Shown here: positions 1-64,000 of the stretch, one piece after another
How the letters are laid out: each line of letters begins with the position of its first letter
Numbering within the stretch: position 1 is the first letter of the stretch
Origin: an uncultured Acidobacteriota bacterium
Lineage (GTDB): Bacteria; Acidobacteriota; Vicinamibacteria; Vicinamibacterales; 2-12-FULL-66-21
Assembly (NCBI GenBank): GCA_963762995.1
Contig: CAVXMQ010000018.1
Span: 418,481-482,480, forward strand
DNA: 64,000 nucleotides
Direction: 5' to 3'
Notes under the pieces: model-generated
The model's database searches: none
Seen by the model: the letters and a program-made list of their open reading frames with translations, nothing else
What the model was told of the DNA's origin: nothing
Made by a program: the position numbers and the translations under genes

Positions 1-784
1 TCGATTCCGGATCGCCGAGTGGTTTGGGTGCATCAGCGGGCCGCGCGCGCTTGTAGACACGAATCGGGCCGATGACGCCGGCCTGGAAGACGCGCACCAG
101 CTTCAGTCGAATCATCTCGAGCACGGCGAGGAAGGTGACGATCATCCCCGCCCGCGACTGCACGTCGGAAAACAGGTCTTCGAAGCCGAGTGCCTCGGTC
201 TCCGACAGGCGCGCCAGCAACTGCTCCATGCGTTCCTCGATGGGGATCTGCTCGCTCGGCAGGTACATCTTGGGCCGCAGTTTGGAGCGCTCGACGACGT
301 TGCGGAAGGCGCTGATCAGGCTGAACAGATCGACCTCGACCTCCGGCTCCGGCGCCTCGCCGGCGATCTCGGCAATCGGTCCGTCGGGACGCGTCCACTG
401 CGCGCTGCGAAGCGTCTCGCGCTCGTGGAGCAGTTCCGCGGCGGCCTTGAACTTCTGATGTTCCAGCAGGCGCCGCACGAGCGCTTCGCGTGGATCTTCT
501 TCAGGATCGTCCTGCGTGGGGTCTGGCCGCGGCAGCAGCAATCGCGACTTGATGTGGATGAGCGTCGCGGCCATGACCAGGAACTCTCCCGCCACGTCGA
601 GGTTCATCTCCTGCATCAGGTCGATGTATTCGAGGTACTGCTTGGTGATCAGCGTGATCGGAATGTCGTAGATGCTGACTTCGTTGCGCTTGATCAGGTG
701 CAGCAGGAGGTCGAGCGGCCCCTCGAAATTATCGAGCCGCACCGGGTAGGCCTCGAGAATGGATTCGAATTCCTGGTTTTCCAT
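1..784 (-). CDS. scpA: Segregation and condensation protein A (ScpA kleisin); 3' end cut by window edge
   Basis: Own translation of the minus strand from ATG 784-782: MENQEFESILEAYPVRLDNFEGPLDLLLHLIKRNEVSIYDIPITLITKQYLEYIDLMQEM... (ScpA N-terminal signature). The frame is open to nt 1, so it is absent from the ORF track. The ATG shares one base with the trpS stop (TAATG). Confidence 0.85.
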   Translation of the reverse strand, partial: MENQEFESILEAYPVRLDNFEGPLDLLLHLIKRNEVSIYDIPITLITKQYLEYIDLMQEMNLDVAGEFLVMAATLIHIKSRLLLPRPDPTQDDPEEDPREALVRRLLEHQKFKAAAELLHERETLRSAQWTRPDGPIAEIAGEAPEPEVEVDLFSLISAFRNVVERSKLRPKMYLPSEQIPIEERMEQLLARLSETEALGFEDLFSDVQSRAGMIVTFLAVLEMIRLKLVRVFQAGVIGPIRVYKRARPADAPKPLGDPES

Positions 785-1773
785 TACGAGTACTTCAGTT
801 TCACCGCAGCGCGGACGCGCTCCATCGTTTCCTGTGCGACGCCGCGGGCCTTGCGCGAACCCTCGTGGAGGATCTCGCGCAGGCGGTCCGGCTTCGAGAG
901 CAGCTCGGTGCGGCGCTCGCGAATGGGCTTCATGTGCTCGTTCAGCGCCGCCGCCAGCTTCTTCTTGACCTCGACGTCCCCGACCTTCCCTTCGCGGTAG
1001 CGGGCTTTCAGGTCCTCCACTTCGGCGACGTTCGGGTTGAAGGCGTCGTGATAGACGAACACCGGATTTCCCTCGACCGTGCCCGGGATGTCGGCACGTA
1101 CCCGCTTGGGATCGGTGTACATCTGCATCACCTTCTTCCTCACCGTCTCTTCATCATCGGCGAGCTCGATGGCGTTGTTATAGCTCTTGGACATTTTGCG
1201 GTTGTCGAGCCCCGGCAGCCGCGGAAATTTCGTCAGGAGCGGCTTCGGCTCGACAAACAGCTCGCCATAGAAGTTGTGGAACCGCCGGACGATCTCGCGA
1301 CTCAGCTCGAGATGGGCCACTTGATCCTCGCCGACCGGCACGTAGTGCGCGTTGTACATGATGATGTCGGCCGTCTGGAGCAGAGGGTATCCGAGGAACC
1401 CGAGCGTCGAGAGGTCCTTCTCGGCGAGCTGCTCCTGTTGTTCTTTGTAGGTCGGCACGCGCTCCAGCCAGGGGATCGGGATCACCATCGACAGCAGGAG
1501 GAAGAGCTCGGCGTGCTCGGGCACCATCGACTGCACGAAGAACGTGCTCTTCTCCGGATCGAGCCCGCCGGCGATCCAGTCGGCGACCATGTCGTAACTG
1601 CTGGCCACGACTTCGGACGTGTCCGCATATCCGCTCGTCAACGCGTGCCAATCGGCGACGAAATAGAAGCAGTCGTACTGCTGCTGCAGGTCTGCCCAGT
1701 TGTTGAGGGCGCCGACCAGATGTCCGAGGTGGAGTTTGCCTGTCGGGCGCATCCCCGACACCACGCGTTTCAC
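784..1773 (-). CDS. trpS: Tryptophan--tRNA ligase
   Basis: Last 329 codons of ORF 784..2385: class I HIGH-type motif GKLHLGH, KMSKS present, ADWHALT and YPLLQTADI blocks. GTG 1773 overlaps the stop of the upstream M50 gene (alternative ATG 1752). Confidence 0.9.
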   Translation of the reverse strand: MKRVVSGMRPTGKLHLGHLVGALNNWADLQQQYDCFYFVADWHALTSGYADTSEVVASSYDMVADWIAGGLDPEKSTFFVQSMVPEHAELFLLLSMVIPIPWLERVPTYKEQQEQLAEKDLSTLGFLGYPLLQTADIIMYNAHYVPVGEDQVAHLELSREIVRRFHNFYGELFVEPKPLLTKFPRLPGLDNRKMSKSYNNAIELADDEETVRKKVMQMYTDPKRVRADIPGTVEGNPVFVYHDAFNPNVAEVEDLKARYREGKVGDVEVKKKLAAALNEHMKPIRERRTELLSKPDRLREILHEGSRKARGVAQETMERVRAAVKLKYS

Positions 1774-2385
1774 AGCAAGAGCCTTTCGATCGCGTTTGCG
1801 ACGGGCATGACGACGGTATTGAGAACCCCCGACAGGATCAGCATCAGGAGGATGATGAAACCGAACTGGCGCAACCCCTGGATGACAGGGGCGAACCGGT
1901 CTGGCAGCAGCCCGGCGAGCACGTTCCCGCCGTCGAGCGGCGGCACGGGCAACATGTTGAACACCGCCAAGCAGCACGTTGATGGAAAGGGCGAGGTACA
2001 CCGCCCGTCCTGCCGTCGTCCCGAGCGCCGCATAGCCGCCCATGACGTTCAGCACCCCGGCGGCGGCAATCGCCATCACGATGTTGCTGGCCGGCCCTGC
2101 GGCGGCGACGATCATGAAATCGCGCTTCGGCTGCCCGAGGCGGCTGACGTTCACGGGAACCGGTTTCGCCCAGCCAAAGATCACCCCGGCAGTGAACAAC
2201 CCGACCAACGGCAACAACACCGTCCCGATCGGGTCGATGTGCACGATCGGGTTGAACGAAACCCGTCCGAGCAAACGGGCCGTCGGATCACCGAGGCGAT
2301 CCGCCGTCCAGGCGTGAGCCCATTCGTGAACTGTCAGGGAGGCCAGCACCACGCCAAAGCCCAGAAGTATGGAGGCGATATCCAA
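1770..2385 (-). pseudogene. Site-2 protease family (peptidase M50) membrane metalloprotease, one frame break (or assembly indel)
   Basis: The frame from 2385 has HEWAHAW (HExxH). The C-terminus continues in the frame of ORF 1770..2033 with FNMLPVPPLDGG. The 616-nt span is not a multiple of 3. One surplus base sits near 1964-1972 (coding strand CTGCTTGGCGGTG). Confidence 0.8.
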
Positions 2386-2545
2386 CGAATTGACTGCAGT
2401 TGTAGCGCAGCCCTCGAGGGCTGCCGCGAAGCTGCCGTGGGGCTGTCAGGAACGCAGAAGCGTACGGCAAAACCCTTGATGTTTCAAGGCTTACGTAATC
2501 GGCCGTCGTATACTGCCGCCGAAGGATCCCTCTTTTACATCAGAC

Positions 2546-5260
2546 ATGAGCATCCCTTCGGGTGCCCGCCTGGGCCCGTTTGAAGTCGTAGCCCTGCTCG
2601 GGGCCGGAGGAATGGGGGAGGTCTATCGGGCGCGCGACGTTCGCCTCGGCCGCGAGGTGGCGATCAAGGTGCTGCCCGAAGCACTCTCCGCAGATCGCGA
2701 GCGCCTCGCGCGGTTCGAGCAGGAGGCGCGGTCAGCGTCGGCACTCAACCACCCGCACATCGTCACGGTGTACGACGTCGGCCGATCGGGCACCGTGTCG
2801 TGGATTGCGATGGAGCTCGTGGAGGGAAAGACGCTGAGGGAGCTCCTGTCGGCGGGACCTCTTCCCACGAAGCGCGCTCTCTCGATCGCGGCGCAGGCCG
2901 CCGATGCGCTCGCGAAGGCGCACGCGGCCGGGATCGTCCATCGGGATCTGAAGCCGGAAAACGTCATGGTCTCGAAGGACGGGTTCGTCAAGATCCTCGA
3001 CTTCGGCCTGGCCAAGCTCGTGGCTCCCTCTTCCGACTCCGACTCGCTCGCGGCGACGGCGATGGGCGGCGCGACGCAGACGGGAGCGATCCTGGGAACG
3101 GCCGGATACATGTCGCCCGAACAGGCGGCGGGCGTTCCAGTTGACTACCGGTCGGACCAGTTCTCCTTTGGTTCGATCCTGTACGAAATGGCCGCCGGCC
3201 GCCGGCCGTTTCAGAAAACAACGACGGCGGAAACGCTCGCCGCGATCATTCGCGAGGAGCCCGAGTCGGTCTTGCGTGCCGCGCCGTCGGCCCCGCCTCC
3301 TTACCGATGGATCGTCGAGCGGTGCCTGGCGAAGCAGCCGGAGGACCGCTATTCCTCCACGCTCGACCTTGCTCGCGAACTGGCGACTGTCCGCGACCAC
3401 CTGCCGGAGGTCAGCCGAACAGAAGAAGTTGTCGCGGAAAGGCTCAGGACTGGACCTGGTCGAGGTCGTTACCTCTCTGCCCTGCTTGCGGTGGGACTCG
3501 TTGGTCTTGCGGTCGGTGCTGCGCTCGCATTCCTGTGGAAAGGGCGGACCGTGGCGGACGTGCCCGCGATCCGCTACCTGACACACTCGGGACGCGACGG
3601 CTCGCCCGCTGCGTCGCCGGATGGTCGCGCGGTCGCATTCAGCTCCGATCGCGACGGCGTGCGGCGCATCTGGTTGAAACAGCTCGACGAAGGCGACGAG
3701 GTCTCGCTGACGGCGGGCGTGGACGACTTTCCCCGCTTCTCTCCGGACGGCTCGGCGATCCTCTTTTCCAGAACCGAACAGGGACGGACGTCGCTCTTCC
3801 GAATCCCCTCAGTCGGTGGTGAGCCGCGAAGACTCGTCAACGACGTGCTCTCGGGCGACTGGTCTCCCGACGGTCGGCACGTTGCCTTCGTCCGCTGGCA
3901 AGTCAAGGATGGGGTGACGAGTAGCATCCTTGGACTCGCCGCGGCCGGGGACGGCGCCGGCGCCCGCGAGCTCGCGCGGGTAGACAACGTGACACTGATC
4001 CACCCGCGATGGTCGCCCGACAGCCGGAAGATCGCCCTATCGGAGACGCCCCTCCTGGGGGGCGGCAACCCGACAGCGGTGTATGTGGTAGACGCCGAGG
4101 GAGGTCAGGCACGCGTCGTGACGGCGCCAGGAGCGATCGGTCAGATTTCCTCCACCGTCTGGCTCGCCAACGACGAGCTCCTTTACTCGCGATCCGAATC
4201 GGTGGCGGGCGCTCTGACGGCCAGCGCCGCGCGCGTCCTCCAGCAGAGCCTCAGCTCCACGGCCACCCGGATGATCCTGTGGTCGCCTATCAACAGCGGG
4301 ACCCTCGACGTTATTGCGCCCGGACGGATGGTCTTCGACGGCGGCTCGCTACGAGAGAATCTCCAGCAGATCTCATCGACGGAGGGAGTGGCCGCTCCGG
4401 AGCACAGATGGCTGACCCGTGGCAACAGCACAGATCGTCAACCGGTGTACTCGCCGGATGGCGAATGGGTGGTCTTCTCGTCGGACCGCAGCATCAACCT
4501 CGATCTCTGGGCGGTTTCAACCAAATCCGGGGCGATTCGGCGCCTGACCCGGGATGCGGCTGATGACTGGGATCCAGGATTCCTTCCGGACGGGAGGATC
4601 GTGTGGAGTTCGAACCGCAGCGGACCGTTCGAGATCTGGATCGCCGAGGCTGACGGAAGCGGCGCGAGACAACTGACGAGAGATGGATTGAGCGCGCAGA
4701 ACCCGACCGCCACACCGGACGGCCAATGGGTCGTCTACGCCTCTGGCAATCCGGCCCACCGTGGCATCTGGAAGATTCGTCCGGACGGCTCGGGCGCGGT
4801 CAGACTCGTCACCGCAACACCGGTTATCCCCGAGGTCTCACCCGACGGTCAGTATGTCGCCTACCTGATCAACCGGAGGACGCCTCGCGCCACTGTGCGG
4901 GTGGCGACCGTCGCCGACGGCCGCGACGTCCCGTTCTCGATTGCGGTAGGTACCGAGGGACGCCGCGGGTCCCTGTTCACTACGGGACGAAGCCGATGGA
5001 CGCGAGACGGGAAGGCGATCGCCTACGTCGGTCAAAACGAAAGCGGTCACTATGGCATTTACGTCCAGGACTTCCTGCCGGGACGCGATACGACCGGCTC
5101 GCGGCGGCCGCTCGCGGGCTTCGACTCGGAGACAGCGACCGAATCGTTTGCGTTCTCTCCGGACGGGAAACGATTGACGACCGCGGGCTGGGAACAGCTC
5201 TCGAGCATCCTGATCGCCGAAGGCGTTGGCGGCGTCTCGCCGCCAAGCCGCAAGCGATGA
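2546..5260 (+). CDS. Ser/Thr protein kinase with TM segment and C-terminal PD40/TolB-like beta-propeller repeats
   Basis: 904-aa ORF. Hanks motifs GAGGMGEVY, VAIK, HRDLKPEN, DFG, GYMSPEQ. Hydrophobic segment LSALLAVGLVGLAVGAALAFLW, then at least 8 SPDG/TPDG..(A/V)F.S.R repeats. Confidence 0.9.
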   Translation: MSIPSGARLGPFEVVALLGAGGMGEVYRARDVRLGREVAIKVLPEALSADRERLARFEQEARSASALNHPHIVTVYDVGRSGTVSWIAMELVEGKTLRELLSAGPLPTKRALSIAAQAADALAKAHAAGIVHRDLKPENVMVSKDGFVKILDFGLAKLVAPSSDSDSLAATAMGGATQTGAILGTAGYMSPEQAAGVPVDYRSDQFSFGSILYEMAAGRRPFQKTTTAETLAAIIREEPESVLRAAPSAPPPYRWIVERCLAKQPEDRYSSTLDLARELATVRDHLPEVSRTEEVVAERLRTGPGRGRYLSALLAVGLVGLAVGAALAFLWKGRTVADVPAIRYLTHSGRDGSPAASPDGRAVAFSSDRDGVRRIWLKQLDEGDEVSLTAGVDDFPRFSPDGSAILFSRTEQGRTSLFRIPSVGGEPRRLVNDVLSGDWSPDGRHVAFVRWQVKDGVTSSILGLAAAGDGAGARELARVDNVTLIHPRWSPDSRKIALSETPLLGGGNPTAVYVVDAEGGQARVVTAPGAIGQISSTVWLANDELLYSRSESVAGALTASAARVLQQSLSSTATRMILWSPINSGTLDVIAPGRMVFDGGSLRENLQQISSTEGVAAPEHRWLTRGNSTDRQPVYSPDGEWVVFSSDRSINLDLWAVSTKSGAIRRLTRDAADDWDPGFLPDGRIVWSSNRSGPFEIWIAEADGSGARQLTRDGLSAQNPTATPDGQWVVYASGNPAHRGIWKIRPDGSGAVRLVTATPVIPEVSPDGQYVAYLINRRTPRATVRVATVADGRDVPFSIAVGTEGRRGSLFTTGRSRWTRDGKAIAYVGQNESGHYGIYVQDFLPGRDTTGSRRPLAGFDSETATESFAFSPDGKRLTTAGWEQLSSILIAEGVGGVSPPSRKR

Positions 5261-5263
5261 GTG

Positions 5264-7195
5264 CTACCGCGGCGATCCGGCGAAGTAGCCGAGCACGGCG
5301 TCGGCGCATTTGACGCCGACCACGCGCACGAGGTCTTCGCGCGTGGCGCGGCGGACGCCGGCGACGCTGCCGAAGGCGGTCAGCAGCGCCTTGCGGCGCC
5401 GCGGACCGACGCCGGGGATGGTGTCTATTTCCGAGCGGAGATCGCGCTTCGCGCGGGAGGCGCGGTGGAACGTGACCGCGAACCGGTGCGCCTCGTCGCG
5501 GATTCGCTGGATCAGCAACAGCGCCGGGCTGTCCTTCGGCAGCGCAATCCCGTCCACGTGCTCGCGCGTGAACAGCAGTTCCTCTTTCTTGGCGATGCCA
5601 ACCGCCAGGAGGTTCGCGAGCCCCAGCTCCTCGAGCGCCGCGTACGCCGCGCCGAGCTGCCCCTTGCCGCCATCGATGAGGATCAGATCGGGAAATGGCC
5701 CGCCGTGTTCCAGCAGCTTGCGATAGCGCCGCAAGACGACTTCGTACATCGATTTGAAATCATCCAGAATCCGAGGTTCGGGATCCGCGCCGAACCCCGA
5801 ATCCCGAGTCCCGAGCCCCGACTTGTCCGCCGTAGCGTTCGCGAAGGCGGAACCCCGGATCTTGAACTTGCGATAGTCGGATTTCTTCATCCGGCCGTTC
5901 TCACACACGACCATCGACGCGACCGTCTCGCTCCCCTGGATCGTGGAAATGTCGAAGCACTCGATGCGCCGCGGCAAGGCCGGCAAACCCAGGACGGCGC
6001 GGAGGGTCTCCAGCGCGTCGAAGTTCGCCGCGACGTTCTCGTTGAAGCGCGCCTGGTAGGCGACCGCCGCGTTGCGCGCCGCCAGCTCCAGCAGTCCGCG
6101 TTTCTCGCCGCGCTTAGGCACGACGATCTTCACTCGCCGTTCAGCCGCGGCGCTTAACCAGCCGTCCAGCATCTCGGTGTCGGTCTCCGAAAACGCCACC
6201 GGTATGTGGACCTCCGGAGGCGCGACACGGTCGACATAGAACTGCTGCAATGCGGCCTGGAGGATGTCGGCTTCTGACACGACCGGCTGCAACCGGCCGC
6301 CGCTGGCGCTCTCGGGGAGCGCGACATCGGTGTTTTCCGTCGTCAGCTCCACGCGTTCGACGACGCGGCCGCCGCGCACCTGGAAGACCTGCACGACCGC
6401 GCCGGGCGGGCCGGCTTTGATCCCGAACGCGTCGCGGTCGCCGAGCTCCACGGTTGACATCTTCTGCTGCCGGGTCTGCAGCGTCTCCACCGTGCGGATC
6501 GCATCGCGTAGCTGCGCCGCCTGCTCGAACCGTTCCTCGTTGGACGCCCGCGCCATGCGTTCTTTTAGCGTCGTCAACAGCTCCTGGTTCCGCCCTTCGA
6601 GGAAGAGCCGTGTGTGTTCCACCGCCACGCGATACTCGTCGTGGCTGCAGATCTCGCGCACGCACGGCGCCACGCAGCGGTGAATGTCGAACTCAAGGCA
6701 CGGCCGCTGCCGGTCCCCCGTGATCGCCTCGTTGCACGACCGGATGCCGAAGAGCTTGTGCGTGAGCGACATCGTCTTCCGCGCAAACGAGGCGGGTAGG
6801 AACGGGCCGGCGTAAAAATGGTCGTCGCGTTCGACCTGCCGGGCCACCAGCACCCGCGGAAAGTCCTCCCCCACGGTCAACTGCAGGTACGGGTAGTTCT
6901 TGTCGTCGCGCAACAGGATGTTGTAGCGGGGGAACCGCTGCTTGATCAGGTGGTTTTCGAGCGCCAGCGCCTCCACGACCGAGTCGGTGACGATCACTTC
7001 GAGCCGCTGCGCCTCGTCGAGGAGGGCGTCGATACGGGGGCTGACGCCCTGGGCGCCCAGGTAGGACCGGACGCGGTCCCGCAGCACCTTGGCCTTGCCG
7101 ACGTACAGCGTTTCCCCGGCCCCGTTGTAATACAGGTAGACGCCGGGCTGCTCCGGCAAACGGGCGATCTGGGCCTTGAGGTCACGAATCGGCAT
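5264..7195 (-). CDS. uvrC: Excinuclease ABC subunit C
   Basis: 643-aa ORF. GIY-YIG start (PGVYLYYNGAGETLYVGKA), UVR-type helix region, endonuclease domain (DLILIDGGKGQL), C-terminal HhH (IPGVGPRRRKALL). Confidence 0.93.
   Translation of the reverse strand: MPIRDLKAQIARLPEQPGVYLYYNGAGETLYVGKAKVLRDRVRSYLGAQGVSPRIDALLDEAQRLEVIVTDSVVEALALENHLIKQRFPRYNILLRDDKNYPYLQLTVGEDFPRVLVARQVERDDHFYAGPFLPASFARKTMSLTHKLFGIRSCNEAITGDRQRPCLEFDIHRCVAPCVREICSHDEYRVAVEHTRLFLEGRNQELLTTLKERMARASNEERFEQAAQLRDAIRTVETLQTRQQKMSTVELGDRDAFGIKAGPPGAVVQVFQVRGGRVVERVELTTENTDVALPESASGGRLQPVVSEADILQAALQQFYVDRVAPPEVHIPVAFSETDTEMLDGWLSAAAERRVKIVVPKRGEKRGLLELAARNAAVAYQARFNENVAANFDALETLRAVLGLPALPRRIECFDISTIQGSETVASMVVCENGRMKKSDYRKFKIRGSAFANATADKSGLGTRDSGFGADPEPRILDDFKSMYEVVLRRYRKLLEHGGPFPDLILIDGGKGQLGAAYAALEELGLANLLAVGIAKKEELLFTREHVDGIALPKDSPALLLIQRIRDEAHRFAVTFHRASRAKRDLRSEIDTIPGVGPRRRKALLTAFGSVAGVRRATREDLVRVVGVKCADAVLGYFAGSPR
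5765..5854. repeat. Heptamer-word palindromic segment lying in frame inside uvrC (encodes GSAFANATADKSGLGTRDSGFGADPEPRIL)
   Basis: The coding strand reads GGGGCTC GGGACTC GGGATTC GGGGTTC GG, then CGCGGATCCCGAACCTCGGATTC, which can pair back (GGTTCGG/CCGAACC). The same NCCCGAG words occur at 18833-18853. It sits between the conserved YRKFKIR and DDFKSMYEVV blocks, which are much closer together in UvrC proteins I know. Confidence 0.55.
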
Positions 7196-7269
7196 GCGTT
7201 ACACTGCGAATTCTTGCGTGTTTTGAACCTTTCATTATACGGGCCCGACCGGGGATTCCGGCCTCATCC

Positions 7270-7872
7270 ATGACCTTTACCGGCCTCATCGGCCACATCT
7301 GCATGTTCCCGCTGCGCGTGATCATCAACGCGTGCATCGCCCTGCGGATCAGCCCCAACGTCCTGACGTTCGTCGGCCTCCTGATCAACGTCGCCGCCGC
7401 CTGGCAGTTGGCCTACGGCCGGTTCGTGACGGCCGGCTTCATCATGATCGTCGCCAACATCTTCGACTTCATCGACGGCAAAGTGGCGCGCGAAACCCAC
7501 GCCGAGACGAAGTTCGGTGGCTTCTGGGACTCGGTGATCGACCGATTCTCCGACATCGCGCTCTTTATCGGGCTGATCTATCTGTACTCGTCGCTGCGGC
7601 GCACCGATTACGTGATGATTACCGCGCTGGCGATGATGTTCGCGATCATGACCAGCTACACGCGCGCGCGGGCCGAGTCGCTGATCGCCAAGTGCAAGGT
7701 GGGGTTCATGGAGCGGCCCGAGCGGATCGTGCTCTTCATGATCGGCGCCTTCACCAACCGCATGGCCGCCGTGATGTGGGTGATCGGCGTGCTGTCGGTC
7801 TTCAGCGTCGCGGACCGGATCATCTATACCTATCGTGAATTGAAAGACGCGCGGCCGGAGCCGGCGGGATGA
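7270..7872 (+). CDS. CDP-alcohol phosphatidyltransferase family protein
   Basis: 200-aa multi-TM ORF with the family motif D-x2-DG-x2-AR-x8-G-x3-D-x3-D (DFIDGKVARETHAETKFGGFWDSVIDRFSD). Confidence 0.85.
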   Translation: MTFTGLIGHICMFPLRVIINACIALRISPNVLTFVGLLINVAAAWQLAYGRFVTAGFIMIVANIFDFIDGKVARETHAETKFGGFWDSVIDRFSDIALFIGLIYLYSSLRRTDYVMITALAMMFAIMTSYTRARAESLIAKCKVGFMERPERIVLFMIGAFTNRMAAVMWVIGVLSVFSVADRIIYTYRELKDARPEPAG

Positions 7873-8069
7873 AGGAAGCCGTCTCGCTCCCCGCCCGGAT
7901 TCTGTGGAACGCGTTCTTCTGGACCTACGAACGCGCGACCTGGCAGTACGACGTTATGGTGGTCGCCATCCTCGCGTTCGTCTGGCTCACGCCACCCGAC
8001 TGGCTGAAGGATCCGATGGCGACGGGCGAGGGACCCATTGGGTGGATCCTGGCAATGCTGAATGCTTAA
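7869..8069 (+). CDS. Small hydrophobic protein, unknown function
   Basis: 66-aa ORF whose ATG overlaps the upstream stop (ATGA). One hydrophobic segment (VMVVAILAFVWL). The last 6 codons and the TAA lie in the left arm of the 8051-8145 hairpin. Confidence 0.4.
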   Translation: MKEAVSLPARILWNAFFWTYERATWQYDVMVVAILAFVWLTPPDWLKDPMATGEGPIGWILAMLNA

Positions 8070-8145
8070 TGCTGAATGCTGAATTGAAGGGGAAATGAGG
8101 CAATTGAACCCATTCAGCATTCAGCATTCGACATTCAGCATTGCC
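8051..8145. repeat. Long hairpin built from AATGCTG heptamer words (34-nt arms, 27-nt loop); candidate bidirectional terminator
   Basis: Left arm ggcaatgctgaatgcttaatgctgaatgctgaat (8051-8084). The reverse complement of the right arm (8112-8145) is ggcaatgctgaatgtcgaatgctgaatgctgaat: 31/34 match. It lies between convergent stops at 8069 and 8150. Confidence 0.75.
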
Positions 8146-8149
8146 ACTG

Positions 8150-8704
8150 TCAAGCAAGGTCGCGCTCGTCGTGGTCTCCGAGATCGAGTGATTTGTCGGT
8201 GAAGTGGATGTCGTGGGCGGCGATCTTGTCTCGCAGCACGCGGCGGGCCTCGCCGTAATAGCGCTTCGGGACGGTCAGGAGGCGGCCGAAATCCCTGAAC
8301 CGGTCGAGCAGCACCAGCGTCAGGTGGTGCTCCCCTTCCCGCCAGCTGATCCCGCCGATGTTCGCGTAGGGCACGAAGCCGCCATCTGCCCAGATCCCAT
8401 CCTCGTAGAAGCCGCGACCGATCTTCAGGCTCGCAGGAACCAGATATCCGAAGTACAGGAGCATCATGCATTCCGGGAACACCGCCTCGGGGTGCCAGCG
8501 CAACACCGCGAGCTTGTAGGCGATCAATACGCTGAGGATCGCGCCGAGCCCGAGCAGCAACAGGTAATGCGGCGGCTTGCGCCCCGGCCAGGTCAGCACC
8601 GCGGATGAGCGCAGGCGGAAAAAACGGATGAACTGGAAAAGCAGACGGAGGTTGGCGATCAGGAAGCCGACGCCGAAGACAAAAAGGATCCGGGAAAGAT
8701 CCAT
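8150..8704 (-). CDS. Hypothetical membrane protein
   Basis: 184-aa ORF, two to three N-terminal TM segments, then a soluble domain. Codon usage is consistent with neighbours. No family recognised. Confidence 0.55.
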   Translation of the reverse strand: MDLSRILFVFGVGFLIANLRLLFQFIRFFRLRSSAVLTWPGRKPPHYLLLLGLGAILSVLIAYKLAVLRWHPEAVFPECMMLLYFGYLVPASLKIGRGFYEDGIWADGGFVPYANIGGISWREGEHHLTLVLLDRFRDFGRLLTVPKRYYGEARRVLRDKIAAHDIHFTDKSLDLGDHDERDLA

Positions 8705-8740
8705 GGCGACTTAGACACCGGATCCTACACGGAAGTTTCG

Positions 8741-9313
8741 TTATTGGCCGAGCCGTGGGTCAAAACAATGCCGGCAACGGGCCTCGTATGTGCCTTGAGC
8801 GCCCACGAGCACGCGCTCGCTGCTGGCGACGAGCCGCTGGGTATGGTTGGCGGGCGAGCCGCACACCATGCAGATGGCGAGCGTCTTGGTGATGTATTCA
8901 GCGATCGCGAGGAGTTGCGGCATCGGCTCGAACGGCTTGCCGAGGTAATCCTGGTCGAGGCCGGCGACGATGACCCGTTTGCCCTGGTCGGCAAGGGTGG
9001 TGCAGACCGCCGGGAGTTCCTGGTCGAAGAACTGCCCTTCGTCGATCCCGACCACCTCGGTTTCCTCGAGGACCTTCTCGAGGAGCTCGCGCGAAGTCAC
9101 CAGGTTCTCCGACGCGATCCTCTGCTCGCTGTGCGAAATGATGTGGTCCTCGCCGTAGCGGTTGTCGATCCGTGGCTTGAAAATCTGGACCTTCCGCTTC
9201 GCGATCTGGGCACGCCGCAGCCGCCGGATCAGCTCCTCGCTCTTGCCGCTGAACATGCTCCCGGTGATCACCTCGATCCACCCCGCGTTGGGACGAGCCT
9301 GGGTGATGTCCAT
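8741..9313 (-). CDS. tdk: Thymidine kinase
   Basis: 190-aa ORF. P-loop [20 protein letters not shown] block, C-terminal zinc-ribbon cysteines CMVCG...CRHC. Confidence 0.9.
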
Positions 9314-9877
9314 CTAGGCGCGGGAGAGGTACTCGCCGCTCTCGGTGCTCACACGGATCGTGTCGCCGGGATTGATAAACGGCGGGACGTTCACGACGAG
9401 GCCCGTTTCCGTCGTGGCGGGCTTGATCTGGTTGCTGGCCGTCGCTCCCTTGATCCCCGGCGCGGTGTCGGTGACCTTGAGGTCCACGGTCACGGGCAAC
9501 TCGATGCCGACCGGCTCGCTGCCGTAGAACTCCACGGCGATCACCGAGTCGGGCTTGATGTAGTTCACCGCGTCGCCCAGCACCTCGGAGGACATGTGGA
9601 TCTGCTCGTAACTGTCCGTGTCCATGAAGTGGTAATCGTCGCCGTCCTTGTAGAGGTACTGCATCTGCTTCTCGTCCAGGATGGCGCGTTCGACGGTGTC
9701 TTCCGACCGCAGCTTCTGGTCCGAGAGCGACTGCGTGCGGATATTGCGGAACTTGGCCCGCACGAACCCGCGCAGGTTCCCCGGCGTGACGTGTTGCAAC
9801 TCGAGCACCCTCATCAGATCGTCGCCGATCTTGATCAGCATGCCCTTCTTCATTCTCGTGGCGTTAATCGAGCTCAT
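9314..9877 (-). CDS. efp: Translation elongation factor P
   Basis: 187-aa ORF. EF-P blocks VTPGNLRGFVRAKFRNI and KPATTETGLVVNVPPFI. Abuts the tdk start with no gap. Confidence 0.95.
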   Translation of the reverse strand: MSSINATRMKKGMLIKIGDDLMRVLELQHVTPGNLRGFVRAKFRNIRTQSLSDQKLRSEDTVERAILDEKQMQYLYKDGDDYHFMDTDSYEQIHMSSEVLGDAVNYIKPDSVIAVEFYGSEPVGIELPVTVDLKVTDTAPGIKGATASNQIKPATTETGLVVNVPPFINPGDTIRVSTESGEYLSRA

Positions 9878-9892
9878 TAACTTCCTTGCACT

Positions 9893-9994
9893 GGCCGGGT
9901 CTAAAGACCCGGCCCTACATGACGGGTCGTTGCCGGGTCTAAAGACCCGGCCTACGTACAGATAACGGTCGTAGGCCGGGTCTTCAGACCCGGC
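9893..9994. repeat. Cluster of three REP-like palindromes GCCGGGTCT(AA/TC)AGACCCGGC; copies 2 and 3 form an inverted pair (BIME-like)
   Basis: Copies at 9893-9914, 9932-9956 and 9970-9994. Copies 2 and 3 each carry the CCTACG extension in opposite orientation around a 13-nt centre. Further copies lie at 20588-20607 and 29661-29684. Confidence 0.8.
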
Positions 9995-10050
9995 GAACGG
10001 TACAACCCTCGAATGGTACCAGCGATTAAACGCGGATTACAATCGAAGGG

Positions 10051-10449
10051 ATGTCTCCGAACCCCTGGCGCGATTTGCGCGGCTGGCACGAGCGCCTCGA
10101 GCGCCTGGCCGGGCACCACGCAGATGGCTGGGTGCCGCCCATCGACGTCTTCGAAACCGCCGACCGTTATGTGATCGCCGCCGAGCTTCCCGGCCTCGAC
10201 CGCAACCAGATCGAGCTCGCCATGGAAGACTCCCGGCTCACGATCCGAGGCCAGCGCGTCGGCGGCCCGTCGGGCACCGACGTCCACTACCACCAGGTCG
10301 AGCGCGGCCACGGCACGTTCTCGCGCACCTTCGAGTTCGCCGACAAGGTCGACGCCGAACGGGTGTCGGCCGACCTGACCGACGGCGTCCTCACGGTCAC
10401 GCTGCCGAAGGTGCCGCCGCCGCCCGCTCGTAAGATCGAAGTTCGCTGA
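10051..10449 (+). CDS. Hsp20/alpha-crystallin family small heat-shock protein
   Basis: 132-aa ORF. Alpha-crystallin domain blocks PPIDVFETADRYVIAAELPGL and LTDGVLTVTLPK. Confidence 0.85.
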   Translation: MSPNPWRDLRGWHERLERLAGHHADGWVPPIDVFETADRYVIAAELPGLDRNQIELAMEDSRLTIRGQRVGGPSGTDVHYHQVERGHGTFSRTFEFADKVDAERVSADLTDGVLTVTLPKVPPPPARKIEVR

Positions 10450-10463
10450 AAGCAGGTCCCGCC

Positions 10464-11606
10464 ATGGCTCGCCGCATTCTTGTCGTCACCTTGTTCATTA
10501 CGACCGGTTTCCTTGCCGGCCTCGTGCTCACCGGCCGCATGCGCACCGCCGACGAATCCGTCGCATCGCAATCGGCCGCCGCGCGCACCGACGCGGCACC
10601 TCAAGGCCGTCCCGCCGTCGCCGCTTCGCTCCCCGACCTGACCGGCATCGCCGAACGCGCCGTCAGCGCCGTGACCAGCATCTCGTCGACGCAGATCGTC
10701 CGCTCGCGCCCAGACCCGTTCTGGCAGTTCTTCTATCCCGATCAGATGCTCGAGCAGCGGATGCAGAGCCTCGGCTCTGGCGTCATCGTGTCGAGCGACG
10801 GCTACGTGGTCACCAACAACCATGTCATCGGCGACGCACGCGCCGAGGTCTCGGTCATCCTCGCCGACAAGCGCGAGCTGAGCGCCACGGTGATCGGCAC
10901 CGACGAGACGACGGACCTGGCGGTCCTGAAGATCAAGGCGGGAAGCCTGCCGACGATCCCCTGGGGCGACTCCTCCCGGCTGAAAGTCGCGGAATGGGTG
11001 CTCGCCATCGGCAACCCCTTCGGCGTCTTCAACCAGACCGTGACACTCGGCATCGTCAGCGCGACCGGACGCAACGTCGAAGGGCTCGGTTACGAAGACT
11101 TCATCCAGACCGACGCGGCGATCAACCGCGGCAACTCGGGGGGCGCGCTGATTAACGCGCGCGGAGAGCTGGTCGGGATCAACACCGCGATCTACAGCGA
11201 GACCGGGGGATACCAGGGGATCGGCCTCGCCGTCCCCAGCAACCTGGTTCGGAAGACGATGGACCAGTTAGTGAAGGAGGGGGTCGTCCGGCGCGGCACG
11301 ATCTCGGGGATCCTCCTGCAACACATGACGTCGGAACTCGCCGAGCGCCTGGGTGCGCCAGACGCGCGCGGCGTACTCGTCACGCGTCTGGACCCCCGCT
11401 CAAAGGCCGCCGCCGCCGGCGTCAAGCCCGGCGACGTCATCGTCGGCATCAACAATGCGCAGATCGACACCGCCTCGCAATTCCTGCGCGCGATCGCGGA
11501 AGCGCCGATCGGCAGCACCGTGACGCTCAACGTCCTCCGCGACGGGAAGCGGACAACCGTGCGCGTCCCGATCGATCTCGCCCAGGCCGCGCGCCGCCGG
11601 CGGTAA
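10464..11606 (+). CDS. HtrA/DegP-type trypsin-like serine protease with one PDZ domain
   Basis: 380-aa ORF. N-terminal TM/signal, catalytic His (TNNHVIG), Asp (TDLAVLKI), Ser (GNSGGALI), then a PDZ-like C-terminus (GVKPGDVIVGIN). Confidence 0.85.
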   Translation: MARRILVVTLFITTGFLAGLVLTGRMRTADESVASQSAAARTDAAPQGRPAVAASLPDLTGIAERAVSAVTSISSTQIVRSRPDPFWQFFYPDQMLEQRMQSLGSGVIVSSDGYVVTNNHVIGDARAEVSVILADKRELSATVIGTDETTDLAVLKIKAGSLPTIPWGDSSRLKVAEWVLAIGNPFGVFNQTVTLGIVSATGRNVEGLGYEDFIQTDAAINRGNSGGALINARGELVGINTAIYSETGGYQGIGLAVPSNLVRKTMDQLVKEGVVRRGTISGILLQHMTSELAERLGAPDARGVLVTRLDPRSKAAAAGVKPGDVIVGINNAQIDTASQFLRAIAEAPIGSTVTLNVLRDGKRTTVRVPIDLAQAARRRR

Positions 11607-11636
11607 ATCAGGGACAGCGCTCCACTGAAGTCGAAG

Positions 11637-12276
11637 GACAGCCACTCTCTCTTCACATAAGGCCAGAAGACCAGAAGGTATTAGGGGACGTATTGATGAT
11701 TGCGAGAAGGCTTCTTGTGCTGGCGTTCACCGCCGCGGCGCTCTGCGGCTCTCCCGTCTACGCACAGTCGCCTCCTGAAAACCAGATCCTGCTGAAAACC
11801 GCAGCCGCCGTGTTGAAGGTCGAGCCGCATTGGACTCATTCGGTTAACGTCTGTAGCGACTGTCCGCCCCTGACGGACGAACAGCTGGGCGTGGCGTCGG
11901 GTAGCTGGCATCCCCGAAACGATGACCGGGATCTCGTCACCGTGAACGTCCATCGCATGAGGACAGCGGCTGCGGCTGCCCGCTATCGCGATGTGGCCTT
12001 AAGGAATGTTCACAAGGGATGGACCACAAAGCCGTATGACGCGGGGGATGGTGCTGTCCTGGCGACTTATCCTGACTCGCGAGGTTTTACTCAGTACCAA
12101 TTGACTGTGTGGAAACGAGAGTTTCTGATCGTAATAAGCGCTCGTTCGCAGGAGCGCCTCGCCCAGTTCATCCAGTTCGTCCTGGAGGCCGTGCCGCCGA
12201 AAGCGCTTCAAGCCGGAGGTTTAAACACTATTTCCTCCTGATCTTCTGATCTTCTGTGAAACGTCCAGTGGCTGTC
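11637..12276. repeat. About 40-nt imperfect inverted repeats (containing CCAGAAG words) bracketing the gene 11696..12241
   Basis: Left 11637-11678: gacagccactctctcttcacataaggccagaagaccagaagg. Reverse complement of right (12239-12276): gacagccactggacgtttcacagaagatcagaagatca. Shared blocks: gacagccact, ttcac, agaaga(c/t)cagaag. Confidence 0.6.
11696..12241 (+). CDS. Hypothetical secreted protein
   Basis: ATG 11696 gives MIARRLLVLAFTAAALCGSPVYAQ (signal-peptide-like), followed by a 160-aa domain of no family I recognise. Confidence 0.55.
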   Translation: MIARRLLVLAFTAAALCGSPVYAQSPPENQILLKTAAAVLKVEPHWTHSVNVCSDCPPLTDEQLGVASGSWHPRNDDRDLVTVNVHRMRTAAAAARYRDVALRNVHKGWTTKPYDAGDGAVLATYPDSRGFTQYQLTVWKREFLIVISARSQERLAQFIQFVLEAVPPKALQAGGLNTISS

Positions 12277-12878
12277 GGTCGGCGAGACACGGCAGCGGAG
12301 TCGGTGGAGTAGCAGCGCCATTCCTGTTCAACCCCCACGTTGATGCCGATGCGGCGGCTCCAGGCGATTTCGGGGGTGGGCAGATTGGCGTCCTCGATTC
12401 GGAGGCTGGAGCCCACGAGGTCTTTGAGATTCTGACGCAGTGAAATGCCCAGCGCGCGCGTCAGGTTGCCGGGGCCTCGGCAGAGTGCGGCGGACTCGTA
12501 GGACGCGGCCGTTTTCCCCGTTCCTTTCGCGCGGCGCCGGCGCATCAGCGCCTCTCCCTCGAATGGCTCCAGTGCGCGGATCAACACGGCCGCCGGCCAC
12601 CCTTCGGCTTCGGTCACGGCGTTCACCAGGTAGTGGATGCCGTAATTGAGGTAGACGTAGGCGAGGCCCGGTGGGCCGTAGAGGGGCGCGTTGCGCGCGG
12701 TCGGCCCCGGCGCCGCGTGGCAGGCGGGATCGGACTCGCCGATGTAGGCCTCGGTTTCGACGATGATGCCCGAGGTGAGGCCGGCGGGCGCGTCGTGCAC
12801 GAGGACCTTGCCAATGAGCTCGCGCGCGACGACCAGTGTCGGCCGCCCGTAGAAATCGCGTGGAAGCCTACGCGCCAC
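12228..12878 (-). CDS. mpg: DNA-3-methyladenine glycosylase (Mpg/AAG family)
   Basis: Blocks FYGRPTLVVARELIGKVL, IVETEAY, DPACHA, LAYVYLNYGIHYLVN, LCRGPGNL. Start placed at GTG 12878 because upstream codons overlap the HEAT gene. The last ~10 codons are encoded by the right inverted repeat of 11637-12276. Confidence 0.8.
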   Translation of the reverse strand: MARRLPRDFYGRPTLVVARELIGKVLVHDAPAGLTSGIIVETEAYIGESDPACHAAPGPTARNAPLYGPPGLAYVYLNYGIHYLVNAVTEAEGWPAAVLIRALEPFEGEALMRRRRAKGTGKTAASYESAALCRGPGNLTRALGISLRQNLKDLVGSSLRIEDANLPTPEIAWSRRIGINVGVEQEWRCYSTDSAAVSRRPTATGRFTEDQKIRRK

Positions 12879-14071
12879 GCAGCTTGATGCGCTCGATCGC
12901 CCGTTCGGCGGCGGTGCGGACGTCCACGTCGCGATCCGCAAGAAGCGCGGCGAGCGCGGGGATGTGCTCCTGGGTCCCGACAACCCCGAGGATCAGCGCG
13001 GCATTGCCGCGCACGGCCTTGTCGGGATCCTGTAACCGTTGCACCAGTTCAGGGGCGACGGTCGGCCCGAGTTCGATCAGGTACTCGGCCACCTGCGCGA
13101 CGGCCTTGTCGTCGCGGAGCATATTCACCAGCTGCCCGCTGTAGTCCTGGCCAAGCTTCACGAGCGCGAACGCCATGGCCGCGCGCACCATTCCCGAGGA
13201 GTCCTTCACCACCCCGGCTTCGAACGCAGGAAGCTCTGACGTATCTCCGACCCGGCCGAGGCCCTCCGCGGCCGCGCGACGGATGTACTGATCGCGATCC
13301 GCGAGACGCGACTTGAAGAGCGGCACGCTCGACGGATGGGCGATTTTCGCCAGGGCATCGAGCGCCGACCACGCCCCCTCGCCGCGCCCGTAATGCTCGA
13401 CCAGCTTGGTGAGCGATTCCACCGCGGCCGTTTCGCGGATGTCGCCCAACGCGCGCATGGCCGCGAATCGCACCGGCTGCTGCGAGTCGTTGACCGCCTT
13501 GATCAGCTCTTTTCCAGCCGAAGTCACCTTGAGCCGTCCGACGACGCGCGCCGCCGCGGTCCTGATCGCGGGATCGTAATGGTCCAGGGCCTTGATCAAC
13601 TGCGGTGCGGCATCATCCGGCAGCGGCGGCTGCGCGATCGAGCCGAGTGCATAGATCGCCTCGATCCTCACCTTCGGATTCTCGTCGTCCACGGCCTTCA
13701 GGAGCCCGGTGATCAGCTCTCGGGGCACCGGGCGAGGCCAGACGGCGAGAGGCCCAGCGCTGAATGCGGTCTCGGCCCTCCCCCCGCCGCTGCGCGTCTC
13801 GATGATCAAGGCGACGTACTTGCGCGCCTTGACGTCCCGCACCAGGAAGAACGACAACTCCGGTGCCGATCGCCTCGAGCTGGACGTGGTCGAGGGGATC
13901 GTTGACGAGCGGAGCGATCGGCAGGATCGCTTCTTCGTAGCGCGACTCCCTCAGCAACTTGAGCGCTTCCATGCGCGCGTCCGGATCGGGGTTCCGCAGG
14001 TTCCGCACGACGTCGTCATAGCGCGCCTGCTGCGTCGCCAGCGCCAAGACGATCAATATGACTAGTTGCAT
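12868..14071 (-). pseudogene. Secreted HEAT/PBS-lyase-type repeat protein, one frame break (or assembly indel)
   Basis: ORF 13613..14071 supplies the N-terminus (MQLVILIVLALATQQA, then NPDPDARMEALKLL). ORF 12868..13857 supplies repeated D..VR..A..ALG HEAT-like units. The frames differ by one surplus base near 13855-13870. Confidence 0.7.
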
Positions 14072-14085
14072 AGAGCCCTCTCGAG

Positions 14086-14209
14086 CAGTGGGGTTGCTCG
14101 GGGCGACTCGGAAACTTAGAACTTAGAATTTAGAACTTAGAACCAATGGTTCTTAGTTCGGAGTTCGTAGTTCTAAGTTTAAAAGCCGCCCGAATCACCC
14201 CTTTGCCCC
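14086..14209. repeat. About 125-bp palindromic element: AGTGGGGTTGCTCGGGG head plus TTAGAAC heptamer arms
   Basis: Arms aaacttagaacttagaatttagaacttagaacca (14112-14145) and tggttcttagttcggagttcgtagttctaagttt (14147-14180), 28/34 complementary. The head cagtggggttgctcggggcgactcgg recurs at both ends of the 20486-20730 element. It lies directly 3' of uvrA. Confidence 0.75.
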
Positions 14210-14211
14210 TA

Positions 14212-17177
14212 TCAGCTTTGTCGCGACGCATAGGCGTTAGAGCGGCCGACGGCCAGCACGTCGCGCAGGTAGCGTCCGGTGTGCGAATGCTCGGCCTGGC
14301 CGATCTGCTCGGGTGTTCCGATCGCAACGATCTCTCCCCCCTCGGCGCCCCCTTCGGGGCCGAGATCGATGATCCAGTCGGCCGTCTTGATCACGTCGAG
14401 GTTGTGCTCGATGACGAGCAGCGTGTGGCCGGCTTGCAGGAGCTTCCTGAACGCGGCCAGGAGCTTCGCGATGTCGTCGAAGTGCAATCCGGTCGTCGGC
14501 TCGTCGAGGATGTAGAGCACGCGATCCCCGGTGTTCGACGACAGGTGCGCCGCAATCTTGATGCGCTGCGCTTCCCCGCCCGACAGCGTGGTCGCCGGCT
14601 GACCGAGGCGCAGATAGCCAAGGCCGATCTCATCCAGCACCTGCAGGCGCCGGAGGACTTTAGGTGACGAGGCAAAGAACGCCAGCGCTTCGCGCACCGT
14701 CATGTCGAGCACCTGGTCGACGCCGCGGCCGCGATACTTGACGTCGAGCACCGTCGACTTGAACCGTTTGCCCTCGCACTGATCGCAGGGAACGAAGACG
14801 TCCGCCAGGAACTGCATCTCGACCTTGACGACCCCTTCACCCTCGCACGCTTCGCAACGGCCGCCGGGAACGTTGAAGGAGAAGTGGCTGGCGGTGAGTC
14901 CGCGCGACCGCGAGTCCTTGGTCGCCGCGAAGAGCTCGCGGATCGGATCGAAGGCCTTGAGATAGGTCACCGGGTTCGAACGCGGGGTGCGGCCAATCGG
15001 GTTCTGGTCGACCAGCACCACGTCGCTGACGAACTCGTGGCCTTCCAGCTTGTGGTGGGAGCCGACCCGACGGTCCCAGTCCCCTTTTGCCCGCTTGAGG
15101 GCCGCGTAGATAACGTCGTGGACCAGCGTGCTCTTGCCCGAACCGCTGACACCGGTGACGCACGTCAACACGCCGAGCGGAATGTCGACGTCGACGTCCT
15201 TCAGGTTGTGCTCGGTGGCGCCGAGAACCCGGATCTTTTGCGCGATCGGCTTCCGGCGGGTGGCCGGCACCGGAATGGCCAGCTCATCGCGAAGGTACTT
15301 CGCCGTCAGCGATCGCGGCTCGTTCAACAGGCCCGAAAGCGGTCCGCTGAAGATGACGCGTCCCCCCTGCTCCCCGGCGCCGAGGCCCATGTCGACGACC
15401 GCATCCGCGACCCTGATCATGTCGGCGTCGTGCTCGACCACGAGGACCGTATTCCCCTGGTCGCGCAACTTGCGCAGGATCTTGATCAACCGCTCGTTGT
15501 CGCGCGAGTGGAGCCCAATCGACGGCTCGTCCAGCACGTAGAGCGTATCGACGAGCGCCGAGCCGAGCGACGTCGCCAGGTTGATGCGCTGCGACTCGCC
15601 GCCCGACAGCGTGGACGAGAGCCGATCGAGCGTCAGGTAGTCGAGGCCAACGTCGCGCAGGAACCCAAGACGCCGGCGGATCTCCGCAAGGATCTTCTCG
15701 GCAATCGCGGTTTCCTTCTCGGTCAGCAGCAGTTCTGTAAAAAAGGCCTCCGCTTCGCGCACGGTCAGCGCCGAGACCGCATCGATCGTGCGGTCGCCGA
15801 TACGCACGTCGCGCGCCTCGCGGCGCAGCCGCGCCCCGTTGCATTCCGGGCACGTCAAGTAGCCGCGGTAGCGGCTGAGGAACACGCGGACGTGCACCTT
15901 GTATTTCTTCCGTTCCAGCCAGCGGAAGAAGCCCTTCACGCCGTCGTAGGATGCCCCGCCCGGCCCTGAGCTTGCGGAAGGGCTGGTCGAAGGACTCGCC
16001 TTCAATGACAAACGTGCGTTCCTCGTCGGTGAGCTGCGACCAGGGCACGTCGAGGCGCACGTTGCCCTGCTTGGCGGCGCGCTTCAACTCGGCGAGCTGC
16101 GCGCGGTAGTGCGGCTTGCTCCATGGCTCGATGGCGTTCTGTTGCAGCGACTTCGACGGGTCGGGCACGACCAGGGCCATGTCGAGCTCGATCACGTTGC
16201 CAAAGCCATGGCACACCGGGCAGGCGCCGAAGGGGTTATTGAACGAAAAGAGCCGCGGTTGCGGGATCTGGTACTGGATGTTGCACGGACGGCATTCGAA
16301 GCGCTCGCTGAACTCGTGCGTCCGGGAGGCCTGCCCCTCGAGCAGCTCGATCGCGAAGGCCGCGCCCCCACCTTCTTGATAGGCCGTTTCGATCGAATCG
16401 GTGAGGCGGGTGCGCATGTCCCCTTCGAGCTTCAGGCGGTCCACGATCACCTGGAGCGAAGTGCAGTCCACGCAGAATCGCCGGATCGATATCCTCGAGC
16501 GTGACGGCGGCGCCATCGATGAGCAGGCGCCCGAAGCCTTTCCGCCGCAGGGCCGCCAGCGTTTCGGCCATCGGGTCCACGAACTCGGGAAGCGGCTGCT
16601 GGGGCGCGGCCGCGTCCTCGATCGCTTGCTCCTCGGCGTCTTCCTCCTCGACTTCCCGGGTGACCGGGTGAGACACCACGGTCACCACCGGCATCTCGAA
16701 CCCGATCAGAAGACGCGCGCCGGCCGGAAGCTCTCCCAGCCGGCGGGCGACGACCTCGGCCGTCTCACGGATCACCTCGCGTCCACAGCTCCGGCAGAAC
16801 GTCCGACCCACCCGGGCGTAGAGCAGCCTCAAGTAATCGTGAATCTCCGTCGTCGTGCCGACCGTAGAGCGGGGGTTTCGGATGCTGTTTTTCTGACGGA
16901 TGGCGATCGCGGGACAGATGCCCTCGATGCTCTCGACGTCCGGCTTTTCCATCCGTTCGAGGAACTGCCGGGCATAGGCCGATAACGACTCGACGTACCG
17001 GCGCTGCCCCTCGGCATAAATGGTGTCGAAGGCGAGCGACGACTTCCCCGACCCGCTGACGCCGGTCATGACGACCAACGACCTCGGCGGGATGGTGAGG
17101 TCGACGTTCTTGAGGTTATGCGTGCGCGCCCCGCGGATGACGATCTGCCCGCGGCGCGACTCGGTGTTAGTGGCCAT
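14212..17177 (-). pseudogene. uvrA: Excinuclease ABC subunit A, two frame breaks (or assembly indels)
   Basis: Read in three consecutive frames. 17177 to about 16472: [34 protein letters not shown]. About 16472 to about 15960: CPVCHGFG zinc module, VIVDRLK. About 15960 to 14212: [58 protein letters not shown]. Each junction needs one base skipped. Confidence 0.9.
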
Positions 17178-17342
17178 GTACGGTAACGATCTTTCGAAGA
17201 ACCTGAACAGGCCATAGTAGCCGCTACGGCGAGGTGCCTTCAACCTCTGGCGCGGAAACCGTGCTATTTTGATTGCCACTTTCCGGGTGTTCCCGGGGGC
17301 TGGTCCCCGAAGCGATCACCGGATTCCCTGGAAGAGGGGGCT

Positions 17343-17972
17343 GTGTCAGTTCGTCTGTTTATCGGTAACCTGCCTTATGCGGCTTCTGAGGCAGAGTTGC
17401 GAGAGCACCTGTCGAGTGTCGGGGAACCCGCCCAGATCGTTCTTCCCGTAGACCGGGAAACAGGCCGGCCGCGCGGCTTCGCATTCGTGGATTACACGGA
17501 GCGGAACGTCGCGGAAGAGGCTATCCGGCGATTCAATCAGCAACCATTCAAGGGGCGTCCGCTCGCGGTCAGCGAAGCGCGCCCGCGCGAAGAGCGTCCG
17601 CCCGGCCCGCGGCCCGGCGGCTTCAGCGGTCCCCGACCCGGAGGTCCGCCGAGCGGCCCCGGCGGCGGAGGATTCGCCCCGCGCCCCGGCGGCTTCTCGC
17701 CGCGGCCAACCGACGGTGGCGCTCCCGGCTCGCGCAGCCGGAACTTCGGGCCCGACGCCCCGCCGAAGAACAAGCGCAAGCCCCAACGGAAAGACGAAGG
17801 CCGTCCCAAGGGTCCGATTAAGGCTCGCCCGGTAACGACGCTTTACGACGAAGACGAAGACTGGCGCGCCAAGGACGAGGACGTGGACATCGATAACGTC
17901 GCAACGAGCAAGGCCGAGGCGGAGGCGGAGGCCGAGGCCGACCAGGTCGAAGACGACGACAAGGAGCAGTAA
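17343..17972 (+). CDS. RRM-type RNA-binding protein with long Gly/Pro-rich and acidic tail
   Basis: 209-aa ORF. RNP2 LFIGNL and RNP1 RGFAFV in the first about 80 aa, then PGPRPGGFSGPRPGG... and a KAEAEAEAEADQVEDDDKEQ tail. Confidence 0.85.
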   Translation: MSVRLFIGNLPYAASEAELREHLSSVGEPAQIVLPVDRETGRPRGFAFVDYTERNVAEEAIRRFNQQPFKGRPLAVSEARPREERPPGPRPGGFSGPRPGGPPSGPGGGGFAPRPGGFSPRPTDGGAPGSRSRNFGPDAPPKNKRKPQRKDEGRPKGPIKARPVTTLYDEDEDWRAKDEDVDIDNVATSKAEAEAEAEADQVEDDDKEQ

Positions 17973-18361
17973 TGCTGACGCACGTGAAGGTGCTGGCGGT
18001 CCTCTACATCGTGCTGGGCGCGCTGGGCGTGCTCAGCGCACTGTTGTTGATGATGGTGTTCGGCGTAGCGGCTGGAAGCGTTGGGGTCTCAGGAGATCCA
18101 GACGCGGCGGTTGCGCTCCCCATCATAGGTTTCGTCGGGACCGGGCTGTTCATCTTCCTCCTGGCCATCTCGCTGCCTGGCGTGATCGTGGGTTTCGGAC
18201 TGCTCAAGCTGAAGTCCTGGGCCCGGATCGGGGGCATCGTGCTGTGCGCGATCAACCTGATCAATATTCCGATCGGCACGATCCTCGGCGCGTACGGGCT
18301 CTGGGTTCTCCTGAATGGAGAAACGGAACGCCTGTTCGCCAGCACGCCAGTCCACGTCTAG
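17972..18361 (+). CDS. Hypothetical 4-TM membrane protein
   Basis: 129-aa ORF whose ATG overlaps the upstream stop (TAATG). Four hydrophobic segments. Confidence 0.6.
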   Translation: MLTHVKVLAVLYIVLGALGVLSALLLMMVFGVAAGSVGVSGDPDAAVALPIIGFVGTGLFIFLLAISLPGVIVGFGLLKLKSWARIGGIVLCAINLINIPIGTILGAYGLWVLLNGETERLFASTPVHV

Positions 18362-18402
18362 ACGGCGCCGAGTAGCGCACAGCTCTTGCATACCTGGCGG
18401 CA

Positions 18403-19327
18403 ATGTCCCATGAGGACGCTGCCGCCAGTTCGTTCGTTCCGCCCGTCAGTTCTCCCCGCTCGCACACCTCCACCGATCAGTGGCAGAGCTTCGAGATGCG
18501 CATGCGCCGTCGTCGCGCGGAGCGATGTGCGTTGCGCGCGGAAGTTGCGCTCGAGGCCGGCTTCCCCGATGACGCGCGAGAGGCGCTCGACGAAGCCCGC
18601 CGCCTCGACGCCTCCATCGTTGAGTTCGACGTCCTTCAAGCTCTCGTCGCGGAGCGCCAGGCCGCGTTGGGTCGGGACCAGCGGGCGCGCCGCATCCGTC
18701 GCGTGAGTGTCGCGGCCGTACTGCTTCTCGCGGTTACGGGGACAGGGGTCTGGCTCGACGCGCTCCCGGTTCCAGGTTCCAGGTTCCCGGTTCCCACCTC
18801 CGCGCTCACGCGCTACGGCGGGCCAAGCCGAAGCCCCGAGTCCCGAGCCCCCGACCTCCGCGCTGAAGCGCTACGAAGGAAGAGCCCCGAATCCCGGGAA
18901 CCGGGAACCGGGAACCTGGAACCGAGAGCGCGAGGAGCTGCCCTCGCTCCCGAGCGCGACTGTCTTGACGCACGTCACGCTGCCCGCTGTCTCGAGTCCC
19001 GAGCCACCATTGCCGGCGGTCGCGCAGCCACTGAACGAAGGGCCGCCGGGGTCGGTGGACGAAGGCCCCCGGGTGCGCACCGCGCTCGCTCGCTACGAGG
19101 CGGCCTACTCCACACTGAGCGTGTCGGCCACGCAAGAGCTGCAGCGGCTGTCGCTGGGCCAGTGCACCGTCGCGATCGATGGTGCGGCCGCACGAGCCGA
19201 GTGCAATGGCACCGCGACATGGACGCCCAAGATTGGCGGCGGCTCGCGCACGGAATCGCGCAACTGGCGATTCGAGCTGAAGAACGCCGGCGGCGAATGG
19301 CAGGTCGTCCGCGCCGAAGCGCGTTAG
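18403..19327 (+). pseudogene. Membrane-anchored protein with low-complexity linker and C-terminal globular (possibly NTF2-like) domain, one frame break inside a repeat element
   Basis: The frame of ORF 18403.. is convincing up to the TM segment VSVAAVLLLAVTGTGVWL. The frame of ORF 18707..19327 is convincing from ELPSLPSATV to the stop (ALARYEAAYSTL...WRFELKNAGGEWQVV). The switch lies between 18797 and 18855. Confidence 0.55.
18768..18923. repeat. Heptamer-word inverted-repeat element (GGTTCCA/GGTTCCC arms) embedded in a coding region
   Basis: Left arm ggttccaggttccaggttcccggttccc (18768-18795). The reverse complement of the right arm (18896-18923) is ggttccaggttcccggttcccggttccc: 27/28. Interior has two direct copies of cctccgcgct(ca/ga)(c/a)gcgctacg and NCCCGAG words. 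Confidence 0.75.
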
Positions 19328-19358
19328 AAGCTGACGGCCGTCATCACGAGCCCGAACA

Positions 19359-19375
19359 GCAGAGGTCGCCTCTGC
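19359..19375 (+). terminator. Hairpin GCAGAGG-TCG-CCTCTGC after the 18403..19327 gene
   Basis: Perfect 7-bp stem 32 nt after the stop. No clear U-tract follows, so function is uncertain. Confidence 0.3.
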
Positions 19376-19378
19376 GAG

Positions 19379-20455
19379 TTGGGCGTGTTAGAATTGAGTC
19401 CTCCAGCGGAACACACTTTGAGTAATCTCCTTCGCCACTCTCATCGGCGCCTGCGTGAGCTTTGTCTGCTCGTCCTCCTGCTGGCGACGACGAGCGGCTG
19501 CGCCAGCCACTACCGCCTCGCCCCGGCCGCCGCCGCGTTGTCCGATGCGTCGTTCGGCGTCAGCTGGCTCACCCCCTCCCTGGAAACCGATGCTCGAACG
19601 CTTGCCCGGTGGCGAGCCGGCGTCGGTCAACCCCTGGTGGCCTCGAGTAGCCGGGCTGCGGCTCCCGAGTCGATCGAGGGCCTGACGATCGTCAGCTGGA
19701 ACATCGCGCTGGGAGCTGGCGACGTCGCCGAGCTGTTCAAGCGACTCCAGCAAGCCCGGCCGAATCACGCCGTGGTGCTGTTGCTCCAGGAAGCGTTTCG
19801 CGCCGGCGAGGATGTGCCGCGCACCCCGATGAACGCCGCGTTTGCGGGAAGGCTTCGGTGCGCCTCGGGCCGCGAGATCGACGACCTCGCGCGGGCGCTC
19901 GACCTGTGGATGTACTACGTGCCGTCGATGCGCAACGGCGCGCCGGGAATCTCAGACGAGGACCGCGGCAATGCGATCCTCTCGACCATACCACTCGAAG
20001 ATCTCGTCGCAATCGAGCTGCCCTTCGAGCGGCAGCGCCGCGTGGCGGTCGCGGCCACGGTGCGCGGACGAACCGGCGAGGGAGAACCGTGGAAGCTCCG
20101 CGTCGCCAGCGTGCACCTCGACAACATGGCCGGCCTGAGCCGCGGGTGGATCGGCGGCGAGTACGCCCGCGTGCGGCAGGCCCGGGGACTTCGAGAAGCC
20201 CTCGGCGGATCGGATCCGCTGGTGCTCGCCGGCGACTTCAACACCTGGTTTGGCTTCACCGACGCCGCCTACGTGGAAACCGCCCGCGCCTTTCCCCAGA
20301 CCCGCGTGAGCGACCAGCGCCGGACCTTCCTCGGCCTCATGCGTCTAGACCACGTCTTCTACCGCTTACCGGCGAGTTGGCGCACGGACGTCCGCCGCGC
20401 CGACACCGCCCACGGCTCCGACCACCACCCGCTAATCACCACGATCGCGTTCTGA
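19379..20455 (+). CDS. Endonuclease/exonuclease/phosphatase (EEP) family protein, probable lipoprotein
   Basis: 358-aa ORF. LLLATTSGC lipobox-like N-terminus. EEP blocks IVSWNI, LLLQEA, LAGDFNTW, GSDHHPL. Exact start uncertain. Confidence 0.75.
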   Translation: MGVLELSPPAEHTLSNLLRHSHRRLRELCLLVLLLATTSGCASHYRLAPAAAALSDASFGVSWLTPSLETDARTLARWRAGVGQPLVASSSRAAAPESIEGLTIVSWNIALGAGDVAELFKRLQQARPNHAVVLLLQEAFRAGEDVPRTPMNAAFAGRLRCASGREIDDLARALDLWMYYVPSMRNGAPGISDEDRGNAILSTIPLEDLVAIELPFERQRRVAVAATVRGRTGEGEPWKLRVASVHLDNMAGLSRGWIGGEYARVRQARGLREALGGSDPLVLAGDFNTWFGFTDAAYVETARAFPQTRVSDQRRTFLGLMRLDHVFYRLPASWRTDVRRADTAHGSDHHPLITTIAF

Positions 20456-20485
20456 CGTACCTCGAGTTACCCGGGTGTCTCGGAC

Positions 20486-20730
20486 AGTGGGGTTGCTTGC
20501 GGCGGCTAGAAAACTAAGAACTACGAACTTAGAACTAAGAACGATCTTGTGGAACGCCTCGCGGCTGCGCCGCTCGGCATCGTTAGAGCCGGGTCTAAAG
20601 ACCCGGCACGACATCTCCACATTGGACCTAACTAAAGAGGGCCGACGCGCAGCGTCGGCCCTTCAACAAAATCGTTCTAAGTTCTTACTTCGTAGTTCTT
20701 AGTTTTCGAGTCCCCCCGAGCAACCCCACT
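20486..20730. mobile_element. MITE-like 245-bp element: about 60-nt terminal inverted repeats (AGTGGGGTTGCT.. head plus TAAGAAC words) around a 125-nt core
   Basis: Left 20486-20545 agtggggttgcttgcggcggctagaaaactaagaactacgaacttagaactaagaacgat versus reverse complement of right (20671-20730) agtggggttgctcggggggactcgaaaactaagaactacgaagtaagaacttagaacgat. The core holds a REP copy (20588-20607) and the hairpin gggccgacg-cgcag-cgtcggccc. No ORF. Lies between convergent genes. Confidence 0.65.
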
Positions 20731-20756
20731 CCCCAACAACGCCCGGCTCTCGCAAA

Positions 20757-21854
20757 TCACTTACAGCCCTGCGCGGACAGAATGCCGTCGAGCAGCTCGC
20801 GAAACTGCGTGCCTGAAACGCTGCGGTTCTGGGCCGGGGACCGTCTTGTGGACGACGACCATGTCGCGCTGCGGGAGAACCGTGATGTATTGGCCGACCG
20901 CTCCCTGTCCGGTATAGGCGCCGGCATACGGTCCGGTCGCCGCGGGTCCGTCCCAGATCCACCACAGGTAGCCATAACCGAATGGCCCCTTGCGGTGACG
21001 CTCCGGGTTCATCTGCGTGACGGGAGTCACGACGCTGGAGATGCGGCGCGCCCAGTCGCGGGGCACGATCTCCTGCCCGTTCCACTCGCCGTTGCGCAAC
21101 ATCACGTAGCCGATCCTCGCCATGTCGCGCGTGGAGAAGTTCATGTGATACGCCAGGTGGATCGACCTGGCCCGATCGCCACTGCGATTGTGCGAGGCGC
21201 GATCGAAGTCGCGCATGCCGATCGGGCGCGCCAGGTCCCTCTCGAGCGCGTCGTAAATGCCCTGCTTCGTCTCCTGTTCGAAGATCGTGCCGAGGGCATT
21301 GAAGTCCCAGTTGCTATAGAGGTAGTAGGTGCCGTGCTTCTGCGAGCCGCGCGGCGGCGCCGACGCGAGGTCGTCGCCGCGTTCGACGCTTCGTGATACA
21401 CGCCTGACCGCGCGCCGAGAAGATCCGCGATCGTCGCTTCCTTCTCTGACGGCAACAGCCCGCCGTGATCGTCGATCCCCAGCTCGGCGAGCGTCTTGTC
21501 CACCTTGATGGTGCCGTTCTTCACGTACTTCCCGAACAACATCGCCAGGACGCTCTTCCTCACCGAGGCCAGGTAGCTGACTGCCGTGACGTCACCGTAC
21601 TCATAGAGCACGCGGCCACCGACGATCGCCATGATGGCGGTCGTCGAGAACCCCTTCGCCCGCGCCGTCACGAGATCCAGCTTGTCAGCGCAATACCCGA
21701 CCGTCTTTGGATCGGCAATGCGCTCCCACTCCGCGCCGGGAAAAATTCCCGATGCTGTCCGCGTCGCGGCGACGGGCGTCGATGTCGGCTCATGGCTCGC
21801 GCAGGCCGCCGCGATGAGACCCGCGAGCAGAAGACCGGAGAGAAGCCGTTTCAT
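20757..21854 (-). pseudogene. Serine hydrolase (beta-lactamase/transpeptidase-like), two frame breaks (or assembly indels)
   Basis: ORF 21141..21854: signal/lipobox (LIAAACAS) and SxxK (SVRKS). Continues in the frame of ORF 20761..21216 (YYLYSNWDFNALG, GYGYLWW) after a one-base deficit near 21375-21385. The true C-terminus (NRSVSGTQFRELLDGILSAQGCK) is in the frame of ORF 20757..20975 after a surplus base in a C-run near 20836-20840. Confidence 0.8.
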
Positions 21855-21884
21855 GACATGGCATAATGATGCTTCTCCACGCTC

Positions 21885-24800
21885 ATGGCAATCTCCTCCG
21901 GCTCCCGAATTGGTCCGTACTCAGTGCTGAGCACGCTCGGACTGGGTGGGATGGGTGAGGTCTATCGCGCTCGCGATCCGCGCCTGGGGCGTGACGTTGC
22001 CGTCAAGCTGATTCGAAAATCCGCGCACGACCAGGAAGGCGCACTCGACCGGCTGCTTCGAGAAGCCACGCTCGCCTCCTCGCTCAACCATCCAAACATC
22101 GTCACGATCTACGACACCGGCGTCGTCGGCGCCGACCGTTACGTGGCCATGGAGCTCGTCGAGGGGACGACGCTTCGCAAGCTGGCGGCGAACGGGCTGC
22201 CGGTGGAGCGCGCCGTCCAGATTGGCCGGCAGGTCGCGGAAGCGCTCGCCGTCGCGCATGCCGCCGGGATCGTCCACCGCGACATCAAGCCCGAGAACAT
22301 CGTCGTCCGTCCCGACGGATACGTGAAGCTGCTCGACTTCGGCCTGGCGCGCCAGCACGAAGTGGCCGCGGCTTCCGCCACGTTGCCCGGCACCGGACCC
22401 GGCACCGATCCCGGAATGGTGATCGGCACGGTCGGCTACATGGCGCCCGAGCAGGCCCGCGGAGAGGTTGCGGCGCCTGAGGCCGACATCTTCGCGTTCG
22501 GCGCCGTCCTGTACGAGCTCTTCGCGGGGCGCCACCCCTTCATCTCCACGTCCCAGCTCGCGACGCTGCACGCGCTGATGTGGGAGACGCCGGAACCACC
22601 CGCGTTGCTGAATCCGGAGTTGCCGCGCACGCTCGATCAACTGGTGATCGAGATGCTGCAGAAGGATTCGCGCCTGCGACCGGGCGCGAGCGAAGTGCTG
22701 CTCCGCCTGGGCCTCGTGCACGACTCCACCGTGGCGGCGGCGCTGTCGTCGATCGCGGTCGTCCCGCGTACGCTCCACACCTCGCGCGCCGTCGTCGGGC
22801 GCGATAACGAGATGGAGGTCCTGTACCACGAGTTCGACCGCGCCAAGGGAGGCAAGAGCCGGCTGGTCATCGTCTCGGCAGAAGCCGGTGTCGGCAAGAC
22901 GACGCTGGTCGAGACGTTCGTGCGCTCGCTGGACGAGCATGGCGAGCCTGTACGCGTCGGCCGCGGTCGCTGCTCGGAGCGGCTCGCAGGCACGGAAGCC
23001 TATCTCCCGGTGCTCGAGGCGCTCGAAAGCCTGCAGAACCACGATCAGCTTGGCAGCATCACGCGGCTCATACGTGCGGTGGCGCCGAGTTGGTATGTGC
23101 AGATCACGCCACCGTCGAGCAACGACTCCTCTGCCGCGCGTCTCGTCGCGGAAACAGCGGGAGGTTCGCAGGAGCGCCTGAAGCGCGAAATCGCGGCCCT
23201 CCTCGAAGAAGCGGGCCGCGTGCAGCCGGTCATTCTGTGGTTCGACGACGTGCACTGGGCGGATGAATCGACGACCGACCTGCTGTCGTACCTCGCCCAA
23301 CGCACCGAAGGCACGCGTGTGTTGATCATCGTGACCTGCCGCGCCTCCGACCTGGCGCAGGCCCGTCACCCCTTCCTATCGGTGCGCCTCGAACTCCTCG
23401 CTCACGGAGCGTGCCGGGAATTGACACCGGGACCACTCGACGTGGCCGCGATCGATCGTTACGTTTCACTGCAGTTCCCCCAGCATGGGTTCCCGAGCGG
23501 CATCGCGGAATTGATCCACCGCCGCACCGAAGGGCATCCCCTGTTCGTCGCCGACTTGCTGCGCGAGCTCCGTCGGCGGCACGTGATCCGCCAACTGGAC
23601 GGGCGGTGGACGATGACGGGCGATCTCGCGGCGCTCGAGCGCGAGCTGCCGGCGTCGGTCAGGAGCCTGATCCAGCGCAAGATGGAGGCGCTCGACGATG
23701 TGGACCGCCGGCTCCTCGGAGCCGCGAGCGTGCAGGGTGCCGACTTCGACACGCTGGCGCTGGCCGGCGCCCTCGGCATGGGAGAAGAAGATGTCGAGTC
23801 GCGCCTCGAGCGGATCGAACGCGAGCACGCGCTCGTGCGCTTCGCCGAGGAAGAAGAAACTCGCAACCGCCTGCTGACGCTGCGCTATCGCTTCTCGCAC
23901 CAGGTCTACCAGAACGCCTTCTACGAATCGCTGCGCGTCACGCGGCGCGCAGCGTTCGCTCGCGCGATCGCCGAGCAACTGGTCGGGCGGATGGCCAGCG
24001 AGCCGTGCGAATGTGCGGCCAGCGTCGCGATCCTTTACGAGACCGCGCGCGAGAACATCAAGGCGGCGGAGTACTTCAACCACGCCGCGCAGGCGGCGGC
24101 GCGGCTTTACGCACACGACGAGACGGCCAAGCTGGCGCAGCGCGGCCTGAGCCTGCTGACATCGGAGCCACCGAGCCCGGCGAGGAACGCCGCCGAACTG
24201 TCCCTGCAGATGTCCTACGGCCTGGCGCTGAAGACGAGCCGCGGCTATGCCGTGCCGGAAGTGGGCGCCGCGTATGCGCGCGCCCGCGACCTGTGCCGCC
24301 AGGTGGACGATCCCGGGCGCGTCGTCCCCGTGCTCATGGGGCTCTCAGCGCATCACATCGTTTCGGGCGAGATCGAGACCTCGCGCGACGTGTCGCTCGA
24401 GATGGTCGATCTCTTCGCCCGCCTGGGCGATCCGAACCTGCAGATGCTCGGGAACTGGGCCATGGGGGCCGCGCTCTTCCATCTCGGCGAGCTCCAGGCG
24501 GCGCAAACGCACCTCACGCGTGCGTTGGAGATGTACGACCCGGCGTTCCACGGCCCCCGCGTCTGGGAAACCGGGATCGAGCCGGGCGTCTTCTCGCGCT
24601 GCGAGCTGTCGCGGATCCTGTTGTTGCGCGGCTATCCGGACCAGTGCCTGGCGATGATGAGCGAAGCGGTCGCGCAGGCGCGGGCGCTCGAACATCCGCA
24701 ACCGCTCGCCTTCGCGCTGATGTTCCTGTGTATTGCGCACCTTGGCCGTCGCGATCCCGCGTCGGTGCTCGCCACCTACGACGAGCTCGACCAGATTTGC

Positions 24801-25340
24801 CGCGCCCATGGCATCGCGCAGGAGCTGCAATGGGCGGGTCCGCTGCGCGGCCGTGCGCTCGTCGAGCTCGGCGATGTCGATCGCGGCCTGCGCGAGATGG
24901 AAGAGTCGCTCGCCGCCCACACCCTGACGCGATCGGCCCTGCTGCGTCCGTACTACTTTGTGCTCTACGCCGGCGCGTTAATCCGCGGCCAGCGCTTCCA
25001 GGATGCCTGGCGGGCACTCGACGAAGCGCAGGATGTGACTGAAGAAACCTCGCAACGCGCCTACACCTCCGAGCACCAGCGGCTGCGCGGCGAGGTGCAG
25101 GCGGCACTCGGCGATCCGGCGGCCGCGGAGGCGAGCTTCCTGAACGCGCTCCGCATCGCCCGCGAGCAGGGCGCCACCTGGCTCGAGTTGCGTGCCGCAC
25201 GCGGCTATGCCAATTACCTTGCGGCGCGCGGCCGCATTGAGGAGGCCCGAGCGATGCTCGCGCCCGTGGCCGCCTCGATTACCGAGGGGCACCGAACACT
25301 CGATTACCTCTATACCGACGCGCTGCTGAAGACCTTCTGA
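21885..25340 (+). CDS. Ser/Thr protein kinase fused to AAA/STAND-type ATPase and TPR-like repeats
   Basis: 1151-aa ORF. Kinase motifs GLGGMGEVY, VAVK, HRDIKPEN, DFG, GYMAPEQ. P-loop SAEAGVGKTTLV. Long helical-repeat C-terminus. Confidence 0.9.
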   Translation: MAISSGSRIGPYSVLSTLGLGGMGEVYRARDPRLGRDVAVKLIRKSAHDQEGALDRLLREATLASSLNHPNIVTIYDTGVVGADRYVAMELVEGTTLRKLAANGLPVERAVQIGRQVAEALAVAHAAGIVHRDIKPENIVVRPDGYVKLLDFGLARQHEVAAASATLPGTGPGTDPGMVIGTVGYMAPEQARGEVAAPEADIFAFGAVLYELFAGRHPFISTSQLATLHALMWETPEPPALLNPELPRTLDQLVIEMLQKDSRLRPGASEVLLRLGLVHDSTVAAALSSIAVVPRTLHTSRAVVGRDNEMEVLYHEFDRAKGGKSRLVIVSAEAGVGKTTLVETFVRSLDEHGEPVRVGRGRCSERLAGTEAYLPVLEALESLQNHDQLGSITRLIRAVAPSWYVQITPPSSNDSSAARLVAETAGGSQERLKREIAALLEEAGRVQPVILWFDDVHWADESTTDLLSYLAQRTEGTRVLIIVTCRASDLAQARHPFLSVRLELLAHGACRELTPGPLDVAAIDRYVSLQFPQHGFPSGIAELIHRRTEGHPLFVADLLRELRRRHVIRQLDGRWTMTGDLAALERELPASVRSLIQRKMEALDDVDRRLLGAASVQGADFDTLALAGALGMGEEDVESRLERIEREHALVRFAEEEETRNRLLTLRYRFSHQVYQNAFYESLRVTRRAAFARAIAEQLVGRMASEPCECAASVAILYETARENIKAAEYFNHAAQAAARLYAHDETAKLAQRGLSLLTSEPPSPARNAAELSLQMSYGLALKTSRGYAVPEVGAAYARARDLCRQVDDPGRVVPVLMGLSAHHIVSGEIETSRDVSLEMVDLFARLGDPNLQMLGNWAMGAALFHLGELQAAQTHLTRALEMYDPAFHGPRVWETGIEPGVFSRCELSRILLLRGYPDQCLAMMSEAVAQARALEHPQPLAFALMFLCIAHLGRRDPASVLATYDELDQICRAHGIAQELQWAGPLRGRALVELGDVDRGLREMEESLAAHTLTRSALLRPYYFVLYAGALIRGQRFQDAWRALDEAQDVTEETSQRAYTSEHQRLRGEVQAALGDPAAAEASFLNALRIAREQGATWLELRAARGYANYLAARGRIEEARAMLAPVAASITEGHRTLDYLYTDALLKTF

Positions 25341-25490
25341 CGTGCTACGTGCTACGGGCTGACGTGCGACGTGCTGACGTGCTCACGTGCTACGTGCATG
25401 ACGTGCTAACGTGCGACGTGCGACGTGCGACGTGCGACGTGCGACGTGCGAACGTGCGACGTGCGACGTGCGACGTGCGACGTGCGACGG
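25339..25490. repeat. Tandem array of GACGTGC(T) words (8-nt variants, then 5+1+5 near-perfect GTGCGAC heptamers)
   Basis: Starts inside the kinase stop codon. 25411-25488 is gtgcgac x5, gtgcgaac, gtgcgac x5. It is the reverse-complement word set of the 25725-25838 array. Confidence 0.9.
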
Positions 25491-25496
25491 AGAGTG

Positions 25497-25736
25497 ATGC
25501 CAGAACACGTGCTTGCGGTGCAGGTGGAGTGCTACGCCGGCTACATGGGCGAGCAGACCCCGCGTGTCATCCAGCTCGGCGAACAACGCATCCAGGTCGC
25601 CGAACTCCTCGACCAGTGGCTCGCCCCCACCCACCGCTACTTCAAGCTGCTCGGCAAAGACGGCCACACCTACATCGTCCGCCACGACACCGTGTCACAC
25701 GCCTGGGAGCTAACGATGTTCAGTCGCAGCACGTAA
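25497..25736 (+). CDS. Small hypothetical protein (79 aa) exactly filling the space between two inverted heptamer arrays
   Basis: ATG 25497 is preceded by GGAG (25489-25492). MPEHVLAVQVECYAGYMGEQTPRVIQLGEQRIQVAELLDQWLAPTHRYFKLLGKDGHTYIVRHDTVSHAWELTMFSRST is non-repetitive with balanced composition. The TAA lies in the first unit of the right array. Confidence 0.5.
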   Translation: MPEHVLAVQVECYAGYMGEQTPRVIQLGEQRIQVAELLDQWLAPTHRYFKLLGKDGHTYIVRHDTVSHAWELTMFSRST

Positions 25737-25838
25737 GCACGTCAGCACGGCACGTCAGCACAGCACGTCAGCACGTGAGCACGTCGCACGTGTGCACGTC
25801 AGCACGTGGCACGTCAGCACGTAGCACATAGCACGTTA
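25725..25838. repeat. Tandem array of (A)GCACGTC words, inverted relative to 25339-25490
   Basis: agcacgta agcacgtc agcacg gcacgtc agcac agcacgtc agcacgtg agcacgtc gcacgtgt gcacgtc agcacgtg gcacgtc agcacgt agcacat agcacgt. It ends about 14 nt before the GGAGG of the tricorn-like gene. Confidence 0.9.
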
Positions 25839-25863
25839 GAATGAGCCCTCCCCGGAGGTTTTG

Positions 25864-28800
25864 ATGATCCGCATGCGTTCCTATGAGCTGGTCGCGGTTG
25901 GACTCCTGTCCGTGGTTGCCCTCTCCGCCGACATCGGCGGCCAGCGGGCGGCCGACGCGCCACGTCAGGCACTCCCCTCTTTTGCCGAACCAGCGATTTC
26001 TCCAGACGGACGCGAACTCGCCATCGTGTCGAGCGGCGACATCTGGACGGTGCCGGCGGCTGGCGGTGACGCGCGGCTGCTGATCGCGCACGATGCCAAC
26101 GAGTCGCGGCCGATGTACTCGCCCGACGGCACCCGGTTGGCCTTCGTCTCGGACCGCACCGGCGGCGGGGACATCTACGTGCTGACACTCGCCACCGGGG
26201 CCCTGGCGCGGGTCACCTTCGACGACGGGCTGGACCGGCTGGACGGGTGGTCGCGCGATGGCGCCTGGATCTACTTCTCGTCGTCGAGTCGCGACATCGC
26301 GGGCATGCATGACATCTTCCGGGTCCGCGCGGCCGGGGGCACGCCGATGGCGGTCAGCGCCGACCGCTACACAAGCGAGTTTTTCGCGGCCCCCGCCCCC
26401 GATGGACGACGCGTGGCGTTCAGCGCCCGCGGGAACGGCGTCGGTCAGTGGTGGCGCAACGGCAGCTCGCATCTCGACGAATCGGAGATCTGGCTGCTGC
26501 ACGATGGAGATCAGCCGAAATACGAACAGCTGACCGAACGCGGCGCCAAGCAGCTCTGGCCGATGTGGAGCGGAGACGGCAAAAGCTTGTTCTACGTTTC
26601 CGATCGCGGCGGACGTCAGAACGTCTGGACGCTGACGCTCGGCGGGCAGCCGCGACAGGTCACACGCTTCAACGACGGCCGCGTGCTGTGGCCGACCATT
26701 ACCAGCGATGGAAAGACGATCGCCTTCGAGCGCGACTTCGAAATCTGGACGCTCGACACGGCGAGCGGACGCGCCGCGCAACTGGCGATCTCGCGGCGCG
26801 GCCTGCCGGCCGGCCCGGCCGTTGACCATCTGACGCTGAACAACGGATTCCAGGACCTGGAGCTCTCGCCGGACGGCCGCAAGGTGGCGTTCACGGCGCG
26901 CGGAGAGGTGTGGGCCGCTTCCGCGCGTGACGGCGGAGACGCCGTGCGTGTGACGCGCACCTCCGCGCGGGAATCCCAGGTCGCCTGGCTGCCAGACAGC
27001 CGGCGCATCGTTTACGTGTCGGAACGCGACAATGTGCCGCATGTCTTCGCCTACGACTTCACCACCAGTAAGGAAACGCAGCTGACCAACGCCGCCACGG
27101 GAGACAGCGGGCTGCGTGTGTCGCCAGACGGCAAGTCGCTAGCCTTCGTGCGCGACGGCAAGGAATTGCGCGTGATGGACATCGAGGCGAAAACGGACCG
27201 GGCGCTGGCCTCAGGCCACATCGTCCGCTCCGATCGTGGACTTGCGTGGTCGCCCGATAGCAAGTGGATCGCCTATCTCGGCCTGAGCGGCGCGTCGTTC
27301 CGCAACGTGTACGCAGTACCGGCGGCCGGAGGCACCAGCCGCGCGGTGACCTCGATCCCGAACGGGAACGCGAACAACGTGTCCTGGAGTCCCGACGGCA
27401 CCTACCTGATCTACAACACCAACCAGCGGACGGAACCGTCGCAGACCGTGCGCGTGGATCTCATCCTCAGGACTCCGCGCTTCCGCGAGGATCGCTTCCG
27501 CGATCTGTTCCGCGACGAGCCGACGCGGACGCCTCCCGCGGAGCGTCGTCCCGAGGGAGAGACGGCGCCTCGACGTGAAAGCGCCGCGCCGCCGCGCGAC
27601 CCCGCGAAGCCGGTGGAGATCGTGTTCGAGGACATCCGCCGTCGTGTCAGCATCCTGCCGGTTGGCGTCGAGGTGTCGACGCAGACGTTCAGCCCGGACG
27701 GCCGCTCGCTGCTGCTCACCGCCACGGCCGCGGGACAACAGAACCTTTATCTCTACTCGATGGATGAACTCGCGCGGGAGCCTGCCGTGGCGCGGCAGCT
27801 GACGTCCACCGCCGGCAACAAGTCGGACGCGCAGTTCACGGCTGACGGTCGCGAGGTCTTCTACCTCGAACAGGGCCGCATCTCGGTGATTCCGGTCGAG
27901 AGCCGGCAGGCACGCGCCGTGTCGGTGAACGCCGAGATGGACATCGACTTCTCGCAGGAGAAGATGGAAGTCTTCCGCCAGGCGTGGACGTACATGCGGG
28001 ATGGCTTCTACGACGACAAGTTCCACGGGGTGAACTGGCAGGCGGTGCGCTCTCGCTATGAACCGCGCGTCGCCGCCGCACAGACGAGCGACGAACTGCG
28101 CCGGCTGCTCAACCTGATGGTCGGCGAGTTGAACGCCTCGCATCTCGGGGTATCGGGCGGGCGCGGTGGTGGTGGACGTGGCGGCGAGTCGCCAGCGTCG
28201 GCGCGCCTCGGCCTCCGCTTCGATCGCGCGGCCTACGAACGCAACGGCCACCTCAAGGTGACCGAGGTCATCGCGCTCGGGCCGGCGGCGATCACGCGCC
28301 AAATATCGGCCGGCGACTACGTCACCGCTGTGAATGGCACGCCGGTCACCGCGGACGTCAACCTCGATGCGCTGCTGGTCCGCGGCGTCGACCGCCGCAC
28401 GGTGCTGACCGTCGCCGCGCAACCCGCGGCCACCGACACGCGCGAGGTCATCGTCCGCCCGGTGACGCAGGGTACCGAGAAAAACCTGCTCTACCGGCAA
28501 TGGGTTGAATGGAACCGCGCCTACGTGGACAAGGCCAGCGGCGGCCGCCTTGGCTACGCGCACATGAACGACATGTCGGAAGGCGCGCTGCAACGTCTCT
28601 ATCTCGACCTCGACGCTGAGAACCGCGTCAAGGACGGCGTGGTCATCGACGTCCGCAACAACAACGGCGGCTTCGTGAACGCCTACGCGCTCGACGTCCT
28701 CTCGCGACGCGGTTATCTGATGATGACGCCGCGCGGCCTTCCGATGGCGCCGGCCCGCAGCGTCCTCGGCCAGCGCGCGCTGGAACTGCCGACGGTGCTC

Positions 28801-29133
28801 GTCACCAACCAGCACTCGCTCTCGGACGCGGAGGACTTCACCGAAGGCTATCGCACGCTACGCTTGGGTAAGGTCGTCGGTGAACCGACCTCCGGCTGGA
28901 TCATCTACACCGGCAGCCAGACGCTGGTGGATGGATCCTCCATGCGGATGCCGGGAACGCGCATCACCTCGCTCGACGGCACCACGATGGAGCTGAACCC
29001 GCGCAAGGTGGACGTCCCCGTCACCCGTCCGATCGGCGAGAGCCTGACGGGCAAGGACAGCCAGTTGGACACGGCCGTCCGTGAGTTGCTTCAGCAACTG
29101 GGCGCTAAGCGCGGCACTACCGCGGTTCGCTGA
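25864..29133 (+). CDS. Tricorn-like protease (beta-propellers + PDZ + S41-type peptidase domain)
   Basis: About 1089 aa from ATG 25864 (GGAGG 7 nt upstream). Signal-like N-terminus, repeated SPDG..(A/L)AF PD40-type blades, a PDZ-like region (GDYVTAVNG), and a C-terminal S41-like block (VLVTNQHSLSDAEDF). Confidence 0.8.
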   Translation: MIRMRSYELVAVGLLSVVALSADIGGQRAADAPRQALPSFAEPAISPDGRELAIVSSGDIWTVPAAGGDARLLIAHDANESRPMYSPDGTRLAFVSDRTGGGDIYVLTLATGALARVTFDDGLDRLDGWSRDGAWIYFSSSSRDIAGMHDIFRVRAAGGTPMAVSADRYTSEFFAAPAPDGRRVAFSARGNGVGQWWRNGSSHLDESEIWLLHDGDQPKYEQLTERGAKQLWPMWSGDGKSLFYVSDRGGRQNVWTLTLGGQPRQVTRFNDGRVLWPTITSDGKTIAFERDFEIWTLDTASGRAAQLAISRRGLPAGPAVDHLTLNNGFQDLELSPDGRKVAFTARGEVWAASARDGGDAVRVTRTSARESQVAWLPDSRRIVYVSERDNVPHVFAYDFTTSKETQLTNAATGDSGLRVSPDGKSLAFVRDGKELRVMDIEAKTDRALASGHIVRSDRGLAWSPDSKWIAYLGLSGASFRNVYAVPAAGGTSRAVTSIPNGNANNVSWSPDGTYLIYNTNQRTEPSQTVRVDLILRTPRFREDRFRDLFRDEPTRTPPAERRPEGETAPRRESAAPPRDPAKPVEIVFEDIRRRVSILPVGVEVSTQTFSPDGRSLLLTATAAGQQNLYLYSMDELAREPAVARQLTSTAGNKSDAQFTADGREVFYLEQGRISVIPVESRQARAVSVNAEMDIDFSQEKMEVFRQAWTYMRDGFYDDKFHGVNWQAVRSRYEPRVAAAQTSDELRRLLNLMVGELNASHLGVSGGRGGGGRGGESPASARLGLRFDRAAYERNGHLKVTEVIALGPAAITRQISAGDYVTAVNGTPVTADVNLDALLVRGVDRRTVLTVAAQPAATDTREVIVRPVTQGTEKNLLYRQWVEWNRAYVDKASGGRLGYAHMNDMSEGALQRLYLDLDAENRVKDGVVIDVRNNNGGFVNAYALDVLSRRGYLMMTPRGLPMAPARSVLGQRALELPTVLVTNQHSLSDAEDFTEGYRTLRLGKVVGEPTSGWIIYTGSQTLVDGSSMRMPGTRITSLDGTTMELNPRKVDVPVTRPIGESLTGKDSQLDTAVRELLQQLGAKRGTTAVR

Positions 29134-29155
29134 TCGCTGTTCGCGGTTCGAGGTT
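29121..29155. repeat. Five tandem CGCGGTT-type heptamers spanning two convergent stop codons
   Basis: cgcggtt cgctgat cgctgtt cgcggtt cgaggtt. Contains the TGA of the tricorn-like gene (29131-29133) and abuts or overlaps the TAA of the 29154..29597 gene. Confidence 0.55.
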
Positions 29156-29597
29156 ACGCCGCGACACAGACCCGTGCGCTCTCCCAGAGCACGGACTGCT
29201 GCTCGAACGTCTTTCGGTAGACTTCGATCACCGTCTGCACCGACTCACGTGCGGCGGCGGTGTCGGGGTGGACCAGTAGCAGCACCTTGCTTTGCTCGTG
29301 ATCGAGTGTCCCGGCCGGTGTCCGCCACTGTCCTTCGGCCTCCCAGACCGTCAGGCCCTCAGGAAACCGTTTCGTCACCTCGTCCCGCAGGAAGAGTTGC
29401 CATTCGAGCTCGGTAACGGCGCCTTTCGGGCGCGCGAGACCAAAGTACAGGGTGGTGCGAATCTGCGACGTGGACTTGGTGCCGCAGTCGAGCACCACGG
29501 TGAAGCCCTGCGCGTCGGGGCGCGCGGTCATCAGCGTGCCTCCCGCCAAGCCGACGGTGAAGATGACGGCAGCAGCGAGACCAGTTATCGAACGCAT
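29154..29597 (-). CDS. Small secreted protein (DUF3574-like by recollection)
   Basis: 147-aa ORF with a signal-like N-terminus. Blocks YFGLARPKG, EWQLFLRDEVTKRFPEGLTVWEAEGQW. Confidence 0.55.
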   Translation of the reverse strand: MRSITGLAAAVIFTVGLAGGTLMTARPDAQGFTVVLDCGTKSTSQIRTTLYFGLARPKGAVTELEWQLFLRDEVTKRFPEGLTVWEAEGQWRTPAGTLDHEQSKVLLLVHPDTAAARESVQTVIEVYRKTFEQQSVLWESARVCVAA

Positions 29598-29660
29598 ACG
29601 TTTCTCCTTTGATCGAGTCGGAGGTTGGTCGAACTAACTCGCTCCTGCGGCTTCCGTATT

Positions 29661-29684
29661 GCCGGGTCTGAAGACCCGGCCTAC
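29661..29684. repeat. REP-like palindrome copy GCCGGGTCTGAAGACCCGGCCTAC
   Basis: Same core and CCTAC extension as the 9893-9994 copies. Confidence 0.8.
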
Positions 29685-29708
29685 AGACACCTCTCGACCT
29701 CGTATCCA

Positions 29709-29780
29709 CCGAACCCCGAACCCCGAGGTACCCGAACCCCGAATTACCGAATACCGAATTACCGAACACCGAATTACCGC
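29709..29780. repeat. Tandem CCGAAYY(A) 7/8-mer array (no inverted partner nearby) overlapping a stop codon
   Basis: ccgaacc ccgaacc ccgaggta cccgaacc ccgaatta ccgaata ccgaatta ccgaaca ccgaatta ccg. The last unit supplies the TAA (29774-29776, minus strand) of the DUF885-like gene. Confidence 0.8.
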
Positions 29781-31537
29781 GTCGACGGATTCACCCCACC
29801 ATCCGCGATGAACTGCGTCATGCGCTGCTCCAGGACCGGCAACGGAACCGAGCCGATCGCCAAGATCGCATCGTGAAACCGCCGCTGATCGAAGCGGGCG
29901 CCCAGCTTCTCCTCGGCCTCGCGTCGGTGCCGCCGGATCTGCAGCTCGCCCAGCTTGTACGCCACCGCCTGTCCCGGCCACGCGATGTAGCGCTCGACCT
30001 CGGTCGTGATCTCGTGCTCGGAGAGCGCCGCGCGGGTCCGCAGGTAGTCCATGGCCTGCTCGCGGGTCCATCCGTAGGCGTGAATGCCCGTATCGATGAC
30101 CAGACGGCACGCGCGCCACATCTCGTATGTCAGGCGGCCGAAGTCCTCGTAGGGCGTCTCGTAGATGCCCATGACGGTGCCCAGCCACTCGGTGTAGAGT
30201 CCCCATCCTTCTCCGTATCCGGAGAACGACGTGCCGCGACGGAATGGCGGACGTTCGGGTCCCTCGAGCGACAGCGCTGCCTGGAAGCTGTGCCCCGGCG
30301 TGCACTCGTGCAGCGTGAGCGCGGCGAGGGTGTAGAGCGGGCGCGCCGGCAGGTTGTAGGTGTTCATCAGGCACGCCTCGAGACCACCGCGTCCGCCGGT
30401 GTAGATCGGTGCGAGCGCCTCGGGAACGGGCCGGATGCCGTGCCGGCGCCGCGGCAGGAACCCGATCGTCTCGGCGAGCTTCCAGTCGGCCTTCTTCGAC
30501 ACATAGGCCGAGTACGCGAGCAACTCGCGCGGCGTCTTCGCGTAGAACTGCGGATCCGTCCGAAGAAAGTGGAAGAACTCGGCCATGGTCCCTTTGAAGT
30601 TCGCCCGGTCTTTCGTGGCTCGCATCTCCGCCTCGATGCGCGCGACTTCCTTCAGGCCGATCTCATGGATCTCTTTGGCCGTCAGGTTCAGCGTCGTGAA
30701 CTTCTCGATCATCGCCTGGTAGTAGGCCTCGCCGTCCGGCATCGCGACCGCCCCCAGCGTCGTCCGTGCCTTGGGGAGATATTCACCGCGCATCATCGTG
30801 AGCAGCCTGGCGTACGCCGGTGCGACGACGTCGCGGATCACGGTCGCCGCTTCCGCGCGGAGCGCGTCCTGGTCGCTCGCCGCGATGGTCGAGGGCATCT
30901 GTGTGAAGGGCCCGTATAGCGGGTTGGTCGTGTCTCCCTTCACGTACGGCTCGATCGTCTTGTCTCGGCCGACGACCGACACGCGTGGAATCGTGAAGCC
31001 GCGCGCCAGGCCAGCCCGCATGTTGGCCATTTGCTCGTCGAAGTAGCGTGGCACGTCGCGGAGGCGCGCCAGATAGGCGCGGTGCGCGTCCAGCGTCGGG
31101 AGCCCTTGACGCGGCGTGAACTCGGTCCAGAAGAACGTGTCGCTGTTGAACGGCGCTTCGTACGTCCGGAACCGCACCTCGTTCGCGAGCGCGCGGATAG
31201 ACGTCCGGAAGATCTGCGCGTTCACCTTCTCCTCGGACGAGAGCTGTTCGAACGGGATGGTGTCCAGTGTCGCCAGCGTCTTCGTCCAGTAGGCGAGGCG
31301 CGTCTGCTGCGACGCCGGATCGACCCTGGGGAACCTGTCGCTCACGCGGGCTTCGGCGTACTGGTCGCTGCGCGCGACCTCCTGCTGCCGCCAGTTCCAC
31401 TCCTCGGTGTAGAGCGCGCGAAGCCGTGCGTCGGCGGAGGCGGGCGCGGGCTGCGTCTCGACGGCGGGCGACGACAGCAGGAACAGGGCGCACAGCACAA
31501 GGCAGATCTGCGGGCGACGATCAACTGATTTCGACAT
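29774..31537 (-). CDS. DUF885-family protein (putative secreted metallopeptidase-like)
   Basis: 587-aa ORF. Signal-like N-terminus, characteristic HECTPGHSFQ block and the YKLGELQIRRHR C-terminal region. Confidence 0.75.
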   Translation of the reverse strand: MSKSVDRRPQICLVLCALFLLSSPAVETQPAPASADARLRALYTEEWNWRQQEVARSDQYAEARVSDRFPRVDPASQQTRLAYWTKTLATLDTIPFEQLSSEEKVNAQIFRTSIRALANEVRFRTYEAPFNSDTFFWTEFTPRQGLPTLDAHRAYLARLRDVPRYFDEQMANMRAGLARGFTIPRVSVVGRDKTIEPYVKGDTTNPLYGPFTQMPSTIAASDQDALRAEAATVIRDVVAPAYARLLTMMRGEYLPKARTTLGAVAMPDGEAYYQAMIEKFTTLNLTAKEIHEIGLKEVARIEAEMRATKDRANFKGTMAEFFHFLRTDPQFYAKTPRELLAYSAYVSKKADWKLAETIGFLPRRRHGIRPVPEALAPIYTGGRGGLEACLMNTYNLPARPLYTLAALTLHECTPGHSFQAALSLEGPERPPFRRGTSFSGYGEGWGLYTEWLGTVMGIYETPYEDFGRLTYEMWRACRLVIDTGIHAYGWTREQAMDYLRTRAALSEHEITTEVERYIAWPGQAVAYKLGELQIRRHRREAEEKLGARFDQRRFHDAILAIGSVPLPVLEQRMTQFIADGGVNPSTR

Positions 31538-31684
31538 GACGGACCTCTCCTGACGACAACGGCCGACGATTATCCTACGCAGGACCCACCGATGAGTCGC
31601 GTCGATGTTACTGATCAGAAGGTTTCGACGCGGCGAGATTGGAGGTAGCCTGAAGGCTTACCGAGAGCACTCAGGAGGGACACT

Positions 31685-32087
31685 ATGTCGACTGCTACCG
31701 AAAGCGCACTGCAAGCGAAGACCGTCATGCCCAACCTCACCGTTGACGATTTGCCAGCCAGCCTCCGCTTCTTCGAGGGCCTGGGATTTGCCGTGGAAGA
31801 ACGCTGGGAGGAGAACGGGACACTCACTCGGCGTGATGCTTCGTGCCGGCAACATCCAGATCGGGCTGAGTCAGGACGATTGGAAGAAAGGCCGCAACCG
31901 CTCGAAGGGCGTGGGCACGCGGCTCTTCATCGAGACCGCGCAGAACGTCGACGAGCTTGCCGCGCGCGCCAAGCAAGCCGGCGTGAAGTTGAATGCCGAG
32001 CCGCACGACACGGAGTGGGGCAGCCGAGCGTTCGAGGTCACCGAACCCAGCGGTTTCCTGCTGACGATCATCTCGTCAAAGGCATAG
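31685..32087 (+). pseudogene. Glyoxalase/bleomycin-resistance (VOC) family protein, one frame break (or assembly indel)
   Basis: N-terminus in ORF 31685.. (MPNLTVDDLPASLRFFEGLGFAVEERWEENGTL). The rest is in the frame of ORF 31605..32087 (GVMLRAGNIQIGLSQDD...TEWGSRAFEVTEPSGFLLTI). One surplus base near 31821-31832. Confidence 0.7.
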
Positions 32088-32164
32088 CGCCGGAGAACGC
32101 AGGACGGCGCAGGCGCACACGCCGTCGGTGATGTCCCCGGCATCGGGACATGGCCGCGGCGTGT

Positions 32165-32192
32165 GAAGGTTCGATTCCTTCGCGGCTCACCA
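32165..32192 (+). other. Orphan tRNA 3'-end-like fragment (T-arm + acceptor strand + CCA)
   Basis: GAAGG-TTCGATT-CCTTC followed by GCGGCTC-A-CCA. No complementary GAGCCGC 5' strand and no D or anticodon arms upstream that I could fold. Confidence 0.4.
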
Positions 32193-32338
32193 GCCTCCGC
32201 TCTTCGCCTTCGGTGCTGCGACTCGCGGCAGACGAACACTTCAACAACAAGTTACGGCCAATCCTCGCCCCAGTCGTGTGATACGGTTTGCTGCCGACGG
32301 CCGACAGGTGCAGCCATGCCTGAAAGGCTCGGGAAAGC

Positions 32339-33193
32339 GTGATCGACGTCCGCGACCTCCATTTCACTTATGCGCGCTCGAACAAGGCGGCGGTGCGCGG
32401 ACTGGCGTTTGCGGTCGAACGCGGCGAGATCTTCGGGTTTCTCGGGCCCAGCGGCGCCGGCAAGTCGACCACCCAGAAGATTCTGATCGGTCTCCTTGAA
32501 GGCTACCAGGGCGTCGTGCGCGTGCGTGACAAGGAGGTCGCGGCCTGGACCGGCGATGATCTTGAGCGGATCGGCGTCTCCTTCGAGGCGCCCAACCACT
32601 TCCTCAAGCTCACTGGCCTGGAGAACCTGCGCTATTTTGCGGCGCTGTATCACGGAGGTACGCGGGCTCCCGCGACACTGCTTGAATCGGTCGGGCTCGA
32701 GCGCGACGGCAATCGACGCGTCGGCGAGTACTCGAAGGGCATGAAGTGCCGTCTGAGCATCGCCCGTTGCCTGCTGAACAACCCGGACCTGATATTCCTG
32801 GACGAGCCGACGGGCGGGCTCGACCCGATGAACGTGCAGCGCGTCAAGGATCTCGTTCGCGCCGAGCGGCAGCGCGGCGCAACGGTCTTTCTCACGACGC
32901 ACGACATGGCTGCGGCCGACGAGTTGTGCGACCGCATCGCCTTCATCGTCGACGGCCACATCGCCTGCATTGACTCGCCCCGCGCGCTGAAGCTCCGGCA
33001 CGGCGAACGGACGGTGCGTGTCGAATGCGATTCCGGCGGGCGCACGACTCACACCGACTTTCCGCTCGACGGCCTCGCCGACAGTGCCGCGTTCCAGCAG
33101 ATGCTCCGCGACCGAAATGTGCAGACAATCCATACGCGCGAGGCGACTCTGGCAGACGTGTTCATACGGGTCACAGGACGGGCTCTCGTATGA
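32339..33193 (+). CDS. ABC transporter ATP-binding protein
   Basis: 284-aa ORF. Walker A GPSGAGKST, signature-like YSKGMKCRL, Walker B LIFLDEPTGGLD. Confidence 0.9.
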   Translation: MIDVRDLHFTYARSNKAAVRGLAFAVERGEIFGFLGPSGAGKSTTQKILIGLLEGYQGVVRVRDKEVAAWTGDDLERIGVSFEAPNHFLKLTGLENLRYFAALYHGGTRAPATLLESVGLERDGNRRVGEYSKGMKCRLSIARCLLNNPDLIFLDEPTGGLDPMNVQRVKDLVRAERQRGATVFLTTHDMAAADELCDRIAFIVDGHIACIDSPRALKLRHGERTVRVECDSGGRTTHTDFPLDGLADSAAFQQMLRDRNVQTIHTREATLADVFIRVTGRALV

Positions 33194-33876
33194 CGCGGCT
33201 CGCCGCGACGCTCGAGACCGACGTGCGGGTTCAACTCCGCAACGGGTTCTACTACGCCACCGCTTTTGTAGTGGCGGGCTCGATCGCGATCCTGCGCGGG
33301 CTGCCGGAGGATGTCGCGGCGCTCCTGCTGCCGGTCGTGCTCCTCGAGAACATTGCCGTCAACACGTTCTATTTCGTCAGCGGGTTGCTCTTGCTGGAGC
33401 GGGGCGAAGGGACGTTTGCCGCACAGAGTGTCACGCCGCTGCGCGCCGGCGAATATCTGGCCTCCAAGCTCCTGACGCTCACGGCGCTGTCGCTCGCGGA
33501 GAGCCTGCTCATCGCCTCAGCGGTGGCGGGGCTCGACTGGCGGCTCGTCGTAATGGCTCTCGGGATCGTGCTCGCCGCCCTGCTCTTCTGCCTGGCCGGC
33601 ATCGGGCTGATCGTCCACTACGAATCGGTCAACGAGTTCATCCTGCCGTCGGTGCTGTACACGGCCATTCTCTCGCTGCCGGTGCTGGGATACTTCGGCC
33701 TCGGCCCGCGAGACTGGTACCTTCTCCACCCGATCCAGGGCCCGCTCGAGCTGATGCAAATGCAGGCGCCGCACACCCCGGGTGGGCTGGCGTATGCGAT
33801 CGGCTACCCGGCGCTCTGGATCGTTCCGGCCTTTCTCTGGAGTCGCCGCGCGCTGCGAGGGCTGCGAAGCCGATGA
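33190..33876 (+). CDS. ABC-2-type exporter permease
   Basis: ATG 33190 overlaps the ATPase stop (ATGA). About 228 aa with 6 hydrophobic segments (last part of ORF 33025..33876). Confidence 0.7.
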   Translation: MTRLAATLETDVRVQLRNGFYYATAFVVAGSIAILRGLPEDVAALLLPVVLLENIAVNTFYFVSGLLLLERGEGTFAAQSVTPLRAGEYLASKLLTLTALSLAESLLIASAVAGLDWRLVVMALGIVLAALLFCLAGIGLIVHYESVNEFILPSVLYTAILSLPVLGYFGLGPRDWYLLHPIQGPLELMQMQAPHTPGGLAYAIGYPALWIVPAFLWSRRALRGLRSR

Positions 33877-34614
33877 GGACGGCCGCCGTGGTCCGGTCAC
33901 TGGGCACCATCGATGCCCGGAGTGTGGCGCGCGACCCGATGCTCCGCTGGATTGCGGTCCTCACGCCCGCCTTCGGTTTGTTGTTCCGGTTCGCCGTCCC
34001 GCCAATCGGCGAGGCGCTGGACCGGCGATTCGGGTTTGACCTGGCCGACTACTACCCACTGCTGATGAGCCTTCTGCCGCTGGTCGCGGCGGGGATGATC
34101 GGGACCGTGGTCGGATTCCTGCTCCTCGATCAGCGCGACGACCAGACCATGACGGCGCTGCTCGTCACGCCGTTGACCCTGCGTGATTATCTTCGCTATC
34201 GCCTCGGCGGCCCGATGCTCGTGAGTGCCGTCTTCGGCGCGGTGATGGTGCCGCTGGCGGGATTGACAGATACCACGGCGCTGCAGGTGGCGGTGAGCGC
34301 GGTCACGGCGGCGCCGCTGGCGCCGATCTACGCACTGTTCCTCGGCACCTTCGCGGCGAACAAGGTGCAAGGATTCGCCCTGGCCAAGGCCGTGGGCGTG
34401 GTGATGGTGCCCTGCATCGTGTGCCTACTTCGTCACCGGTCCGTGGCAGAACGCGTTCGGGCTCGTGCCGCATTACTGGGCACTCAAAGTCTTCTGGCTG
34501 TTCGATGAGGGGGCAGTCGGGCCGGCGCTGGCCCACGCGCTGATCGGGCTCGCCTGGCAGGCGGTGCTGCTCACGGTGCTCGTGCAGCGTTTCTCGCACG
34601 CCGTGCGGCAGTAG
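33873..34614 (+). pseudogene. Second ABC-2-type exporter permease, one frame break (or assembly indel)
   Basis: ATG 33873 overlaps the upstream stop (ATGA). Multi-TM in the frame of ORF 33018..34508 up to VGVVMVPCIV. The C-terminus AYFVTGPWQNAFGLVPHYWALKVFWLF...VQRFSHAVRQ (stop 34612-34614) is one base out of frame. Break near 34415-34425. Confidence 0.65.
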
Positions 34615-34718
34615 CAGGCGGACGAACGATTGCGGTCAAGCCGCGCGTTTCAGAGCATCGACCCAGCGAATGAACTGGCCGATCTGGTTCCAACTCACGA
34701 GAATGCGGCTCACCGGAT

Positions 34719-35762
34719 CTACCGCACCTTCTTCCCGTCGATCCGCGTTGCCGTCGACGGGTCGTTCCGATCCTCGCGCCAGGTGGGGTGATTGAAATGA
34801 ATCACCCGGTCCCCGTTGTAGGAGATGACGGCGTTGTCGAACACCAGCGCGCCGATCCTCTTCCAGTTCCGAAACGTCCGGCGCAGGCGCACCCCTGGTC
34901 CGCTCGATTCCCCGTCGTCGGTGACCTCGATGTCGAAGGTCAGCGTCCGTTTCGGAAACGGGTCGCCGGGGTCGAAGATCTGCGCCATGATTTCGTCGCG
35001 GACATCGAGGTCGGCGCCTTCAATCTTCGGCTGTTGCGGTGACACCTGAAGTCGCATGAACTGCGGGCTCCGTGTCGGTTCCCCCGGCGGCTTCCCAAGC
35101 TCGGCGATTTGATAGAGCTGGCGCTGGCTGCCTTCTCGATCGACCTTGCCGAACGTGATCCCGACCCGCGTCAGCAGGGCGAACCCTAACGCGCCGCGAC
35201 GCGAGACCGTCACGTCGGGGGCGTTTCTGAGGTCAGCGTCGTTGATAAAGGCCGACTTCGCGCCGCCGATGTCTTCCTGCGTCATGAAGTTCGCCGTCCG
35301 CAGCGGCCGCGTGTCGTGCGGATCGGTCGTGGGAAACAGCTTGCCTACCATCGACAATGAGCGCGTGCGGCCCCGCCGCGTTTCGGTGCAGCAGGTGGAA
35401 TAGCGCGCGACGATCAGCGCCGTGCTGTCTTTGCGGAAGTAGCCCGAGTACGGCGTGTCTTCCGTGATCTGCCAGCGGCCCGTCAGGCAGACCCCGTTCG
35501 GGTGGACGAGCCGCGGAAATCCTTTGCGATCGCTGCCCCAGCGTAAGTCGGCCCCCGAATCGAGCGTGCGTTCGCTGTCGGTGAGGAACTGGCGGGTCGC
35601 ACCGAAGATCAGGCCGCCGAAGACCGATGTGAACGTGACCTCGTAGACAGGCAGTGCCGGTTCGCCGGCGCCTCCCCAGATGCGCTGATACGGGTTGGCA
35701 AAGATCGCCGCGACAACGTCGGAGTAACGCGAGCCGGAGGTCTGGCCGTCGAGTGTGGCCAC
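34719..35762 (-). CDS. Hypothetical protein (347 aa), family not recognised
   Basis: Long ORF with balanced composition. The segment FPRLVHPNGVCLTGRWQI...ALIVARYS faintly recalls the catalase-core pattern, but the catalytic context is not evident. Divergent from the VTT-PLD-EEP genes. Confidence 0.6.
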   Translation of the reverse strand: MATLDGQTSGSRYSDVVAAIFANPYQRIWGGAGEPALPVYEVTFTSVFGGLIFGATRQFLTDSERTLDSGADLRWGSDRKGFPRLVHPNGVCLTGRWQITEDTPYSGYFRKDSTALIVARYSTCCTETRRGRTRSLSMVGKLFPTTDPHDTRPLRTANFMTQEDIGGAKSAFINDADLRNAPDVTVSRRGALGFALLTRVGITFGKVDREGSQRQLYQIAELGKPPGEPTRSPQFMRLQVSPQQPKIEGADLDVRDEIMAQIFDPGDPFPKRTLTFDIEVTDDGESSGPGVRLRRTFRNWKRIGALVFDNAVISYNGDRVIHFNHPTWREDRNDPSTATRIDGKKVR

Positions 35763-35851
35763 GGCCCGGACTATACGCCCGCGGCAGCGCGACGCAAGCG
35801 GATTCTGAGGTGGGCACCCTTCTTGCTCAGCACAAGCATAAGGAACGGGAC

Positions 35852-36514
35852 GTGGATCAGCTTGTGTGGCTTCGTGTCGGCGCAGTTCTAACTATTTGTG
35901 CCCTGCTGGTGGTCGCGTCGAGATGGATACCAGTGACGATGCTGGATCCCGACGAGATTTCCGCGTGGGCGGAACCGTACCGCCATGCGTGGTACGCCCT
36001 GCCGATGGTCATGCTCGCGTTCGTCGCGTTCGGCCTCGCGCCTGTAATGCTGTTGATCACGCTGACCGGCATTGCGTTCGGTCCGGTGCTCGGACCGATC
36101 TATGCGATGGCCGGATCTCTTGCGAGTGCCTCGATGGGCTTCGGCATCGGCCGTTGGCTGGGCCTCGATCGTGTCGCGTGGCTCGGCGGTGAACGCGTCA
36201 CCACCGTGACACGCGCGCTGAAACGGAACGGCACGCTCGCGGTCTTCTTTGCCCGCAAGGTGCCGGTGCCGTTCATCCTCGCCAATATCGTGATGGGCGC
36301 CTCGACCGTGCGTTACCGGGATTTCCTCCTCGGCACCGCGCTCGGAATGACCGCCATCGTCATCGCGCTTGCCGGCTTCGGCTATCAGCTCACGCAGGCG
36401 CTGCGCAATCCCTCGCCAGGCACGGCGCTCACCGCGGCGGTGTTTGTCGTCGTACCGCTGACGTTGGCGTGGTTCATCAACCGCACCCTGCGTCGTGCGA
36501 GGCCGGCCGAATGA
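35852..36514 (+). CDS. TVP38/TMEM64 (VTT/DedA-like) family membrane protein
   Basis: From GTG 35852 (AAGGAA upstream): multi-TM protein with the VTT-type core GPIYAMAGSLASASMGFGIGRWLG...FFARKVPVPFILANIVMGAS. Confidence 0.7.
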   Translation: MDQLVWLRVGAVLTICALLVVASRWIPVTMLDPDEISAWAEPYRHAWYALPMVMLAFVAFGLAPVMLLITLTGIAFGPVLGPIYAMAGSLASASMGFGIGRWLGLDRVAWLGGERVTTVTRALKRNGTLAVFFARKVPVPFILANIVMGASTVRYRDFLLGTALGMTAIVIALAGFGYQLTQALRNPSPGTALTAAVFVVVPLTLAWFINRTLRRARPAE

Positions 36515-38668
36515 GTGGTGCCACGCAACGCGTGGCGGATCCCGGACGGAACTGCTGGCGGCTCGACCGCGCGGACCGCTTCTACTGTATCCAGGATGCG
36601 GCTCATTATTTTCAGCTGGTGAGACAGGCGCTGCTCGCAGCGCGCGACACGGTGTTCATCCTCGGTTGGGATATGGCCTCGACGATCGACCTCGCGCCAG
36701 GGCTCAGCGATGACGGCGCGCCGACCCGGCTCGATGCGCTGCTCGCCTTCGTCGCGAAGCGGCGTCCACACCTGCGTATCTACATCTTGATCTGGGACTA
36801 CGGTTCGCTCTACACGCTCGAGCGTGAACCGTTGACGCGCTGGCGGATGCGATGGCGTATGCCACGCGGGGTCCGCTTCAGATTCGATGATTACCATCCA
36901 GTCGGCGCGAGCCATCACCAGAAGATCGTCGTGGTTGACGATCAGTTGGCGTTTTGCGGCGGCATCGATCTGACGGGACACCGGTGGGACACGAGCGACC
37001 ATCGGCTCGAAGAGCCGGCGCGAAAGACCATCATGGGCCGGCCGTATGGCCCGTACCACGAAGTGCAGGCCATGGTGAGTGGACCGGCGGCAGCCAGTCT
37101 CGGCGTGCTCTCGCGTGATCGCTGGCGGGCCATCGGATACGACAAGCTGCCGCCGATCGGCGCGGCGAGTGACGATCTGTGGCCATCGGATACCGCGCCC
37201 GATCTGACCGGCGTCGACGTCGCGATCTCGCGCACGATGCCGCCCTCGAACGGGCAGCCGGCGATCAGGGAATGCGAAGCGTTGTTCCTCGATTCAATCG
37301 CGCGCGCGAAGCGGCTGATCTACATCGAAAACCAATACTTCACCGACGACACGCTCGCCGGCGCATTGGCCGCGCGGCTGGCCGAGCCCGATGGCCCTGA
37401 AATCGTGGTCGTGGTGCCGAAAGAATGCTTCGGCTGGCTCGAGCGGCAGTCGATGGGCGCCTTTCGCGATGTGGCCTTCCGACGAATGACGGACGCCGAC
37501 ACCTCCGGTCGGCTGCGGCTGGTCTATCCAATTGCTTCCCGAGCGCATGACGTTCCGACGTTCGTGCATTCGAAAGTGATGATCGTGGACGACGAGCTGG
37601 TGCGGATTGGTTCAGCCAACTTCGCACGACGGTCGATGGGCATGGACAGCGAGTGCGATCTGGCGGTGGAGGCGGGCGGCGACCCGCAGGTACGTGCTGG
37701 CATACGGCACGTTCGCGATCGGCTGGTCGCCGAGCACCTGGGCCTTGCCGTGGATGCCGTGTCAGGGGAGATCGAACGCCGCGGATCACTGTGCGCGCTG
37801 ATCGATGCGCAAAAAGGCGCCGACCGCACGCTGCTCCCGGTCGAACCGGTGACCGATCAGGTCGCCGAACCGTCGACGGTTCTTCGAGCCACCATCGATC
37901 CCGGCGAGCCACTGGGCTTTGGCCCGACGCTGACGCAAATGGTGCCGCCAATCAACGCGACGGGCGGAAGTAGTCCGCTGCGTCTGTGGATTCTGCCCGC
38001 GATCGCGCTCTTCGCTGCATTGGTGACATTCGCCGCGATCAACACGCGACCGGAATTCCAGGCGGTCCGGCGAGGCGCTGCAAGGCACAGCGAGCCTGCC
38101 GTCAGCGCTCTGGATGGGCACGACGGCGTTTGTGGTGGCGGGGCTGCTGCTCGTCCCGCTGGAATTGCTGACCATTGCCGCCGCCTTGGCGCTCGGTGGG
38201 GTGCGCGGCGGACTGGTGGCGGCCATTGGCTGGCTGGCGCTGGCGGTGATCGGCTACGTGGCCGGCCGCGCGATCGGCGCTTCGGGTGTGGCGCGGTGGG
38301 TCAGCCGGCGATCGTATCGATCGGTGCGCCAGCTCGGCGCCCACGACGTGATCGGCGTGCTCGTGCTGCGCCTGTCGAGCGTCGCCAGCACCGGGGCGGT
38401 TCATCTGCTGTGCGGCGCGGGCCGCGTCCCGTTCACGGCGTACATCGCCGGCACGATCATCGCCATGGTCCCCACGATCGTGGCGTTGAGCACTCTTGGG
38501 GATGTGTTCCGCCACGCGCTGCTCGATCCGTCGATGTCGAACGCGCTCACCACGATAACCGTCGCGGTGCTGCTCATCCTTCTCGCAAGCGCTGTCCGCA
38601 CGCTGCTGCTGATTCGCCAGTTCGCACCCTCGGTCGCCATGCATCGGGACCGCGCGGAGTTCGGGTGA
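36511..38668 (+). pseudogene. Phospholipase D-family (two HKD motifs) protein fused to a C-terminal VTT/DedA-like membrane domain, one frame break (or assembly indel)
   Basis: ATG 36511 overlaps the upstream stop (ATGA). HKD1 HHQKIVVVDD..GGIDL, HKD2 VHSKVMIVDD..IGSANF, TM LRLWILPAIALFAALVTFAAI. The VTT domain is ORF 38114..38668, one base out of frame. Break near 38060-38075. The 981-aa track ORF is a read-through in the wrong frame. Confidence 0.8.
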
Positions 38669-39414
38669 GAACACCGCCGCCGCCGAACCTTCGCGTCGCC
38701 ACCTACAACGTCCACGCGTGCGTCGGCACCGACGGACGCCACGATCCCGACCGCGTCGCCGGGGTCGTCGCCGAACTGGAAGCCGACATCGTCGCGTTGC
38801 AGGAATTCACCTACCCCGCCAGCGTCGCGATCGAATCCCGCATGCCGGTGACACTGACGATGCTGGACGGGTACGAGTGTCTGCTGGGGCCGACCCGTAA
38901 CACCGTGACCGAATGCTTCGGCAACGCGCTGTTCACCAGGCATCGCGTCGTCGACGTGCACCGCATCGACCTGTCGATGGAGCGCCGCGAACCACGCGGG
39001 GCGCTGGCTGCGACCATCGAGGTCCGCGGCACCGTCGTCCATGTGCTCGCCGCCCATCTCGGTCTGCGGGTCCATGAACGGCGTTTTCAGGTGCGCCAGA
39101 TCCTGGAGTATCTCGAATCGGTCCGCCGTTCGCTGGTGGTGGTGCTCGGTGATTTCAACGACTGGCTGCCCGGCCGATCGGCTGCGCACGTCCTCGACGA
39201 TCGTCTCGGCCGCCCGCCTCGTCCGGCGTCGTTTCCGGTGTTCTGGCCGATCGTGGCGCTCGATCGCATCTGGGTGAATCCCATCCATGCGCTGCGAGGC
39301 GTTTCCACTCACACCACGCCGGCGGCACGACAGGCCTCGGATCACTTTCCGGTGGTCGCCGACATCGACGTCAGCGTGGCACATGACCGCGCCGTCGGTA
39401 GTGGGTCAGTTTGA
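38665..39414 (+). CDS. Endonuclease/exonuclease/phosphatase (EEP) family protein
   Basis: GTG 38665 overlaps the VTT stop (GTGA). Blocks RVATYNVH, IVALQEF, VVLGDFND, ASDHFPV. Confidence 0.8.
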   Translation: MRTPPPPNLRVATYNVHACVGTDGRHDPDRVAGVVAELEADIVALQEFTYPASVAIESRMPVTLTMLDGYECLLGPTRNTVTECFGNALFTRHRVVDVHRIDLSMERREPRGALAATIEVRGTVVHVLAAHLGLRVHERRFQVRQILEYLESVRRSLVVVLGDFNDWLPGRSAAHVLDDRLGRPPRPASFPVFWPIVALDRIWVNPIHALRGVSTHTTPAARQASDHFPVVADIDVSVAHDRAVGSGSV

Positions 39415-39471
39415 AATTCGCTTCGGCCGTGCGAGACTGAGGCCGGACCGCCGCGTGGCAGGCAAAAGGCA

Positions 39472-39951
39472 ATGACACGAACCTGGCCAGAGGACTGGGA
39501 CGTCCGGAAACAAGGGGCGGGGTGCTGGTTTTGTGGGAACCAGCTCGGTCAGCCGTTTTACGCAGGAAGCGTGGGTGACGCACACCTGGAGCGACACGCC
39601 ATCGCTCGTGGCCATGCGATCGTCATCTTTCGAGATCGTCACGTGGCGGACTTCACGAGCCTGAGCACCTCCGAAGTCGCCGCGTACTGGCACGACATTC
39701 ACAGCGTCGCGCAGATGATCGAGCATGTGTTCGCGCCGTGCCACATGAACTACCAACTGCTCGGAAATTCGGTGCCGCACCTCCACGTCCACCTTGTGCC
39801 GAGGTACCTTGACGATCCGGCTCCGGGAAAACCGCTGCCCTGGGAGCCGAAGCCTGTCCCCCAGCCCGAGTACGACAGGCAGGTCCGGCTTCTGACTGAC
39901 GTCGCCAAGACTATCCGAGTGCCCGCTCCGACAACGCCAGATTCAAACTGA
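39472..39951 (+). CDS. HIT family protein
   Basis: 159-aa ORF with the histidine triad HLHVHLVPR. Confidence 0.85.
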   Translation: MTRTWPEDWDVRKQGAGCWFCGNQLGQPFYAGSVGDAHLERHAIARGHAIVIFRDRHVADFTSLSTSEVAAYWHDIHSVAQMIEHVFAPCHMNYQLLGNSVPHLHVHLVPRYLDDPAPGKPLPWEPKPVPQPEYDRQVRLLTDVAKTIRVPAPTTPDSN

Positions 39952-39975
39952 CCCACTACCGTCGGCCTCGGGTCC

Positions 39976-40005
39976 TTCGGACACCCGCCTATGTTCTGGT
40001 AGAAT
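39976..40005 (+). promoter_or_regulatory. Candidate extended -10 promoter for tRNA-Thr
   Basis: TTCGGA (39976-39981), 18-nt spacer ending in TGg, TAGAAT (40000-40005). The tRNA starts 22 nt downstream of the -10. Confidence 0.35.
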
Positions 40006-40026
40006 ATCGGCTTCCGCCCACGCCAA

Positions 40027-40102
40027 GCCGGCGTAGCTCAGTTGGTAGAGCAGCTGATTCGTAATCAGCAGGTCGTCGGTTCGAGTCCGACCGCCGGCTC
40101 CA
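40027..40102 (+). tRNA. tRNA-Thr (anticodon CGT), CCA encoded
   Basis: Hand fold: acceptor GCCGGCG/CGCCGGC, D arm GCTC-AGTTGGTA-GAGC, anticodon arm GCTGA-TTCGTAA-TCAGC, variable AGGTC, T arm GTCGG-TTCGAGT-CCGAC, discriminator T, CCA. 76 nt. Confidence 0.95.
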
Positions 40103-40210
40103 ATATCAGGCGGGGGCTTCGCCCCGCGCACCCCCTACACACTCACTCGCGCGGCGGCGCCGCGCTCCGTTCGCGTGGGCGCTCGCTTCGCTCGCGCTTA
40201 TCTTTCTTCG
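40056..40210. repeat. Direct repeat copy A (3' 47 nt of tRNA-Thr + 108 nt downstream)
   Basis: Matches 45900-46053 except one C-run length difference (ccccc vs cccc) and one substitution (gcgctta vs gcgccta). Confidence 0.9.
40110..40127 (+). terminator. Hairpin GCGGGG-(loop)-CCCCGC just 3' of tRNA-Thr
   Basis: GC-rich 6-bp stem 8 nt after the CCA. It is part of the duplicated flank (also at about 45954-45971). Confidence 0.35.
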
Positions 40211-40352
40211 TTAGGCGGGGGCTTGGCCCGCACTCCCCTACAAGCTCACCCTGTCCCCGCCCTAGCAGCGAAGCAGCGAAGGCTGATCGCACCGCGGTCG
40301 ATTTATGGGACATTGCGGACTCTACCCGATCAACCTCATTGCTGCATCCGGA

Positions 40353-40866
40353 TCAGAAGCGACTTCCTGCACCCCGGGGCTTGTTGCGAGGATCGTCGAC
40401 GGCGTTGACGTAGTTGATGGCCCACGGGCCGGTGCCATGAAGCTGAATCACCGTCTCCCCTTTGCCGACGCGTAATGGCGCGTGCCGGAGGGCATGAGCG
40501 CGAAGGCTCCTGCGCGGAGCTCGTGGCCCCCAGTCTGCTCGAACTTATCCCCAATACCCATCACGAAGGTCCCCTGCACGACCGTCACGTGCTCATCCGC
40601 GGGATGCCAGTGCGGTGGTAACCGGTACCCGTCAGGCATTTTGATTCGTAGCGTAAACGGGCCGGGCTTCGATGGATCGCCCTCGAGAGCGGCGGCCTGA
40701 GCACCTGGCGGCAACGAAGCGGGACCCGCAACCCACTTCGTGCCGTTGCCGGCGTGAACATGACGTGGGAACGCTTGACCTCCTGTGCCCCTATCGTGCC
40801 CGCCGTCCAGAACGCTGCGGCGCCGGTCACCATTGCGAGGGCAGCGAGGGCAGTTCGTGTTCGCAT
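40353..40866 (-). pseudogene. Secreted cupin-domain protein, two frame breaks
   Basis: ATG 40866 (GGAGGA upstream) gives MRTRTALAALAMVTGAAAF. Cupin core LPPHWHPADEHVTVVQGTF...PSGTRHYA is in the frame of ORF 40448..40714. The C-terminus GETVIQLHGTGPWAINYVNAVDDPRNK is in a third frame (stop 40353-40355). One-base deficits near 40738-40750 and 40455-40462 (G-runs). Confidence 0.7.
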
Positions 40867-41060
40867 TTTATGAAGTCCTCCTGGACTCAAAGGTCACAGC
40901 CACATGATCGATCCGATGCTTTGATGGCTATCCCCGACCAATCAGGTCCCATTGCATGTACGGGGCGCATTCAACACACGGCCTCGCCTACGACCGTAGG
41001 CCCACCATTACCGCGTGCAGGTTCGGGGTCTATACGCACGTATACCGAAGCCTTTGTTGT

Positions 41061-41699
41061 TCAGTGGCGGCGATAAACGGCGACCTGCCAGGGTCCTATC
41101 GCCTTCCAGAAGAAGCCAACGAGACCGGCCTCACTGGTCAGCCTGTCGATCACATCCGATGAGGGCACGGAGGCGTAAACGGGTCCGCGCCACACGAGCA
41201 GGTTCATCACATTCACTACCATTCTGACCGGCAGAGTGTCGCGTGGATAGACGAGCCCATACAAGCGGCGAGCTCGTGCCGCGGAGAGCTGAATCAATCG
41301 CTTCCAATCAGGACAGACGTTAATGACGCGGTCGAGCGTCACGATGTCGGCGGGAGGTATTGTTCCAGCAAGATCTAGGAAGTCACCATGGTGGTAGGCG
41401 ACCCGGCCGCTGAGGCCTCGACGCTCGCTTTCCTCCCGCGCCGTTTGGATATAAGCATCCGAGGCGTCGACGCTCGTCACATGGGCGGCTCCAGCGGCCA
41501 GCAGCTCGTGCTGGATCGCGCCGATTCCTCCGCCAATATCGATCACTGTTGCACCGTCGACGCCCTCTGTGCTGAGCGCATCAATCAGCATCCTCGTCGA
41601 CGGAATTGGCCCGTTGCGGCGATAGCGGCGCAGCTCAGACGCTGCCTTCCGTGTGTTGTAGAAATCGCCGAAATCCCTCACCGAAGGCGAATCAGGCAT
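41061..41699 (-). CDS. Class I SAM-dependent methyltransferase (paralog of 44976..45644)
   Basis: Start placed at ATG 41699 (MPDSPSVRDFGDFYNTRKAASELRRYRRNGP), parallel to the paralog N-terminus. SAM motif VIDIGGGIG. Confidence 0.75.
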   Translation of the reverse strand: MPDSPSVRDFGDFYNTRKAASELRRYRRNGPIPSTRMLIDALSTEGVDGATVIDIGGGIGAIQHELLAAGAAHVTSVDASDAYIQTAREESERRGLSGRVAYHHGDFLDLAGTIPPADIVTLDRVINVCPDWKRLIQLSAARARRLYGLVYPRDTLPVRMVVNVMNLLVWRGPVYASVPSSDVIDRLTSEAGLVGFFWKAIGPWQVAVYRRH

Positions 41700-41791
41700 T
41701 GCGCACACCCCAGCTTCCCACTGCGCCCGCGTCTGGGCGCTTCGCGCCGACAGTGGATTGGGCCTTTCTCCGAAGTGCTTGACACGCATAG

Positions 41792-41815
41792 TCAAGTATT
41801 ATATTGAATACTTGA
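41792..41815. promoter_or_regulatory. AT-rich 9-6-9 inverted repeat TCAAGTATT-atattg-AATACTTGA; candidate ArsR-type operator overlapping a promoter
   Basis: Perfect palindrome arms ending 2 nt before the ATG (41818) of the ArsR-rhodanese gene. TTGACA lies at 41779-41784, with TATATT/TATTGA -10 candidates inside the palindrome. Confidence 0.45.
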
Positions 41816-41817
41816 AT

Positions 41818-42520
41818 ATGCGCGACAGTCACCATCGAGAATTCAAGGACCGCTTTACGGCCAGTTCGCCCGGCTCGGGAAAGCGCTGTCCAACCCTCAT
41901 CGTCTCGAGATGCTCGAACTGCTGGCGCAAGGCGAGCGGACTGTTGATTCGCTGGCGACGGAGATCGGTCTCTCGGTGGCGAACGCCTCGCAGCATCTGC
42001 AGGCGCTCCGACAGGCGGCGCTCGTTGAAAGTCGGAAGGACGGATTGTTCGTGCACTACCGGCTTGCCGATCCGGACGTGTTCGAGCTGTCGAAAGTCAT
42101 TCGATCGGTGGCCGAACGACGTCTGGCTGAACTCGAACGATTGGTGAAGGAGCACTTTGGGCATCGCACCGACGCAGAGCCCGTTCCGATGGACGAGCTC
42201 CTCAAAGCGCGCCCGGTCAAAGCAGGTCGTCATTCTCGACACACGACCGACAAGCGAGTACATCGCTGGGCACATCCCGGGCGCGCTGTCGATTCCCGTC
42301 GATGATCTTCAGCGGCGTCTGAAGGAGCTCACCAAGAGCAAGGAATATGTGGCGTATTGCCGTGGCCCCTATTGCATCTACGCCGATCGGGCGGTCGAGA
42401 TTCTCCGGGCACAACGGCCGTCGCGCGCGACGGCTGGTCGAAGGATTTCCGGAATGGCGTTCGGCCGGATTCCCGGTGTCCCAAGGAAAGCGAACCAGGG
42501 TCGCTGAGCTGAAGTCGTGA
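41818..42520 (+). pseudogene. ArsR/SmtB-family transcriptional regulator fused to a rhodanese domain, three frame breaks
   Basis: MRDSHHREFKDRF / YGQFARLGKALSNPHRLEMLELLAQGERTVDSLATEIGLSVANASQHLQALRQAALV (wHTH) / QVVILDTRPTSEYIAGHIPGALSIP...YCRGPYC / GRRARRLVEGFPEWRSAGFPV. Breaks near 41854-41856 (T-run deficit), 42195-42225 and 42412-42420. Confidence 0.75.
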
Positions 42521-43869
42521 CGACGATGGCCGCCACGATTGGCACAGTGCGCCTTGGGCTCCGGGAGAACCTCGCGCAGTTCTCGCTCCTCGTCCTGGTC
42601 AACGCCTTCGTCGGCGGCATGGTGGGACTCGAGCGCACGGTCGTCCCGCTCATCGGCACCGAGGAATTCGGCATCGGCTCGGAGGTGGTGGTCTTCTCGT
42701 TCATCATCACCTTCGGTCTGATCAAGGCCTGCGTGAATCTCGTGTCCGGCTTGCTCGCTGATCGGTACACGCGCAAGACGGTGCTGGTGGCAGGTTGGGT
42801 CGTCGGCCTCCCAGTGCCGTTCATGCTGGCGATACGGGCCGTCGTGGGCATGGATCGTCGGCGCGAACGTGTTCCTCGGCATCAGTCAGGGGCTCGCCTG
42901 GTCGATGACGGTGAACATGAAGATCGACCTGGTCGGGCCTGGCCGTCGCGGCTTTGCCATGGGGTTGAACGAGGCTGCCGGCTACGGCGCGCTTGGCCTG
43001 ACCGCGCTGGCCACCGGCTACGTGGCTGCGCGGTACGGGCTTCGACCCGAGCCCTTCTATTTCGGAATCGTCTACTCAGCGCTGGGTCTCGTGCTCTCGG
43101 TCTTCCTCGTCCGTGACACGCGCGCACATGCCAGGTTGGAAGCATCGGCCCACAGTACATCCGAGCCGATCGACAGGCCTTCGACGGCACACGTCTTCGC
43201 CGAAACGAGCTGGCGAAACAAGACGCTCTTCTCCGCATCGCAGGCGGGACTCGTCAACAACCTGAACGACGGCATGTCGTGGGGCGTCTTCCCGCTGCTG
43301 TTCGTGGCAAACGGTGTGAGCCTGGAAGGAGTTGGACTGATCAAGGCCGTCTACCCGGTTATTTGGGGTGCCGGTCAAATCGTCACCGGATCCTTGGCCG
43401 ATCGGATCGGACGGAAGCCGCTGATCGTGTGGGGCATGCTCGTTCAGGCCGCTGGCCACGCGGTCATCGGGCTGGGCCTCGCTGCCCCCTGCTATCCGGT
43501 CTCGTCGGCTCAGTGTTGCTGGGTCTTGGCACGGCGATGGTGTATCCCGCCCTGCTCGCGGCCGTCGGCGATGTGGCTCACCCGGCATGGCGCGCCACGT
43601 CGGTGGGTGTCTATCGATTCTGGCGCGATCTTGGGTACGCGGTGGGCGCGCTGATGGCCGGTGTGGTCGCTGCCTTGTTGGGCCTCGTGTGGGCGGTGCA
43701 CGTCGCTGGGATTCTGACCGCGCTGTCAGGGCTCCTGGCCTGGGCACAGATGAACGAGACGCTGCCACGCGTCCGCATCGCGACTGACAGTGCTCCACTT
43801 CGAACCGTGGCGCCACGCGGGATTCCGCGACACCCCAGATACGTTGATTCTCTGCGGGGATTGAAATGA
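42517..43869 (+). pseudogene. MFS transporter, two frame breaks
   Basis: GTG 42517 overlaps the upstream stop. Three ORF-track pieces (42517.., 42869.., 43279..43869) join into a 12-TM-like protein (…LADRYTRK…, …SLADRIGRKP…). Breaks near 42828-42833 and 43484-43492 (C-run). Confidence 0.75.
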
Positions 43870-44971
43870 CCAACACGATCGAGACGAACACTTTGCGTGA
43901 CTGGCTCGAGGCACACCACCCTGTCGTGGTGCTGGACGTGCGGAGCGACGAGGATCATGCCCAATGGGCCATTCCAGGCAGCGTGCACATCAACGCATAC
44001 GAGGCGTTGCGCGCGGGACAGCCTGGTGCCTTGGCCAGCGCAATACTTCCGCACGACCGACCGGTGGTCACGGTATGCAATGCCGGTCGGGTGAGCCAGA
44101 CTGCCGCCGCATTCCTCGTCGAACGCGGTTTCGATGCGCGGTCTCTCGTCGGTGGTATGAAGGCGTGGAGCCTCGCGTGGAACACCGCCGACGTACCGCT
44201 CCCTGACGCTCGCGTCCAAGTCGTCCAAGTGCGCCGTACCGGCAAGGGATGCCTCTCATACGTCGTGGGCTCAGGGCCGGACGCCGTGGTGATAGACCCA
44301 TCCGTCGCCCCGGACGTCTACGTTGATTTGGCCGACCGTCGCGGATGGACGATTCGGTACGTGATCGAGACGCACATCCACGCGGACCACCTGTCGCGCG
44401 CGAAGGACCTGACCCAGCGAACGGGTGCCGCGCTCCTGCTGCCTGCGCAGCCCCGTGCCAAGTTTCCCTTCACTCCCGTCGCGGATGGCGAGCGCATACA
44501 GATCGGGAACGCGACACTGACCGCTCTACATACACCCGGCCACACGAACGAAAGCACGTCATACGTTCTCGACGATGTCGCCGTCTTCACCGGAGACACG
44601 CTCTTCACGAACGGCGTCGGACGTCCAGACCTGCATGCCAACGGCGAAGCCGCGCGCGAACGTGCCCGTGCGCTGTTTCTGTCGCTCACCAGGCTGCGAC
44701 AGCTCCCACCCGGGATGGTGGTGCTGCCCGCACACGCGGGCGAACCCATCCCGTTCGACCGGCAGCCGATCGCCACACGAGTGCACGACGTGTCGATCTG
44801 GTTGTCGGACTGGATCGCATCGCAATCGGCCTTCGTGGAACGGGTCACCTCCAGCTCCCGCCCACGCCGCCGAACTTTGTCCGTATCGTCGAGCTCAATG
44901 AGGCCGGGGAGTTTCCGACCGCTCACGCCGCCGAGCTCGAAGCTGGTGCGAACCGCTGCGCAGTGAGATAG
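43866..44971 (+). pseudogene. Rhodanese + metallo-beta-lactamase-fold protein (persulfide dioxygenase-like), one frame break
   Basis: ATG overlaps the MFS stop (ATGA). Rhodanese loop VTVCNAGRVS, MBL motif ETHIHADH, HTPGHT. The C-terminus QLPPTPPNFVRIVELNEAGE...EAGANRCAV is in the frame of ORF 44345..44971. One-base deficit near 44835-44855. Confidence 0.8.
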
Positions 44972-44975
44972 CCGT

Positions 44976-45644
44976 ATGCCAGCCTGTTGCTCGACGTTCG
45001 AACGTGCGGCGGAACAGCAGTTCAACGAAAAGAAGGCCGCGCAGGAACTGAAGCGTTACCGGACGAAGGGTCCAGGACCGACCACGCGGTTGCTCCAGGA
45101 GGGCATCGCCCAGGCAGGAGCGCCGAAGGGCACGCTGCTCGATATCGGGTCGGGAGTTGGTTCGTTGACGTTTGGGCTGCTGGAGCGCGGCATCACTGCC
45201 GCCGTCGCGGTCGACGCATCGTCGGCGTACAACGGCGTCGCTCGGCAAGAGGCGGAACGGCTCGGCCGAGAAGAGGCAGTGCAGTTCATTCATGGCGACT
45301 TCGTGACCGTCGCCTCCGAGCTGCCAATCGCGACGCTCGTCACCCTGGACCGTGTCGTGTGCTGCTATCCGTCATATGAACCGCTCTTGGACGCGGCACT
45401 CTGTCACACCGATCGGTGTCTCGCATTCTCCTACCCTCGCGACGTGTGGTACGTGCGCGTCGGGGTCGCGTTGGAGAACCTCCAACGTCGTGTTGCGAAG
45501 AACCCGTTCCGGACCTTCGTGCACCCTGTTTTCAGGATGGAACAGATGATTCGAGCGGCCGGTTTCGCGCTTGCCAGTCGACGCGAGACGTGGATGTGGT
45601 CTGTCGATGTGTATATGCGCGGAGATGGACGAAGTCGTCAGTGA
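44976..45644 (+). CDS. Class I SAM-dependent methyltransferase (paralog of 41061..41699)
   Basis: 222-aa ORF. N-terminal CC..F...AAQELKRYRTKGP, SAM motif LLDIGSGVG. Same block order as the paralog. Confidence 0.75.
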   Translation: MPACCSTFERAAEQQFNEKKAAQELKRYRTKGPGPTTRLLQEGIAQAGAPKGTLLDIGSGVGSLTFGLLERGITAAVAVDASSAYNGVARQEAERLGREEAVQFIHGDFVTVASELPIATLVTLDRVVCCYPSYEPLLDAALCHTDRCLAFSYPRDVWYVRVGVALENLQRRVAKNPFRTFVHPVFRMEQMIRAAGFALASRRETWMWSVDVYMRGDGRSRQ

Positions 45645-45665
45645 AGTCCCAGGACGCTCTGTGTT

Positions 45666-45800
45666 CTACAGCGGCGCGATTCGCCGTCCAGACGTGACCA
45701 GGAACACCGCCAACCGATCGCGGACGTCCGGAGGGACGCTTAGGCCGCGTCCCCATTCGATCGTGGCCTTCCACGAAACACCAAAGGCAGTGTGAGCCAT
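45666..45800 (-). CDS. Tiny ORF (44 aa) with strong RBS, unknown function
   Basis: GAGGAGG lies 5 nt before ATG 45800. MAHTAFGVSWKATIEWGRGLSVPPDVRDRLAVFLVTSGRRIAPL. Below the ORF-track cutoff. May be a remnant. Confidence 0.2.
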   Translation of the reverse strand: MAHTAFGVSWKATIEWGRGLSVPPDVRDRLAVFLVTSGRRIAPL

Positions 45801-45899
45801 GACACCTCCTCAGAGAGTGCGCCACCAACTGGCCCTCAGTCATTTCGTGACTTCGAGTGCCATGACAGCGTCGAGTAGGCACGTTCGCGAACAGAGACG

Positions 45900-46053
45900 G
45901 ATTCGTAATCAGCAGGTCGTCGGTTCGAGTCCGACCGCCGGCTCCAATATCAGGCGGGGGCTTCGCCCCGCGCACCCCTACACACTCACTCGCGCGGCGG
46001 CGCCGCGCTCCGTTCGCGTGGGCGCTCGCTTCGCTCGCGCCTATCTTTCTTCG
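45900..46053. repeat. Direct repeat copy B; first 47 nt (45900-45946) are a 3' fragment of tRNA-Thr
   Basis: gattcgtaatcagcaggtcgtcggttcgagtccgaccgccggctcca plus a 107-nt flank, near-identical to 40056-40210. No 5' half of a tRNA upstream. Confidence 0.9.
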
Positions 46054-46170
46054 AGCTTCGCCGCCGCTGACTTGCCGTCGGCGGCGTTGAGATAATTCCA
46101 CCCTGCCTCTTTGTAGGAACACGGCTACCATCACCCGGGCGCAATCCTGAGAACTGAAGGAGACTGCCTG

Positions 46171-46593
46171 ATGTTCATTCCGACATGGGTATGGGTGGTG
46201 TTGTTTGTGTTGGTGGCGTGGTTCATCGCCTCGCAATACAACCGGCCGGACATCATAAAGGACGAAATCAAGGCCTACGGTTTGTCCCTGTTGGTTCTGT
46301 GCGGGGTTGGAGTCGGCCTGGTGTTCGTTTGGACAGCGTATGAAGAGAATCCAACGGCCCGAACGATTGCAGGAGGACTGCTCGTCCTTGCCTACCTTGT
46401 CCATGTGCTCAGGCAATGGCCGGTGCTTCTATCGGCGGTTGTTGGTTTTTCAATAGCTCTGGCTTGCGCTTCCATCTTCGTTCCTGAAGGTGGATGGTTT
46501 GCGCTCACGTTCCTGTGGGGTGGAACGTTGCTCGCCGGGGTATGCCTCTTGTTGCTGGAGCATCTGGGATTGGCCAAACCGGAGAAGGCATGA
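46171..46593 (+). CDS. Hypothetical 4-TM membrane protein
   Basis: 140-aa ORF, AAGGAG 8 nt upstream of the ATG, four hydrophobic segments. Confidence 0.6.
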   Translation: MFIPTWVWVVLFVLVAWFIASQYNRPDIIKDEIKAYGLSLLVLCGVGVGLVFVWTAYEENPTARTIAGGLLVLAYLVHVLRQWPVLLSAVVGFSIALACASIFVPEGGWFALTFLWGGTLLAGVCLLLLEHLGLAKPEKA

Positions 46594-46904
46594 CCCGCCG
46601 CCTTCTCATCCTTACGTCGTCATCAGTGCCCCCCGACTGTTCCCCGCACCCGCACGATGACCCATCGCGCAGTCAACTTGCCAGAGATCGGATCTACGGC
46701 CCATCGCATCTTCATCGCACTCTCTCTTTTCTGCCTTCCCTCTCGGTGGGGCGCGATTAAGGGTAGCGAACTCCCCCCGATCTGACGGTAACCGGGCGGG
46801 CCAGATCCGGCTCCTTGTGGCGCGAGGAGTCCGACCTCGCACCTTCAGAGTTTCTTCAGGTTCTGCTCACGACTCCTGCGACGACCGGACCGTACCCTGC
46901 ACTC

Positions 46905-47462
46905 GTGGGCACGTCCTGGTCGCTCGCCTCGTTTTTCGCGGTCGCGCTCCTGATACCCGCGGGTGTCGAAGCGCAGGCGCCGGCAGCGCCGCCGACGCGC
47001 GACCCGATCCGCGACAGCCTGGCGATCGGCGGCAGCCTTACTCCAGCTCTCGCCGGTGGATTCGGATTCTGGCCGGCGGTTCGAATCAGTACCCCCGCGA
47101 GCCCTCGCCTCGCGCTCGATCTGGACGCCGGCTGGATGTTCCCCGAGACCAACGGCTACTTCACCACCCGGGATTTCTACGCCGTCCAGATGCGGTTCCT
47201 GCGAGCGCGACGGGATGCCACTGGCTCGACACGTTCCTGGATCGTGGGTGCCGGGTACATCCGCGGTTCAGAGCTTGACGGCGAAGGACATGTGACCGAT
47301 CCGCACGCGGGCATCGGCACGATCAAGATCGGCTACGGCGGCGACCAAATCTACGCCAACGGCATGCGCGTGGCGGGCGAGATCGGGGTCATCGGCGGCG
47401 GCAGCTCCGCGCCGACCGGGATCTACGCGAGCCTCACCGTGCAATGGCGCCCGCGCCACTGA
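46905..47462 (+). CDS. Hypothetical secreted protein, possibly small beta-barrel
   Basis: From GTG 46905: signal-like SWSLASFFAVALLIPAGVEAQA, then alternating-pattern strands ending YASLTVQWRPRH. Start uncertain. Confidence 0.45.
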   Translation: MGTSWSLASFFAVALLIPAGVEAQAPAAPPTRDPIRDSLAIGGSLTPALAGGFGFWPAVRISTPASPRLALDLDAGWMFPETNGYFTTRDFYAVQMRFLRARRDATGSTRSWIVGAGYIRGSELDGEGHVTDPHAGIGTIKIGYGGDQIYANGMRVAGEIGVIGGGSSAPTGIYASLTVQWRPRH

Positions 47463-47493
47463 CGAACACCGTCCACATGCCCTCGACGCGTCG

Positions 47494-51221
<3,728 letters not shown>

Positions 51222-51258
51222 GGGTTGTACGCGGCTCCGGTCCTGTAACCACAGGAGT

Positions 51259-51684
51259 CTATCGGACCTCGATCGCCTTCGCGAACCATTGCCGACCCAG
51301 ATTGGTGGGGGCGTGCGGCAGTGTCCCGAACGCGGTGTAACCGCCCTTCTCGTAGAAGCCTGGCGCCTGGAAAGTCATCGTGCTGAGAAATGCGACGCCG
51401 CATCCGCGGTCCGCGGCAATTTGCTCCGCTCGCTGCAACAACGCGCGCCCGAAGCCACGTCGTCGACTTCCCTCCGTGATCCACAGATCGGCGACGTAGA
51501 GAAACGTCCAGAAGATCTCGCCAACGAGGCCCCCCAGCAACTCCCCCTCGTCACCGCGGATCGACAGCGTCAGGTGTTGCGTGTTGCGCGGCCCGACCTG
51601 GCTCTCGTTCCATCGTTGAAGAGCCGCGGAGATCTCGGCAGCGACGGCGTGATCTTCTTCGAGCGTGATTCTGGGTCCAGTCAT
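51259..51684 (-). CDS. GNAT family N-acetyltransferase
   Basis: 141 aa from ATG 51684 (C-terminal part of ORF 51259..52131). Acetyl-CoA motif RRRGFGRALL. Confidence 0.8.
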   Translation of the reverse strand: MTGPRITLEEDHAVAAEISAALQRWNESQVGPRNTQHLTLSIRGDEGELLGGLVGEIFWTFLYVADLWITEGSRRRGFGRALLQRAEQIAADRGCGVAFLSTMTFQAPGFYEKGGYTAFGTLPHAPTNLGRQWFAKAIEVR

Positions 51685-51778
51685 GACTCTCCTGTCTCGC
51701 CCCCATTCTGCCAGCGAAGCACCCAACAAGCCGCACAATGGACCCTGACCGATACGGCGAGTAACATGACGTGAGAGC

Positions 51779-52216
51779 ATGGGACCGATCCTGCTGGCGT
51801 TGCTGCTGCAGTCTCCGCCGCCGCCGGCGCAAGCGGTCGATCTGCCCGTTTCGCTCGACCGCATCCGCGAGGGACTCGCGCGTCCGCCCCTGTTTGATCC
51901 GCCCAGGCCACGCCCGGGGAGGACGCCCGTTTTCCGAGTCAAGGTCGAGCAAATCTTGCTCGAGGGGCACGCCTGGCAGGAAAAACCGCCGGTTGCGCCG
52001 TGGGTGCAGCCGCTCATCCCGCTGCCCCATGTTGAATTCCTCGAGGCCGTGACGCCGGAGGAAGTCCGCGCGTCGGCGATGTATCCCTGCTGCAACGTGA
52101 CGCCCATCATCAGTGCCGTGAAGGGCTTCATCGACAGCCGCGTGCGGGCATCACGAGAGAAGAGCGCGAAGCGAGAGGTCGAAGAGGCGATGCGCGCGGC
52201 CGGAATTCGGCGTTAG
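51779..52216 (+). CDS. Hypothetical protein
   Basis: 145-aa ORF with a signal-like start. No family recognised. Confidence 0.4.
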   Translation: MGPILLALLLQSPPPPAQAVDLPVSLDRIREGLARPPLFDPPRPRPGRTPVFRVKVEQILLEGHAWQEKPPVAPWVQPLIPLPHVEFLEAVTPEEVRASAMYPCCNVTPIISAVKGFIDSRVRASREKSAKREVEEAMRAAGIRR

Positions 52217-52234
52217 CCCTCGACCGCACCCACT

Positions 52235-53590
52235 CTAACGAACGATCCGCAGGTTGATCGGCGGTGACGGACGCCGACCAGAGCGCTCGTAGGCGCCAAC
52301 GTCGTACGCCGTCCCTTGCGGCCGGTTGGTACCGACACGGTCGGTCGCCACTTCCGTGATCGTCACTCCCCTGTCGGCCGCCGGCGACGTGGCGCTCAAC
52401 TCGTAGTCGTGCCCCGCAGCGTTGGCGAACGCCGACGCAGACAACGCGAGATTGGACGGGCCCGGCGCCTCCGCCGGGAGCGCGGTGCCAAGGAAGGCCA
52501 CATTGCGCACGTCGAGCACGCTGCCCGACGACGACGCGGGAATGAAAGCCCGGCCCACACCGGTGCCGAAGGTGCTGTTCCAGACGCGAAGGCCCTGGAT
52601 GTTGTCTTCATAACGCACGCCGAAGTTCACCGTGTGGACGACGGCGTTCTGCACCCGCACGTTTGCCGGCGCGCGCAACCGGAAGGCAATCTCCGACGAG
52701 TGAATCGTCACGCCGTCCACCACGGCATCGACGTTCTCTTTCAGGTTGAGCGCCGCCATGTTGGAAATCAGTCCGGCGCGGAAGCCGAAGAACTCGCTGT
52801 TCCGGATCGTCAGCGCGGCACGCCCCGCAGTTGCGTTCACCTTCGTGTCGATCGCGTTCTCCCCCGGCACGATGCCGGCCGCGAACCCGTTCACGGGGCC
52901 AGGTAGCGGCTGCAGCCAGAAGCGGCACCCCTCGATCACGACGTCCCCCCAGCCGAGCGCGGAACGCCCCGGGTCGATCTGGAACGCATCACCGGAAAAC
53001 GTGTGGACCTCGGTGTTCCGGATCGTCAGGCGCCGGGCGGGGCCCGCGACGATGCCGTGCGCGTCGGTGCGGCCGTCGGCGGCATTGAGCGCGTGGTGGA
53101 TCAGCGAGCCCTCGATCAAGACGTCCGCGGGGCCGCCGATATCCACCGCGTCGCGACTGGTACTGCGAACCTCGCTGTTCCTCAGGATGAATCGCGTTCC
53201 CGCACTTCCGACCCGAACCACGTCGTCGGCGCCGAACTGTCCGTCGAGGACGAGCCTTTCGACCGTGATGTAGGCGTGGCCGATGGTCAGCACGCGTCCG
53301 GACGTGGTCACGATTGCCGACCCACGGGCGTCACGCGCGCGGATGGTGATGGGCGCTTGCGCGGTTCCGGAACGGACGGAAACGACGGCCTCGGCGTAGG
53401 TGCCGGGGCCCACGATAACGATGTCCCCGGGCTGGGCGGCGTTCACACCATCCTGGACCCGGCCGAACGGCGCGGTGGACGTCCCGGTGCCGGTTCCCCC
53501 CGCGGCGACATGCCATTCGGCGGAGAACGCCGGGGCTGCCGCTCCGCAAAGGAGCAGCAACGCTCCAACAAGGCAGGTGTGCGTGCGCAT
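52235..53590 (-). CDS. Secreted right-handed parallel beta-helix repeat protein
   Basis: From ATG 53590: MRTHTCLVGALLLLCGAAAPAFS, then periodic (V/I)xxxN(S/T)x(F/V) beta-helix-like turns (IRNSEF, VRNVAF, IRNTEV). Confidence 0.7.
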   Translation of the reverse strand: MRTHTCLVGALLLLCGAAAPAFSAEWHVAAGGTGTGTSTAPFGRVQDGVNAAQPGDIVIVGPGTYAEAVVSVRSGTAQAPITIRARDARGSAIVTTSGRVLTIGHAYITVERLVLDGQFGADDVVRVGSAGTRFILRNSEVRSTSRDAVDIGGPADVLIEGSLIHHALNAADGRTDAHGIVAGPARRLTIRNTEVHTFSGDAFQIDPGRSALGWGDVVIEGCRFWLQPLPGPVNGFAAGIVPGENAIDTKVNATAGRAALTIRNSEFFGFRAGLISNMAALNLKENVDAVVDGVTIHSSEIAFRLRAPANVRVQNAVVHTVNFGVRYEDNIQGLRVWNSTFGTGVGRAFIPASSSGSVLDVRNVAFLGTALPAEAPGPSNLALSASAFANAAGHDYELSATSPAADRGVTITEVATDRVGTNRPQGTAYDVGAYERSGRRPSPPINLRIVR

Positions 53591-53646
53591 ACTTTGGTTG
53601 GGGAGGTCTTCAGGGTAACACACGAGCGCTGGCGCGCCCGATCGGC

Positions 53647-53820
53647 TCAGACTTGCTCGGTTTCGTGAGAGGTTGCAGAGGGTTCCTCGAGGTCCCAGAC
53701 GTGCCCGCAGTCATTGCAACGGTAGTACGCCGGCTCGCGGTTCCCGTACAAGACGGTAGCCACACTGGAACATTCTGGGCAAGGCGACTCCGCGCCTGGG
53801 GATATTGGGTCAGACGACAT
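53647..53820 (-). CDS. Small zinc-ribbon protein (57 aa), not in ORF track
   Basis: Own translation: MSSDPISPGAESPCPECSSVATVLYGNREPAYYRCNDCGHVWDLEEPSATSHETEQV. CxxC...CxxC. AAGGAG 7 nt upstream of the ATG. Confidence 0.55.
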   Translation of the reverse strand: MSSDPISPGAESPCPECSSVATVLYGNREPAYYRCNDCGHVWDLEEPSATSHETEQV

Positions 53821-53912
53821 TGGGAACTCCTTTCCCCGCAGGATGTTCCGATGGTAGCGGATTCGGTCCGTCCGAAACTATCGCTAGTTCTGGGTATGGG
53901 ACGAAATGCGGG

Positions 53913-54128
53913 CTAACTGAGCGGAGCGTGTTGTGTGGCGGTTTCCACCAGTCGCCGGAATTCTCGCGACCGGAGCACGGTCGACTCGGCGTCGGCGCAC
54001 GGCTGGTCGATCAGGGGTTCGCCACGAAAGAAGACGATCAGACGGCGCTGATTGTTGGTGCGCCAATACTCGCACCTCCACTCGCCCAACTTCCAAAAAA
54101 TCATCTGAGGTACGGGTGCGTCGTTCAT
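53913..54128 (-). CDS. Small hypothetical protein (71 aa)
   Basis: ORF-track entry between the rhomboid and zinc-ribbon genes on the same strand. No family recognised. Confidence 0.35.
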   Translation of the reverse strand: MNDAPVPQMIFWKLGEWRCEYWRTNNQRRLIVFFRGEPLIDQPCADAESTVLRSREFRRLVETATQHAPLS

Positions 54129-54148
54129 CGCCGGGGAGCGACTTATAG

Positions 54149-54178
54149 CTCAGCTAGTTGATGGGGTCAATAGCTGAG
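54149..54178 (-). terminator. Hairpin CTCAGCTA-(14 nt)-TAGCTGAG immediately after the rhomboid stop
   Basis: 8-bp perfect stem abutting the stop codon at 54179-54181. No obvious U-tract. Confidence 0.25.
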
Positions 54179-54943
54179 TCACGGAAGACCCGTCATGCGT
54201 TCCGGGCGCCAGTGTTCCGAGGTGTGCGCAGCGACGCGATCGGTCCGTTCGAAGACTTTCACGAAGACGATTCCCGCGAGGAATCCACCAACGTGAGCCC
54301 AAAACGCCACGCCACCGCTTTCTGGCGCGAGCGCGCTGGTGAAGCCGCCAAACAACTGCAGCACCACCCAGTAAATGAGCATCACCCACGCTGGCAGCGC
54401 CATCGTCGTGATGAAGAAGCCGAGAAAGACCACAGTAAAGACCCGGACGCGTGGGAACAACACGAGGTACGCGCCCATGACGCCGCTGATGGCGCCAGAG
54501 GCTCCGACCATCGGGATCGCGGACGTCGGATTCGCGACCGTCTGCGCGAGTGCAGCGCCGAGGCCGGTCAGCAAGTAGAACGCCACGAAGCGCGGCCGCG
54601 TCATCGAGTCTTCGACGTTGTTGCCGAAGAGCCAAAGGAACCACAAGTTTCCGAGCAGGTGCATCCACGACCCGTGCAGGAACATTGAGGTCAGGACGTT
54701 GCCGACCTGGCGACCGGGATCGGTGGCGCAGACCAGTCCCTCACCAATCGGGAACGCCGTCCCGGGACGCAGCGACGCGGTCAGCTCGCCCGGGATCAAT
54801 CCGAGTTCGCACACCGATTTCGCCAGGGAGACCTCCGCGCCGGCACCTTGCACCACGACCCACATGAACACGCTCGCCGCGATCAGCGCGAAGGTGACGT
54901 AAGGCGTGCGCTGGGTCTGGTTCTCGTCGTGGTAAGGAAACAC
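54179..54943 (-). CDS. Rhomboid family intramembrane serine protease
   Basis: 254-aa multi-TM ORF. FLHGSWMHLLGNLWFLWLFG and catalytic GASGAISG motifs. Confidence 0.85.
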   Translation of the reverse strand: MFPYHDENQTQRTPYVTFALIAASVFMWVVVQGAGAEVSLAKSVCELGLIPGELTASLRPGTAFPIGEGLVCATDPGRQVGNVLTSMFLHGSWMHLLGNLWFLWLFGNNVEDSMTRPRFVAFYLLTGLGAALAQTVANPTSAIPMVGASGAISGVMGAYLVLFPRVRVFTVVFLGFFITTMALPAWVMLIYWVVLQLFGGFTSALAPESGGVAFWAHVGGFLAGIVFVKVFERTDRVAAHTSEHWRPERMTGLP

Positions 54944-54981
54944 GCGACATCAGGATACACTCCGCGCGTCAGGAGCCCCGC

Positions 54982-55887
54982 ATGCGTGTGATTGCCGTGT
55001 TGATGCCGATCGTCTTCGCTCTTCTCTCGATGAGCGGCCCCGCTGCCCAGCAGCCGAAGAAACTGAAACTGCACATCTCCGTCGACATGGAAGGCGTTGT
55101 CGGCGTGGTCACCGAGCAGCAGTTGAGCCCGGCGGGGTTCGAATATGCGCGCTTTCGTGACTTCATGACCAGGGAGGCACTGGCGGCCGTCGAAGCCGGC
55201 AAGGCGGCGGGCGCCACCGAAATCATCGTCGCCGACTCGCACGGAAACGGTCAGAACCTGCTCATCGACCAGTTCCCTGCCGACGTAAAGATGATTCGCT
55301 CCTGGCCGAGGCGCCTCGGCATGGTGGCAGGCGTCGACGAGACCGTGGATGCGGCGATCTTCATCGGCTACCACGCCGGCACCAACAACGCCGCCGGCGT
55401 CCGCGCGCATACGTTTTCGAGCGCGAACCTGACGCGTGTTGCCCTCAACGGCACCAACGTCACCGAAGGCTCATGGAACGCCGCCATCGCCGGGCATTTC
55501 AACGTCCCCGTCGTGATGATTTCGGGCGACGACGCCGCGATCGCGGAAGTCCGGAAGGCGGTTGGAAACATCGAGGGAGCGGAGACCAAGCGGAGCCTGG
55601 GATTCCACTCCGCCATCACGCTGACGCCGCAGGCGTCGTACGACCTGATCCGTCAACGGGTCCAGGCCGCGCTGGGACGGCGAAGCGACTTCAAGCCGTT
55701 CAAGGTGCAGACGCCGGTGACCGTGGATGTCAGCTTCAAGAACTACATGCCGGCCGAGATCCTGGCGTACCTGCCGCTCTTCGAGCGTGTGGACTCGCAC
55801 TCGATCCGCTTCCGCGCGAAAGACATGGTGGAGGCCTCGGCGATCATGAACTTCATCGGGGACTATCGGCCGGACATCACACCGTAG
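54982..55887 (+). CDS. Peptidase M55 (DppA-type D-aminopeptidase) family protein
   Basis: 301-aa ORF. Signal-like start, then KLHISVDMEGVVGV and ADSHGNG blocks. Confidence 0.75.
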   Translation: MRVIAVLMPIVFALLSMSGPAAQQPKKLKLHISVDMEGVVGVVTEQQLSPAGFEYARFRDFMTREALAAVEAGKAAGATEIIVADSHGNGQNLLIDQFPADVKMIRSWPRRLGMVAGVDETVDAAIFIGYHAGTNNAAGVRAHTFSSANLTRVALNGTNVTEGSWNAAIAGHFNVPVVMISGDDAAIAEVRKAVGNIEGAETKRSLGFHSAITLTPQASYDLIRQRVQAALGRRSDFKPFKVQTPVTVDVSFKNYMPAEILAYLPLFERVDSHSIRFRAKDMVEASAIMNFIGDYRPDITP

Positions 55888-58199
55888 AGCGCCGCATCCA
55901 GCGCGGCGACCAGCACGTCCGCGTCGTCATCGTTGAACGGCATCGGCGGCCGGATCTTCAGCACGTTGTGCCACGGGCCGTCGGTACCGAGCAGCACACC
56001 CTGCTCGCGCAGGCGCTCCGCGACCCCCGACGCTTCGTCCGTGGCGGGCTCGAGCGTCACTCGATCGCGCACGAGTTCGACGCCGAGAAAGAGCCCGCTG
56101 CCGCGCACATCGCCGACGATCTCGTGGCTGAGTGCAAGGGCCTGCAACCCACCGAGCAGCCGCGCCCCTGTGCGAGCCGCGTGCGCCTGTAACTGCTCCT
56201 CCTCGAGTACCGCGAGCACCTCGAGACCCACGGCGCACGACACGGTACTGCCGCCGAACGTGCTGAAGAACTCCATGCCATTCGCGAAGCTGTCCGCAAT
56301 CTCACGCGTCGTCACGACAGCGCCGAGCGGATAACCGTTGCCAATCGGCTTGCCGAGCACAACGATGTCGGGAACGACGTCCTGTGCCTCGAACGCGTAA
56401 AAGTGCGCGCCCATCCGGCCGTACGCCGTTTGCACTTCGTCGGCAATGCAGACGCCCCCAGCCGCGCGGACGTGCCGATAGACCGCATCGAGGTATCCGG
56501 CGGGCGGCACGATCTGACCGCCGACGCTGGGGCAGGTCTCGCTGATGAAGGCCGCGATCCGGCGACCTCGACTCGTGGCGTCGTCAATGAGGTTGCCCAC
56601 GGCTTGCGCATATAGCCGGCCGGCGTTCGCGTCGCTTCGTTTGTGCGGTCCACGGTAGTCATCAGGAATGGGGGCCACATGCACCCAGTCGGGCGTCCCC
56701 TGCCCACCCGGCCCGTTGAACTTGTAGGGACTGATGTCGATGAGCGTGTTCGTGTTGCCGTGATACGCAGCGTCGAGGACGACGACGTCACGCGCACCGG
56801 TGTGGGCGCGCGCCAGGCGGAGGGCGAGCTCGTTGGCCTCACTGCCGGAGTTGACGAAATAGCAGACCGAAAGCGGATCCGGCAGCGTGCCGGCCAAACG
56901 CTCGGCGAATTGCCAGACGAGGTCGTGCAGGTATCGGGTGTTCGTGCTCACCGCGCGCATCTGCTCGGTCGCGGCTCTCGTGATGCGCGGATGCGCGTGC
57001 CCGACGTGCGGGACGTTGTTGTAGGCGTCCAGGAAACGGCGGCCGGACTCGTCGAAGAGGTATTGCATCCAGCCCCGGACCACTTTCACGGGATCGCGAT
57101 AACCGATGCTGACGTTCTTCCCGAGCCGTTCCAGGCGGCGCGCCCTGGTCACCGCCTTCGGCGCTTCCTTCACGGGATGCCGACTCGGCACGCCGCAGGC
57201 GGCACGGAGCGCGTCCTCGGCGACATCGGGAGGAATCGAGGCCAGCCGGGGCAAGGTGCGCCGCAGCGGACCCTGGCTGATCGCCAGATACTCGTCGCCT
57301 GGGCGCTGCTGCTGTTGATGCGCCGCCAGGCTCGCACTCACACAGAGCCGGAGCTGCACGAGGTCGAACAGCACCGACAGTTCGTCGTCTGTCAGCGGAT
57401 ATGCGGCGTGGTAGCCGCGAACGAGCGCTGCTGCGAGGTCGAGCGGCGCCTCTTGATCGAGTACCGCGTACGCGATCGCGACCGCGGGCTCGGCGACGGT
57501 GTAGGTGTGGAGCAGATCGCCGAAGTCGATCAGACCTGTCACGCGTGCTCCACCGGCGGGCGATTGGTCGATCAGGACGTTGTAGTCGTTGGCGTCGCCG
57601 TGAATGATGGACCGCCGCAGCCGCGGGGCGGCCGCGCCGATTCGCTCGTTGACGTAGCCGGTCACCCGCCACACCAGGTCGCGCAGCGCCTCGTCGTCGA
57701 TCAACGAGCCGAACGTACGAACGGTCCCAGCACCCGTGGCCAAGTCCCAGTGAAATTCGCGGTGGGCGGCAGGATGGTCGAACGTCGCAAGGCCCTGGCT
57801 GATCTGCCCGAGCCGGAACCCGAGGTCCTCGAGGAGCGCGCGGGGCCGAGTCTCGAGGCGTCCGAGCGGCTCCCCTGGCATCCACCGCAAGAGTCGTACG
57901 AAGTGACCGCCCGGGGTCGTGGCGATCGGTTCCCCGTTTTTCGACGGCACGAGGGTGGGAGTCAGGCCCACCGCGGCCAGGTGCGCCATCGCGGCGTTCT
58001 GCGCATCGAGCATCGCGCGCTCTTCGAGGCCGTTGGCGATCTTGAGCACGTACTGCGTGCCGTCGCGGGCGATCAGTTGGAAGTTCTGGTCGCGCTCGCT
58101 GGGCAGCGGCGCCGCCTCGGCCTCGATGCCGTAGAGAGTGTTCGCCAACGCGACGGCGTCGGCGCGATCGAACCGCGGCGCGTGCTGGAGCAGCGACAT
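55863..58199 (-). CDS. Fusion of an APH-type small-molecule kinase domain and a class III (PLP) aminotransferase-fold domain
   Basis: From ATG 58199. Kinase blocks LPSERDQNFQL, IIHGDANDYNVLI, DFGD. Aminotransferase-fold blocks VNSGSEANELALRLAR, ADEVQTAYGRMG. Codons upstream of 58199 overlap the gluconokinase gene and look non-coding. Confidence 0.85.
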   Translation of the reverse strand: MSLLQHAPRFDRADAVALANTLYGIEAEAAPLPSERDQNFQLIARDGTQYVLKIANGLEERAMLDAQNAAMAHLAAVGLTPTLVPSKNGEPIATTPGGHFVRLLRWMPGEPLGRLETRPRALLEDLGFRLGQISQGLATFDHPAAHREFHWDLATGAGTVRTFGSLIDDEALRDLVWRVTGYVNERIGAAAPRLRRSIIHGDANDYNVLIDQSPAGGARVTGLIDFGDLLHTYTVAEPAVAIAYAVLDQEAPLDLAAALVRGYHAAYPLTDDELSVLFDLVQLRLCVSASLAAHQQQQRPGDEYLAISQGPLRRTLPRLASIPPDVAEDALRAACGVPSRHPVKEAPKAVTRARRLERLGKNVSIGYRDPVKVVRGWMQYLFDESGRRFLDAYNNVPHVGHAHPRITRAATEQMRAVSTNTRYLHDLVWQFAERLAGTLPDPLSVCYFVNSGSEANELALRLARAHTGARDVVVLDAAYHGNTNTLIDISPYKFNGPGGQGTPDWVHVAPIPDDYRGPHKRSDANAGRLYAQAVGNLIDDATSRGRRIAAFISETCPSVGGQIVPPAGYLDAVYRHVRAAGGVCIADEVQTAYGRMGAHFYAFEAQDVVPDIVVLGKPIGNGYPLGAVVTTREIADSFANGMEFFSTFGGSTVSCAVGLEVLAVLEEEQLQAHAARTGARLLGGLQALALSHEIVGDVRGSGLFLGVELVRDRVTLEPATDEASGVAERLREQGVLLGTDGPWHNVLKIRPPMPFNDDDADVLVAALDAALYGVMSGR

Positions 58200-58230
58200 C
58201 CGCGGAATTGTGTACCATTCCGGCGGTCCC

Positions 58231-58743
58231 TTGCCTGAGCCCACCGAACACCGTGCCTGCGTTGTCGTAATCACCGGCGTTGCCGGCAGTGGCAAGTCCA
58301 CCGTCGGACGCGCGCTCGCCGAACGGCTGTCGTGGCGTTTCCACGATGCCGACGACCTGCATTCCCCCGAGAACGTCGAACGCATGCGGCGAGGGTTGCC
58401 GCTCACCGACGCGATGCGGGCGCCGTGGCTGGCGCGCGTACGTGGGGTGATCGAGGATGCCGTTCACGACCGCGCCGGCGCCGTCATCGCCTGCTCGGCG
58501 CTCAAAGCACGCTACCGGACCTTCTTATCCGACGGCATCCCCAATGTGCGCTTCGTGTTCCTGAACGCGAGTCGCGAGCTGTTACTCCAGCGCCTGTCCA
58601 AGCGGCGCGATCACTTTGCCGGTCCGAAGCTGCTCGACAGCCAGATCGACGCACTCGAACCACCGGCCGATGCCTTGACGCTCGATGCATCGAGACCGGT
58701 GGCCGAGCTCGTCGACGCGATTCGGCTTGGACTTCCTGCTTGA
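58231..58743 (+). CDS. Gluconokinase-like P-loop kinase
   Basis: P-loop ITGVAGSGKSTVGRALA, FHDADDLH, CSALK blocks. The start could be GTG 58210 or TTG 58231. Confidence 0.7.
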   Translation: MPEPTEHRACVVVITGVAGSGKSTVGRALAERLSWRFHDADDLHSPENVERMRRGLPLTDAMRAPWLARVRGVIEDAVHDRAGAVIACSALKARYRTFLSDGIPNVRFVFLNASRELLLQRLSKRRDHFAGPKLLDSQIDALEPPADALTLDASRPVAELVDAIRLGLPA

Positions 58744-58808
58744 GCTGCCTCGAGCCTCCGGTCCGATAACTGCAGCCCGCACGGAACTTGCAGTTTGTGG
58801 AGGCGCGA

Positions 58809-61016
58809 ATGTCGCTGAGCCATATCCGACCAGATCAGCTGTATGCGTGGCGAGGACCGTCACTGCTGATCGTCAACACCCACGGCGCCTGCGGGACCGA
58901 CCAACCGATCTCCGGCTACTACTACAAGGAGGCGCGTTTCCTCCGCACGTGCCGGCTCGAGCTGGACGGCGAGGCGCCCTGGTTGTGCGAGGCCGCGGCC
59001 GTTGCCCCGGACAGGCTCGACTTCACCTATACGTATCCGGAGGTCGCCAAGTACGGCGGCGGCGGCACGGGCCAGTCTGGCGATGACGAACCGCGCAATG
59101 CGCGCGGGCTGCCCCAGCGTGCGCTGAACATCTGGGTCGTGTGGAAGGTCGGGATCGCGACGCTCGAGATCGTCGCCACGATCGACAACTGCTCGCGCGA
59201 GAGCGTCGAGGTCGAGTTCGCCTGGATCCTCGACACGGATTTCGCCGACATCCAGGAAGCTCAGAGTGGCGAGCGGCGGCAAGAGGCGCCGATCCACCGC
59301 GAGCGTGGGGATGCGGCGCTGCGATTTCAATACGATCACGAATGCCTGCCGTTGGCGACCTCGGTGACCGCACGTTCGTCGGACACGTGGACGACCGGCG
59401 ACGATCGCTTGTCTACACGGATCCGGCTTGCAGCCGGAGCGCGGGTCGAGTGTCGCTTGCGTGTTGTCCCCTCGACACCGGAGGCCCTCTCGGATCGCGA
59501 CGCGCAGACGCGCGAGCAGGTGGTGGACCAGTGGCGCAGCCGCTTCGCCCGTGTCAGCGCGCCCGGCAACCGCCTGTTCGAGGACGCCCTCGCCAGGAAC
59601 ATCCGCGACATCGCGTCCTTCCCGCTAATGGACGGTTCGGTGGACGAGTGGTTGACCTTGCAGGCCGGCGTACCGCTCTACCCGGCGCTCTTCGGACGGG
59701 ACGCCATGACCGCGGGCTGGCAGGCCGGATACATCGATCGCGGGGCGGCGCTCGAAGCCGCCCTGACGCGCCTCGGTCGCTTGCAGACCGATCGCACCGA
59801 CGACTGGCGTGACGAGGAACCCGGGCGCATTCCTTACCAGGTGCGCAGCGGTCCTCTCGCGCGGCTGAACATCAACCCGTACGCCCGCTATTACGCCGAC
59901 TTTGCCAGCCCCCTGATGTTCGTCATTTCGCTCGCCAACCTGTTCGCCTGGACCGGCGACCGTCACGGTCTCGATCGACATTGGGACACGGCGCGCCGGA
60001 TTCTCGACTGGGCGCGTACACGTGGCGATGCCGACGGCGACGGCTATCTCGAGTACCACACGCGGTCGAGCGACGGAACGAAGAACCAGGGATGGAAAGA
60101 CAGCGGCGACGCGATCGTCTACGACGACGGCTCACCGGTGCCGCCACCGATCGCGACCTGCGAACTGCAAGGCTACTGGTACGCGGCGCAGCAACTGATG
60201 GGCGCCTTGTCGTGGATGAGGGGGGACGGCGACGATGCGAAAGCGCACTTCGCCGCCGCGGCCGACCTGAAGCGCCGGTTCAACGCCGACTGGTGGATCG
60301 AGGATCTCGCCTGCCCGGCGCTCGCCCTCGATGCCGGGAAACACCCGGTCGCAGCGGCGACGTCGAATGCGGGGCATTGCCTGGCGACCGGAATCATCGA
60401 CCGTCAGCACGTGCCGGCGCTCGTCGGACGGCTGTTCGCGCCAGACATGTTCAGCGGATGGGGCATCCGCACGCTTTCGTCGACGCATCGCTATTACAAC
60501 CCTCTGAGTTATCACCGCGGCACCGTCTGGCCGGTGGAACAAGGGACGATCGTCTTCGGGCTGCGGCGCTACGGGTGCGACGCGCGCGCGCAGGATCTCG
60601 CTGCTGCGGTGTTCGACCTTTCCTGCCTGTACCCGGAGTACCGGACGCCCGAATGTGTGGGCGGCTACGCGCGCGGGGAACGCCCGTCGCCGGCCGCCTA
60701 CCCGCAAGCCAACGCGCCGCAGTTGTGGAACGCGACCGCCCTGCCCCTGATCGTGCAGAGCCTGCTCGGCCTCATCCCGCTGGCGCCTTTTGAGACGCTC
60801 GTCGTGGACCCCGCGCTGCCCGACTGGCTCCCGGACCTGACGCTCCACAACCTTCGCATCGGATCCGCCGCGGCGACCATCCGGTTCTGGCGCGCCAAGG
60901 ATGGCACCTGCGATTTCGAGGTAGTCAGCCGGCAGGGCACGCTACGGATTCTCCGGCAGCCGCCGCCCGAGTCGCTCGACGCCACGTGGTGGGACCGCTT
61001 TGCCGCCCTCGTGTAA
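58809..61016 (+). CDS. Glycogen-debranching-enzyme-like (amylo-alpha-1,6-glucosidase family) protein
   Basis: From ATG 58809 (GGAGG upstream). About 735 aa with GDE-type blocks GRDAMTAGW, GYLEY, QGWKDSGDA, ELQGYWY, YHRGTVWP. Confidence 0.75.
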   Translation: MSLSHIRPDQLYAWRGPSLLIVNTHGACGTDQPISGYYYKEARFLRTCRLELDGEAPWLCEAAAVAPDRLDFTYTYPEVAKYGGGGTGQSGDDEPRNARGLPQRALNIWVVWKVGIATLEIVATIDNCSRESVEVEFAWILDTDFADIQEAQSGERRQEAPIHRERGDAALRFQYDHECLPLATSVTARSSDTWTTGDDRLSTRIRLAAGARVECRLRVVPSTPEALSDRDAQTREQVVDQWRSRFARVSAPGNRLFEDALARNIRDIASFPLMDGSVDEWLTLQAGVPLYPALFGRDAMTAGWQAGYIDRGAALEAALTRLGRLQTDRTDDWRDEEPGRIPYQVRSGPLARLNINPYARYYADFASPLMFVISLANLFAWTGDRHGLDRHWDTARRILDWARTRGDADGDGYLEYHTRSSDGTKNQGWKDSGDAIVYDDGSPVPPPIATCELQGYWYAAQQLMGALSWMRGDGDDAKAHFAAAADLKRRFNADWWIEDLACPALALDAGKHPVAAATSNAGHCLATGIIDRQHVPALVGRLFAPDMFSGWGIRTLSSTHRYYNPLSYHRGTVWPVEQGTIVFGLRRYGCDARAQDLAAAVFDLSCLYPEYRTPECVGGYARGERPSPAAYPQANAPQLWNATALPLIVQSLLGLIPLAPFETLVVDPALPDWLPDLTLHNLRIGSAAATIRFWRAKDGTCDFEVVSRQGTLRILRQPPPESLDATWWDRFAALV

Positions 61017-61027
61017 GGAGAACGCTC

Positions 61028-62038
61028 ATGAAGATCCAGCTCAAACCGCTCGCGGAACAAGTGCTCGTGATCACCGGCGCCTCGAGCGGCATCGGCCTCG
61101 TCACCGCCACACACGCCGCCCGCGCCGGCGCCCGCGTCGTGCTGTCGGCACGCAACGAAACCGACTTGAATCGCGCCGTTCATGAAATCCGCCGCAACGG
61201 CGGACGCGCGATCGCGGTGGTCGCCGACGTGGCGAATGCCGCGGACGTCGATCGCCTCGCCGACCACGCCGTCCGCGAGTTCGGGCGAATCGACACCTGG
61301 GTCAACAACGCCGCGGTCTCGATGTACGGACGCGTCGTGGACCTTCCCATCGACGACATGCGCCGGCAGATGGACGTGAACTATTGGGGACAGGTCTACG
61401 GCTCGCTCGCCGCCGTCCGTCACATGCGAACTCACGGGGGGGCGCTGATCAATATCGGCAGCGCGCTGTGCGACCGCGCCATCCCGCTCCAGGCCAATTA
61501 CTGCGCGGCGAAACATGCGCTGAAGGGATTTACCGATGCGTTGCGCATGGAGCTCGAGGAAGCCGGCGTGCCGATTGCCGTCACGCTGGTCAAACCCGCG
61601 AGCATCGACACACCGTTTTTCGAGAAGGCGAAGACCTACCTCGACGTGGAACCGCAGCCCGTGCCGCCGGTGTACGCGCCCGAAGTGGTCACCGATGTGA
61701 TCCTCACCGCGGCGCAGAAGCCGACCCGCGAGGTCATTGCCGGTGGATCGGGTGCCAAGCTGAGTGCCGCGCGGTTCGCACCCCGCCTTGCGGATCTGTA
61801 CATGGAGCGCTGGACGTTCGACGGACAGAGTTCAGGGAAGCCGTTCAACGGCCGCCCCGACAACCTGTACGCCCCGGTGACTCACGACGGTGGTGAACGC
61901 GGCCGCAACTGGGAAGGACACACGCGCCGATCGAGCGTCTACACGCAGGCGATGCTGCATCCGCGCGCGGCGTCCGCAGTGATCGGCGCGCTCGGCGTCG
62001 GGTTGGCGCTCGCGTCGCGACGGCGTGTGGATCGCTGA
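61028..62038 (+). CDS. Short-chain dehydrogenase/reductase with C-terminal membrane anchor
   Basis: ATG 61028 (AAGGAG upstream). TGASSGIG, NNAA, YCAAK. C-terminal hydrophobic AVIGALGVGLALA. Confidence 0.85.
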   Translation: MKIQLKPLAEQVLVITGASSGIGLVTATHAARAGARVVLSARNETDLNRAVHEIRRNGGRAIAVVADVANAADVDRLADHAVREFGRIDTWVNNAAVSMYGRVVDLPIDDMRRQMDVNYWGQVYGSLAAVRHMRTHGGALINIGSALCDRAIPLQANYCAAKHALKGFTDALRMELEEAGVPIAVTLVKPASIDTPFFEKAKTYLDVEPQPVPPVYAPEVVTDVILTAAQKPTREVIAGGSGAKLSAARFAPRLADLYMERWTFDGQSSGKPFNGRPDNLYAPVTHDGGERGRNWEGHTRRSSVYTQAMLHPRAASAVIGALGVGLALASRRRVDR

Positions 62039-62043
62039 CGTAC

Positions 62044-63219
62044 CTACGGCGACAGGTGTCCCTCCTCCGCCGCCGCCCACGGGGGCAGCACGCGGATCAG
62101 AATGGCGAGAATCACGAGGGGAAGGATCATCACGAGGATGGCGGGCAGCAGGCCTTCACGGGTCGCGAATCCCATCTTGTACGTGGTGTATCCAAGAAAC
62201 GTCTTCGAGAAGAGCTGACCGCCGATGACGACGTTCCAGCGCATGGCGAGGATGCCTATCAGCGTCAGAATTCCGGACACGGTATAGATCTGGAGCCTCG
62301 TGCGCTCCGAGAGCCGCTTCACCTGCACGATCGCCAGCGCGCCGATCGGCACGACGGTGCCGAGGACGATCTGGATAACGATCTGCGATACGAACAGCCG
62401 CGTCTTCACCATGAAGTCCAGGCTGTGGAACGACTCGTCGGCCTCGTACATCCGGTGGATCAGGTCCAGCATCTCGAGCGAGAAGTCGATCAGAAAGGCG
62501 TAGAAGAGATACCGCGCGATCGTATCGACGCAGTCCATGTCGATCTTTTCGCCGCGCCACGTGGTGATCGCCATGTAGAGCACCAGGACGGCCGCGATAC
62601 CCGACACGATCGCGGAAAACAGGAAGACGATCGGCATCATGGGCGTCGACCACCAGGGGTTGGCTTTGATCGACCCGAAGATGAACCCAACGTAGCCGTG
62701 CAGCAGGAATGCCGACGGAATGCCGATGATGGTCACCAGGCGGCCCACGGTGTCGTCAACCTTCAGCGAGGCGGGACTGATGTTGTCGGAGCCAAGAGTC
62801 AGCGCGGTATACAGCATGCGCTTCAGGCCCGTGCTGCGGCGGCGGATCAGCACCAGGTCCTTCCGATACTCGAGCCAGATCTCGACCACCAGCACGACCA
62901 TCAGGTACCAGAGATAGACGTAGCCGAACATCGCCATCGCGGAGGTCGGCGACGGGGTGAACAACATCTCGAACGACCGTTCCGGGTGGCCGAGGTGCAG
63001 TTGCAGCGGCAGCGGTGCGACGAGCATGAAGGCCAGCGCCGTCAACAGCGCCAGGCGGTAGGTGGGCTTCACGGCCTGGACGTTGAAGACCCGCTCGAGC
63101 GAGGCGAGGATGAACGCGCCGGCGACCAGGCCCGTGATGAACGGATACAGAACGATCAGCACGCTCCACTGGAGCTCGATTTCGTTCGGATACATGAAGC
63201 CGTCCACGCCTGGGTGCAT
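62044..63219 (-). CDS. NrfD/PsrC-family polysulfide-reductase-like membrane subunit
   Basis: 391-aa ORF with about 10 TM segments, directly downstream of the 4Fe-4S subunit gene. Confidence 0.75.
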   Translation of the reverse strand: MHPGVDGFMYPNEIELQWSVLIVLYPFITGLVAGAFILASLERVFNVQAVKPTYRLALLTALAFMLVAPLPLQLHLGHPERSFEMLFTPSPTSAMAMFGYVYLWYLMVVLVVEIWLEYRKDLVLIRRRSTGLKRMLYTALTLGSDNISPASLKVDDTVGRLVTIIGIPSAFLLHGYVGFIFGSIKANPWWSTPMMPIVFLFSAIVSGIAAVLVLYMAITTWRGEKIDMDCVDTIARYLFYAFLIDFSLEMLDLIHRMYEADESFHSLDFMVKTRLFVSQIVIQIVLGTVVPIGALAIVQVKRLSERTRLQIYTVSGILTLIGILAMRWNVVIGGQLFSKTFLGYTTYKMGFATREGLLPAILVMILPLVILAILIRVLPPWAAAEEGHLSP

Positions 63220-63228
63220 GTCTTCTCC

Positions 63229-63990
63229 CTACCGCACGGAGCCGTCGAGGCCGTTGTAAAAGAGCTTCGCGCCGGTCGCCATCTGCGGCTTGAGCACGTG
63301 GATCGCGTTCGTGCGCAGGAATTCGTGAATCGGGTCCTTCGGGTCTTTCAGGTCGGCGAGCTGGCGCGCACCCGTTGGGCACACCTCGACGCACGCCGGG
63401 AGCAGCCCCTTGGTGATGCGGTGGTAACAGAGCGTGCACTTGTCGGCCGTGTGGGTTCGCGGGTCGATATAGCGGCAGCCATACGGACACGCCTGCACGC
63501 AGTACCGGCAGCCGACGCAATAGTCCTTGTCCACCAGCACGACGCCGTCGGGGGTGTGGAACGTCGCGCCAACGGGGCAGACCTGCGTGCACGGCGAGTG
63601 CTCGCAGTGGTTGCACATCTTCGGCACGAAGAACGTCTTCCCCTTGCCCTCTTCGTACTTCTCGGGGAAGCCGTCGTAGCCGCCGTTCGGCGAGTCCACG
63701 ATCGGGTGATCGGCGTCTGACGACTCCACGTGATAGCGCTCGACCCAGGTCCGGAAGTAGAACGGCTCGTTGACGACGTCGTTTTCGTCTTTGCAGGCCT
63801 TCACGCAGTTCCCGCCGCCGATGCACTTCTCGATGTCGATGGTCATCGCCCACCAGTGACTGGCCGCCTTATAGGTCTCGACCTTCTCGGGCTCGCCGGC
63901 CAGGACGGACGCCAGCGCGCTCCTCGTGGCAGCGGTCATCACCAGCAGCCTGGTGCCGACGGCGATGAACTCGCGGCGGGATTGGTCCAT
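63229..63990 (-). CDS. Tat-exported 4Fe-4S ferredoxin-type subunit (NrfC/PsrB/HybA-like)
   Basis: 253-aa ORF. Twin-arginine SRREFI. Cys clusters CIGGGNCVKAC, CNHCEHSPCTQVCP, CVGCRYCVQACP, CTLC...CVEVCP. Confidence 0.85.
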   Translation of the reverse strand: MDQSRREFIAVGTRLLVMTAATRSALASVLAGEPEKVETYKAASHWWAMTIDIEKCIGGGNCVKACKDENDVVNEPFYFRTWVERYHVESSDADHPIVDSPNGGYDGFPEKYEEGKGKTFFVPKMCNHCEHSPCTQVCPVGATFHTPDGVVLVDKDYCVGCRYCVQACPYGCRYIDPRTHTADKCTLCYHRITKGLLPACVEVCPTGARQLADLKDPKDPIHEFLRTNAIHVLKPQMATGAKLFYNGLDGSVR

Positions 63991-64000
63991 GGCGTGCTCA

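Follow-up and report, generated by a model that had tools for sequence, protein, structure and literature searches.

The two palindromic features in the 64 000 nt of DNA analysed here (the window), here called elements 1 and 2, are probably copies of one non-coding palindromic repeat family that is restricted to a single lineage, the Vicinamibacterales, and this is the explanation that best accounts for the evidence as a whole. The host organism is a Vicinamibacterales acidobacterium, and a cyanobacterium is excluded. The family is a variant of the bacterial intergenic palindromic (REP/BIME/MITE-like) repeats and not a new kind of system. Vicinamibacterales rank among the most abundant soil bacteria but, to our knowledge, their genome dynamics have barely been studied.

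The initial annotation had proposed that the two sites share a head sequence followed by arms of heptamers, and this was confirmed. The 12 nt head AGTGGGGTTGCT was found exactly at 14087(+), 20486(+) and 20730(-), and the array GAACTNNGAACTNNGAAC, with up to one mismatch allowed, had 10 matches in the window, all within elements 1 and 2; for each, 0.01 were expected from shuffles. Heptamer arrays of the form GAACTNN were found in the window only at these two sites. The first site comprises:

14072 to 14211, no strand assigned: element 1, hairpin form, which is all of the DNA from the start codon of the HEAT gene (14069-14071, minus strand) to the uvrA stop codon (14212-14214, minus strand)
14087 to 14115, plus strand: left head of element 1, AGTGGGGTTGCTCGGGGCGACTCGGAAAC (arm HMM match, E 1e-18)
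14116 to 14143, plus strand: left arm, four heptamers, TTAGAAC TTAGAAT TTAGAAC TTAGAAC
14149 to 14176, minus strand: right arm, four heptamers, reading TTAGAAC TACGAAC TCCGAAC TAAGAAC on that strand
14177 to 14209, minus strand: right head, degenerate, reading GGGGCAAAGGGGTGATTCGGGCGGCTTTTAAAC on that strand (arm HMM match, E 1e-17)
14212 to 17240, minus strand: uvrA, upstream neighbour, C-terminal ABC domains, with two frame changes in the assembly
12868 to 14071, minus strand: HEAT-repeat protein gene, downstream neighbour, with one frame change

The paired arms of element 1 (14091-14145 and 14147-14201) are 75% complementary and only 1 nt apart, and its description as one long hairpin 3' of uvrA stands. 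However, it is also 5' of the co-directional HEAT-repeat gene, and is thus not simply at the end of an operon. A Shine-Dalgarno-like GAGAGGG sits between the end of the element and the ATG of the HEAT gene. Predicted RNA folding energies are -61.7 kcal/mol (+) and -65.8 kcal/mol (-), with z-scores against shuffles of -6.9 and -8.7, respectively. As no U-tract follows element 1, it does not qualify as a canonical intrinsic terminator. The second site comprises:

20461 to 20753, no strand assigned: element 2, form with a core, full paired extent, filling the gap from the Exo_endo_phos stop codon (20453-20455) to the beta-lactamase-like stop codon (20761-20763)
20461 to 20485, plus strand: left outer inverted repeat, CTCGAGTTACCCGGGTGTCTCGGAC, which pairs with 20731-20753; L043, L044, L055 and L077 have this adaptor too
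20486 to 20542, plus strand: left head and four heptamers, TAAGAAC TACGAAC TTAGAAC TAAGAAC
20543 to 20587, plus strand: core module A, GATCTTGTGGAACGCC..GCGGCTGCGCCGC..CGTTAGA, common to L051 and L052 (other loci) and to L072, L077 and L078
20588 to 20607, no strand assigned: REP copy in the core, GCCGGGTCTAAAGACCCGGC
20638 to 20662, minus strand: GC hairpin then T-rich tail, terminator-like and oriented for the beta-lactamase-like gene; inverted in L044
20674 to 20730, minus strand: right arm, four heptamers and head
20731 to 20753, minus strand: right outer inverted repeat
19379 to 20455, plus strand: Exo_endo_phos family gene, left neighbour
20761 to 21854, minus strand: beta-lactamase-family gene, right neighbour, convergent, with frame changes in the assembly

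The arms of element 2 (20486-20554 and 20662-20730) are 69 nt long, 86% complementary and 107 nt apart, giving a range for the two elements of 55-69 nt and 75-86% complementarity. That they enclose a core with a REP and a GC hairpin was correctly seen at the outset, but the ends were placed too short, as pairing runs from 20461 to 20753. Predicted folding energies of -166 and -180 kcal/mol were obtained (z -15.6 and -12.8 against shuffles). The pattern of an intrinsic terminator, a GC stem-loop with a U-tract, is matched by the inner hairpin (20662-20638) on the minus strand only, and not by the outer stem. The GTAG tag that defines REPs (PMC3733652) is carried by four of the five window copies of the nested REP GCCGGGTCTnnAGACCCGGC, namely the family members at 9892, 9930, 9973 and 29659. 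The REP 'cargo' in element 2 looks like a nested insertion, and the REP and terminator modules together give the impression of having nested in or accreted to the element, not of being carried by it. The sole ORF wholly inside either element, an 89-codon stop-to-stop frame at 20436-20702 (+), lacks a coding-type GC3 bias (0.52), and Rfam covariance models gave no match to the elements that reached the gathering score, only sub-threshold chance matches (E 0.35-0.67). Indel errors in the assembly may alter homopolymer runs within the elements. The elements were recovered again in independent short-read assemblies and are therefore not an artefact.

A copy of the family consists of two inverted arms of approximately 75 nt each. 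Each arm begins with a short outer adaptor whose last bases are CGARC, followed by the head (AGTGGGGT-N13-CT-NRAAAC), four T[A/T/C][A/C]GAAC units and GATYTKGTGGAA; an inner inverted repeat of approximately 12 nt (GATYTTGTKGAA) also belongs to the arms. Most heads are GGGGTTGC, the head has no self-complementarity, and the terminus of the element is CAGTGG. The arms may have nothing between them or may enclose a patchwork of small modules, which are REPs with a GTAG tag, terminators made of a hairpin and a T-run, and a GC hairpin, module A. In a logo of 95 units, T[ATC][AC]GAAC, GAAC is invariant and positions 2 and 3 are free. When 25 arms were parsed, 14 had four units and nine had three, although some of the latter are four-unit arms clipped by the parser. 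As the usual four units each keep their positional identity, the arrays do not behave as a free microsatellite.

The search for further heads found them at other loci. Real copies were present in nine loci of a metagenome scan (L047 and L061 are one weak site), and among these at least seven sites, from soil metagenomes, are distinct and non-orthologous, with uvrA, Exo_endo_phos and their neighbours absent from all and none of them re-sampled. Common to them are the head and, in each arm, four T[A/T/C][A/C]GAAC units; often the core opens with module A as well. One, L051, was assigned to Vicinamibacterales via cyanophycinase homologs, and its right arm is 95% identical to the left arm of element 2, the maximum across different loci; overall, arm similarity is 0.74 between elements and 0.80 within them. 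With arms this similar, module A recurring at different loci, and site 1 bare in the window but with a core in L077 and L078, the proposal of one family that exists with and without cargo holds. The similarity between loci could stem from ectopic gene conversion between hairpins, not transposition. No extra copies were found in 254 kb of related DNA beyond the known sites, and there are two in the 64 kb window. A GTDB scan returned no copies but says little, as its pattern was so strict that only 3/24 known arms fit. The 12 copies with a callable upstream ORF start 3-30 nt past a stop codon (approximately six convergent, four to five co-directional and none divergent).

Both window sites are polymorphic: relatives with 78-94% protein identity have them filled, whereas they are empty in a sister clade with approximately 74%. 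At site 2 the element is present in the window, L043, L044, L045, L072 and L077 but absent from L067 and L075. L072 and L075 are sisters (86%), and site 2 must have gained or lost its element at least twice. Site 1 is filled in the window (bare hairpin), L045, L077 and L078, minimal in L079 (a 35 nt remnant) and empty in L067 and L075, where uvrA and the HEAT gene overlap and the junction is 0-1 nt. L077 and L078 have the same ends as element 1 plus a 65 nt core, and the site-2 copy in L077 contains an additional arm as well as two REPs and two hairpins. Relative to L044, which is 91% identical, the site-2 core of the window is in the opposite orientation; in reverse orientation 38/40 positions match, including asymmetric flanks, whereas the forward alignment (22/25) matches in the palindromic stem alone. 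This inversion flips a predicted one-directional terminator-like site. In orthologous copies, arm sequence is 84% conserved, though flanking proteins are only 74% identical between genomes. Comparison of the relatives shows that copies are added a few nt after stop codons, once between translationally coupled genes, with no direct target duplication; that they persist at a site across substantial divergence; and that they change as core modules come and go, as internal deletion reduces a copy to what is left of its two termini, and as recombination between the arms turns the core around. The family can wedge between coupled genes such as uvrA and its HEAT-repeat partner, which would uncouple them, and its arms can invert enclosed DNA, such as the directional terminator here or, at a different locus, a small gene.

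Among published architectures, the inverted (GGGANTN)4 heptamer pairs of Xanthomonas (PMC4692102) come closest, so the view that no such family had been described holds for the sequence family but not for the architecture. The Xanthomonas (GGGANTN)n repeats have fixed and free positions and a modal four units, form many convergent opposite-strand pairs capable of a stem-loop, and are mostly intergenic, approximately 28 nt from the end of the upstream ORF, beside different genes in related species (Rehm et al. 2015, PMC4692102). The acidobacterial arrays likewise are tandem heptamers of approximately four units in a convergent pair near the 3' end of an upstream ORF. They differ in phylum, in their word (T-N-N-GAAC), which is not G-rich and so has no G-quadruplex potential, unlike the GGGAATC and GGGGAYT words, and in being embedded in a longer element with a non-repetitive head of approximately 30 nt, outer adaptors and common core modules. 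An excess of heptamer repeats, long noted in some bacterial genomes, can mean structured, dispersed palindromic elements and not plain microsatellites. The word TNNGAAC and the Vicinamibacterales host also separate the family from the STRR heptamers of cyanobacteria, which, as the host is an acidobacterium, are only an analogy.

Like REP, BIME and REPIN sequences, the family is extragenic just after genes, forms inverted doublets that fold as one long hairpin and mosaic clusters of small palindromes, shows no target duplication, persists long at a site and has REPs nested in longer palindromes. Unlike their self-complementary units, imperfect palindromes of 20-40 nt tagged with GTAG (or CGTC), it has arms of approximately 75 nt and a head that is no palindrome; its terminus is GTGG with no clear GTAG tag, and no linked tyrosine transposase was seen in the window. 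With Rho-independent terminators, including bidirectional ones, the family shares a position at gene 3' ends, often convergent, and the GC hairpin and T-run inside element 2, but its stems are 55-140 bp with AT-rich heptads, no U-tract follows element 1, and its sequence is common to unrelated loci.

Once transcribed, the elements would fold into highly stable stem-loops at the 3' ends of mRNAs, which would stop 3' exonucleases, terminate or attenuate read-through, or both, thereby uncoupling neighbouring genes. Spread would act in trans, most plausibly through a hairpin-recognising single-strand enzyme of RAYT/TIRYT (Y1 HUH) type, or alternatively by hairpin-templated gene conversion. The invariant GAAC with two free positions would be a sequence-specific recognition site rather than the product of free microsatellite slippage.

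Within the preferred explanation of one dispersed palindromic family, it is tentatively possible that the elements are REPIN-like doublets moved by a RAYT or TIRYT tyrosine (Y1 HUH) transposase. Single-strand Y1 chemistry, as in IS200/IS605, leaves no target duplication and uses hairpin ends, and both suit the family. GTAG-tagged REPs coexist in the genome and inside elements, and the site-1 head of L077, GGGGTGAC, fits GGGGWSAS, although most heads do not. REPs inserted within longer palindromes, TIR repeat families with GGGGWSAS that flank TIRYT genes, and an Acidobacteria-specific TIRYT clade have been reported (PMC3733652). However, the heads are not self-complementary REP units, and no transposase, RAYT or TIRYT was found among approximately 30 window ORFs scanned.

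A bolder and rather unlikely extension is that heptad-armed palindromes are a distinct class of hairpin-seeking mobile DNA, inserting in or beside small post-stop terminator hairpins, with a dedicated enzyme reading four phased GAAC heptads and recombination between the arms serving as a switch for the orientation of a one-directional terminator (once a whole small gene). If true, proper termination of one or the other of two convergent genes would be under heritable, reversible control.

Bacterial MITEs (Correia of Neisseria, ERIC, RUP, Nezha) are gene-adjacent elements of 100-300 bp with long terminal inverted repeats and with full-length and internally deleted forms, and their RNA hairpins can affect transcript ends. 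The family resembles them in size range, terminal inverted repeats, deleted forms and location, and it is short, non-coding, dispersed and polymorphic between relatives. Its subterminal motifs are also repeated, as transposase-binding sites commonly are. It is nevertheless unlikely that the elements are classical MITEs, in the sense of insertion-sequence derivatives that have lost internal DNA and are mobilised by the DDE transposase of that insertion sequence via the terminal inverted repeats. A target-site duplication is a defining MITE feature, and neither TA nor any other direct duplication was found at the flanks of 12 copies or when filled and empty versions of both window sites were compared; the repeats that make up the flanks are inverted, not direct. 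No autonomous element with a gene between the family ends (CAGTGGGGT..ACCCCACTG) was found in the related DNA (254 kb), no cognate IS is known, and strict post-stop placement is atypical of DDE elements, as are arms made of heptads among MITEs. The MITE-like label of the initial annotation fits the architecture with its heptamer arms, but as neither the duplication nor, in the window, a transposase was found, membership is unproven.

It is similarly improbable that the heptad arrays are putative sites for a protein reading GAAC every 7 bp, making the elements protein-bound landmarks (roadblock, nucleoid organiser or partition-like site) with hairpin potential secondary. The omega repressor does read WATCACW heptads, and the invariant GAAC, the unit number fixed near four with positional identity kept, and the conservation of the arms above that of flanking proteins would fit. 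However, that conservation could equally reflect recognition by a mobilising enzyme, and no candidate protein is known. Co-variation between arms is modest (0.545, compared with 0.462 +/- 0.025 for deranged partners), as pairing predicts, other families have unrelated words (AATGCTG, GACGTGC, GGTTCAA), and strict post-stop position and mosaic cores better suit RNA- or DNA-hairpin elements.

Least likely of all, and very improbable, are terminators or mRNA-stabilising hairpins that evolved separately at every site as heptamers slipped and palindromes grew, with no copying between sites: copies always lie 3' of a gene, a small GC hairpin (GCAGCGGC-TG-GCTGCTGC) pre-exists at the empty site in L067, similar palindromes are built of other heptamer words elsewhere and site 2 holds a terminator-like hairpin with a T-run, but the non-repetitive heads, four-unit order and module A common to unrelated loci, at up to 95% identity, largely refute independent origin, and element 1 lacks a U-tract and splits a gene pair that overlaps in empty genomes.

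For the family of copied palindromes that we favour, the head and four GAAC heptads provide a sequence handle for finding the spreading enzyme, and the same handle helps to annotate, in acidobacterial MAGs, 3' ends and palindromes that break assemblies. At 8050-8146, 18753-18938 and 25335-25841 the window has further (heptamer)n..(reverse-complement heptamer)n arrangements of this kind, built of different words and heads.

The initial annotation had described a repeat head and heptamer arms common to two intergenic elements, and this observation was confirmed. The head sequence AGTGGGGTTGCT is found exactly at 14087 (+), 20486 (+) and 20730 (−) in the window, and all 10 matches to the heptamer string GAACTNNGAACTNNGAAC with at most one mismatch lie within elements 1 and 2; the expected number was 0.01 in each case. 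The REP and GC hairpin noted in the core of element 2 were both located (see below). The extent of element 2 required revision, as its pairing reaches well past the limits first assigned, spanning 20461-20753 and occupying the gap between two convergent stop codons. Folded as RNA, element 1 reached −62 and −66 kcal/mol (z −6.9 and −8.7) and the whole intergenic region around element 2 reached −166 and −180 kcal/mol (z −15.6 and −12.8).

Features of elements 1 and 2
14091-14145 and 14147-14201: arms of element 1, 75% complementary, separated by a one-base gap
Setting of element 1: between the uvrA stop (14212-14214) and the ATG (14069-14071) of a co-directional HEAT-repeat gene
Arms of element 2: 69 nt each, 86% complementary, spaced 107 nt apart
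20543-20587: 45-nt GC-hairpin module of the element 2 core (start of core, module A)
20588-20607: REP in the element 2 core
20638-20662, − strand: GC hairpin with T-rich tail in the element 2 core
Setting of element 2: flanked by an Exo_endo_phos gene and a beta-lactamase-family gene, whose convergent stops enclose it
Ends of family elements: CAGTGGGGT..ACCCCACTG

Orthologous contigs were obtained through the flanking proteins and grouped by Exo_endo_phos identity, which placed the window with loci L043 and L044 (91-95%), then L045 (78%), and L067, L072 and L075 in a second clade (approximately 74%). A presence/absence comparison of these related genomes revealed that both sites are filled in some and empty in others. 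A copy is present at site 2, that of element 2, in the window, L043, L044, L045, L072 and L077. The site is empty in L067 and L075, where the stops are 23-32 nt apart with only a small GC hairpin between them. L072 and L075 are sisters at 86%, the first filled and the second empty, so that no fewer than two gains or losses are required here. Site 1, that of element 1, holds a copy in the window, L045, L077 and L078. It is empty in L067 and L075, whose uvrA stop and HEAT start overlap or are 1 nt apart. Since such a junction is very unlikely to be restored by deletion, we conclude that the empty state there is ancestral and that the element is an insertion.

Site 1 holds a bare hairpin in the window, while L077 and L078 (HEAT identity 86%) have the window's ends and arms plus a 65-nt module-A core, and in L079 (79%) just 35 nt are left, TAGGGGCAGTCCACCCCACTGCCCGAGAAGGCTCT, made up of the two termini. 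Thus, cored, bare and remnant forms exist at a single locus, which bears out the proposal of one family with and without cargo. The site-2 copy of L077 has expanded to approximately 390 nt and contains an extra right arm as well as two REPs and two hairpins. The inverted arms and polymorphic sites agree with the MITE-like architecture that had been suggested, but a search for direct target-site duplications, filled/empty comparisons included, returned none, as the flanks of every copy continue the palindrome, and no transposase, integrase or Y1 gene was found among the approximately 30 window ORFs. An empty-site search at the L051 locus via cyanophycinase homologs yielded no comparison, upstream synteny not being conserved.

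The core of element 2 has been inverted. The window and L044 cores match at 38/40 positions in reverse orientation, including the asymmetric flanks of the GC hairpin, whereas in forward orientation the palindromic stem alone matches (22/25). REP and hairpin have exchanged places within the core, with collinearity kept in the flanking genes and the outer right head. The hairpin and its T-run therefore face the beta-lactamase-family gene in the window, whereas in L044 they face the Exo_endo_phos gene. A conserved gene for a 78-aa protein (25497-25730) likewise lies in the opposite orientation to its L045, L067 and L068 orthologs. It is bracketed at 25335-25841 by approximately 20 GACGTGC heptamers and their inverted counterpart, between kinase and tricorn-protease genes that are collinear. 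Both inversions are most simply explained by recombination between inverted heptamer arms.

When metagenomes were scanned with the pattern AGTGGGGT-N12-22-AAACTWMGAACTW, 21 loci were returned, and further copies of the head were thereby obtained. Nine loci (L046, L047/L061 as one weak site, L051, L052, L053, L055, L063 and L065) have a GC content of 60-66% and contain heptamer arrays. The remaining 12, with 32-48% GC and no arrays, were therefore considered chance matches. Genes for uvrA, Exo_endo_phos and their neighbours are missing from all nine, which therefore represent other genomic sites. Seven new sites were each sampled once and the two known sites were never re-sampled, which implies that there are many sites across the clade. 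L051 was assigned to Vicinamibacterales via its cyanophycinase homologs. Its contig, OEOX01000001.1, terminates at 9700-9800 in pUC-type cloning-vector sequence (lacZ-alpha, polylinker), and is thus a cloned metagenomic insert with untrimmed vector. In L046 (1715-1860), a right end of the family abuts a left end (GAGTTYT arrays, head, AACTAAR arrays) directly upstream of the uvrB start.

No arm copies outside the known sites were found in 254 kb of related DNA. A scan of GTDB genomes with AGTGGGGTTGCTYGSGGSG, a pattern so strict that it fits only 3 of the 24 known arms, gave 42 single hits in unrelated taxa; as none continues into heptamers, these are due to chance. Viral contigs gave no hits to the family, and neither blastn against plasmids nor Rfam gave a match to the elements.

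The 24 aligned arms share a common order: a flank ending CGARC, AGTGGGGT, approximately 13 variable bases, CT-NRAAAC, four heptamers and GATYTKGTGGAA. Likeness is nearly as high between arms of different elements (0.74) as between the two arms of one element (0.80), and the left arm of site 2 in the window is 95% identical to an arm in L051. Module A, the first 35-45 nt of the core, is common to site 2 of the window, L051, L052, L072 and site 1 of L077 and L078. This recurrence at different loci cannot be accounted for by independent local origin.

The consensus of 95 heptamer units is T(92%)-[A/T/C]-[A/C]-G-A-A-C, in which GAAC is partly imposed by an extraction rule allowing at most one mismatch. 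The 25 parsed arms mostly contain four units (14/25) or three (9/25), and some of the latter are in fact four-unit arms shortened by parser clipping. Unit 2 is mostly TACGAAC and unit 4 mostly TAAGAAC. As the count stays near four and units keep their positional identity, the array acts like a conserved sequence of 28 nt with a 7-nt period rather than like a freely slipping microsatellite. The dinucleotides vary by lineage (TA/AA in the window, TC/AC in L077 and L078, CC in L045) around a constant GAAC, and that of the first heptamer matches between arms in 11/12 elements. Over 29 variable columns, arms agree with their own partner at 0.545, compared with 0.462 ± 0.025 for partners from other elements; the observed agreement is attained in 8 of 5000 derangements. 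This co-variation is modest evidence of maintained pairing, or of conversion, between arms.

In the 12 copies with a callable upstream ORF, the copy starts 3-30 nt past the stop codon; approximately 6 lie between convergent genes, 4-5 between co-directional genes and none between divergent genes. The family is dispersed, hairpin-forming and non-coding, inserts just past stop codons and persists there, accreting or losing core modules and undergoing core inversion. In L072 (2074-2108), the beta-lactamase-family gene has lost its native stop, and its ORF extends approximately 11 codons into the right arm to end at a TAA within a heptamer.

As RNA, the stems may protect or define 3′ ends and lower read-through. 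Element 1 separates uvrA from the HEAT gene, the two probably being translationally coupled in empty genomes; the HEAT gene now has its own Shine-Dalgarno-like GAGAGGG beside the end of element 1. Duplication-free spread via hairpin ends would fit single-strand Y1 HUH enzymes. Two points merit follow-up, namely the inverted directional terminator and a possible dedicated hairpin-targeting enzyme.

Other readings were rejected. GAAC/GTTC are half-sites of the GTTC-N7-GTTC LexA box reported for Acidobacterium, and copies lie by uvrA and uvrB, which had hinted at an SOS link. However, the 11-nt spacing of the box is incompatible with a period of 7 nt, and most copies adjoin unrelated genes. The heptamers do not fit integron attC sites (RYYYAAC/GTTRRRY), and an integrase is absent nearby. 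An assembly artefact is ruled out because independent short-read assemblies carry the same elements.

TIR repeat families with the common motif GGGGWSAS have been reported to flank TIRYT genes, and one TIRYT clade is specific to Acidobacteria (PMC3733652). One head, GGGGTGAC in L077, fits this motif and most heads, GGGGTTGC, do not; the fit is a lead towards a possible TIRYT link rather than a test of one. The closest published architecture, common to the present family, is that of the Xanthomonas (GGGANTN)n heptamers, which have a modal length of four units, form convergent inverted pairs in 70-75 cases per genome, lie on average 28 nt past the upstream ORF, are absent from the corresponding genes of sister species and were regarded as G-quadruplex-forming SSRs (PMC4692102). 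What sets the present family apart is a word that is not G-rich, a non-repetitive but conserved head, the outer adaptors and core modules shared among copies. There is a likeness to REPIN/BIME elements and Correia-type MITEs too, but some of their defining features are lacking and the likeness does not establish membership of either. No earlier description had been known to the initial annotation. This holds for the acidobacterial family, as literature searches for it or for heptamer palindromes in Acidobacteria found none, but not for the architecture, already published in Xanthomonas (PMC4692102). The interpretation first offered is supported; the sequence family is new and the kind of element already known.

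The GTAG tag is present on 4/5 REP copies in the window, and the REP 'cargo' is therefore probably a nested insertion. REPs nested within longer palindromes are on record (PMC3733652). GTAG-tagged REPs (GTAG-GCCGGGTCTnnAGACCCGGC) lie at 9892-10003, where three are clustered downstream of efp, and at 29659-29689, where there is one. Acidobacteria were not among the host phyla listed in a 2013 survey of GTAG repeats.

The window has a GC content of approximately 65%, and Vicinamibacterales MAGs supply the closest named homologs for proteins including Exo_endo_phos and the HEAT-repeat protein (best identity 94%, none identical); the host is thus an acidobacterium, not a cyanobacterium. Between 12868 and 21920, single-base frame changes relative to intact orthologs affect uvrA (two), the HEAT-repeat gene, the beta-lactamase-family gene and a gene for a 344-aa protein. 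These point to the indel errors typical of long-read assemblies and are probably such errors rather than marks of pseudogenes. Genes in L045 are fragmented in a similar manner.

Period-7 arrays of at least three units are all in the first 30 kb of the window, with none in 30-64 kb. At 8050-8146, a palindrome without the AGTGGGGT head, (AATGCTG)4, a 27-nt loop and (CATTCAG)4, ends 4 nt from the stop of a (−) gene (8150..8704); L077 retains it, loop included, at the orthologous site (12625-12720). A GGTTCCN palindrome at 18753-18938, with 43-nt arms that are 91% complementary and inner CCCGAGY arrays, sits in the variable linker of the 344-aa membrane-anchored protein gene; the ortholog alignment breaks off at 18753 (frame 1) and picks up at 18980 in frame 2. 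CGCGGTT-type arrays at 29121-29155 cross two convergent stops (tricorn protease/DUF3574), and a CCGAAYY/CCGAATTA array at 29709-29779 adjoins the stop of a DUF885 gene. In L080 (5772-6085), a GGTTCAA/TTGAACC heptamer-palindrome family with interspersed TCGCTTCGCTCG fills the convergent junction after a tryptophan dioxygenase gene; in L082 (3982-3992) this junction measures only 10 nt. L082 also has a CGTTGTY array (2190-2225) upstream of a cyanophycinase gene.

A 5.8-kb island-like segment, with no integrase among the ORFs tested, is bounded at 40027-46053 by tRNA-Thr (40027-40102) and a 155-bp direct repeat (40056-40210 and 45900-46053, 99-100% identical) that includes the tRNA 3′ end. It carries two methyltransferases, an MFS fragment and a rhodanese/metallo-beta-lactamase protein.

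Follow-up and report, generated by a model that had tools for sequence, protein, structure and literature searches.

Inverted heptamer arrays around a small conserved gene between kinase and tricorn-like protease genes of an Acidobacteriota bacterium: a candidate split member of a class of paired heptamer repeats

A 79-aa gene located in a 64,000-nucleotide stretch of DNA from an uncultured Acidobacteriota bacterium (this whole stretch is hereafter called the window) is framed on both sides by tandem arrays of short, mostly seven-nucleotide units, the units of the right array being the reverse complement of those of the left one. From a comparative perspective, the arrays belong with several other inverted heptamer pairs of the same window and of related genomes. 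The reading that we favour, with a probability of about one half, is that the locus is a split member of this class of paired inverted heptamer repeats, and that its arms would form a long stem by which the enclosed gene is looped out in the transcript. The features of the locus are the following.

21885..25340, plus strand: upstream gene, Ser/Thr kinase with AAA_16 (STAND-like) and TPR domains (Pfam: Pkinase, 4e-49; AAA_16, 2.5e-25; TPR_12)
25339..25406, plus strand: left array, distal (outer) part, diverged 7-8-nt units of the GACGTGCT/ACGTGCT type
25407..25489, plus strand: left array, proximal (inner) part, 11 near-perfect GACGTGC heptamers
25489..25494, plus strand: Shine-Dalgarno (SD) sequence GGAGAG, 2 nt 5' of the ATG
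25497..25736, plus strand: 79-aa ORF, with its ATG at 25497 and its stop codon TAA at 25734-25736
25728..25836, plus strand: right array, AGCACGT(C/G/A) units, reverse complement of the left-array units
25837..25846, plus strand: TAGAATGAGC, directly 3' of the right array, conserved in the related contig L134
25864..29133, plus strand: downstream gene, tricorn-like S41/PD40 protease (Pfam), with GGAGG at 25854-25858 and ATG at 25864

The coordinates and descriptions given in the original prediction for the arrays, the ORF and the ribosome-binding site all hold, as judged from the sequence and from Tandem Repeats Finder (TRF). The left array does start in the kinase stop codon: the TGA occupies 25338-25340 and is overlapped by the first GACGTGCT unit, which begins at 25339. 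According to TRF, this array (25339-25489) has a period of 7, 20.6 copies and 87% matches, with a score of 197, and its proximal part (25407-25489) is composed of 5 + 5 perfect GACGTGC units and one unit with an extra A. The right array (25727/8-25836) scores 90 at period 8 and 129 at period 15. It begins, as had been noticed, within the last codons of the ORF, since its first unit, AGCACGTA, encodes these codons together with the TAA stop. From its end, 17 nt lead to the GGAGG of the tricorn gene (25854-25858), and TAGAATGAGC contains a -10-like TAGAAT which, speculatively, could be the -10 element of a tricorn promoter, though the sigma-70 scan did not call it. The tricorn-like protein is 100% identical to P0121 (1089 aa). 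The mutual reverse complementarity of the arrays is confirmed as well, the best gapless complementary pair being 25335-25397 / 25779-25841 (63 nt, 90%); the two arms are not adjacent, 238 nt (25490-25727) lying between them.

The 79-aa ORF is a genuine, widely conserved protein-coding gene under purifying selection. It has 896 homologs, and its family comprises 2481 representatives of 50%-identity clusters at E<=1e-3, with 25 invariant columns in an alignment of 28 sequences. Its GC3 of 0.82 is similar to that of the neighbouring genes, dN/dS is 0.20 against L134, the closest fetched relative, and the AF2 model is all-beta with a pLDDT of 89.6. The first impression of a protein-like ORF was therefore correct, in view of the homologs, the confident model and the dN/dS value. 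Searches of Pfam, NCBIfam, PADLOC and PHROG returned no family for the protein; DUF3107 (PF11305) was considered and discarded, its 14.3 bits (E = 0.052) lying below the gathering score of 27 bits. Moreover, the best E value was 0.064 in a sequence-profile search of the PDB (ELMO N-terminal domain, not significant) and 0.74 in a Foldseek comparison of the model with the PDB, so that structure yields no functional clue. Of the 14 proteins in the 90%-identity cluster of the ORF, 11 have a C-terminus that reads ...MFSR(S/N)T, and this tail derives from the first right-array unit. A metagenome scan for near-identical loci retrieved relatives at <=61% identity only. The same array-ORF-array arrangement is also present in an independent assembly, L134, which, together with the shared tail, argues against an assembly artefact.

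L134, a contig 94% related to the window, keeps the arrangement with about 10 units per arm. There, the distal part of the left array (the complement of the outer right array) is preserved unit for unit; the 11-heptamer run is absent, about 3 degenerate units stand in its place, and the left arm is 52 nt shorter. The right array of the window is about 34 nt longer than that of L134, on the ORF-proximal side. From these differences it follows that array length changes by gain and loss of units. The proximal left array represents an expansion and homogenisation in the window lineage, in agreement with the proposal that the 11 heptamers arose by recent slippage: the run is lineage-specific, and array lengths, whose comparison among strains had been suggested as a check, differ by the 52 nt and 34 nt given above. 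Furthermore, L134 has lost the kinase, and the kinase promoter region is joined to the array-ORF unit; a kinase promoter region followed by the array and a conserved ORF fits transcription through the left arm. Several deletions adjoin the arrays in this contig.

Array length also bears on the proposed contingency locus, in which slippage would switch or tune, within a population, how strongly the ORF or the tricorn gene is expressed. The 11-unit run does adjoin the SD, the lengths of both arrays differ between the window and L134, and the stop codon of the ORF falls inside the first right-array unit. However, the arrays follow stop codons and occupy neither reading frames nor a promoter spacer between hexamers, the C-terminus is constant in the 11 of 14 cluster members, and the genes are not of a surface or antigen type. 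Rehm et al. were likewise negative on this point for Xanthomonas (PMC4692102). This part of the original prediction is not upheld, and we regard it as very unlikely.

The locus does not stand alone in the window, which holds eight period-7 arrays against 0.01 expected from first-order Markov resamples of the window, with 0-1 arrays for each of the periods 4-6 and 8-11. Heptamer arrays mostly form inverted pairs, and they tend to occur at stop codons and in the gaps between convergent genes, with five independent sites between convergent genes by our reading of the positions. The other inverted pairs of the window are 8054/8111, 14113/14149, 18764/18893 and 20512/20674, and further pairs are present in the relatives L014, L023, L028, L127 and L138. 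That the present unit is akin to the window's other heptamer-arm elements, as had been proposed from the letters, is borne out by these eight mostly paired arrays. From one element to another the unit varies (GACGTGC, AATGCTG, AACTNAG, TCCCGGT and GGCTTCA). The occurrence of many units in one architecture within one genome argues that structure or a mutational mechanism matters, rather than a sequence-specific binding factor or G-quadruplexes.

One of these elements, the AACTNAG hairpin, separates the exo/endonuclease-phosphatase gene from the beta-lactamase-like gene; it has orthologs at this site in L127 and L138. The flanking genes are 73-82% identical at the nucleotide level across the three genomes, and the heptamer unit differs between the genomes. 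For an unstable repeat, a site kept despite turnover of its unit suggests maintenance. By inspection, without quantification, the arms of this hairpin look more alike within a genome than between genomes. The window has two copies of the AACTNAG hairpin, which have the outer repeats AGTGGGGTTGC in common. As to the enclosure of genes, a second framed gene is found in L014, where an EVE-domain gene lies between inverted GGCTTCA arrays; the DUF3574 gene (29154-29597) was considered as a third and rejected, the heptamer arrays at its flanks not being significantly complementary. The loops of sister heptamer elements accumulate unrelated REP-like hairpins. A REP-like family, GCCGGGTCTNNAGACCCGGC, has 5 copies in the window.

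Outside this locus and L134, homologs of the 79-aa protein are not framed. At 82 other loci neither arrays nor complementary flanks enclose the homolog, and any array at all within <=400 nt is found at 1 of the 82. The suggested check, whether homologs elsewhere are also flanked by inverted simple repeats, is therefore answered in the negative, and a joint spread of arms and protein family is rejected. The only recurrent neighbour of the family is yjbQ (6 loci and close relatives; 83 loci, all-against-all clustering), the context being otherwise variable. The ORF lies directly 3' of yjbQ, at a spacing of 1-6 nt, in L136, L138-140, L127, L086 and L126, and in close relatives it is the final gene of a yjbQ operon. 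The leader of the ORF in the window, GGAGAGTG, matches the end of yjbQ, GGAGAGTAG, and the SD GGAGAG is homologous to the last yjbQ codons (GGA GAG TAG) of the operon-coupled relatives. Here the SD and the ORF alone were relocated from a yjbQ operon into the kinase-tricorn spacer. In L137, whose kinase is 85.7% identical in amino acids to that of the window (aligned from 21951), the kinase and tricorn genes are adjacent, with a spacer of 82-95 nt that contains neither the ORF nor the arrays. This empty site carries REP-like hairpins and no heptamer hairpin, and a pre-existing hairpin split by the gene is therefore not demonstrated. All relatives examined have rearrangements in the slot from the beta-lactamase-like gene to the tricorn gene, and the ORF is found at three different positions around the tricorn gene among relatives.

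These relocations raise the question of a mobile cassette, in which the arrays would be the terminal inverted repeats of a MITE-like or REPIN-like non-autonomous element, moved in trans and carrying the ORF as cargo. Such an element would be consistent with arms of about 110-150 nt that enclose exactly the SD and the ORF, with the three positions of the ORF around the tricorn gene, with a GCACGTN array in L042, another Acidobacteriota MAG, and with the two AACTNAG hairpins of the window sharing the outer repeats AGTGGGGTTGC. On the other hand, the window holds no second array-ORF-array copy and no other GACGTGC/GCACGTC array. Among the fetched homolog loci, the ORF lies between such arms only in the syntenic L134, and GACGTGC/GCACGTC arrays are found, in 140 fetched loci, only in L134 and as the lone array of L042, which lies 269 nt from the end of the fetched stretch and may have a partner beyond it. 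No target-site duplication can be defined, since the L137 spacer is replaced and not interrupted; the inverted repeat shows only a 4-nt extension (TTCT/AGAA). No transposase or recombinase is encoded nearby, and the relocations concern whole operons or single genes and are array-free. The proposed cargo-carrying version of the heptamer-arm elements thus stands as regards kinship with the other elements of the window and finds no support as regards mobile cargo (no second copy, no transposase, unframed homologs), and we consider a mobile cassette very unlikely.

The inverted arms could also be seen as the ends of an invertible segment, with homologous recombination between the ~100-bp arms flipping the ORF relative to the kinase promoter as an on/off switch. 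Inverted repeats of 63 nt at 90% (longer with gaps) do flank the whole gene, and in the probable ancestral arrangement the ORF points the other way with respect to the beta-lactamase-like and tricorn genes. Yet that arrangement is array-free, the orientation is the same in all four array-framed contigs (the window, L134 and two P0001 contigs), and imperfect arms of short units would be poor RecA substrates, which makes inversion the least probable of the readings considered here.

As for the arms as a structure, the folded RNA of 25330-25850 has an energy of -283 kcal/mol, compared with -222.1 +/- 6.5 for shuffled sequences (z = -9.3, 0 of 100 shuffles equal or better), and the partition function gives 97 bp expected between the left and right arrays. 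The arms of L134 fold into a stem of about 75 bp with z = -10.9. An mRNA whose 5' and 3' ends pair over about 100 nt, one of the possibilities raised at the outset, is therefore predicted, far beyond the shuffles and in both contigs. In addition, the flank-flank duplex energy is -179 in the window and -154 in L134, against -72 +/- 15.5 at 80 other homolog loci and -70 +/- 14 in mismatched controls. The proximal left array alone could also fold on itself (-40 kcal/mol). Sequestration of the SD by the stem was considered and rejected, pairing of the SD not being conserved between the window and L134. At the gathering score, a tRNA is the sole Rfam 15 match in the window; under permissive conditions the best match in 25200-25950 is sbcD RNA, whose 19 bits (E = 0.26) fall short of the gathering score of 40. 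A scan of 24800-26200 for sigma-70 promoters and intrinsic terminators gave 0 sites, with no -35/-10 pair. The stem does not have the form of an intrinsic terminator, given that no U-tract is present on its 3' side, where the right arm is followed by GTTAGAATGAG.

The mismatches between the arms were compared in 12 arm pairs and show no G-U bias (15 G-U, 13 A-C, 38 other). Compensatory changes were not found in the outer arms between the window and L134, most differences creating mismatches. These two results do not indicate selection on RNA pairing as such, and an origin at the DNA level followed by neutral drift explains the same data. They are among the points in favour of a functionless by-product, which we hold to be possible, though clearly less probable than the favoured reading. 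Arrays grown by slippage, with inverted copies made by template switching or fold-back synthesis, would be harmless in intergenic DNA; the ORF would have come to be framed by chance, in a spacer prone to rearrangement, and the stem predicted for the RNA would be without a role. This would also be in keeping with the unrelated REP-like hairpins that pile up in the loops of sister elements, with the free change in array length, with the rearrangement of the beta-lactamase-like-tricorn slot in all relatives and the deletions beside the arrays of L134, and with the Xanthomonas counterparts, likewise given no function (PMC4692102). What speaks against it is that the excess is strongly specific for period 7 (8 arrays against 0.01 expected, with 0-1 for other periods), that most arrays are inverted pairs tending to stop codons and convergent genes, and that the orthologous hairpin site is kept in three genomes despite unit turnover.

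Under the favoured reading of a split heptamer pair, the arms would bracket one promoterless small gene (SD and ORF) moved from the end of a yjbQ operon. They would have been built and resized by 7-nt replication slippage, and would diverge slowly without base-by-base compensation. The left arm fills the whole stretch from the kinase stop codon to the SD without a promoter-like site, so that any transcript from which the ORF is expressed would have to include it; given the absence of such a site, transcription of the ORF probably starts at the kinase promoter and reads through. With the right arm transcribed as well, the two arms may zip into a stem of about 75-100 bp, tolerating shifts of the pairing register, with the ORF looped out. 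We infer that this stem would act like the unsplit heptamer hairpins, which lie mostly between convergent genes and at or on stop codons, and which resemble sequence-independent 3'-end, processing or insulating hairpins that act as a barrier to exonucleases and to read-through. As a likely RNase III substrate, it may separate the kinase, ORF and tricorn messages. Formation of the stem in vivo could in this way affect RNA processing, stability or termination.

The record of heptamer-specific repeats in bacteria goes back to the cyanobacterial STRR sequences, and genome-wide surveys came later. The GGGAATC heptamer repeats of Xanthomonas, modally of 4 units, were found by Rehm et al. (2015, PMC4692102) as 70-75 convergent pairs in each genome; they show a bias towards positions at or across stop codons, most of them are transcribed, their length differs from species to species, and they have been assigned no function (PMC4692102). 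Like the pairs of the window, those of X. campestris and X. axonopodis consist of intergenic 7-nt tandem units, often inverted on opposite strands, with a modal length, shared with the unsplit elements of the window, of about 4 units; they too lie at or overlap stop codons, and their sites are kept while length and sequence vary between related genomes. In fact, the 7-nt excess, convergent stem-forming arrays, overlap with a stop codon and length variation at a conserved site are all found at the present locus. The G-rich, GGGAATC-type G-quadruplex unit is absent, GACGTGC/GCACGTC having no G-tracts. In contrast to Xanthomonas, a gammaproteobacterium, the host here is Acidobacteriota-like, the units do not form G-tracts or G-quadruplexes and differ from element to element, the arms reach 15-21 units and, here and in L014, a whole gene is enclosed between arms that lie 240-565 nt apart. 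A post-transcriptional function has been suggested, not shown, for the cyanobacterial STRR heptamers and for the TAACTGA direct repeats of Beggiatoaceae and cyanobacteria (MacGregor 2015, PMC4679880), which share with the window arrays the heptamer specificity and the intergenic position close to gene ends or starts (PMC4679880). Those repeats consist overwhelmingly of direct arrays of one dominant unit located 5' of start codons, with a single inverted pair reported (PMC4679880). Here, instead, the arrays are as a rule paired in inverted orientation, and their units vary.

REPs have a classical role in stabilising mRNA 3' ends. Like the pairs of the window, REP, BIME and REPIN elements are intergenic and hairpin-forming, and are often located at 3' ends or between convergent genes (PMC3116915). 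REPs, however, are many copies of one conserved palindrome of 20-40 nt moved by a RAYT transposase (PMC3116915), whereas the heptamer arms share no sequence, are internally tandem and come with no transposase that could be seen. MITEs and integron cassettes also have inverted repeats around a short segment, and integron cassettes are promoterless single ORFs as well; here, multiple copies, a target duplication, an attC-like site and a nearby integrase or transposase are all missing, and the arms, as simple repeats, are not recognition sequences. In rRNA operons, and in the early mRNAs of phages, the processing stems that RNase III cleaves measure about 20-30 bp, are made of unique sequence and have had their cleavage sites mapped. 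As in the stem predicted here, 5' and 3' flanks pair over a long range in them, the enclosed RNA is looped out and double-stranded RNA lies between cistrons. Long-range pairing of the flanks is found in silico at the present locus (z = -9.3 in the window, -10.9 in L134). Unlike the rRNA-operon stems, the predicted stem comprises 75-100 bp of simple repeats and encloses an mRNA.

A broader and much more speculative reading, to which we give only a small chance, is that the paired arrays of Vicinamibacterales-like bacteria constitute a sequence-independent, register-tolerant RNA or single-stranded DNA "zipper". Such a zipper would enclose individual genes so as to excise or insulate them from the transcripts of operons, in the manner of rRNA processing stems, and its loops would be preferred capture sites for promoterless SD-ORF modules and REP-like hairpins. 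The two framed genes (the 79-aa ORF and the EVE-domain gene of L014), the variable loop contents of one orthologous hairpin and the precise relocation of SD and ORF are compatible with it; if it were true, it would amount to a gene-cassette system made from simple repeats and not from recombinase recognition sites.

Beyond the mechanism, the 79-aa family adds a group of widespread small all-beta proteins without annotation or structural relative, often coupled to yjbQ. For comparative work on heptamer repeats, the locus and its relatives are a cleaner system, in which the unit sequence of the orthologous hairpin has turned over in both arms, and the two gene-enclosing arm pairs predict a long-range RNA duplex that would be easily testable.

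The unit between the kinase-STAND gene and the tricorn-like protease gene is composed of the following elements, all in window coordinates:

25338-25340 (+): stop codon TGA of the kinase-STAND ORF; the first GACGTGCT unit starts inside it, at 25339
25339-25489: left array (Tandem Repeats Finder: period 7, 20.6 copies, 87% matches, score 197)
before 25407: distal part of the left array, diverged 7-8-nt units
25407-25489: proximal part of the left array, 5+5 perfect GACGTGC units and one unit with an extra A
25489-25494: Shine-Dalgarno (SD) sequence GGAGAG of the ORF
25497-25736 (+): the 79-codon ORF, ATG at 25497, TAA at 25734-25736
25727/8-25836: right array (Tandem Repeats Finder: period 8, score 90; period 15, score 129)

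In the right array, the first AGCACGTA unit supplies the final codons and the stop of the ORF, and the GGAGG of the tricorn-like gene (ATG at 25864; product identical at 100% to the database protein P0121) lies 17 nt past the end of this array. The two arrays are reverse complements, with a best gapless arm pair of 63 nt at 90%. The original prediction thus holds in every detail of its description, from the coordinates and the stop overlap to the SD and the complementary arrays.

The ORF is a genuine gene, and its family is unannotated. Homologs number 896 at E <= 1e-3 in a 90%-clustered collection, nearly all of 75-90 aa and labelled "hypothetical", and a profile search retrieved representatives of 2481 clusters at 50% identity, of which 1008 scored E <= 1e-10. 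The family occupies at least 551 loci in species-representative genomes, mostly of Vicinamibacterales and other Acidobacteriota, and also of Beta- and Deltaproteobacteria and Methylomirabilis. An alignment of 28 sequences has 25 invariant columns, with conserved motifs that include VECYAG..GE.TPR, D.WLAP.HRYFK and Y.VRHD....WELT.F. The GC3 of the ORF (0.82) is similar to that of the adjacent genes, and its ortholog on L134, a 94%-related contig, differs at 16 of 237 nucleotides with a dN/dS of 0.20. The AlphaFold2 model is a confident six-strand, all-beta structure (pLDDT 89.6, pTM 0.79). The protein-like appearance noticed from the sequence alone is therefore borne out by homologs, invariant columns, dN/dS and model. 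No match was found for the product in PDB by fold (best E 0.74) or by sequence (best E 0.064), nor in NCBIfam, PADLOC or PHROGs, and Pfam returned only DUF3107 below threshold (14.3 bits vs 27).

The arms are not a property of this protein family. Of 82 homolog loci, a single one (L058) has a tandem array no more than 400 nt away from the gene, and duplex energies between the two 120-nt flanks (-72 +/- 15.5 kcal/mol over 80 loci) were indistinguishable from those of mismatched controls (-70 +/- 14), against -179 in the window and -154 kcal/mol in L134. The question whether homologs elsewhere are likewise flanked by inverted simple repeats is thus answered in the negative for these loci. It had also been proposed that the arms and the ORF form a cargo-carrying mobile element; this is not supported, as further copies of the unit were not found in the window or, apart from the syntenic L134, in the fetched loci, nor were a scorable target duplication or a transposase nearby, and the homologs elsewhere lack arms. 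The neighbourhood of the homologs is variable, except for yjbQ (PF01894) directly upstream in the closest relatives; in many Acidobacteriota the family gene is translationally coupled to yjbQ (UPF0047).

Five informative contexts were obtained through tricorn orthologs in loci fetched from other genomes (L-numbers):

L136 (tricorn 89% identical to the window): beta-lactamase-like(-), ORF(-), yjbQ(-), two or three small genes(-), tricorn(+)
L138-140 (87%): same order as L136
L137 (83%): beta-lactamase-like(-), kinase(+), 95-nt spacer, tricorn(+)
Window: beta-lactamase-like(-), kinase(+), array-ORF-array(+), tricorn(+)
L134 (94%): order of the window, kinase cut down to two relics

The arrangement of L136 and L138-140, where genes are spaced by 1-10 nt and arrays are absent, is present in two lineages and probably ancestral. 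In L137 the ORF, together with its small-gene companions, is placed on the opposite strand downstream of the tricorn gene, and the kinase-tricorn spacer holds REP-like hairpins, with neither arrays nor ORF. The leader of the window ORF, GGAGAGTG-ATG, corresponds to the yjbQ 3' end in the operon versions (GGA GAG TAG c GTG), and therefore the moved piece consisted of the SD and the ORF only. Since the ORF, at 82% nucleotide identity to the L137 copy, is roughly as diverged as the flanking genes, it is a relocated ortholog and not a foreign acquisition. In L134 the relics of the kinase (1105-1206) match window 24687-24727 and 25017-25077, and neither the kinase promoter region nor the array-ORF-array unit is disrupted; the kinase was lost through several deletions, the last of which extends to the outer border of the left array. 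Inversion of the ORF between its arms is possible in principle, but the orientation is the same in all four framed contigs. In the same region, the beta-lactamase-family gene of the window (20763-21854, -) is split into two frames near 21380, either by a frameshift (pseudogene) or by a sequencing error; its orthologs in L134, L136 and L138 are intact (354-363 aa).

In an alignment of the window with L134, every repeat unit in the outer 75-85 nt of the two arms has its counterpart. On the ORF-proximal side, the left arm of the window is longer by 52 nt, and it carries perfect units at the position of three degenerate units of L134 (CGTGCGG GGGCGAA CGGGCGA); this supports the recent slippage expansion that had been suggested for the perfect heptamers. 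The right arm is longer by 34 nt on its proximal side, in older-looking 8-mer units, so that array lengths do differ between relatives. This variation is the part that stands of the proposed contingency locus, in which array length would tune expression; beyond it the proposal is not supported, as the arrays are located in neither reading frames nor promoters and the protein has a stable C-terminus. In fact, the array-encoded tail ...MFSR(S/N)T is found in 11 of the 14 members, from several assemblies, of the ORF's 90%-identity cluster, and one member has an N-terminal extension translating L134-like degenerate units. Because of these tails and this read-through extension, the unit is probably shared by a small clade of strains.

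The two arms are one case of a genome-wide class of inverted heptamer pairs. The window contains eight period-7 arrays (0.01 expected by chance), against 0-1 for each other period from 4 to 11. Four further pairs, with unrelated units and typical arms of about 4.4 units, are present:

8054-8084 / 8111-8142: unit AATGCTG, full hairpin 8054-8142
14113-14143 / 14149-14179: unit AACTTAG, full hairpin 14087-14200
18762-18796 / 18892-18924: unit TCCCGGT, full hairpin 18762-18924
20512-20542 / 20674-20704: unit AACTAAG, full hairpin 20486-20730

More pairs occur in the loci L014, L023, L028, L127 and L138 of relatives. Three of the four window hairpins lie between convergent genes and, by GC3-based gene calls, unsplit hairpins take this position at five independent sites (window 8054, 14113 and 20512 with orthologs, the inner pair of L014, and L023), touching stop codons in several cases. 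Both AACTNAG elements of the window have common outer inverted repeats AGTGGGGTTGC (3 matches vs 0.6 expected). The hairpin in the exo/endonuclease-phosphatase / beta-lactamase-like spacer has orthologs (window 20486-20730; L127 2440-2620; L138 1845-2100) with a common outer inverted repeat, AGTGGGGT(T/C)G. Its unit varies by genome (AACTAAG/AACTTAG, AACTCAG, AACTCCG) and is changed in both arms, the units looking, by eye, more similar arm to arm within a genome than between genomes; the loops (131, 48 and 128 nt) contain differing REP-like hairpins.

A second complete gene between inverted arrays is found in an Acidobacteriota MAG (L014 4657-5297), where an EVE-domain gene (Pfam 1e-39; 4747-5151) lies between GGCTTCA arms of 34 nt that are complementary at 91% and separated by 565 nt (fold z = -6.9); the right arm also makes a local hairpin with a partial array at 5163-5188, the third of this locus and in direct orientation. 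In the window, heptamer arrays at 29121-29155 (CGCGGTT-type) and 29709-29779 (CCGAAYY-type) flank a DUF3574 gene (29154-29597, -), their complementarity not being significant; L134 lacks window 29233-29761, and thus most of this gene. A GCACGTN array with the unit of the present arms, including six perfect GCACGTC, occurs in another Acidobacteriota MAG (L042 269-347), no partner being visible within the fetched stretch.

Other repeats accompany these elements. A REP-like dispersed hairpin, GCCGGGTCTNNAGACCCGGC, frequently within heptamer-hairpin loops, has five window copies (0.01 expected), at 9894-9994 (three in tandem), 20588-20607 and 29661-29680, and occurs at L137 4046-4071 and 7387-7477 and L138 1935-1995. 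A second small intergenic hairpin motif, CC(T)GCCTCGCC/CCTCCGCGCT-NNN-GCGC..GGCGG, is found at window 18797-18880 and L137 4010-4044 and 7507-7540. Furthermore, a direct repeat of about 155 nt (40027-40210 and 45900-46053; 99-100% identical, 5.8 kb apart), made of the 3' part of a tRNA gene and about 110 nt downstream, encloses genes for methyltransferases, an MFS transporter fragment and a rhodanese/metallo-beta-lactamase protein. These copies look like att sites of an integrated element; an integrase is absent between them, and one adjoins the same tRNA in L136.

Heptamers were earlier found to be the over-represented long SSR in many bacteria, an excess attributed, in an idea cited there, to the stretch of DNA that the polymerase holds (Rehm et al., 2015, PMC4692102), and TAACTGA direct repeats are known in Beggiatoaceae and cyanobacteria (MacGregor, 2015, PMC4679880). 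In Xanthomonas, GGGAATC heptamers form about 185 arrays per genome with a modal length of four units, paired convergently in 70-75 cases with possible stem-loops; they are strongly biased to a position at or over the upstream ORF's stop codon, most are transcribed, and at conserved sites two species differ extensively in array length and sequence, the authors identifying no function (Rehm et al., 2015, PMC4692102). The present element equals these pairs in every architectural feature but two, as its unit is not G-rich and a gene separates its arms.

The proposed pairing of the message ends over about 100 nt agrees with RNA folding: region 25330-25850 folds at -283 kcal/mol (shuffles -222.1 +/- 6.5; z = -9.3), with about 97 expected base pairs between the arrays. 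The arms of L134, of about 10 units each, are predicted to form a near-continuous stem of about 75 bp enclosing the ORF (-228.9 kcal/mol; z = -10.9). The ORF would be transcribed through the left arm, because this arm fills the whole interval from kinase stop to SD, where no promoter-like site is detectable, and because in L134 the unit directly follows the retained kinase promoter region with the ORF still under purifying selection. If the right arm were transcribed as well, a stem of 75-100 bp could form, and arms misaligned by 7 nt would still pair. Judged by the unsplit hairpins at the ends of convergent genes, the stem may be a structural, sequence-independent RNA element: its possible roles are to define 3' ends, to stop exonucleases or read-through, or to act as an RNase III substrate, and it would loop out the ORF message between those of kinase and tricorn. 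The main rival is a by-product, with arrays arising from slippage and inverted copies from template switching, followed by neutral drift of both. Three observations speak against a selected RNA structure. The mismatches of 12 arm pairs have no wobble bias (15 G-U, 13 A-C, 38 other), no compensatory changes were found among the outer-arm differences between window and L134, and pairing of the SD is not conserved between the two; a by-product fits each of these observations equally well.

The finding is real and goes beyond a one-locus curiosity. The element is best filed as a variant of the known, unexplained paired heptamer repeats, new in its gene-split arms, its diverse units that do not form G-quadruplexes and its Acidobacteriota-like host. 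Its value lies in a comparative handle on the old puzzle of heptamer repeats and in a long-range duplex that is easily testable.

Follow-up and report, generated by a model that had tools for sequence, protein, structure and literature searches.

The 64-kb stretch of DNA that we analysed (the window) comes from a soil acidobacterial genome that appears to be metagenome-assembled. Its sole tRNA gene in an ARAGORN scan encodes tRNA-Thr(CGT) (40027-40102; Rfam score 74.5 bits), and the 39986-40026 stretch just upstream is conserved with L141, a syntenic relative. An islet of ~5.8 kb lies next to this gene, with six cargo genes flanked by direct repeats of 155 bp (DR1) and 154 bp (DR2) (Table 1). 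ARAGORN, Rfam and alignment confirmed the tRNA-Thr(CGT) and 155-bp repeat of the initial annotation, which had described one C-run change and one substitution: global alignment of DR1 and DR2 revealed two differences only, a C5/C4 run near 40131 and T40198 versus C46041. By halves, 40056-40134 and 45900-45978 were 100% identical, while 40132-40210 and 45975-46053 were 99% identical, and identity broke off abruptly at 40055/45899 and 40211/46054. Sub-patterns of the repeat occurred twice in the window versus an expectation of zero from shuffled sequence. From tRNA position 30, two bases 5' of the anticodon loop, the repeat extends to 108 nt beyond the CCA.

Table 1. Features of the tRNA-Thr(CGT) islet and its borders, in window coordinates.
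Position	Strand	Feature	Evidence or remark
39978..40005	+	Promoter-like site CGGACA-16-TAGAAT, extended -10 TG, ~22 nt 5' of the tRNA	Consensus scan only
40027..40102	+	Intact tRNA-Thr(CGT), integration target	ARAGORN; Rfam, 74.5 bits
40056..40210	+	Left direct repeat DR1: tRNA positions 30-76 plus 108-nt trailer (flank A)	Repeat search, alignment
40173..40207	+	Terminator-like hairpin and T-tract, end of flank A
40211..40290	+	A', ancestral chromosomal continuation of the tRNA flank	Alignment to L141/L142
40291..40295	.	Left junction, chromosomal flank/cargo	L141 homology stops at 40290; L018/L019 homology begins at 40295
40336..40866	-	Cupin gene (signal peptide) split across three frames; assembled as a pseudogene	Pfam Cupin_2/DUF4437
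40976..41000	.	Scar of a ~0.9-kb deletion; PQQ beta-propeller gene of L018/L019 gone
41061..41699	-	Class I SAM methyltransferase MT1, intact	Pfam; full-length single-frame match to L019 orthologue
41766..41841	.	Imperfect 35-nt inverted repeat, divergent MT1/ArsR promoter region	Candidate ArsR operator (inference)
41818..42507	+	ArsR-rhodanese fusion regulator with 3 or more changes of frame; assembled as a pseudogene	Pfam HTH_5 and Rhodanese in different ORFs
42513..42543	.	Site of missing 204-aa methyltransferase gene and 45-aa ORF of the parent operon
42517..43869	+	MFS transporter, 3 single-base indels; pseudogene as assembled
43866..44971	+	Rhodanese-MBL protein, persulfide-dioxygenase type, one frameshift near 44853
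44976..45644	+	Class I SAM methyltransferase MT2, intact	Stop codon marks the end of cargo homology
45646..45899	.	P254, unique 254-nt arm bordering the displaced tRNA fragment on its left	Presumed P arm of fossil attR
45900..46053	+	Right direct repeat DR2: displaced tRNA-Thr 3' fragment (45900-45946) plus flank A copy (45947-46053)
46054..46136	+	N80, unique 83-nt spacer with 10-bp GC hairpin and promoter-like site (46067-46096)
46171..46593	+	140-aa membrane protein gene, first gene 3' of the islet syntenic with L141/L142

The cargo spans 40295-45645, and Pfam matches agreed with the genes initially listed for it, namely a cupin, two methyltransferases, an ArsR-rhodanese regulator, an MFS transporter and a rhodanese-MBL protein. 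The set had also been described as coherent, but it is not intact: four of the six genes (cupin, ArsR-rhodanese, MFS and rhodanese-MBL) are frame-disrupted, and the parent operon has three genes that are deleted here. In a tblastn search, the intact L019 cupin orthologue matched frames -2, -1 and -3 of the window, and intact 229-aa copies of the ArsR-rhodanese regulator exist among its orthologues. At least 7-9 frameshifts fall within ~4.9 kb of cargo coding sequence, compared to none in ~6.6 kb of core genes shared with L141 (binomial p about 0.003 if the rate were uniform), and most of them lie outside long homopolymers. The frameshifts could result from consensus errors in low-coverage, strain-variable regions rather than from real decay. 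Frame switches were also observed in other accessory genes of the window (CheB/CheR/HK and PLD-VTT-EEP).

Relatives of the cargo, 85-97% identical to it, are found at L018, L019, L020, L143 and L144. Copies of the operon occur in four other contigs with no tRNA, att repeat or integrase nearby; L018, L143 and L144 have a common DinB/ArsR/AHSA1 neighbourhood, and L144 alone carries a transposase, which is inserted in its MFS gene. Identity to L018 rises from 86% to 97% at the site of the missing methyltransferase gene. The islet cargo is a truncated copy of this operon, which elsewhere is apparently chromosomal.

The sulfur/persulfide character proposed for the cargo in the initial annotation agrees with the resemblance of its proteins to persulfide dioxygenase-rhodanese fusions and ArsR regulators of the BigR/SqrR type. 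The cargo regulator resembles BigR (3pqj, 1e-8) and the ArsR-family protein 6o8k (3e-9), which we take to be SqrR. Its MBL domain is closest to the persulfide dioxygenase-rhodanese fusions 3tp9, BpPRF (5ve3) and 3r2u, with ETHE1 also matched; 3r2u, named only as a metallo-beta-lactamase family protein in the tool output, is presumably S. aureus CstB. Rhodanese domains are common to the cargo and to the BigR-Blh, CstR-CstB and SqrR-type modules. In contrast with these modules, the cargo has its rhodanese N-terminal to the MBL domain, a regulator that is itself rhodanese-fused and an MFS rather than a TauE transporter, and it adds a cupin as well as two to three SAM methyltransferases. On the cargo, the NCBIfam models for Blh and BigR scored far under their cutoffs (55 vs 625 bits and 44 vs 155 bits, respectively). 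Taken together, the cargo is a predicted sulfur-detoxification cluster, mostly inactivated.

Window positions 40058-40290 aligned to L141 9686-9914 with 86.6% identity, and A' alone was 83% identical over 65 nt to both L141 and L142, with flank A followed directly by A' in the window and in both relatives. The unit 40056-45899 is therefore no simple insert; 40211-40290 is ancestral flank, and foreign DNA starts at about 40291-40295 rather than at 40211. Since this segment is ancestral, the 108-nt extension of the repeat beyond the tRNA would be the native trailer and terminator of the tRNA (or a captured trailer) rather than part of an att core; the repeat ends where the tRNA transcription unit ends. 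The initial annotation had noted that the repeat is much longer than a usual att core. The left junction is an illegitimate joint, at which flank and cargo share ~3-5 nt of GC-rich microhomology (CGG/GCGG). On the other side of the cargo, P254 holds an orphan 44-aa ORF (45666-45800, minus strand) that is present only in the source genome; P254 had no Pfam match and no similarity to any locus compared, including the P arm of the L141 element, so that the integrase family behind the islet is not assignable from it. To the right of DR2, N80 occupies the place of A' and a further 51 nt (B) in L141 and L142.

The copy-number question raised initially about the 108-nt flank was whether it is dispersed. 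In 881 kb searched, flank A occurred nowhere but twice in the window and at the L141/L142 orthologous site, and 120 tRNA-Thr loci from metagenomes all lacked it. A' opens with ~40 nt that partially duplicate, at ~80% identity, the start of flank A, which could favour a REP-like repeat duplicated around the islet by coincidence, but the A/A' tandem is common to L141 and L142 and therefore reflects an old local duplication. For the available sequence the dispersed-repeat reading is effectively refuted, and we give it almost no weight.

No recombinase was detected in the islet or the 64-kb window by gene map, inspection of small gaps, tblastn or six-frame motif scan, in agreement with the initial finding that no integrase lies between the repeats. 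The longest gap in the islet gene map is 254 nt, Pfam searches of the gaps gave no match, tblastn with the two L141 integrases (Int1 and Int2) against the 64 kb returned nothing under E=0.5, and tyrosine-recombinase box motifs were absent from all six frames of the window. In L141, whose identity to the window is 88-93% downstream of the islet, the same tRNA holds a 4.6-kb integrase/excisionase element that encodes a 432-aa integrase, an HTH_17 protein and, in a further integrase ORF that is annotated as a 181-aa gene, 283 aa. Its 50-nt att repeat begins at TTCGTAATC, within 2 nt of the left edge of the islet repeat, and the element brings a tRNA 3' half with compensatory T-stem changes. In a metagenome survey with the exact 3' 40-mer of the tRNA, 35 of 122 matches were displaced fragments, all 35 of which diverge just 5' of (GA)TTCGT, at the anticodon-loop boundary, and integrase homologues lie within ~1.2 kb of the tRNA match at 13 loci. 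These data show that tRNA-Thr(CGT) is a recurrent integrase target. The left edge of DR2 falls at the same place as the att edges of L141 and of the 35 fragments, which supports the initial view of the intact tRNA and displaced 3' fragment as an integration footprint, and specifically as a genuine footprint of tyrosine-integrase recombination. The syntenic comparison draws on one lineage, L141/L142, at about 90% identity, and neither an empty site nor an integrase-bearing parent of the islet was found in the loci and metagenomes examined.

The junction of P254 and the tRNA fragment at 45899/45900 shows the exact attR geometry of a tyrosine integrase crossover in the anticodon loop. Because A' is ancestral, flank A is native and the att edge of L141 matches, the right-hand junction is a fossil attR, and the long repeat reflects captured or shared chromosomal flank. 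We infer that the 155-bp repeat is no giant att core: its left edge would be the old crossover point, and its right edge would be where two versions of the tRNA downstream flank cease to be alike, here the end of the tRNA terminator. Overall, the islet is probably what remains of a genomic island that targeted tRNA-Thr(CGT), now non-autonomous and decaying, and similar to a cis-mobilizable element (CIME). The initial annotation had left open a cis-mobilisable element or a decayed island, of which the latter fits best.

Islands catalogued by Islander carry a tyrosine integrase that crosses over in the anticodon loop, leaving a regenerated tRNA and a displaced 3' fragment (PMC4383910, and Williams 2002 as cited there). 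The islet resembles them in that it lies between an intact tRNA and a 3' fragment in direct orientation, which begins at the anticodon stem/loop, and that its size is within their range; a relative also holds an integrase-bearing element in the same tRNA. Unlike them, it lacks an integrase, so the Islander filter would reject it; to the right of its regenerated tRNA comes ancestral chromosomal flank where they have an element arm, and its repeat identity runs 108 nt beyond the tRNA. CIMEs are integrase-less islands that have lost their integration and transfer genes and kept attL and attR (PMC5704250, PMC3146451); integrase-less islands are also found at ssrA in Dehalococcoides (PMC3146451), and among 162 islands 27 are reported to lack an integrase, with tDNA-island repeats of 15-221 bp (bioRxiv 10.1101/2020.11.02.365908). 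Like CIMEs, the islet is bounded by att-like repeats, lacks recombination and transfer genes and occupies a site used by integrase-bearing elements. It differs in having no adjacent tandem element, a chromosomal flank as left arm and decaying cargo, and its descent from an ICE or IME would be conjectural.

A CIME that is still live, with functional attL and attR excised and reintegrated by an integrase supplied from another part of the genome or by a co-resident element, would require the cargo frameshifts to be assembly errors. In its favour, the two copies of the repeat match at 99% and contain the anticodon-loop core at which integrases act on tRNA-Thr(CGT), sequencing error in a homopolymer may explain their C-run difference, the frame-switching in other accessory genes of the window fits consensus error in variable regions, and such elements are documented (PMC5704250, PMC3146451). 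However, the 64 kb hold no integrase, core genes of the same contig have no frameshifts, and three whole-gene deletions relative to intact copies cannot be sequencing errors. Moreover, the arm beside DR1 is A' rather than an element P' arm, making arm-type binding sites unlikely on the left side, and we consider a live CIME improbable. We regard it as very improbable that chimeric or strain-collapsed metagenome assembly joined the second repeat and cargo here, as the presumed MAG origin of the contig and the frame-switching, suggestive of lower consensus quality in accessory regions, might allow. The junctions are sharp and sensible, one at the anticodon-loop edge common to 35 independent fragments and one at the terminator end; L141 synteny resumes cleanly on either side; and a 155-bp repeat is far below long-read length, so that a mis-join would not normally be expected.

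Under the preferred reading of a decaying remnant, the position of A' left of the cargo means that the incoming DNA either had captured chromosomal flank or was the attR-side end of a close relative's island. In lambda bio/gal-type specialised transducing derivatives, aberrant excision captures flanking chromosome and loses genes from the opposite end. By analogy, a close relative's island may have been excised aberrantly with the tRNA 3' half, A and A', minus its integrase end, and the resulting circle may have entered a tRNA-A-N80 locus in this genome through a helper integrase or through RecA over the 155-bp homology. The likeness to lambda derivatives, specific to this one model, lies in chromosomal flank (tRNA 3' half, A and A') joined illegitimately to element DNA, in the lost integrase end and in insertion that depends on a helper or homology; in contrast, the islet has no phage genes, and the event is deduced from topology only. 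This course is possible but falls short of being probable. It is the only Campbell-type solution that places A' to the left of the cargo and N80 to the right of DR2, and it accounts for the two limits of the repeat, at the crossover site and at the divergence of A' from N80, for the absent integrase and for the microhomology joint at 40291-40295. However, it needs several steps and a native N80 spacer here, whereas the only relatives available carry A' and B, and no tRNA-A-N80 empty site was seen among the loci examined.

The other route, which we consider somewhat unlikely, starts from a resident tRNA-A-A'-B-gene locus and a linear fragment from a close relative, the attR-side island end (cargo-P254-tRNA fragment-A-N80-gene). 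Entry would involve one homologous anchor on the right and one illegitimate A'/cargo joint, with B deleted, by homology-facilitated illegitimate recombination, an established mechanism (PMC3240628). The direct succession of A and A' in the window, L141 and L142, which makes the left side look native, the absence of the 51-nt B and the short GC-rich microhomology at the left joint agree with this route. Against it, no donor-type locus was observed among the loci examined, donor flank A would have to be 99% identical to the recipient's beside an unrelated spacer, and natural competence or other DNA uptake is presupposed in the lineage. The data do not favour one arrival route over the other. At present the islet is most likely inactive, with cargo genes that are mostly dead beside an intact tRNA. 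The islet is an ordinary kind of genomic fossil, whose unusual detail is the origin of its long flanking repeat.

A single tRNA gene, tRNA-Thr(CGT), lies in the window, and its 3' part is repeated at the far side of the cargo genes (Table). In a global alignment, the two repeat copies differ at just two places: the length of a C run near 40131 (C5/C4) and T40198, which is C46041 in the right copy. The initial annotation's description of a tRNA-Thr gene with a long direct repeat was correct. The first base of the repeat is tRNA position 30, which lies 2 nt ahead of the anticodon loop, and the last is 108 nt past the CCA. Identity drops off sharply at either edge, and sub-sequences of the repeat occur twice each in the 64 kb compared with zero expected from shuffles. 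The 108-nt non-tRNA part, flank A, ends in a terminator-like hairpin with a T-tract, and the repeat therefore corresponds to the 3' portion of this transcription unit. Within the 881 kb searched, flank A turned up twice in the window and otherwise only in two syntenic relative contigs, L141 and L142, in orthologous position; the high-copy dispersed flank against which the initial annotation had cautioned was not observed, and a dispersed REP-like repeat was rejected on the same search.

Table. Coordinates of the islet, its surroundings and related features; positions are those of the window unless a contig is named.
Feature	Position	Strand	Remark
PLD/endonuclease-exonuclease-phosphatase open frame	36469-39414		981 aa
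VTT/DedA domain	38114-38668		different frame from the 981-aa ORF
HIT unit	39397-39960		~565-570 bp
HIT-family ORF (HxHxH)	39472-39951	plus	only gene of the unit
tRNA-Thr(CGT)	40027-40102		Rfam 74.5 bits
Left repeat copy	40056-40210		
Terminator-like hairpin and T-tract	40173-40207		3' end of flank A
A' (chromosomal flank)	40211-40290		
Start of A' resembling flank A	40211-40250; L141 9844-9880		
Cargo	40295-45645		
Cupin		minus	between repeats
SAM methyltransferase MT1		minus	between repeats
ArsR-rhodanese fusion regulator			between repeats
MFS transporter			between repeats
Rhodanese-MBL protein (Rhod-MBL)			between repeats
Second methyltransferase, MT2			between repeats
Inverted repeat	41766-41841		between divergent MT1 and ArsR-rhodanese genes
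P254 (arm left of tRNA fragment)	45646-45899		254 nt
Right repeat copy	45900-46053		
Displaced tRNA 3' fragment	45900-45946		tRNA positions 30-76, same orientation
N80 (spacer)	46054-46136		83 nt
CheB-CheR-PAS-HK-RR insertion	47464-51604		4.1 kb; 45 nt in L141
Integrative element in tRNA-Thr(CGT)	L141 4967-9735		4.6 kb; farmland metagenome contig
432-aa tyrosine integrase	L141 element		abuts tRNA
HTH_17 excisionase-like gene	L141 element		
Second integrase ORF, 283 aa	L141 element		near attR; annotated gene 181 aa
Displaced tRNA 3' fragment	L141 element		
rve-family transposase	L144 6245-8871		replaces ArsR-rhodanese gene and 5' MFS part

A 140-aa membrane protein encoded downstream of the islet has only two relatives among 5.8 billion proteins, namely the source genome's own copy and one on farmland contig L141 (also on the short contig L142), and from 46137 onward the window is 88-93% identical to L141. 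The syntenic comparison covers this one lineage. In both contigs, flank A is followed directly by the homologue of A', then by a 51-nt segment, B, and the membrane-protein gene. In the window, A' comes after the left repeat, while the unrelated N80 comes after the right one. Because the segment that follows the left repeat is thus ancestral, the foreign DNA, by this comparison, begins only at 40291-40295, and the joint there shows microhomology of a few bases. The start of A' is itself ~80% identical to the first ~40 nt of flank A, the repeated segment comprising the hairpin GGCGGGGGCTT.GCCC plus CCCCTACA; this tandem is common to L141 and L142 and therefore older than their split, and earlier events at the tRNA-Thr site may have left it behind as a scar.

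The same tRNA in L141, the single syntenic relative, is occupied by a different, integrase-bearing element. Its att repeat is 50 nt long (86% identity) and begins at TTCGTAATC, no more than 2 nt from the GATTCGTAATC at which the window repeat starts. The 3' half of the regenerated tRNA is supplied by the element and carries compensatory T-stem changes, an arrangement that, as read from the sequence, is a textbook signature of integrase-mediated insertion. JGI metagenome contigs were scanned for exact matches to the 3'-terminal 40 nt of the tRNA, which yielded at least 120 loci. Full tRNAs contained 85 of the 122 matches listed; another 35 were displaced fragments, all of which lost identity directly 5' of (GA)TTCGT, and the right repeat copy of the window therefore starts at a canonical crossover boundary. 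Homologues of the L141 integrases lay within ~1.2 kb of the tRNA match at no fewer than 13 loci among the matches listed. The displaced fragments in that list also showed several recurring left-arm families, one of which, GACGCGGCCTGACGCGCTCTGACTCG..., was present in about 10 contigs. The scan indicates that several element families target tRNA-Thr(CGT) in sediments and soils. Flank A, P254, N80 and the cargo were present in none of the 120 metagenome loci listed; an exact pattern scan for the tRNA end plus flank returned nothing in metagenome or viral contigs, and the 47-nt tRNA half had no exact match in viral contigs. A similarity search with the 44-aa ORF of P254 matched the source genome alone.

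Upstream of the tRNA, the window carries a small unit whose ends are perfect 19-nt terminal inverted repeats, GGTAGTGGGTCAGTTTGAA. A scan of genome representatives with the HIT protein placed the unit at 14 acidobacterial MAG loci (82-94% nucleotide identity), all of which lacked the tRNA and flanking synteny on both sides. Homology to its closest relatives is bounded by the inverted repeats, and a single MAG carries the unit twice together with a solo repeat. The unit resembles a small, transposase-less mobile cassette; a clear target-site duplication was not evident. In the window it displaces ~270 nt of a DUF6970 gene that is present upstream of the tRNA in L141. Neither these 14 loci nor the metagenome and viral pattern scans contained an empty site for the islet.

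Several features by which Islander recognizes tRNA islands, whose tRNA-plus-fragment principle and prevalence of anticodon-centred sites are documented (PMC4383910), are present here: a full-length tRNA-Thr(CGT) gene at one boundary, a displaced 3' fragment downstream in the same orientation, and a fragment edge 2 nt 5' of the anticodon loop, as in the L141 att repeat and the 35 metagenomic fragments. A tyrosine integrase within the island is absent. The longest gap left by the islet genes is 254 nt, and gap peptides gave zero Pfam hits. Querying the whole window by tblastn with the two L141 tyrosine integrases gave no match, and a six-frame scan of the window for tyrosine-recombinase box motifs matched only a histidine-kinase H-box. 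A hidden integrase in the islet was rejected on these results, and with the gene map they bear out, as far as the 64 kb reaches, the earlier observation that the islet lacks a recombinase.

The cargo can be traced to an operon found elsewhere. MT2 has thousands of soil homologues, some at 93-98% identity, and five contigs carrying them (L018, L019, L020, L143 and L144) share the cargo region at 85-97% nucleotide identity. These contigs all lack a tRNA, a repeat and an integrase, and a DinB/ArsR/AHSA1 neighbourhood after the operon is conserved in L018, L143 and L144. Among the five, a transposase occurs only in L144, where the MFS gene is cut to 191 aa. The MT2 stop codon marks the exact end of homology on one side; on the other, homology reaches to just beyond the cupin stop. 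Missing from the window, relative to the operon copies, are the genes for a PQQ beta-propeller protein and a 204-aa methyltransferase as well as a 45-aa ORF. The cargo is also a mosaic, its identity being 85-89% in the left part and 94-97% in the right. Because its homology is bounded at these two points, three genes are missing and the other copies lack a tRNA or integrase, the cargo is, by these alignments, an excised and reduced portion of an operon that, in its other known copies, is not part of any recognizable mobile element.

We assessed decay of the cargo by aligning intact orthologues (229-aa regulator, 447-aa MFS, 368-aa Rhod-MBL and 167-aa cupin) to the window. The cupin and ArsR-rhodanese matches were each spread over three frames, the MFS gene had at least two frameshifts and the Rhod-MBL gene had one, leaving only the two methyltransferases intact as assembled. 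Nucleotide alignments placed ~9 single- or two-base indels across the four disrupted genes, most of them outside long homopolymers, while a GC3 frame plot was too noisy for placing the frameshifts. Every one of the nine genes common to the window and L141 (~6.6 kb) was single-frame and full-length, and the probability of at least 7 indels all falling within the cargo, assuming a uniform distribution, was ~0.003. Two further accessory genes of the window are frame-switched, a CheB-CheR-PAS-HK-RR gene and a PLD-VTT-EEP gene. The former lies in an insertion relative to L141 that encodes one large CheB-CheR-PAS-HisKA-HATPase-receiver protein across at least three reading frames, with the CheB and PAS domains each divided between ORFs. 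The latter has PLD domains at the start and an endonuclease/exonuclease/phosphatase domain at the end of its open frame, the in-frame middle of which is Arg-rich nonsense, and the intervening VTT/DedA domain lies in a different frame; it is probably a fusion gene carrying two compensating frameshifts. Frame switching in these genes and in the cargo could reflect either decay of accessory DNA or a poorer consensus in the accessory regions of what appears to be a metagenome-assembled genome. The three whole-gene deletions in the cargo are not sequencing error.

The comparison to sulfide/persulfide modules made in the initial annotation is reasonable at the level of protein families. The nearest matches of the cargo MBL domain are persulfide dioxygenase-rhodanese fusions, namely 3tp9, BpPRF (5ve3), 3r2u and ETHE1; 3r2u is described by the tool only as a metallo-beta-lactamase family protein, and we take it to be S. 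aureus CstB. The regulator's HTH resembles BigR (3pqj) and the ArsR-family regulator 6o8k, presumably SqrR. The similarity is at family level only, and scores fell far below the cutoffs of the curated Blh and BigR models (NF040641, 55 versus 625 bits; NF040642, 44 versus 155 bits). The architecture also differs from BigR/Blh-type modules in that the MBL protein has an N-terminal rhodanese domain, the regulator itself carries a rhodanese fusion, the transporter belongs to the MFS and there are several methyltransferases. An imperfect 35-nt inverted repeat upstream of the regulator gene (core CAAGTATT...AATACTTG) is a plausible candidate ArsR operator.

The position of A' constrains how the islet could have formed. 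Given this segment order, simple insertion of 40056-45899 could not have turned a tRNA-A-A'-B locus into the present structure. Descent from the L141 element was rejected because the arms are dissimilar, and a composite transposon or IS-bounded unit was ruled out, as the islet has no transposase domain and its edges are 155-bp direct repeats containing a tRNA fragment. The islet most likely arose by one of two routes, S and I', both of which fit its topology. In route S, aberrant excision in a close relative would have released an island that took the tRNA 3' half, A and A' with it and lost its integrase end, and the product would have inserted into a tRNA-A-N80 chromosome via a helper integrase or via RecA acting on the 155-bp homology. 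Lambda-bio derivatives are the analogue of such aberrant excision. In route I', the imported fragment would be the attR-side end of a relative's island, acquired by homology-facilitated illegitimate recombination (PMC3240628) in an event that deleted B. In both routes, the junction between P254 and the tRNA fragment would be a fossil attR, and the integrase either was never in the islet or has since gone. We consider it improbable that the islet is an island remnant using its captured 155 bp, from anticodon loop to terminator, as a portable homology arm for integrase-free cargo transfer between close relatives, inserting at a conspecific tRNA via RecA or any passing tRNA-Thr integrase and restoring the tRNA with every insertion.

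The islet belongs to a known and well-documented class, that of repeat-bounded tRNA-gene islets without an integrase. Fifteen ssrA islands without an integrase have been described in Dehalococcoides (PMC3146451), and a Klebsiella survey found the integrase absent in 27 of 162 tDNA islands, with repeats of 15-221 bp (bioRxiv 10.1101/2020.11.02.365908), a range that includes 155 bp. A cis-mobilisable element (CIME) is defined as an island that has lost its recombination genes and kept attL and attR (PMC5704250); the islet is without integration and transfer genes and has the core sequence at both ends as candidate attL and attR, with chromosomal A' as the arm beside attL. The islet stands out only in that its long repeat is, on the evidence presented, tRNA trailer that was either captured or shared, and in that ancestral flank lies on the "wrong" side of its cargo.

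Taken together, the islet is of little importance alone but provides a clean, well-delimited example from Vicinamibacterales. It illustrates that a long "att repeat" can arise from a captured or shared tRNA trailer and not from the recombination core, a caution for automatic island callers that take repeat length as att size and put the island boundary at the repeat edge. The islet demonstrates, in addition, that tRNA-targeting elements can acquire a widespread soil operon (ArsR-rhodanese, MFS, rhodanese-PDO-like MBL and methyltransferases), and it marks tRNA-Thr(CGT) as an integration hot spot in Vicinamibacterales, a poorly studied soil lineage.
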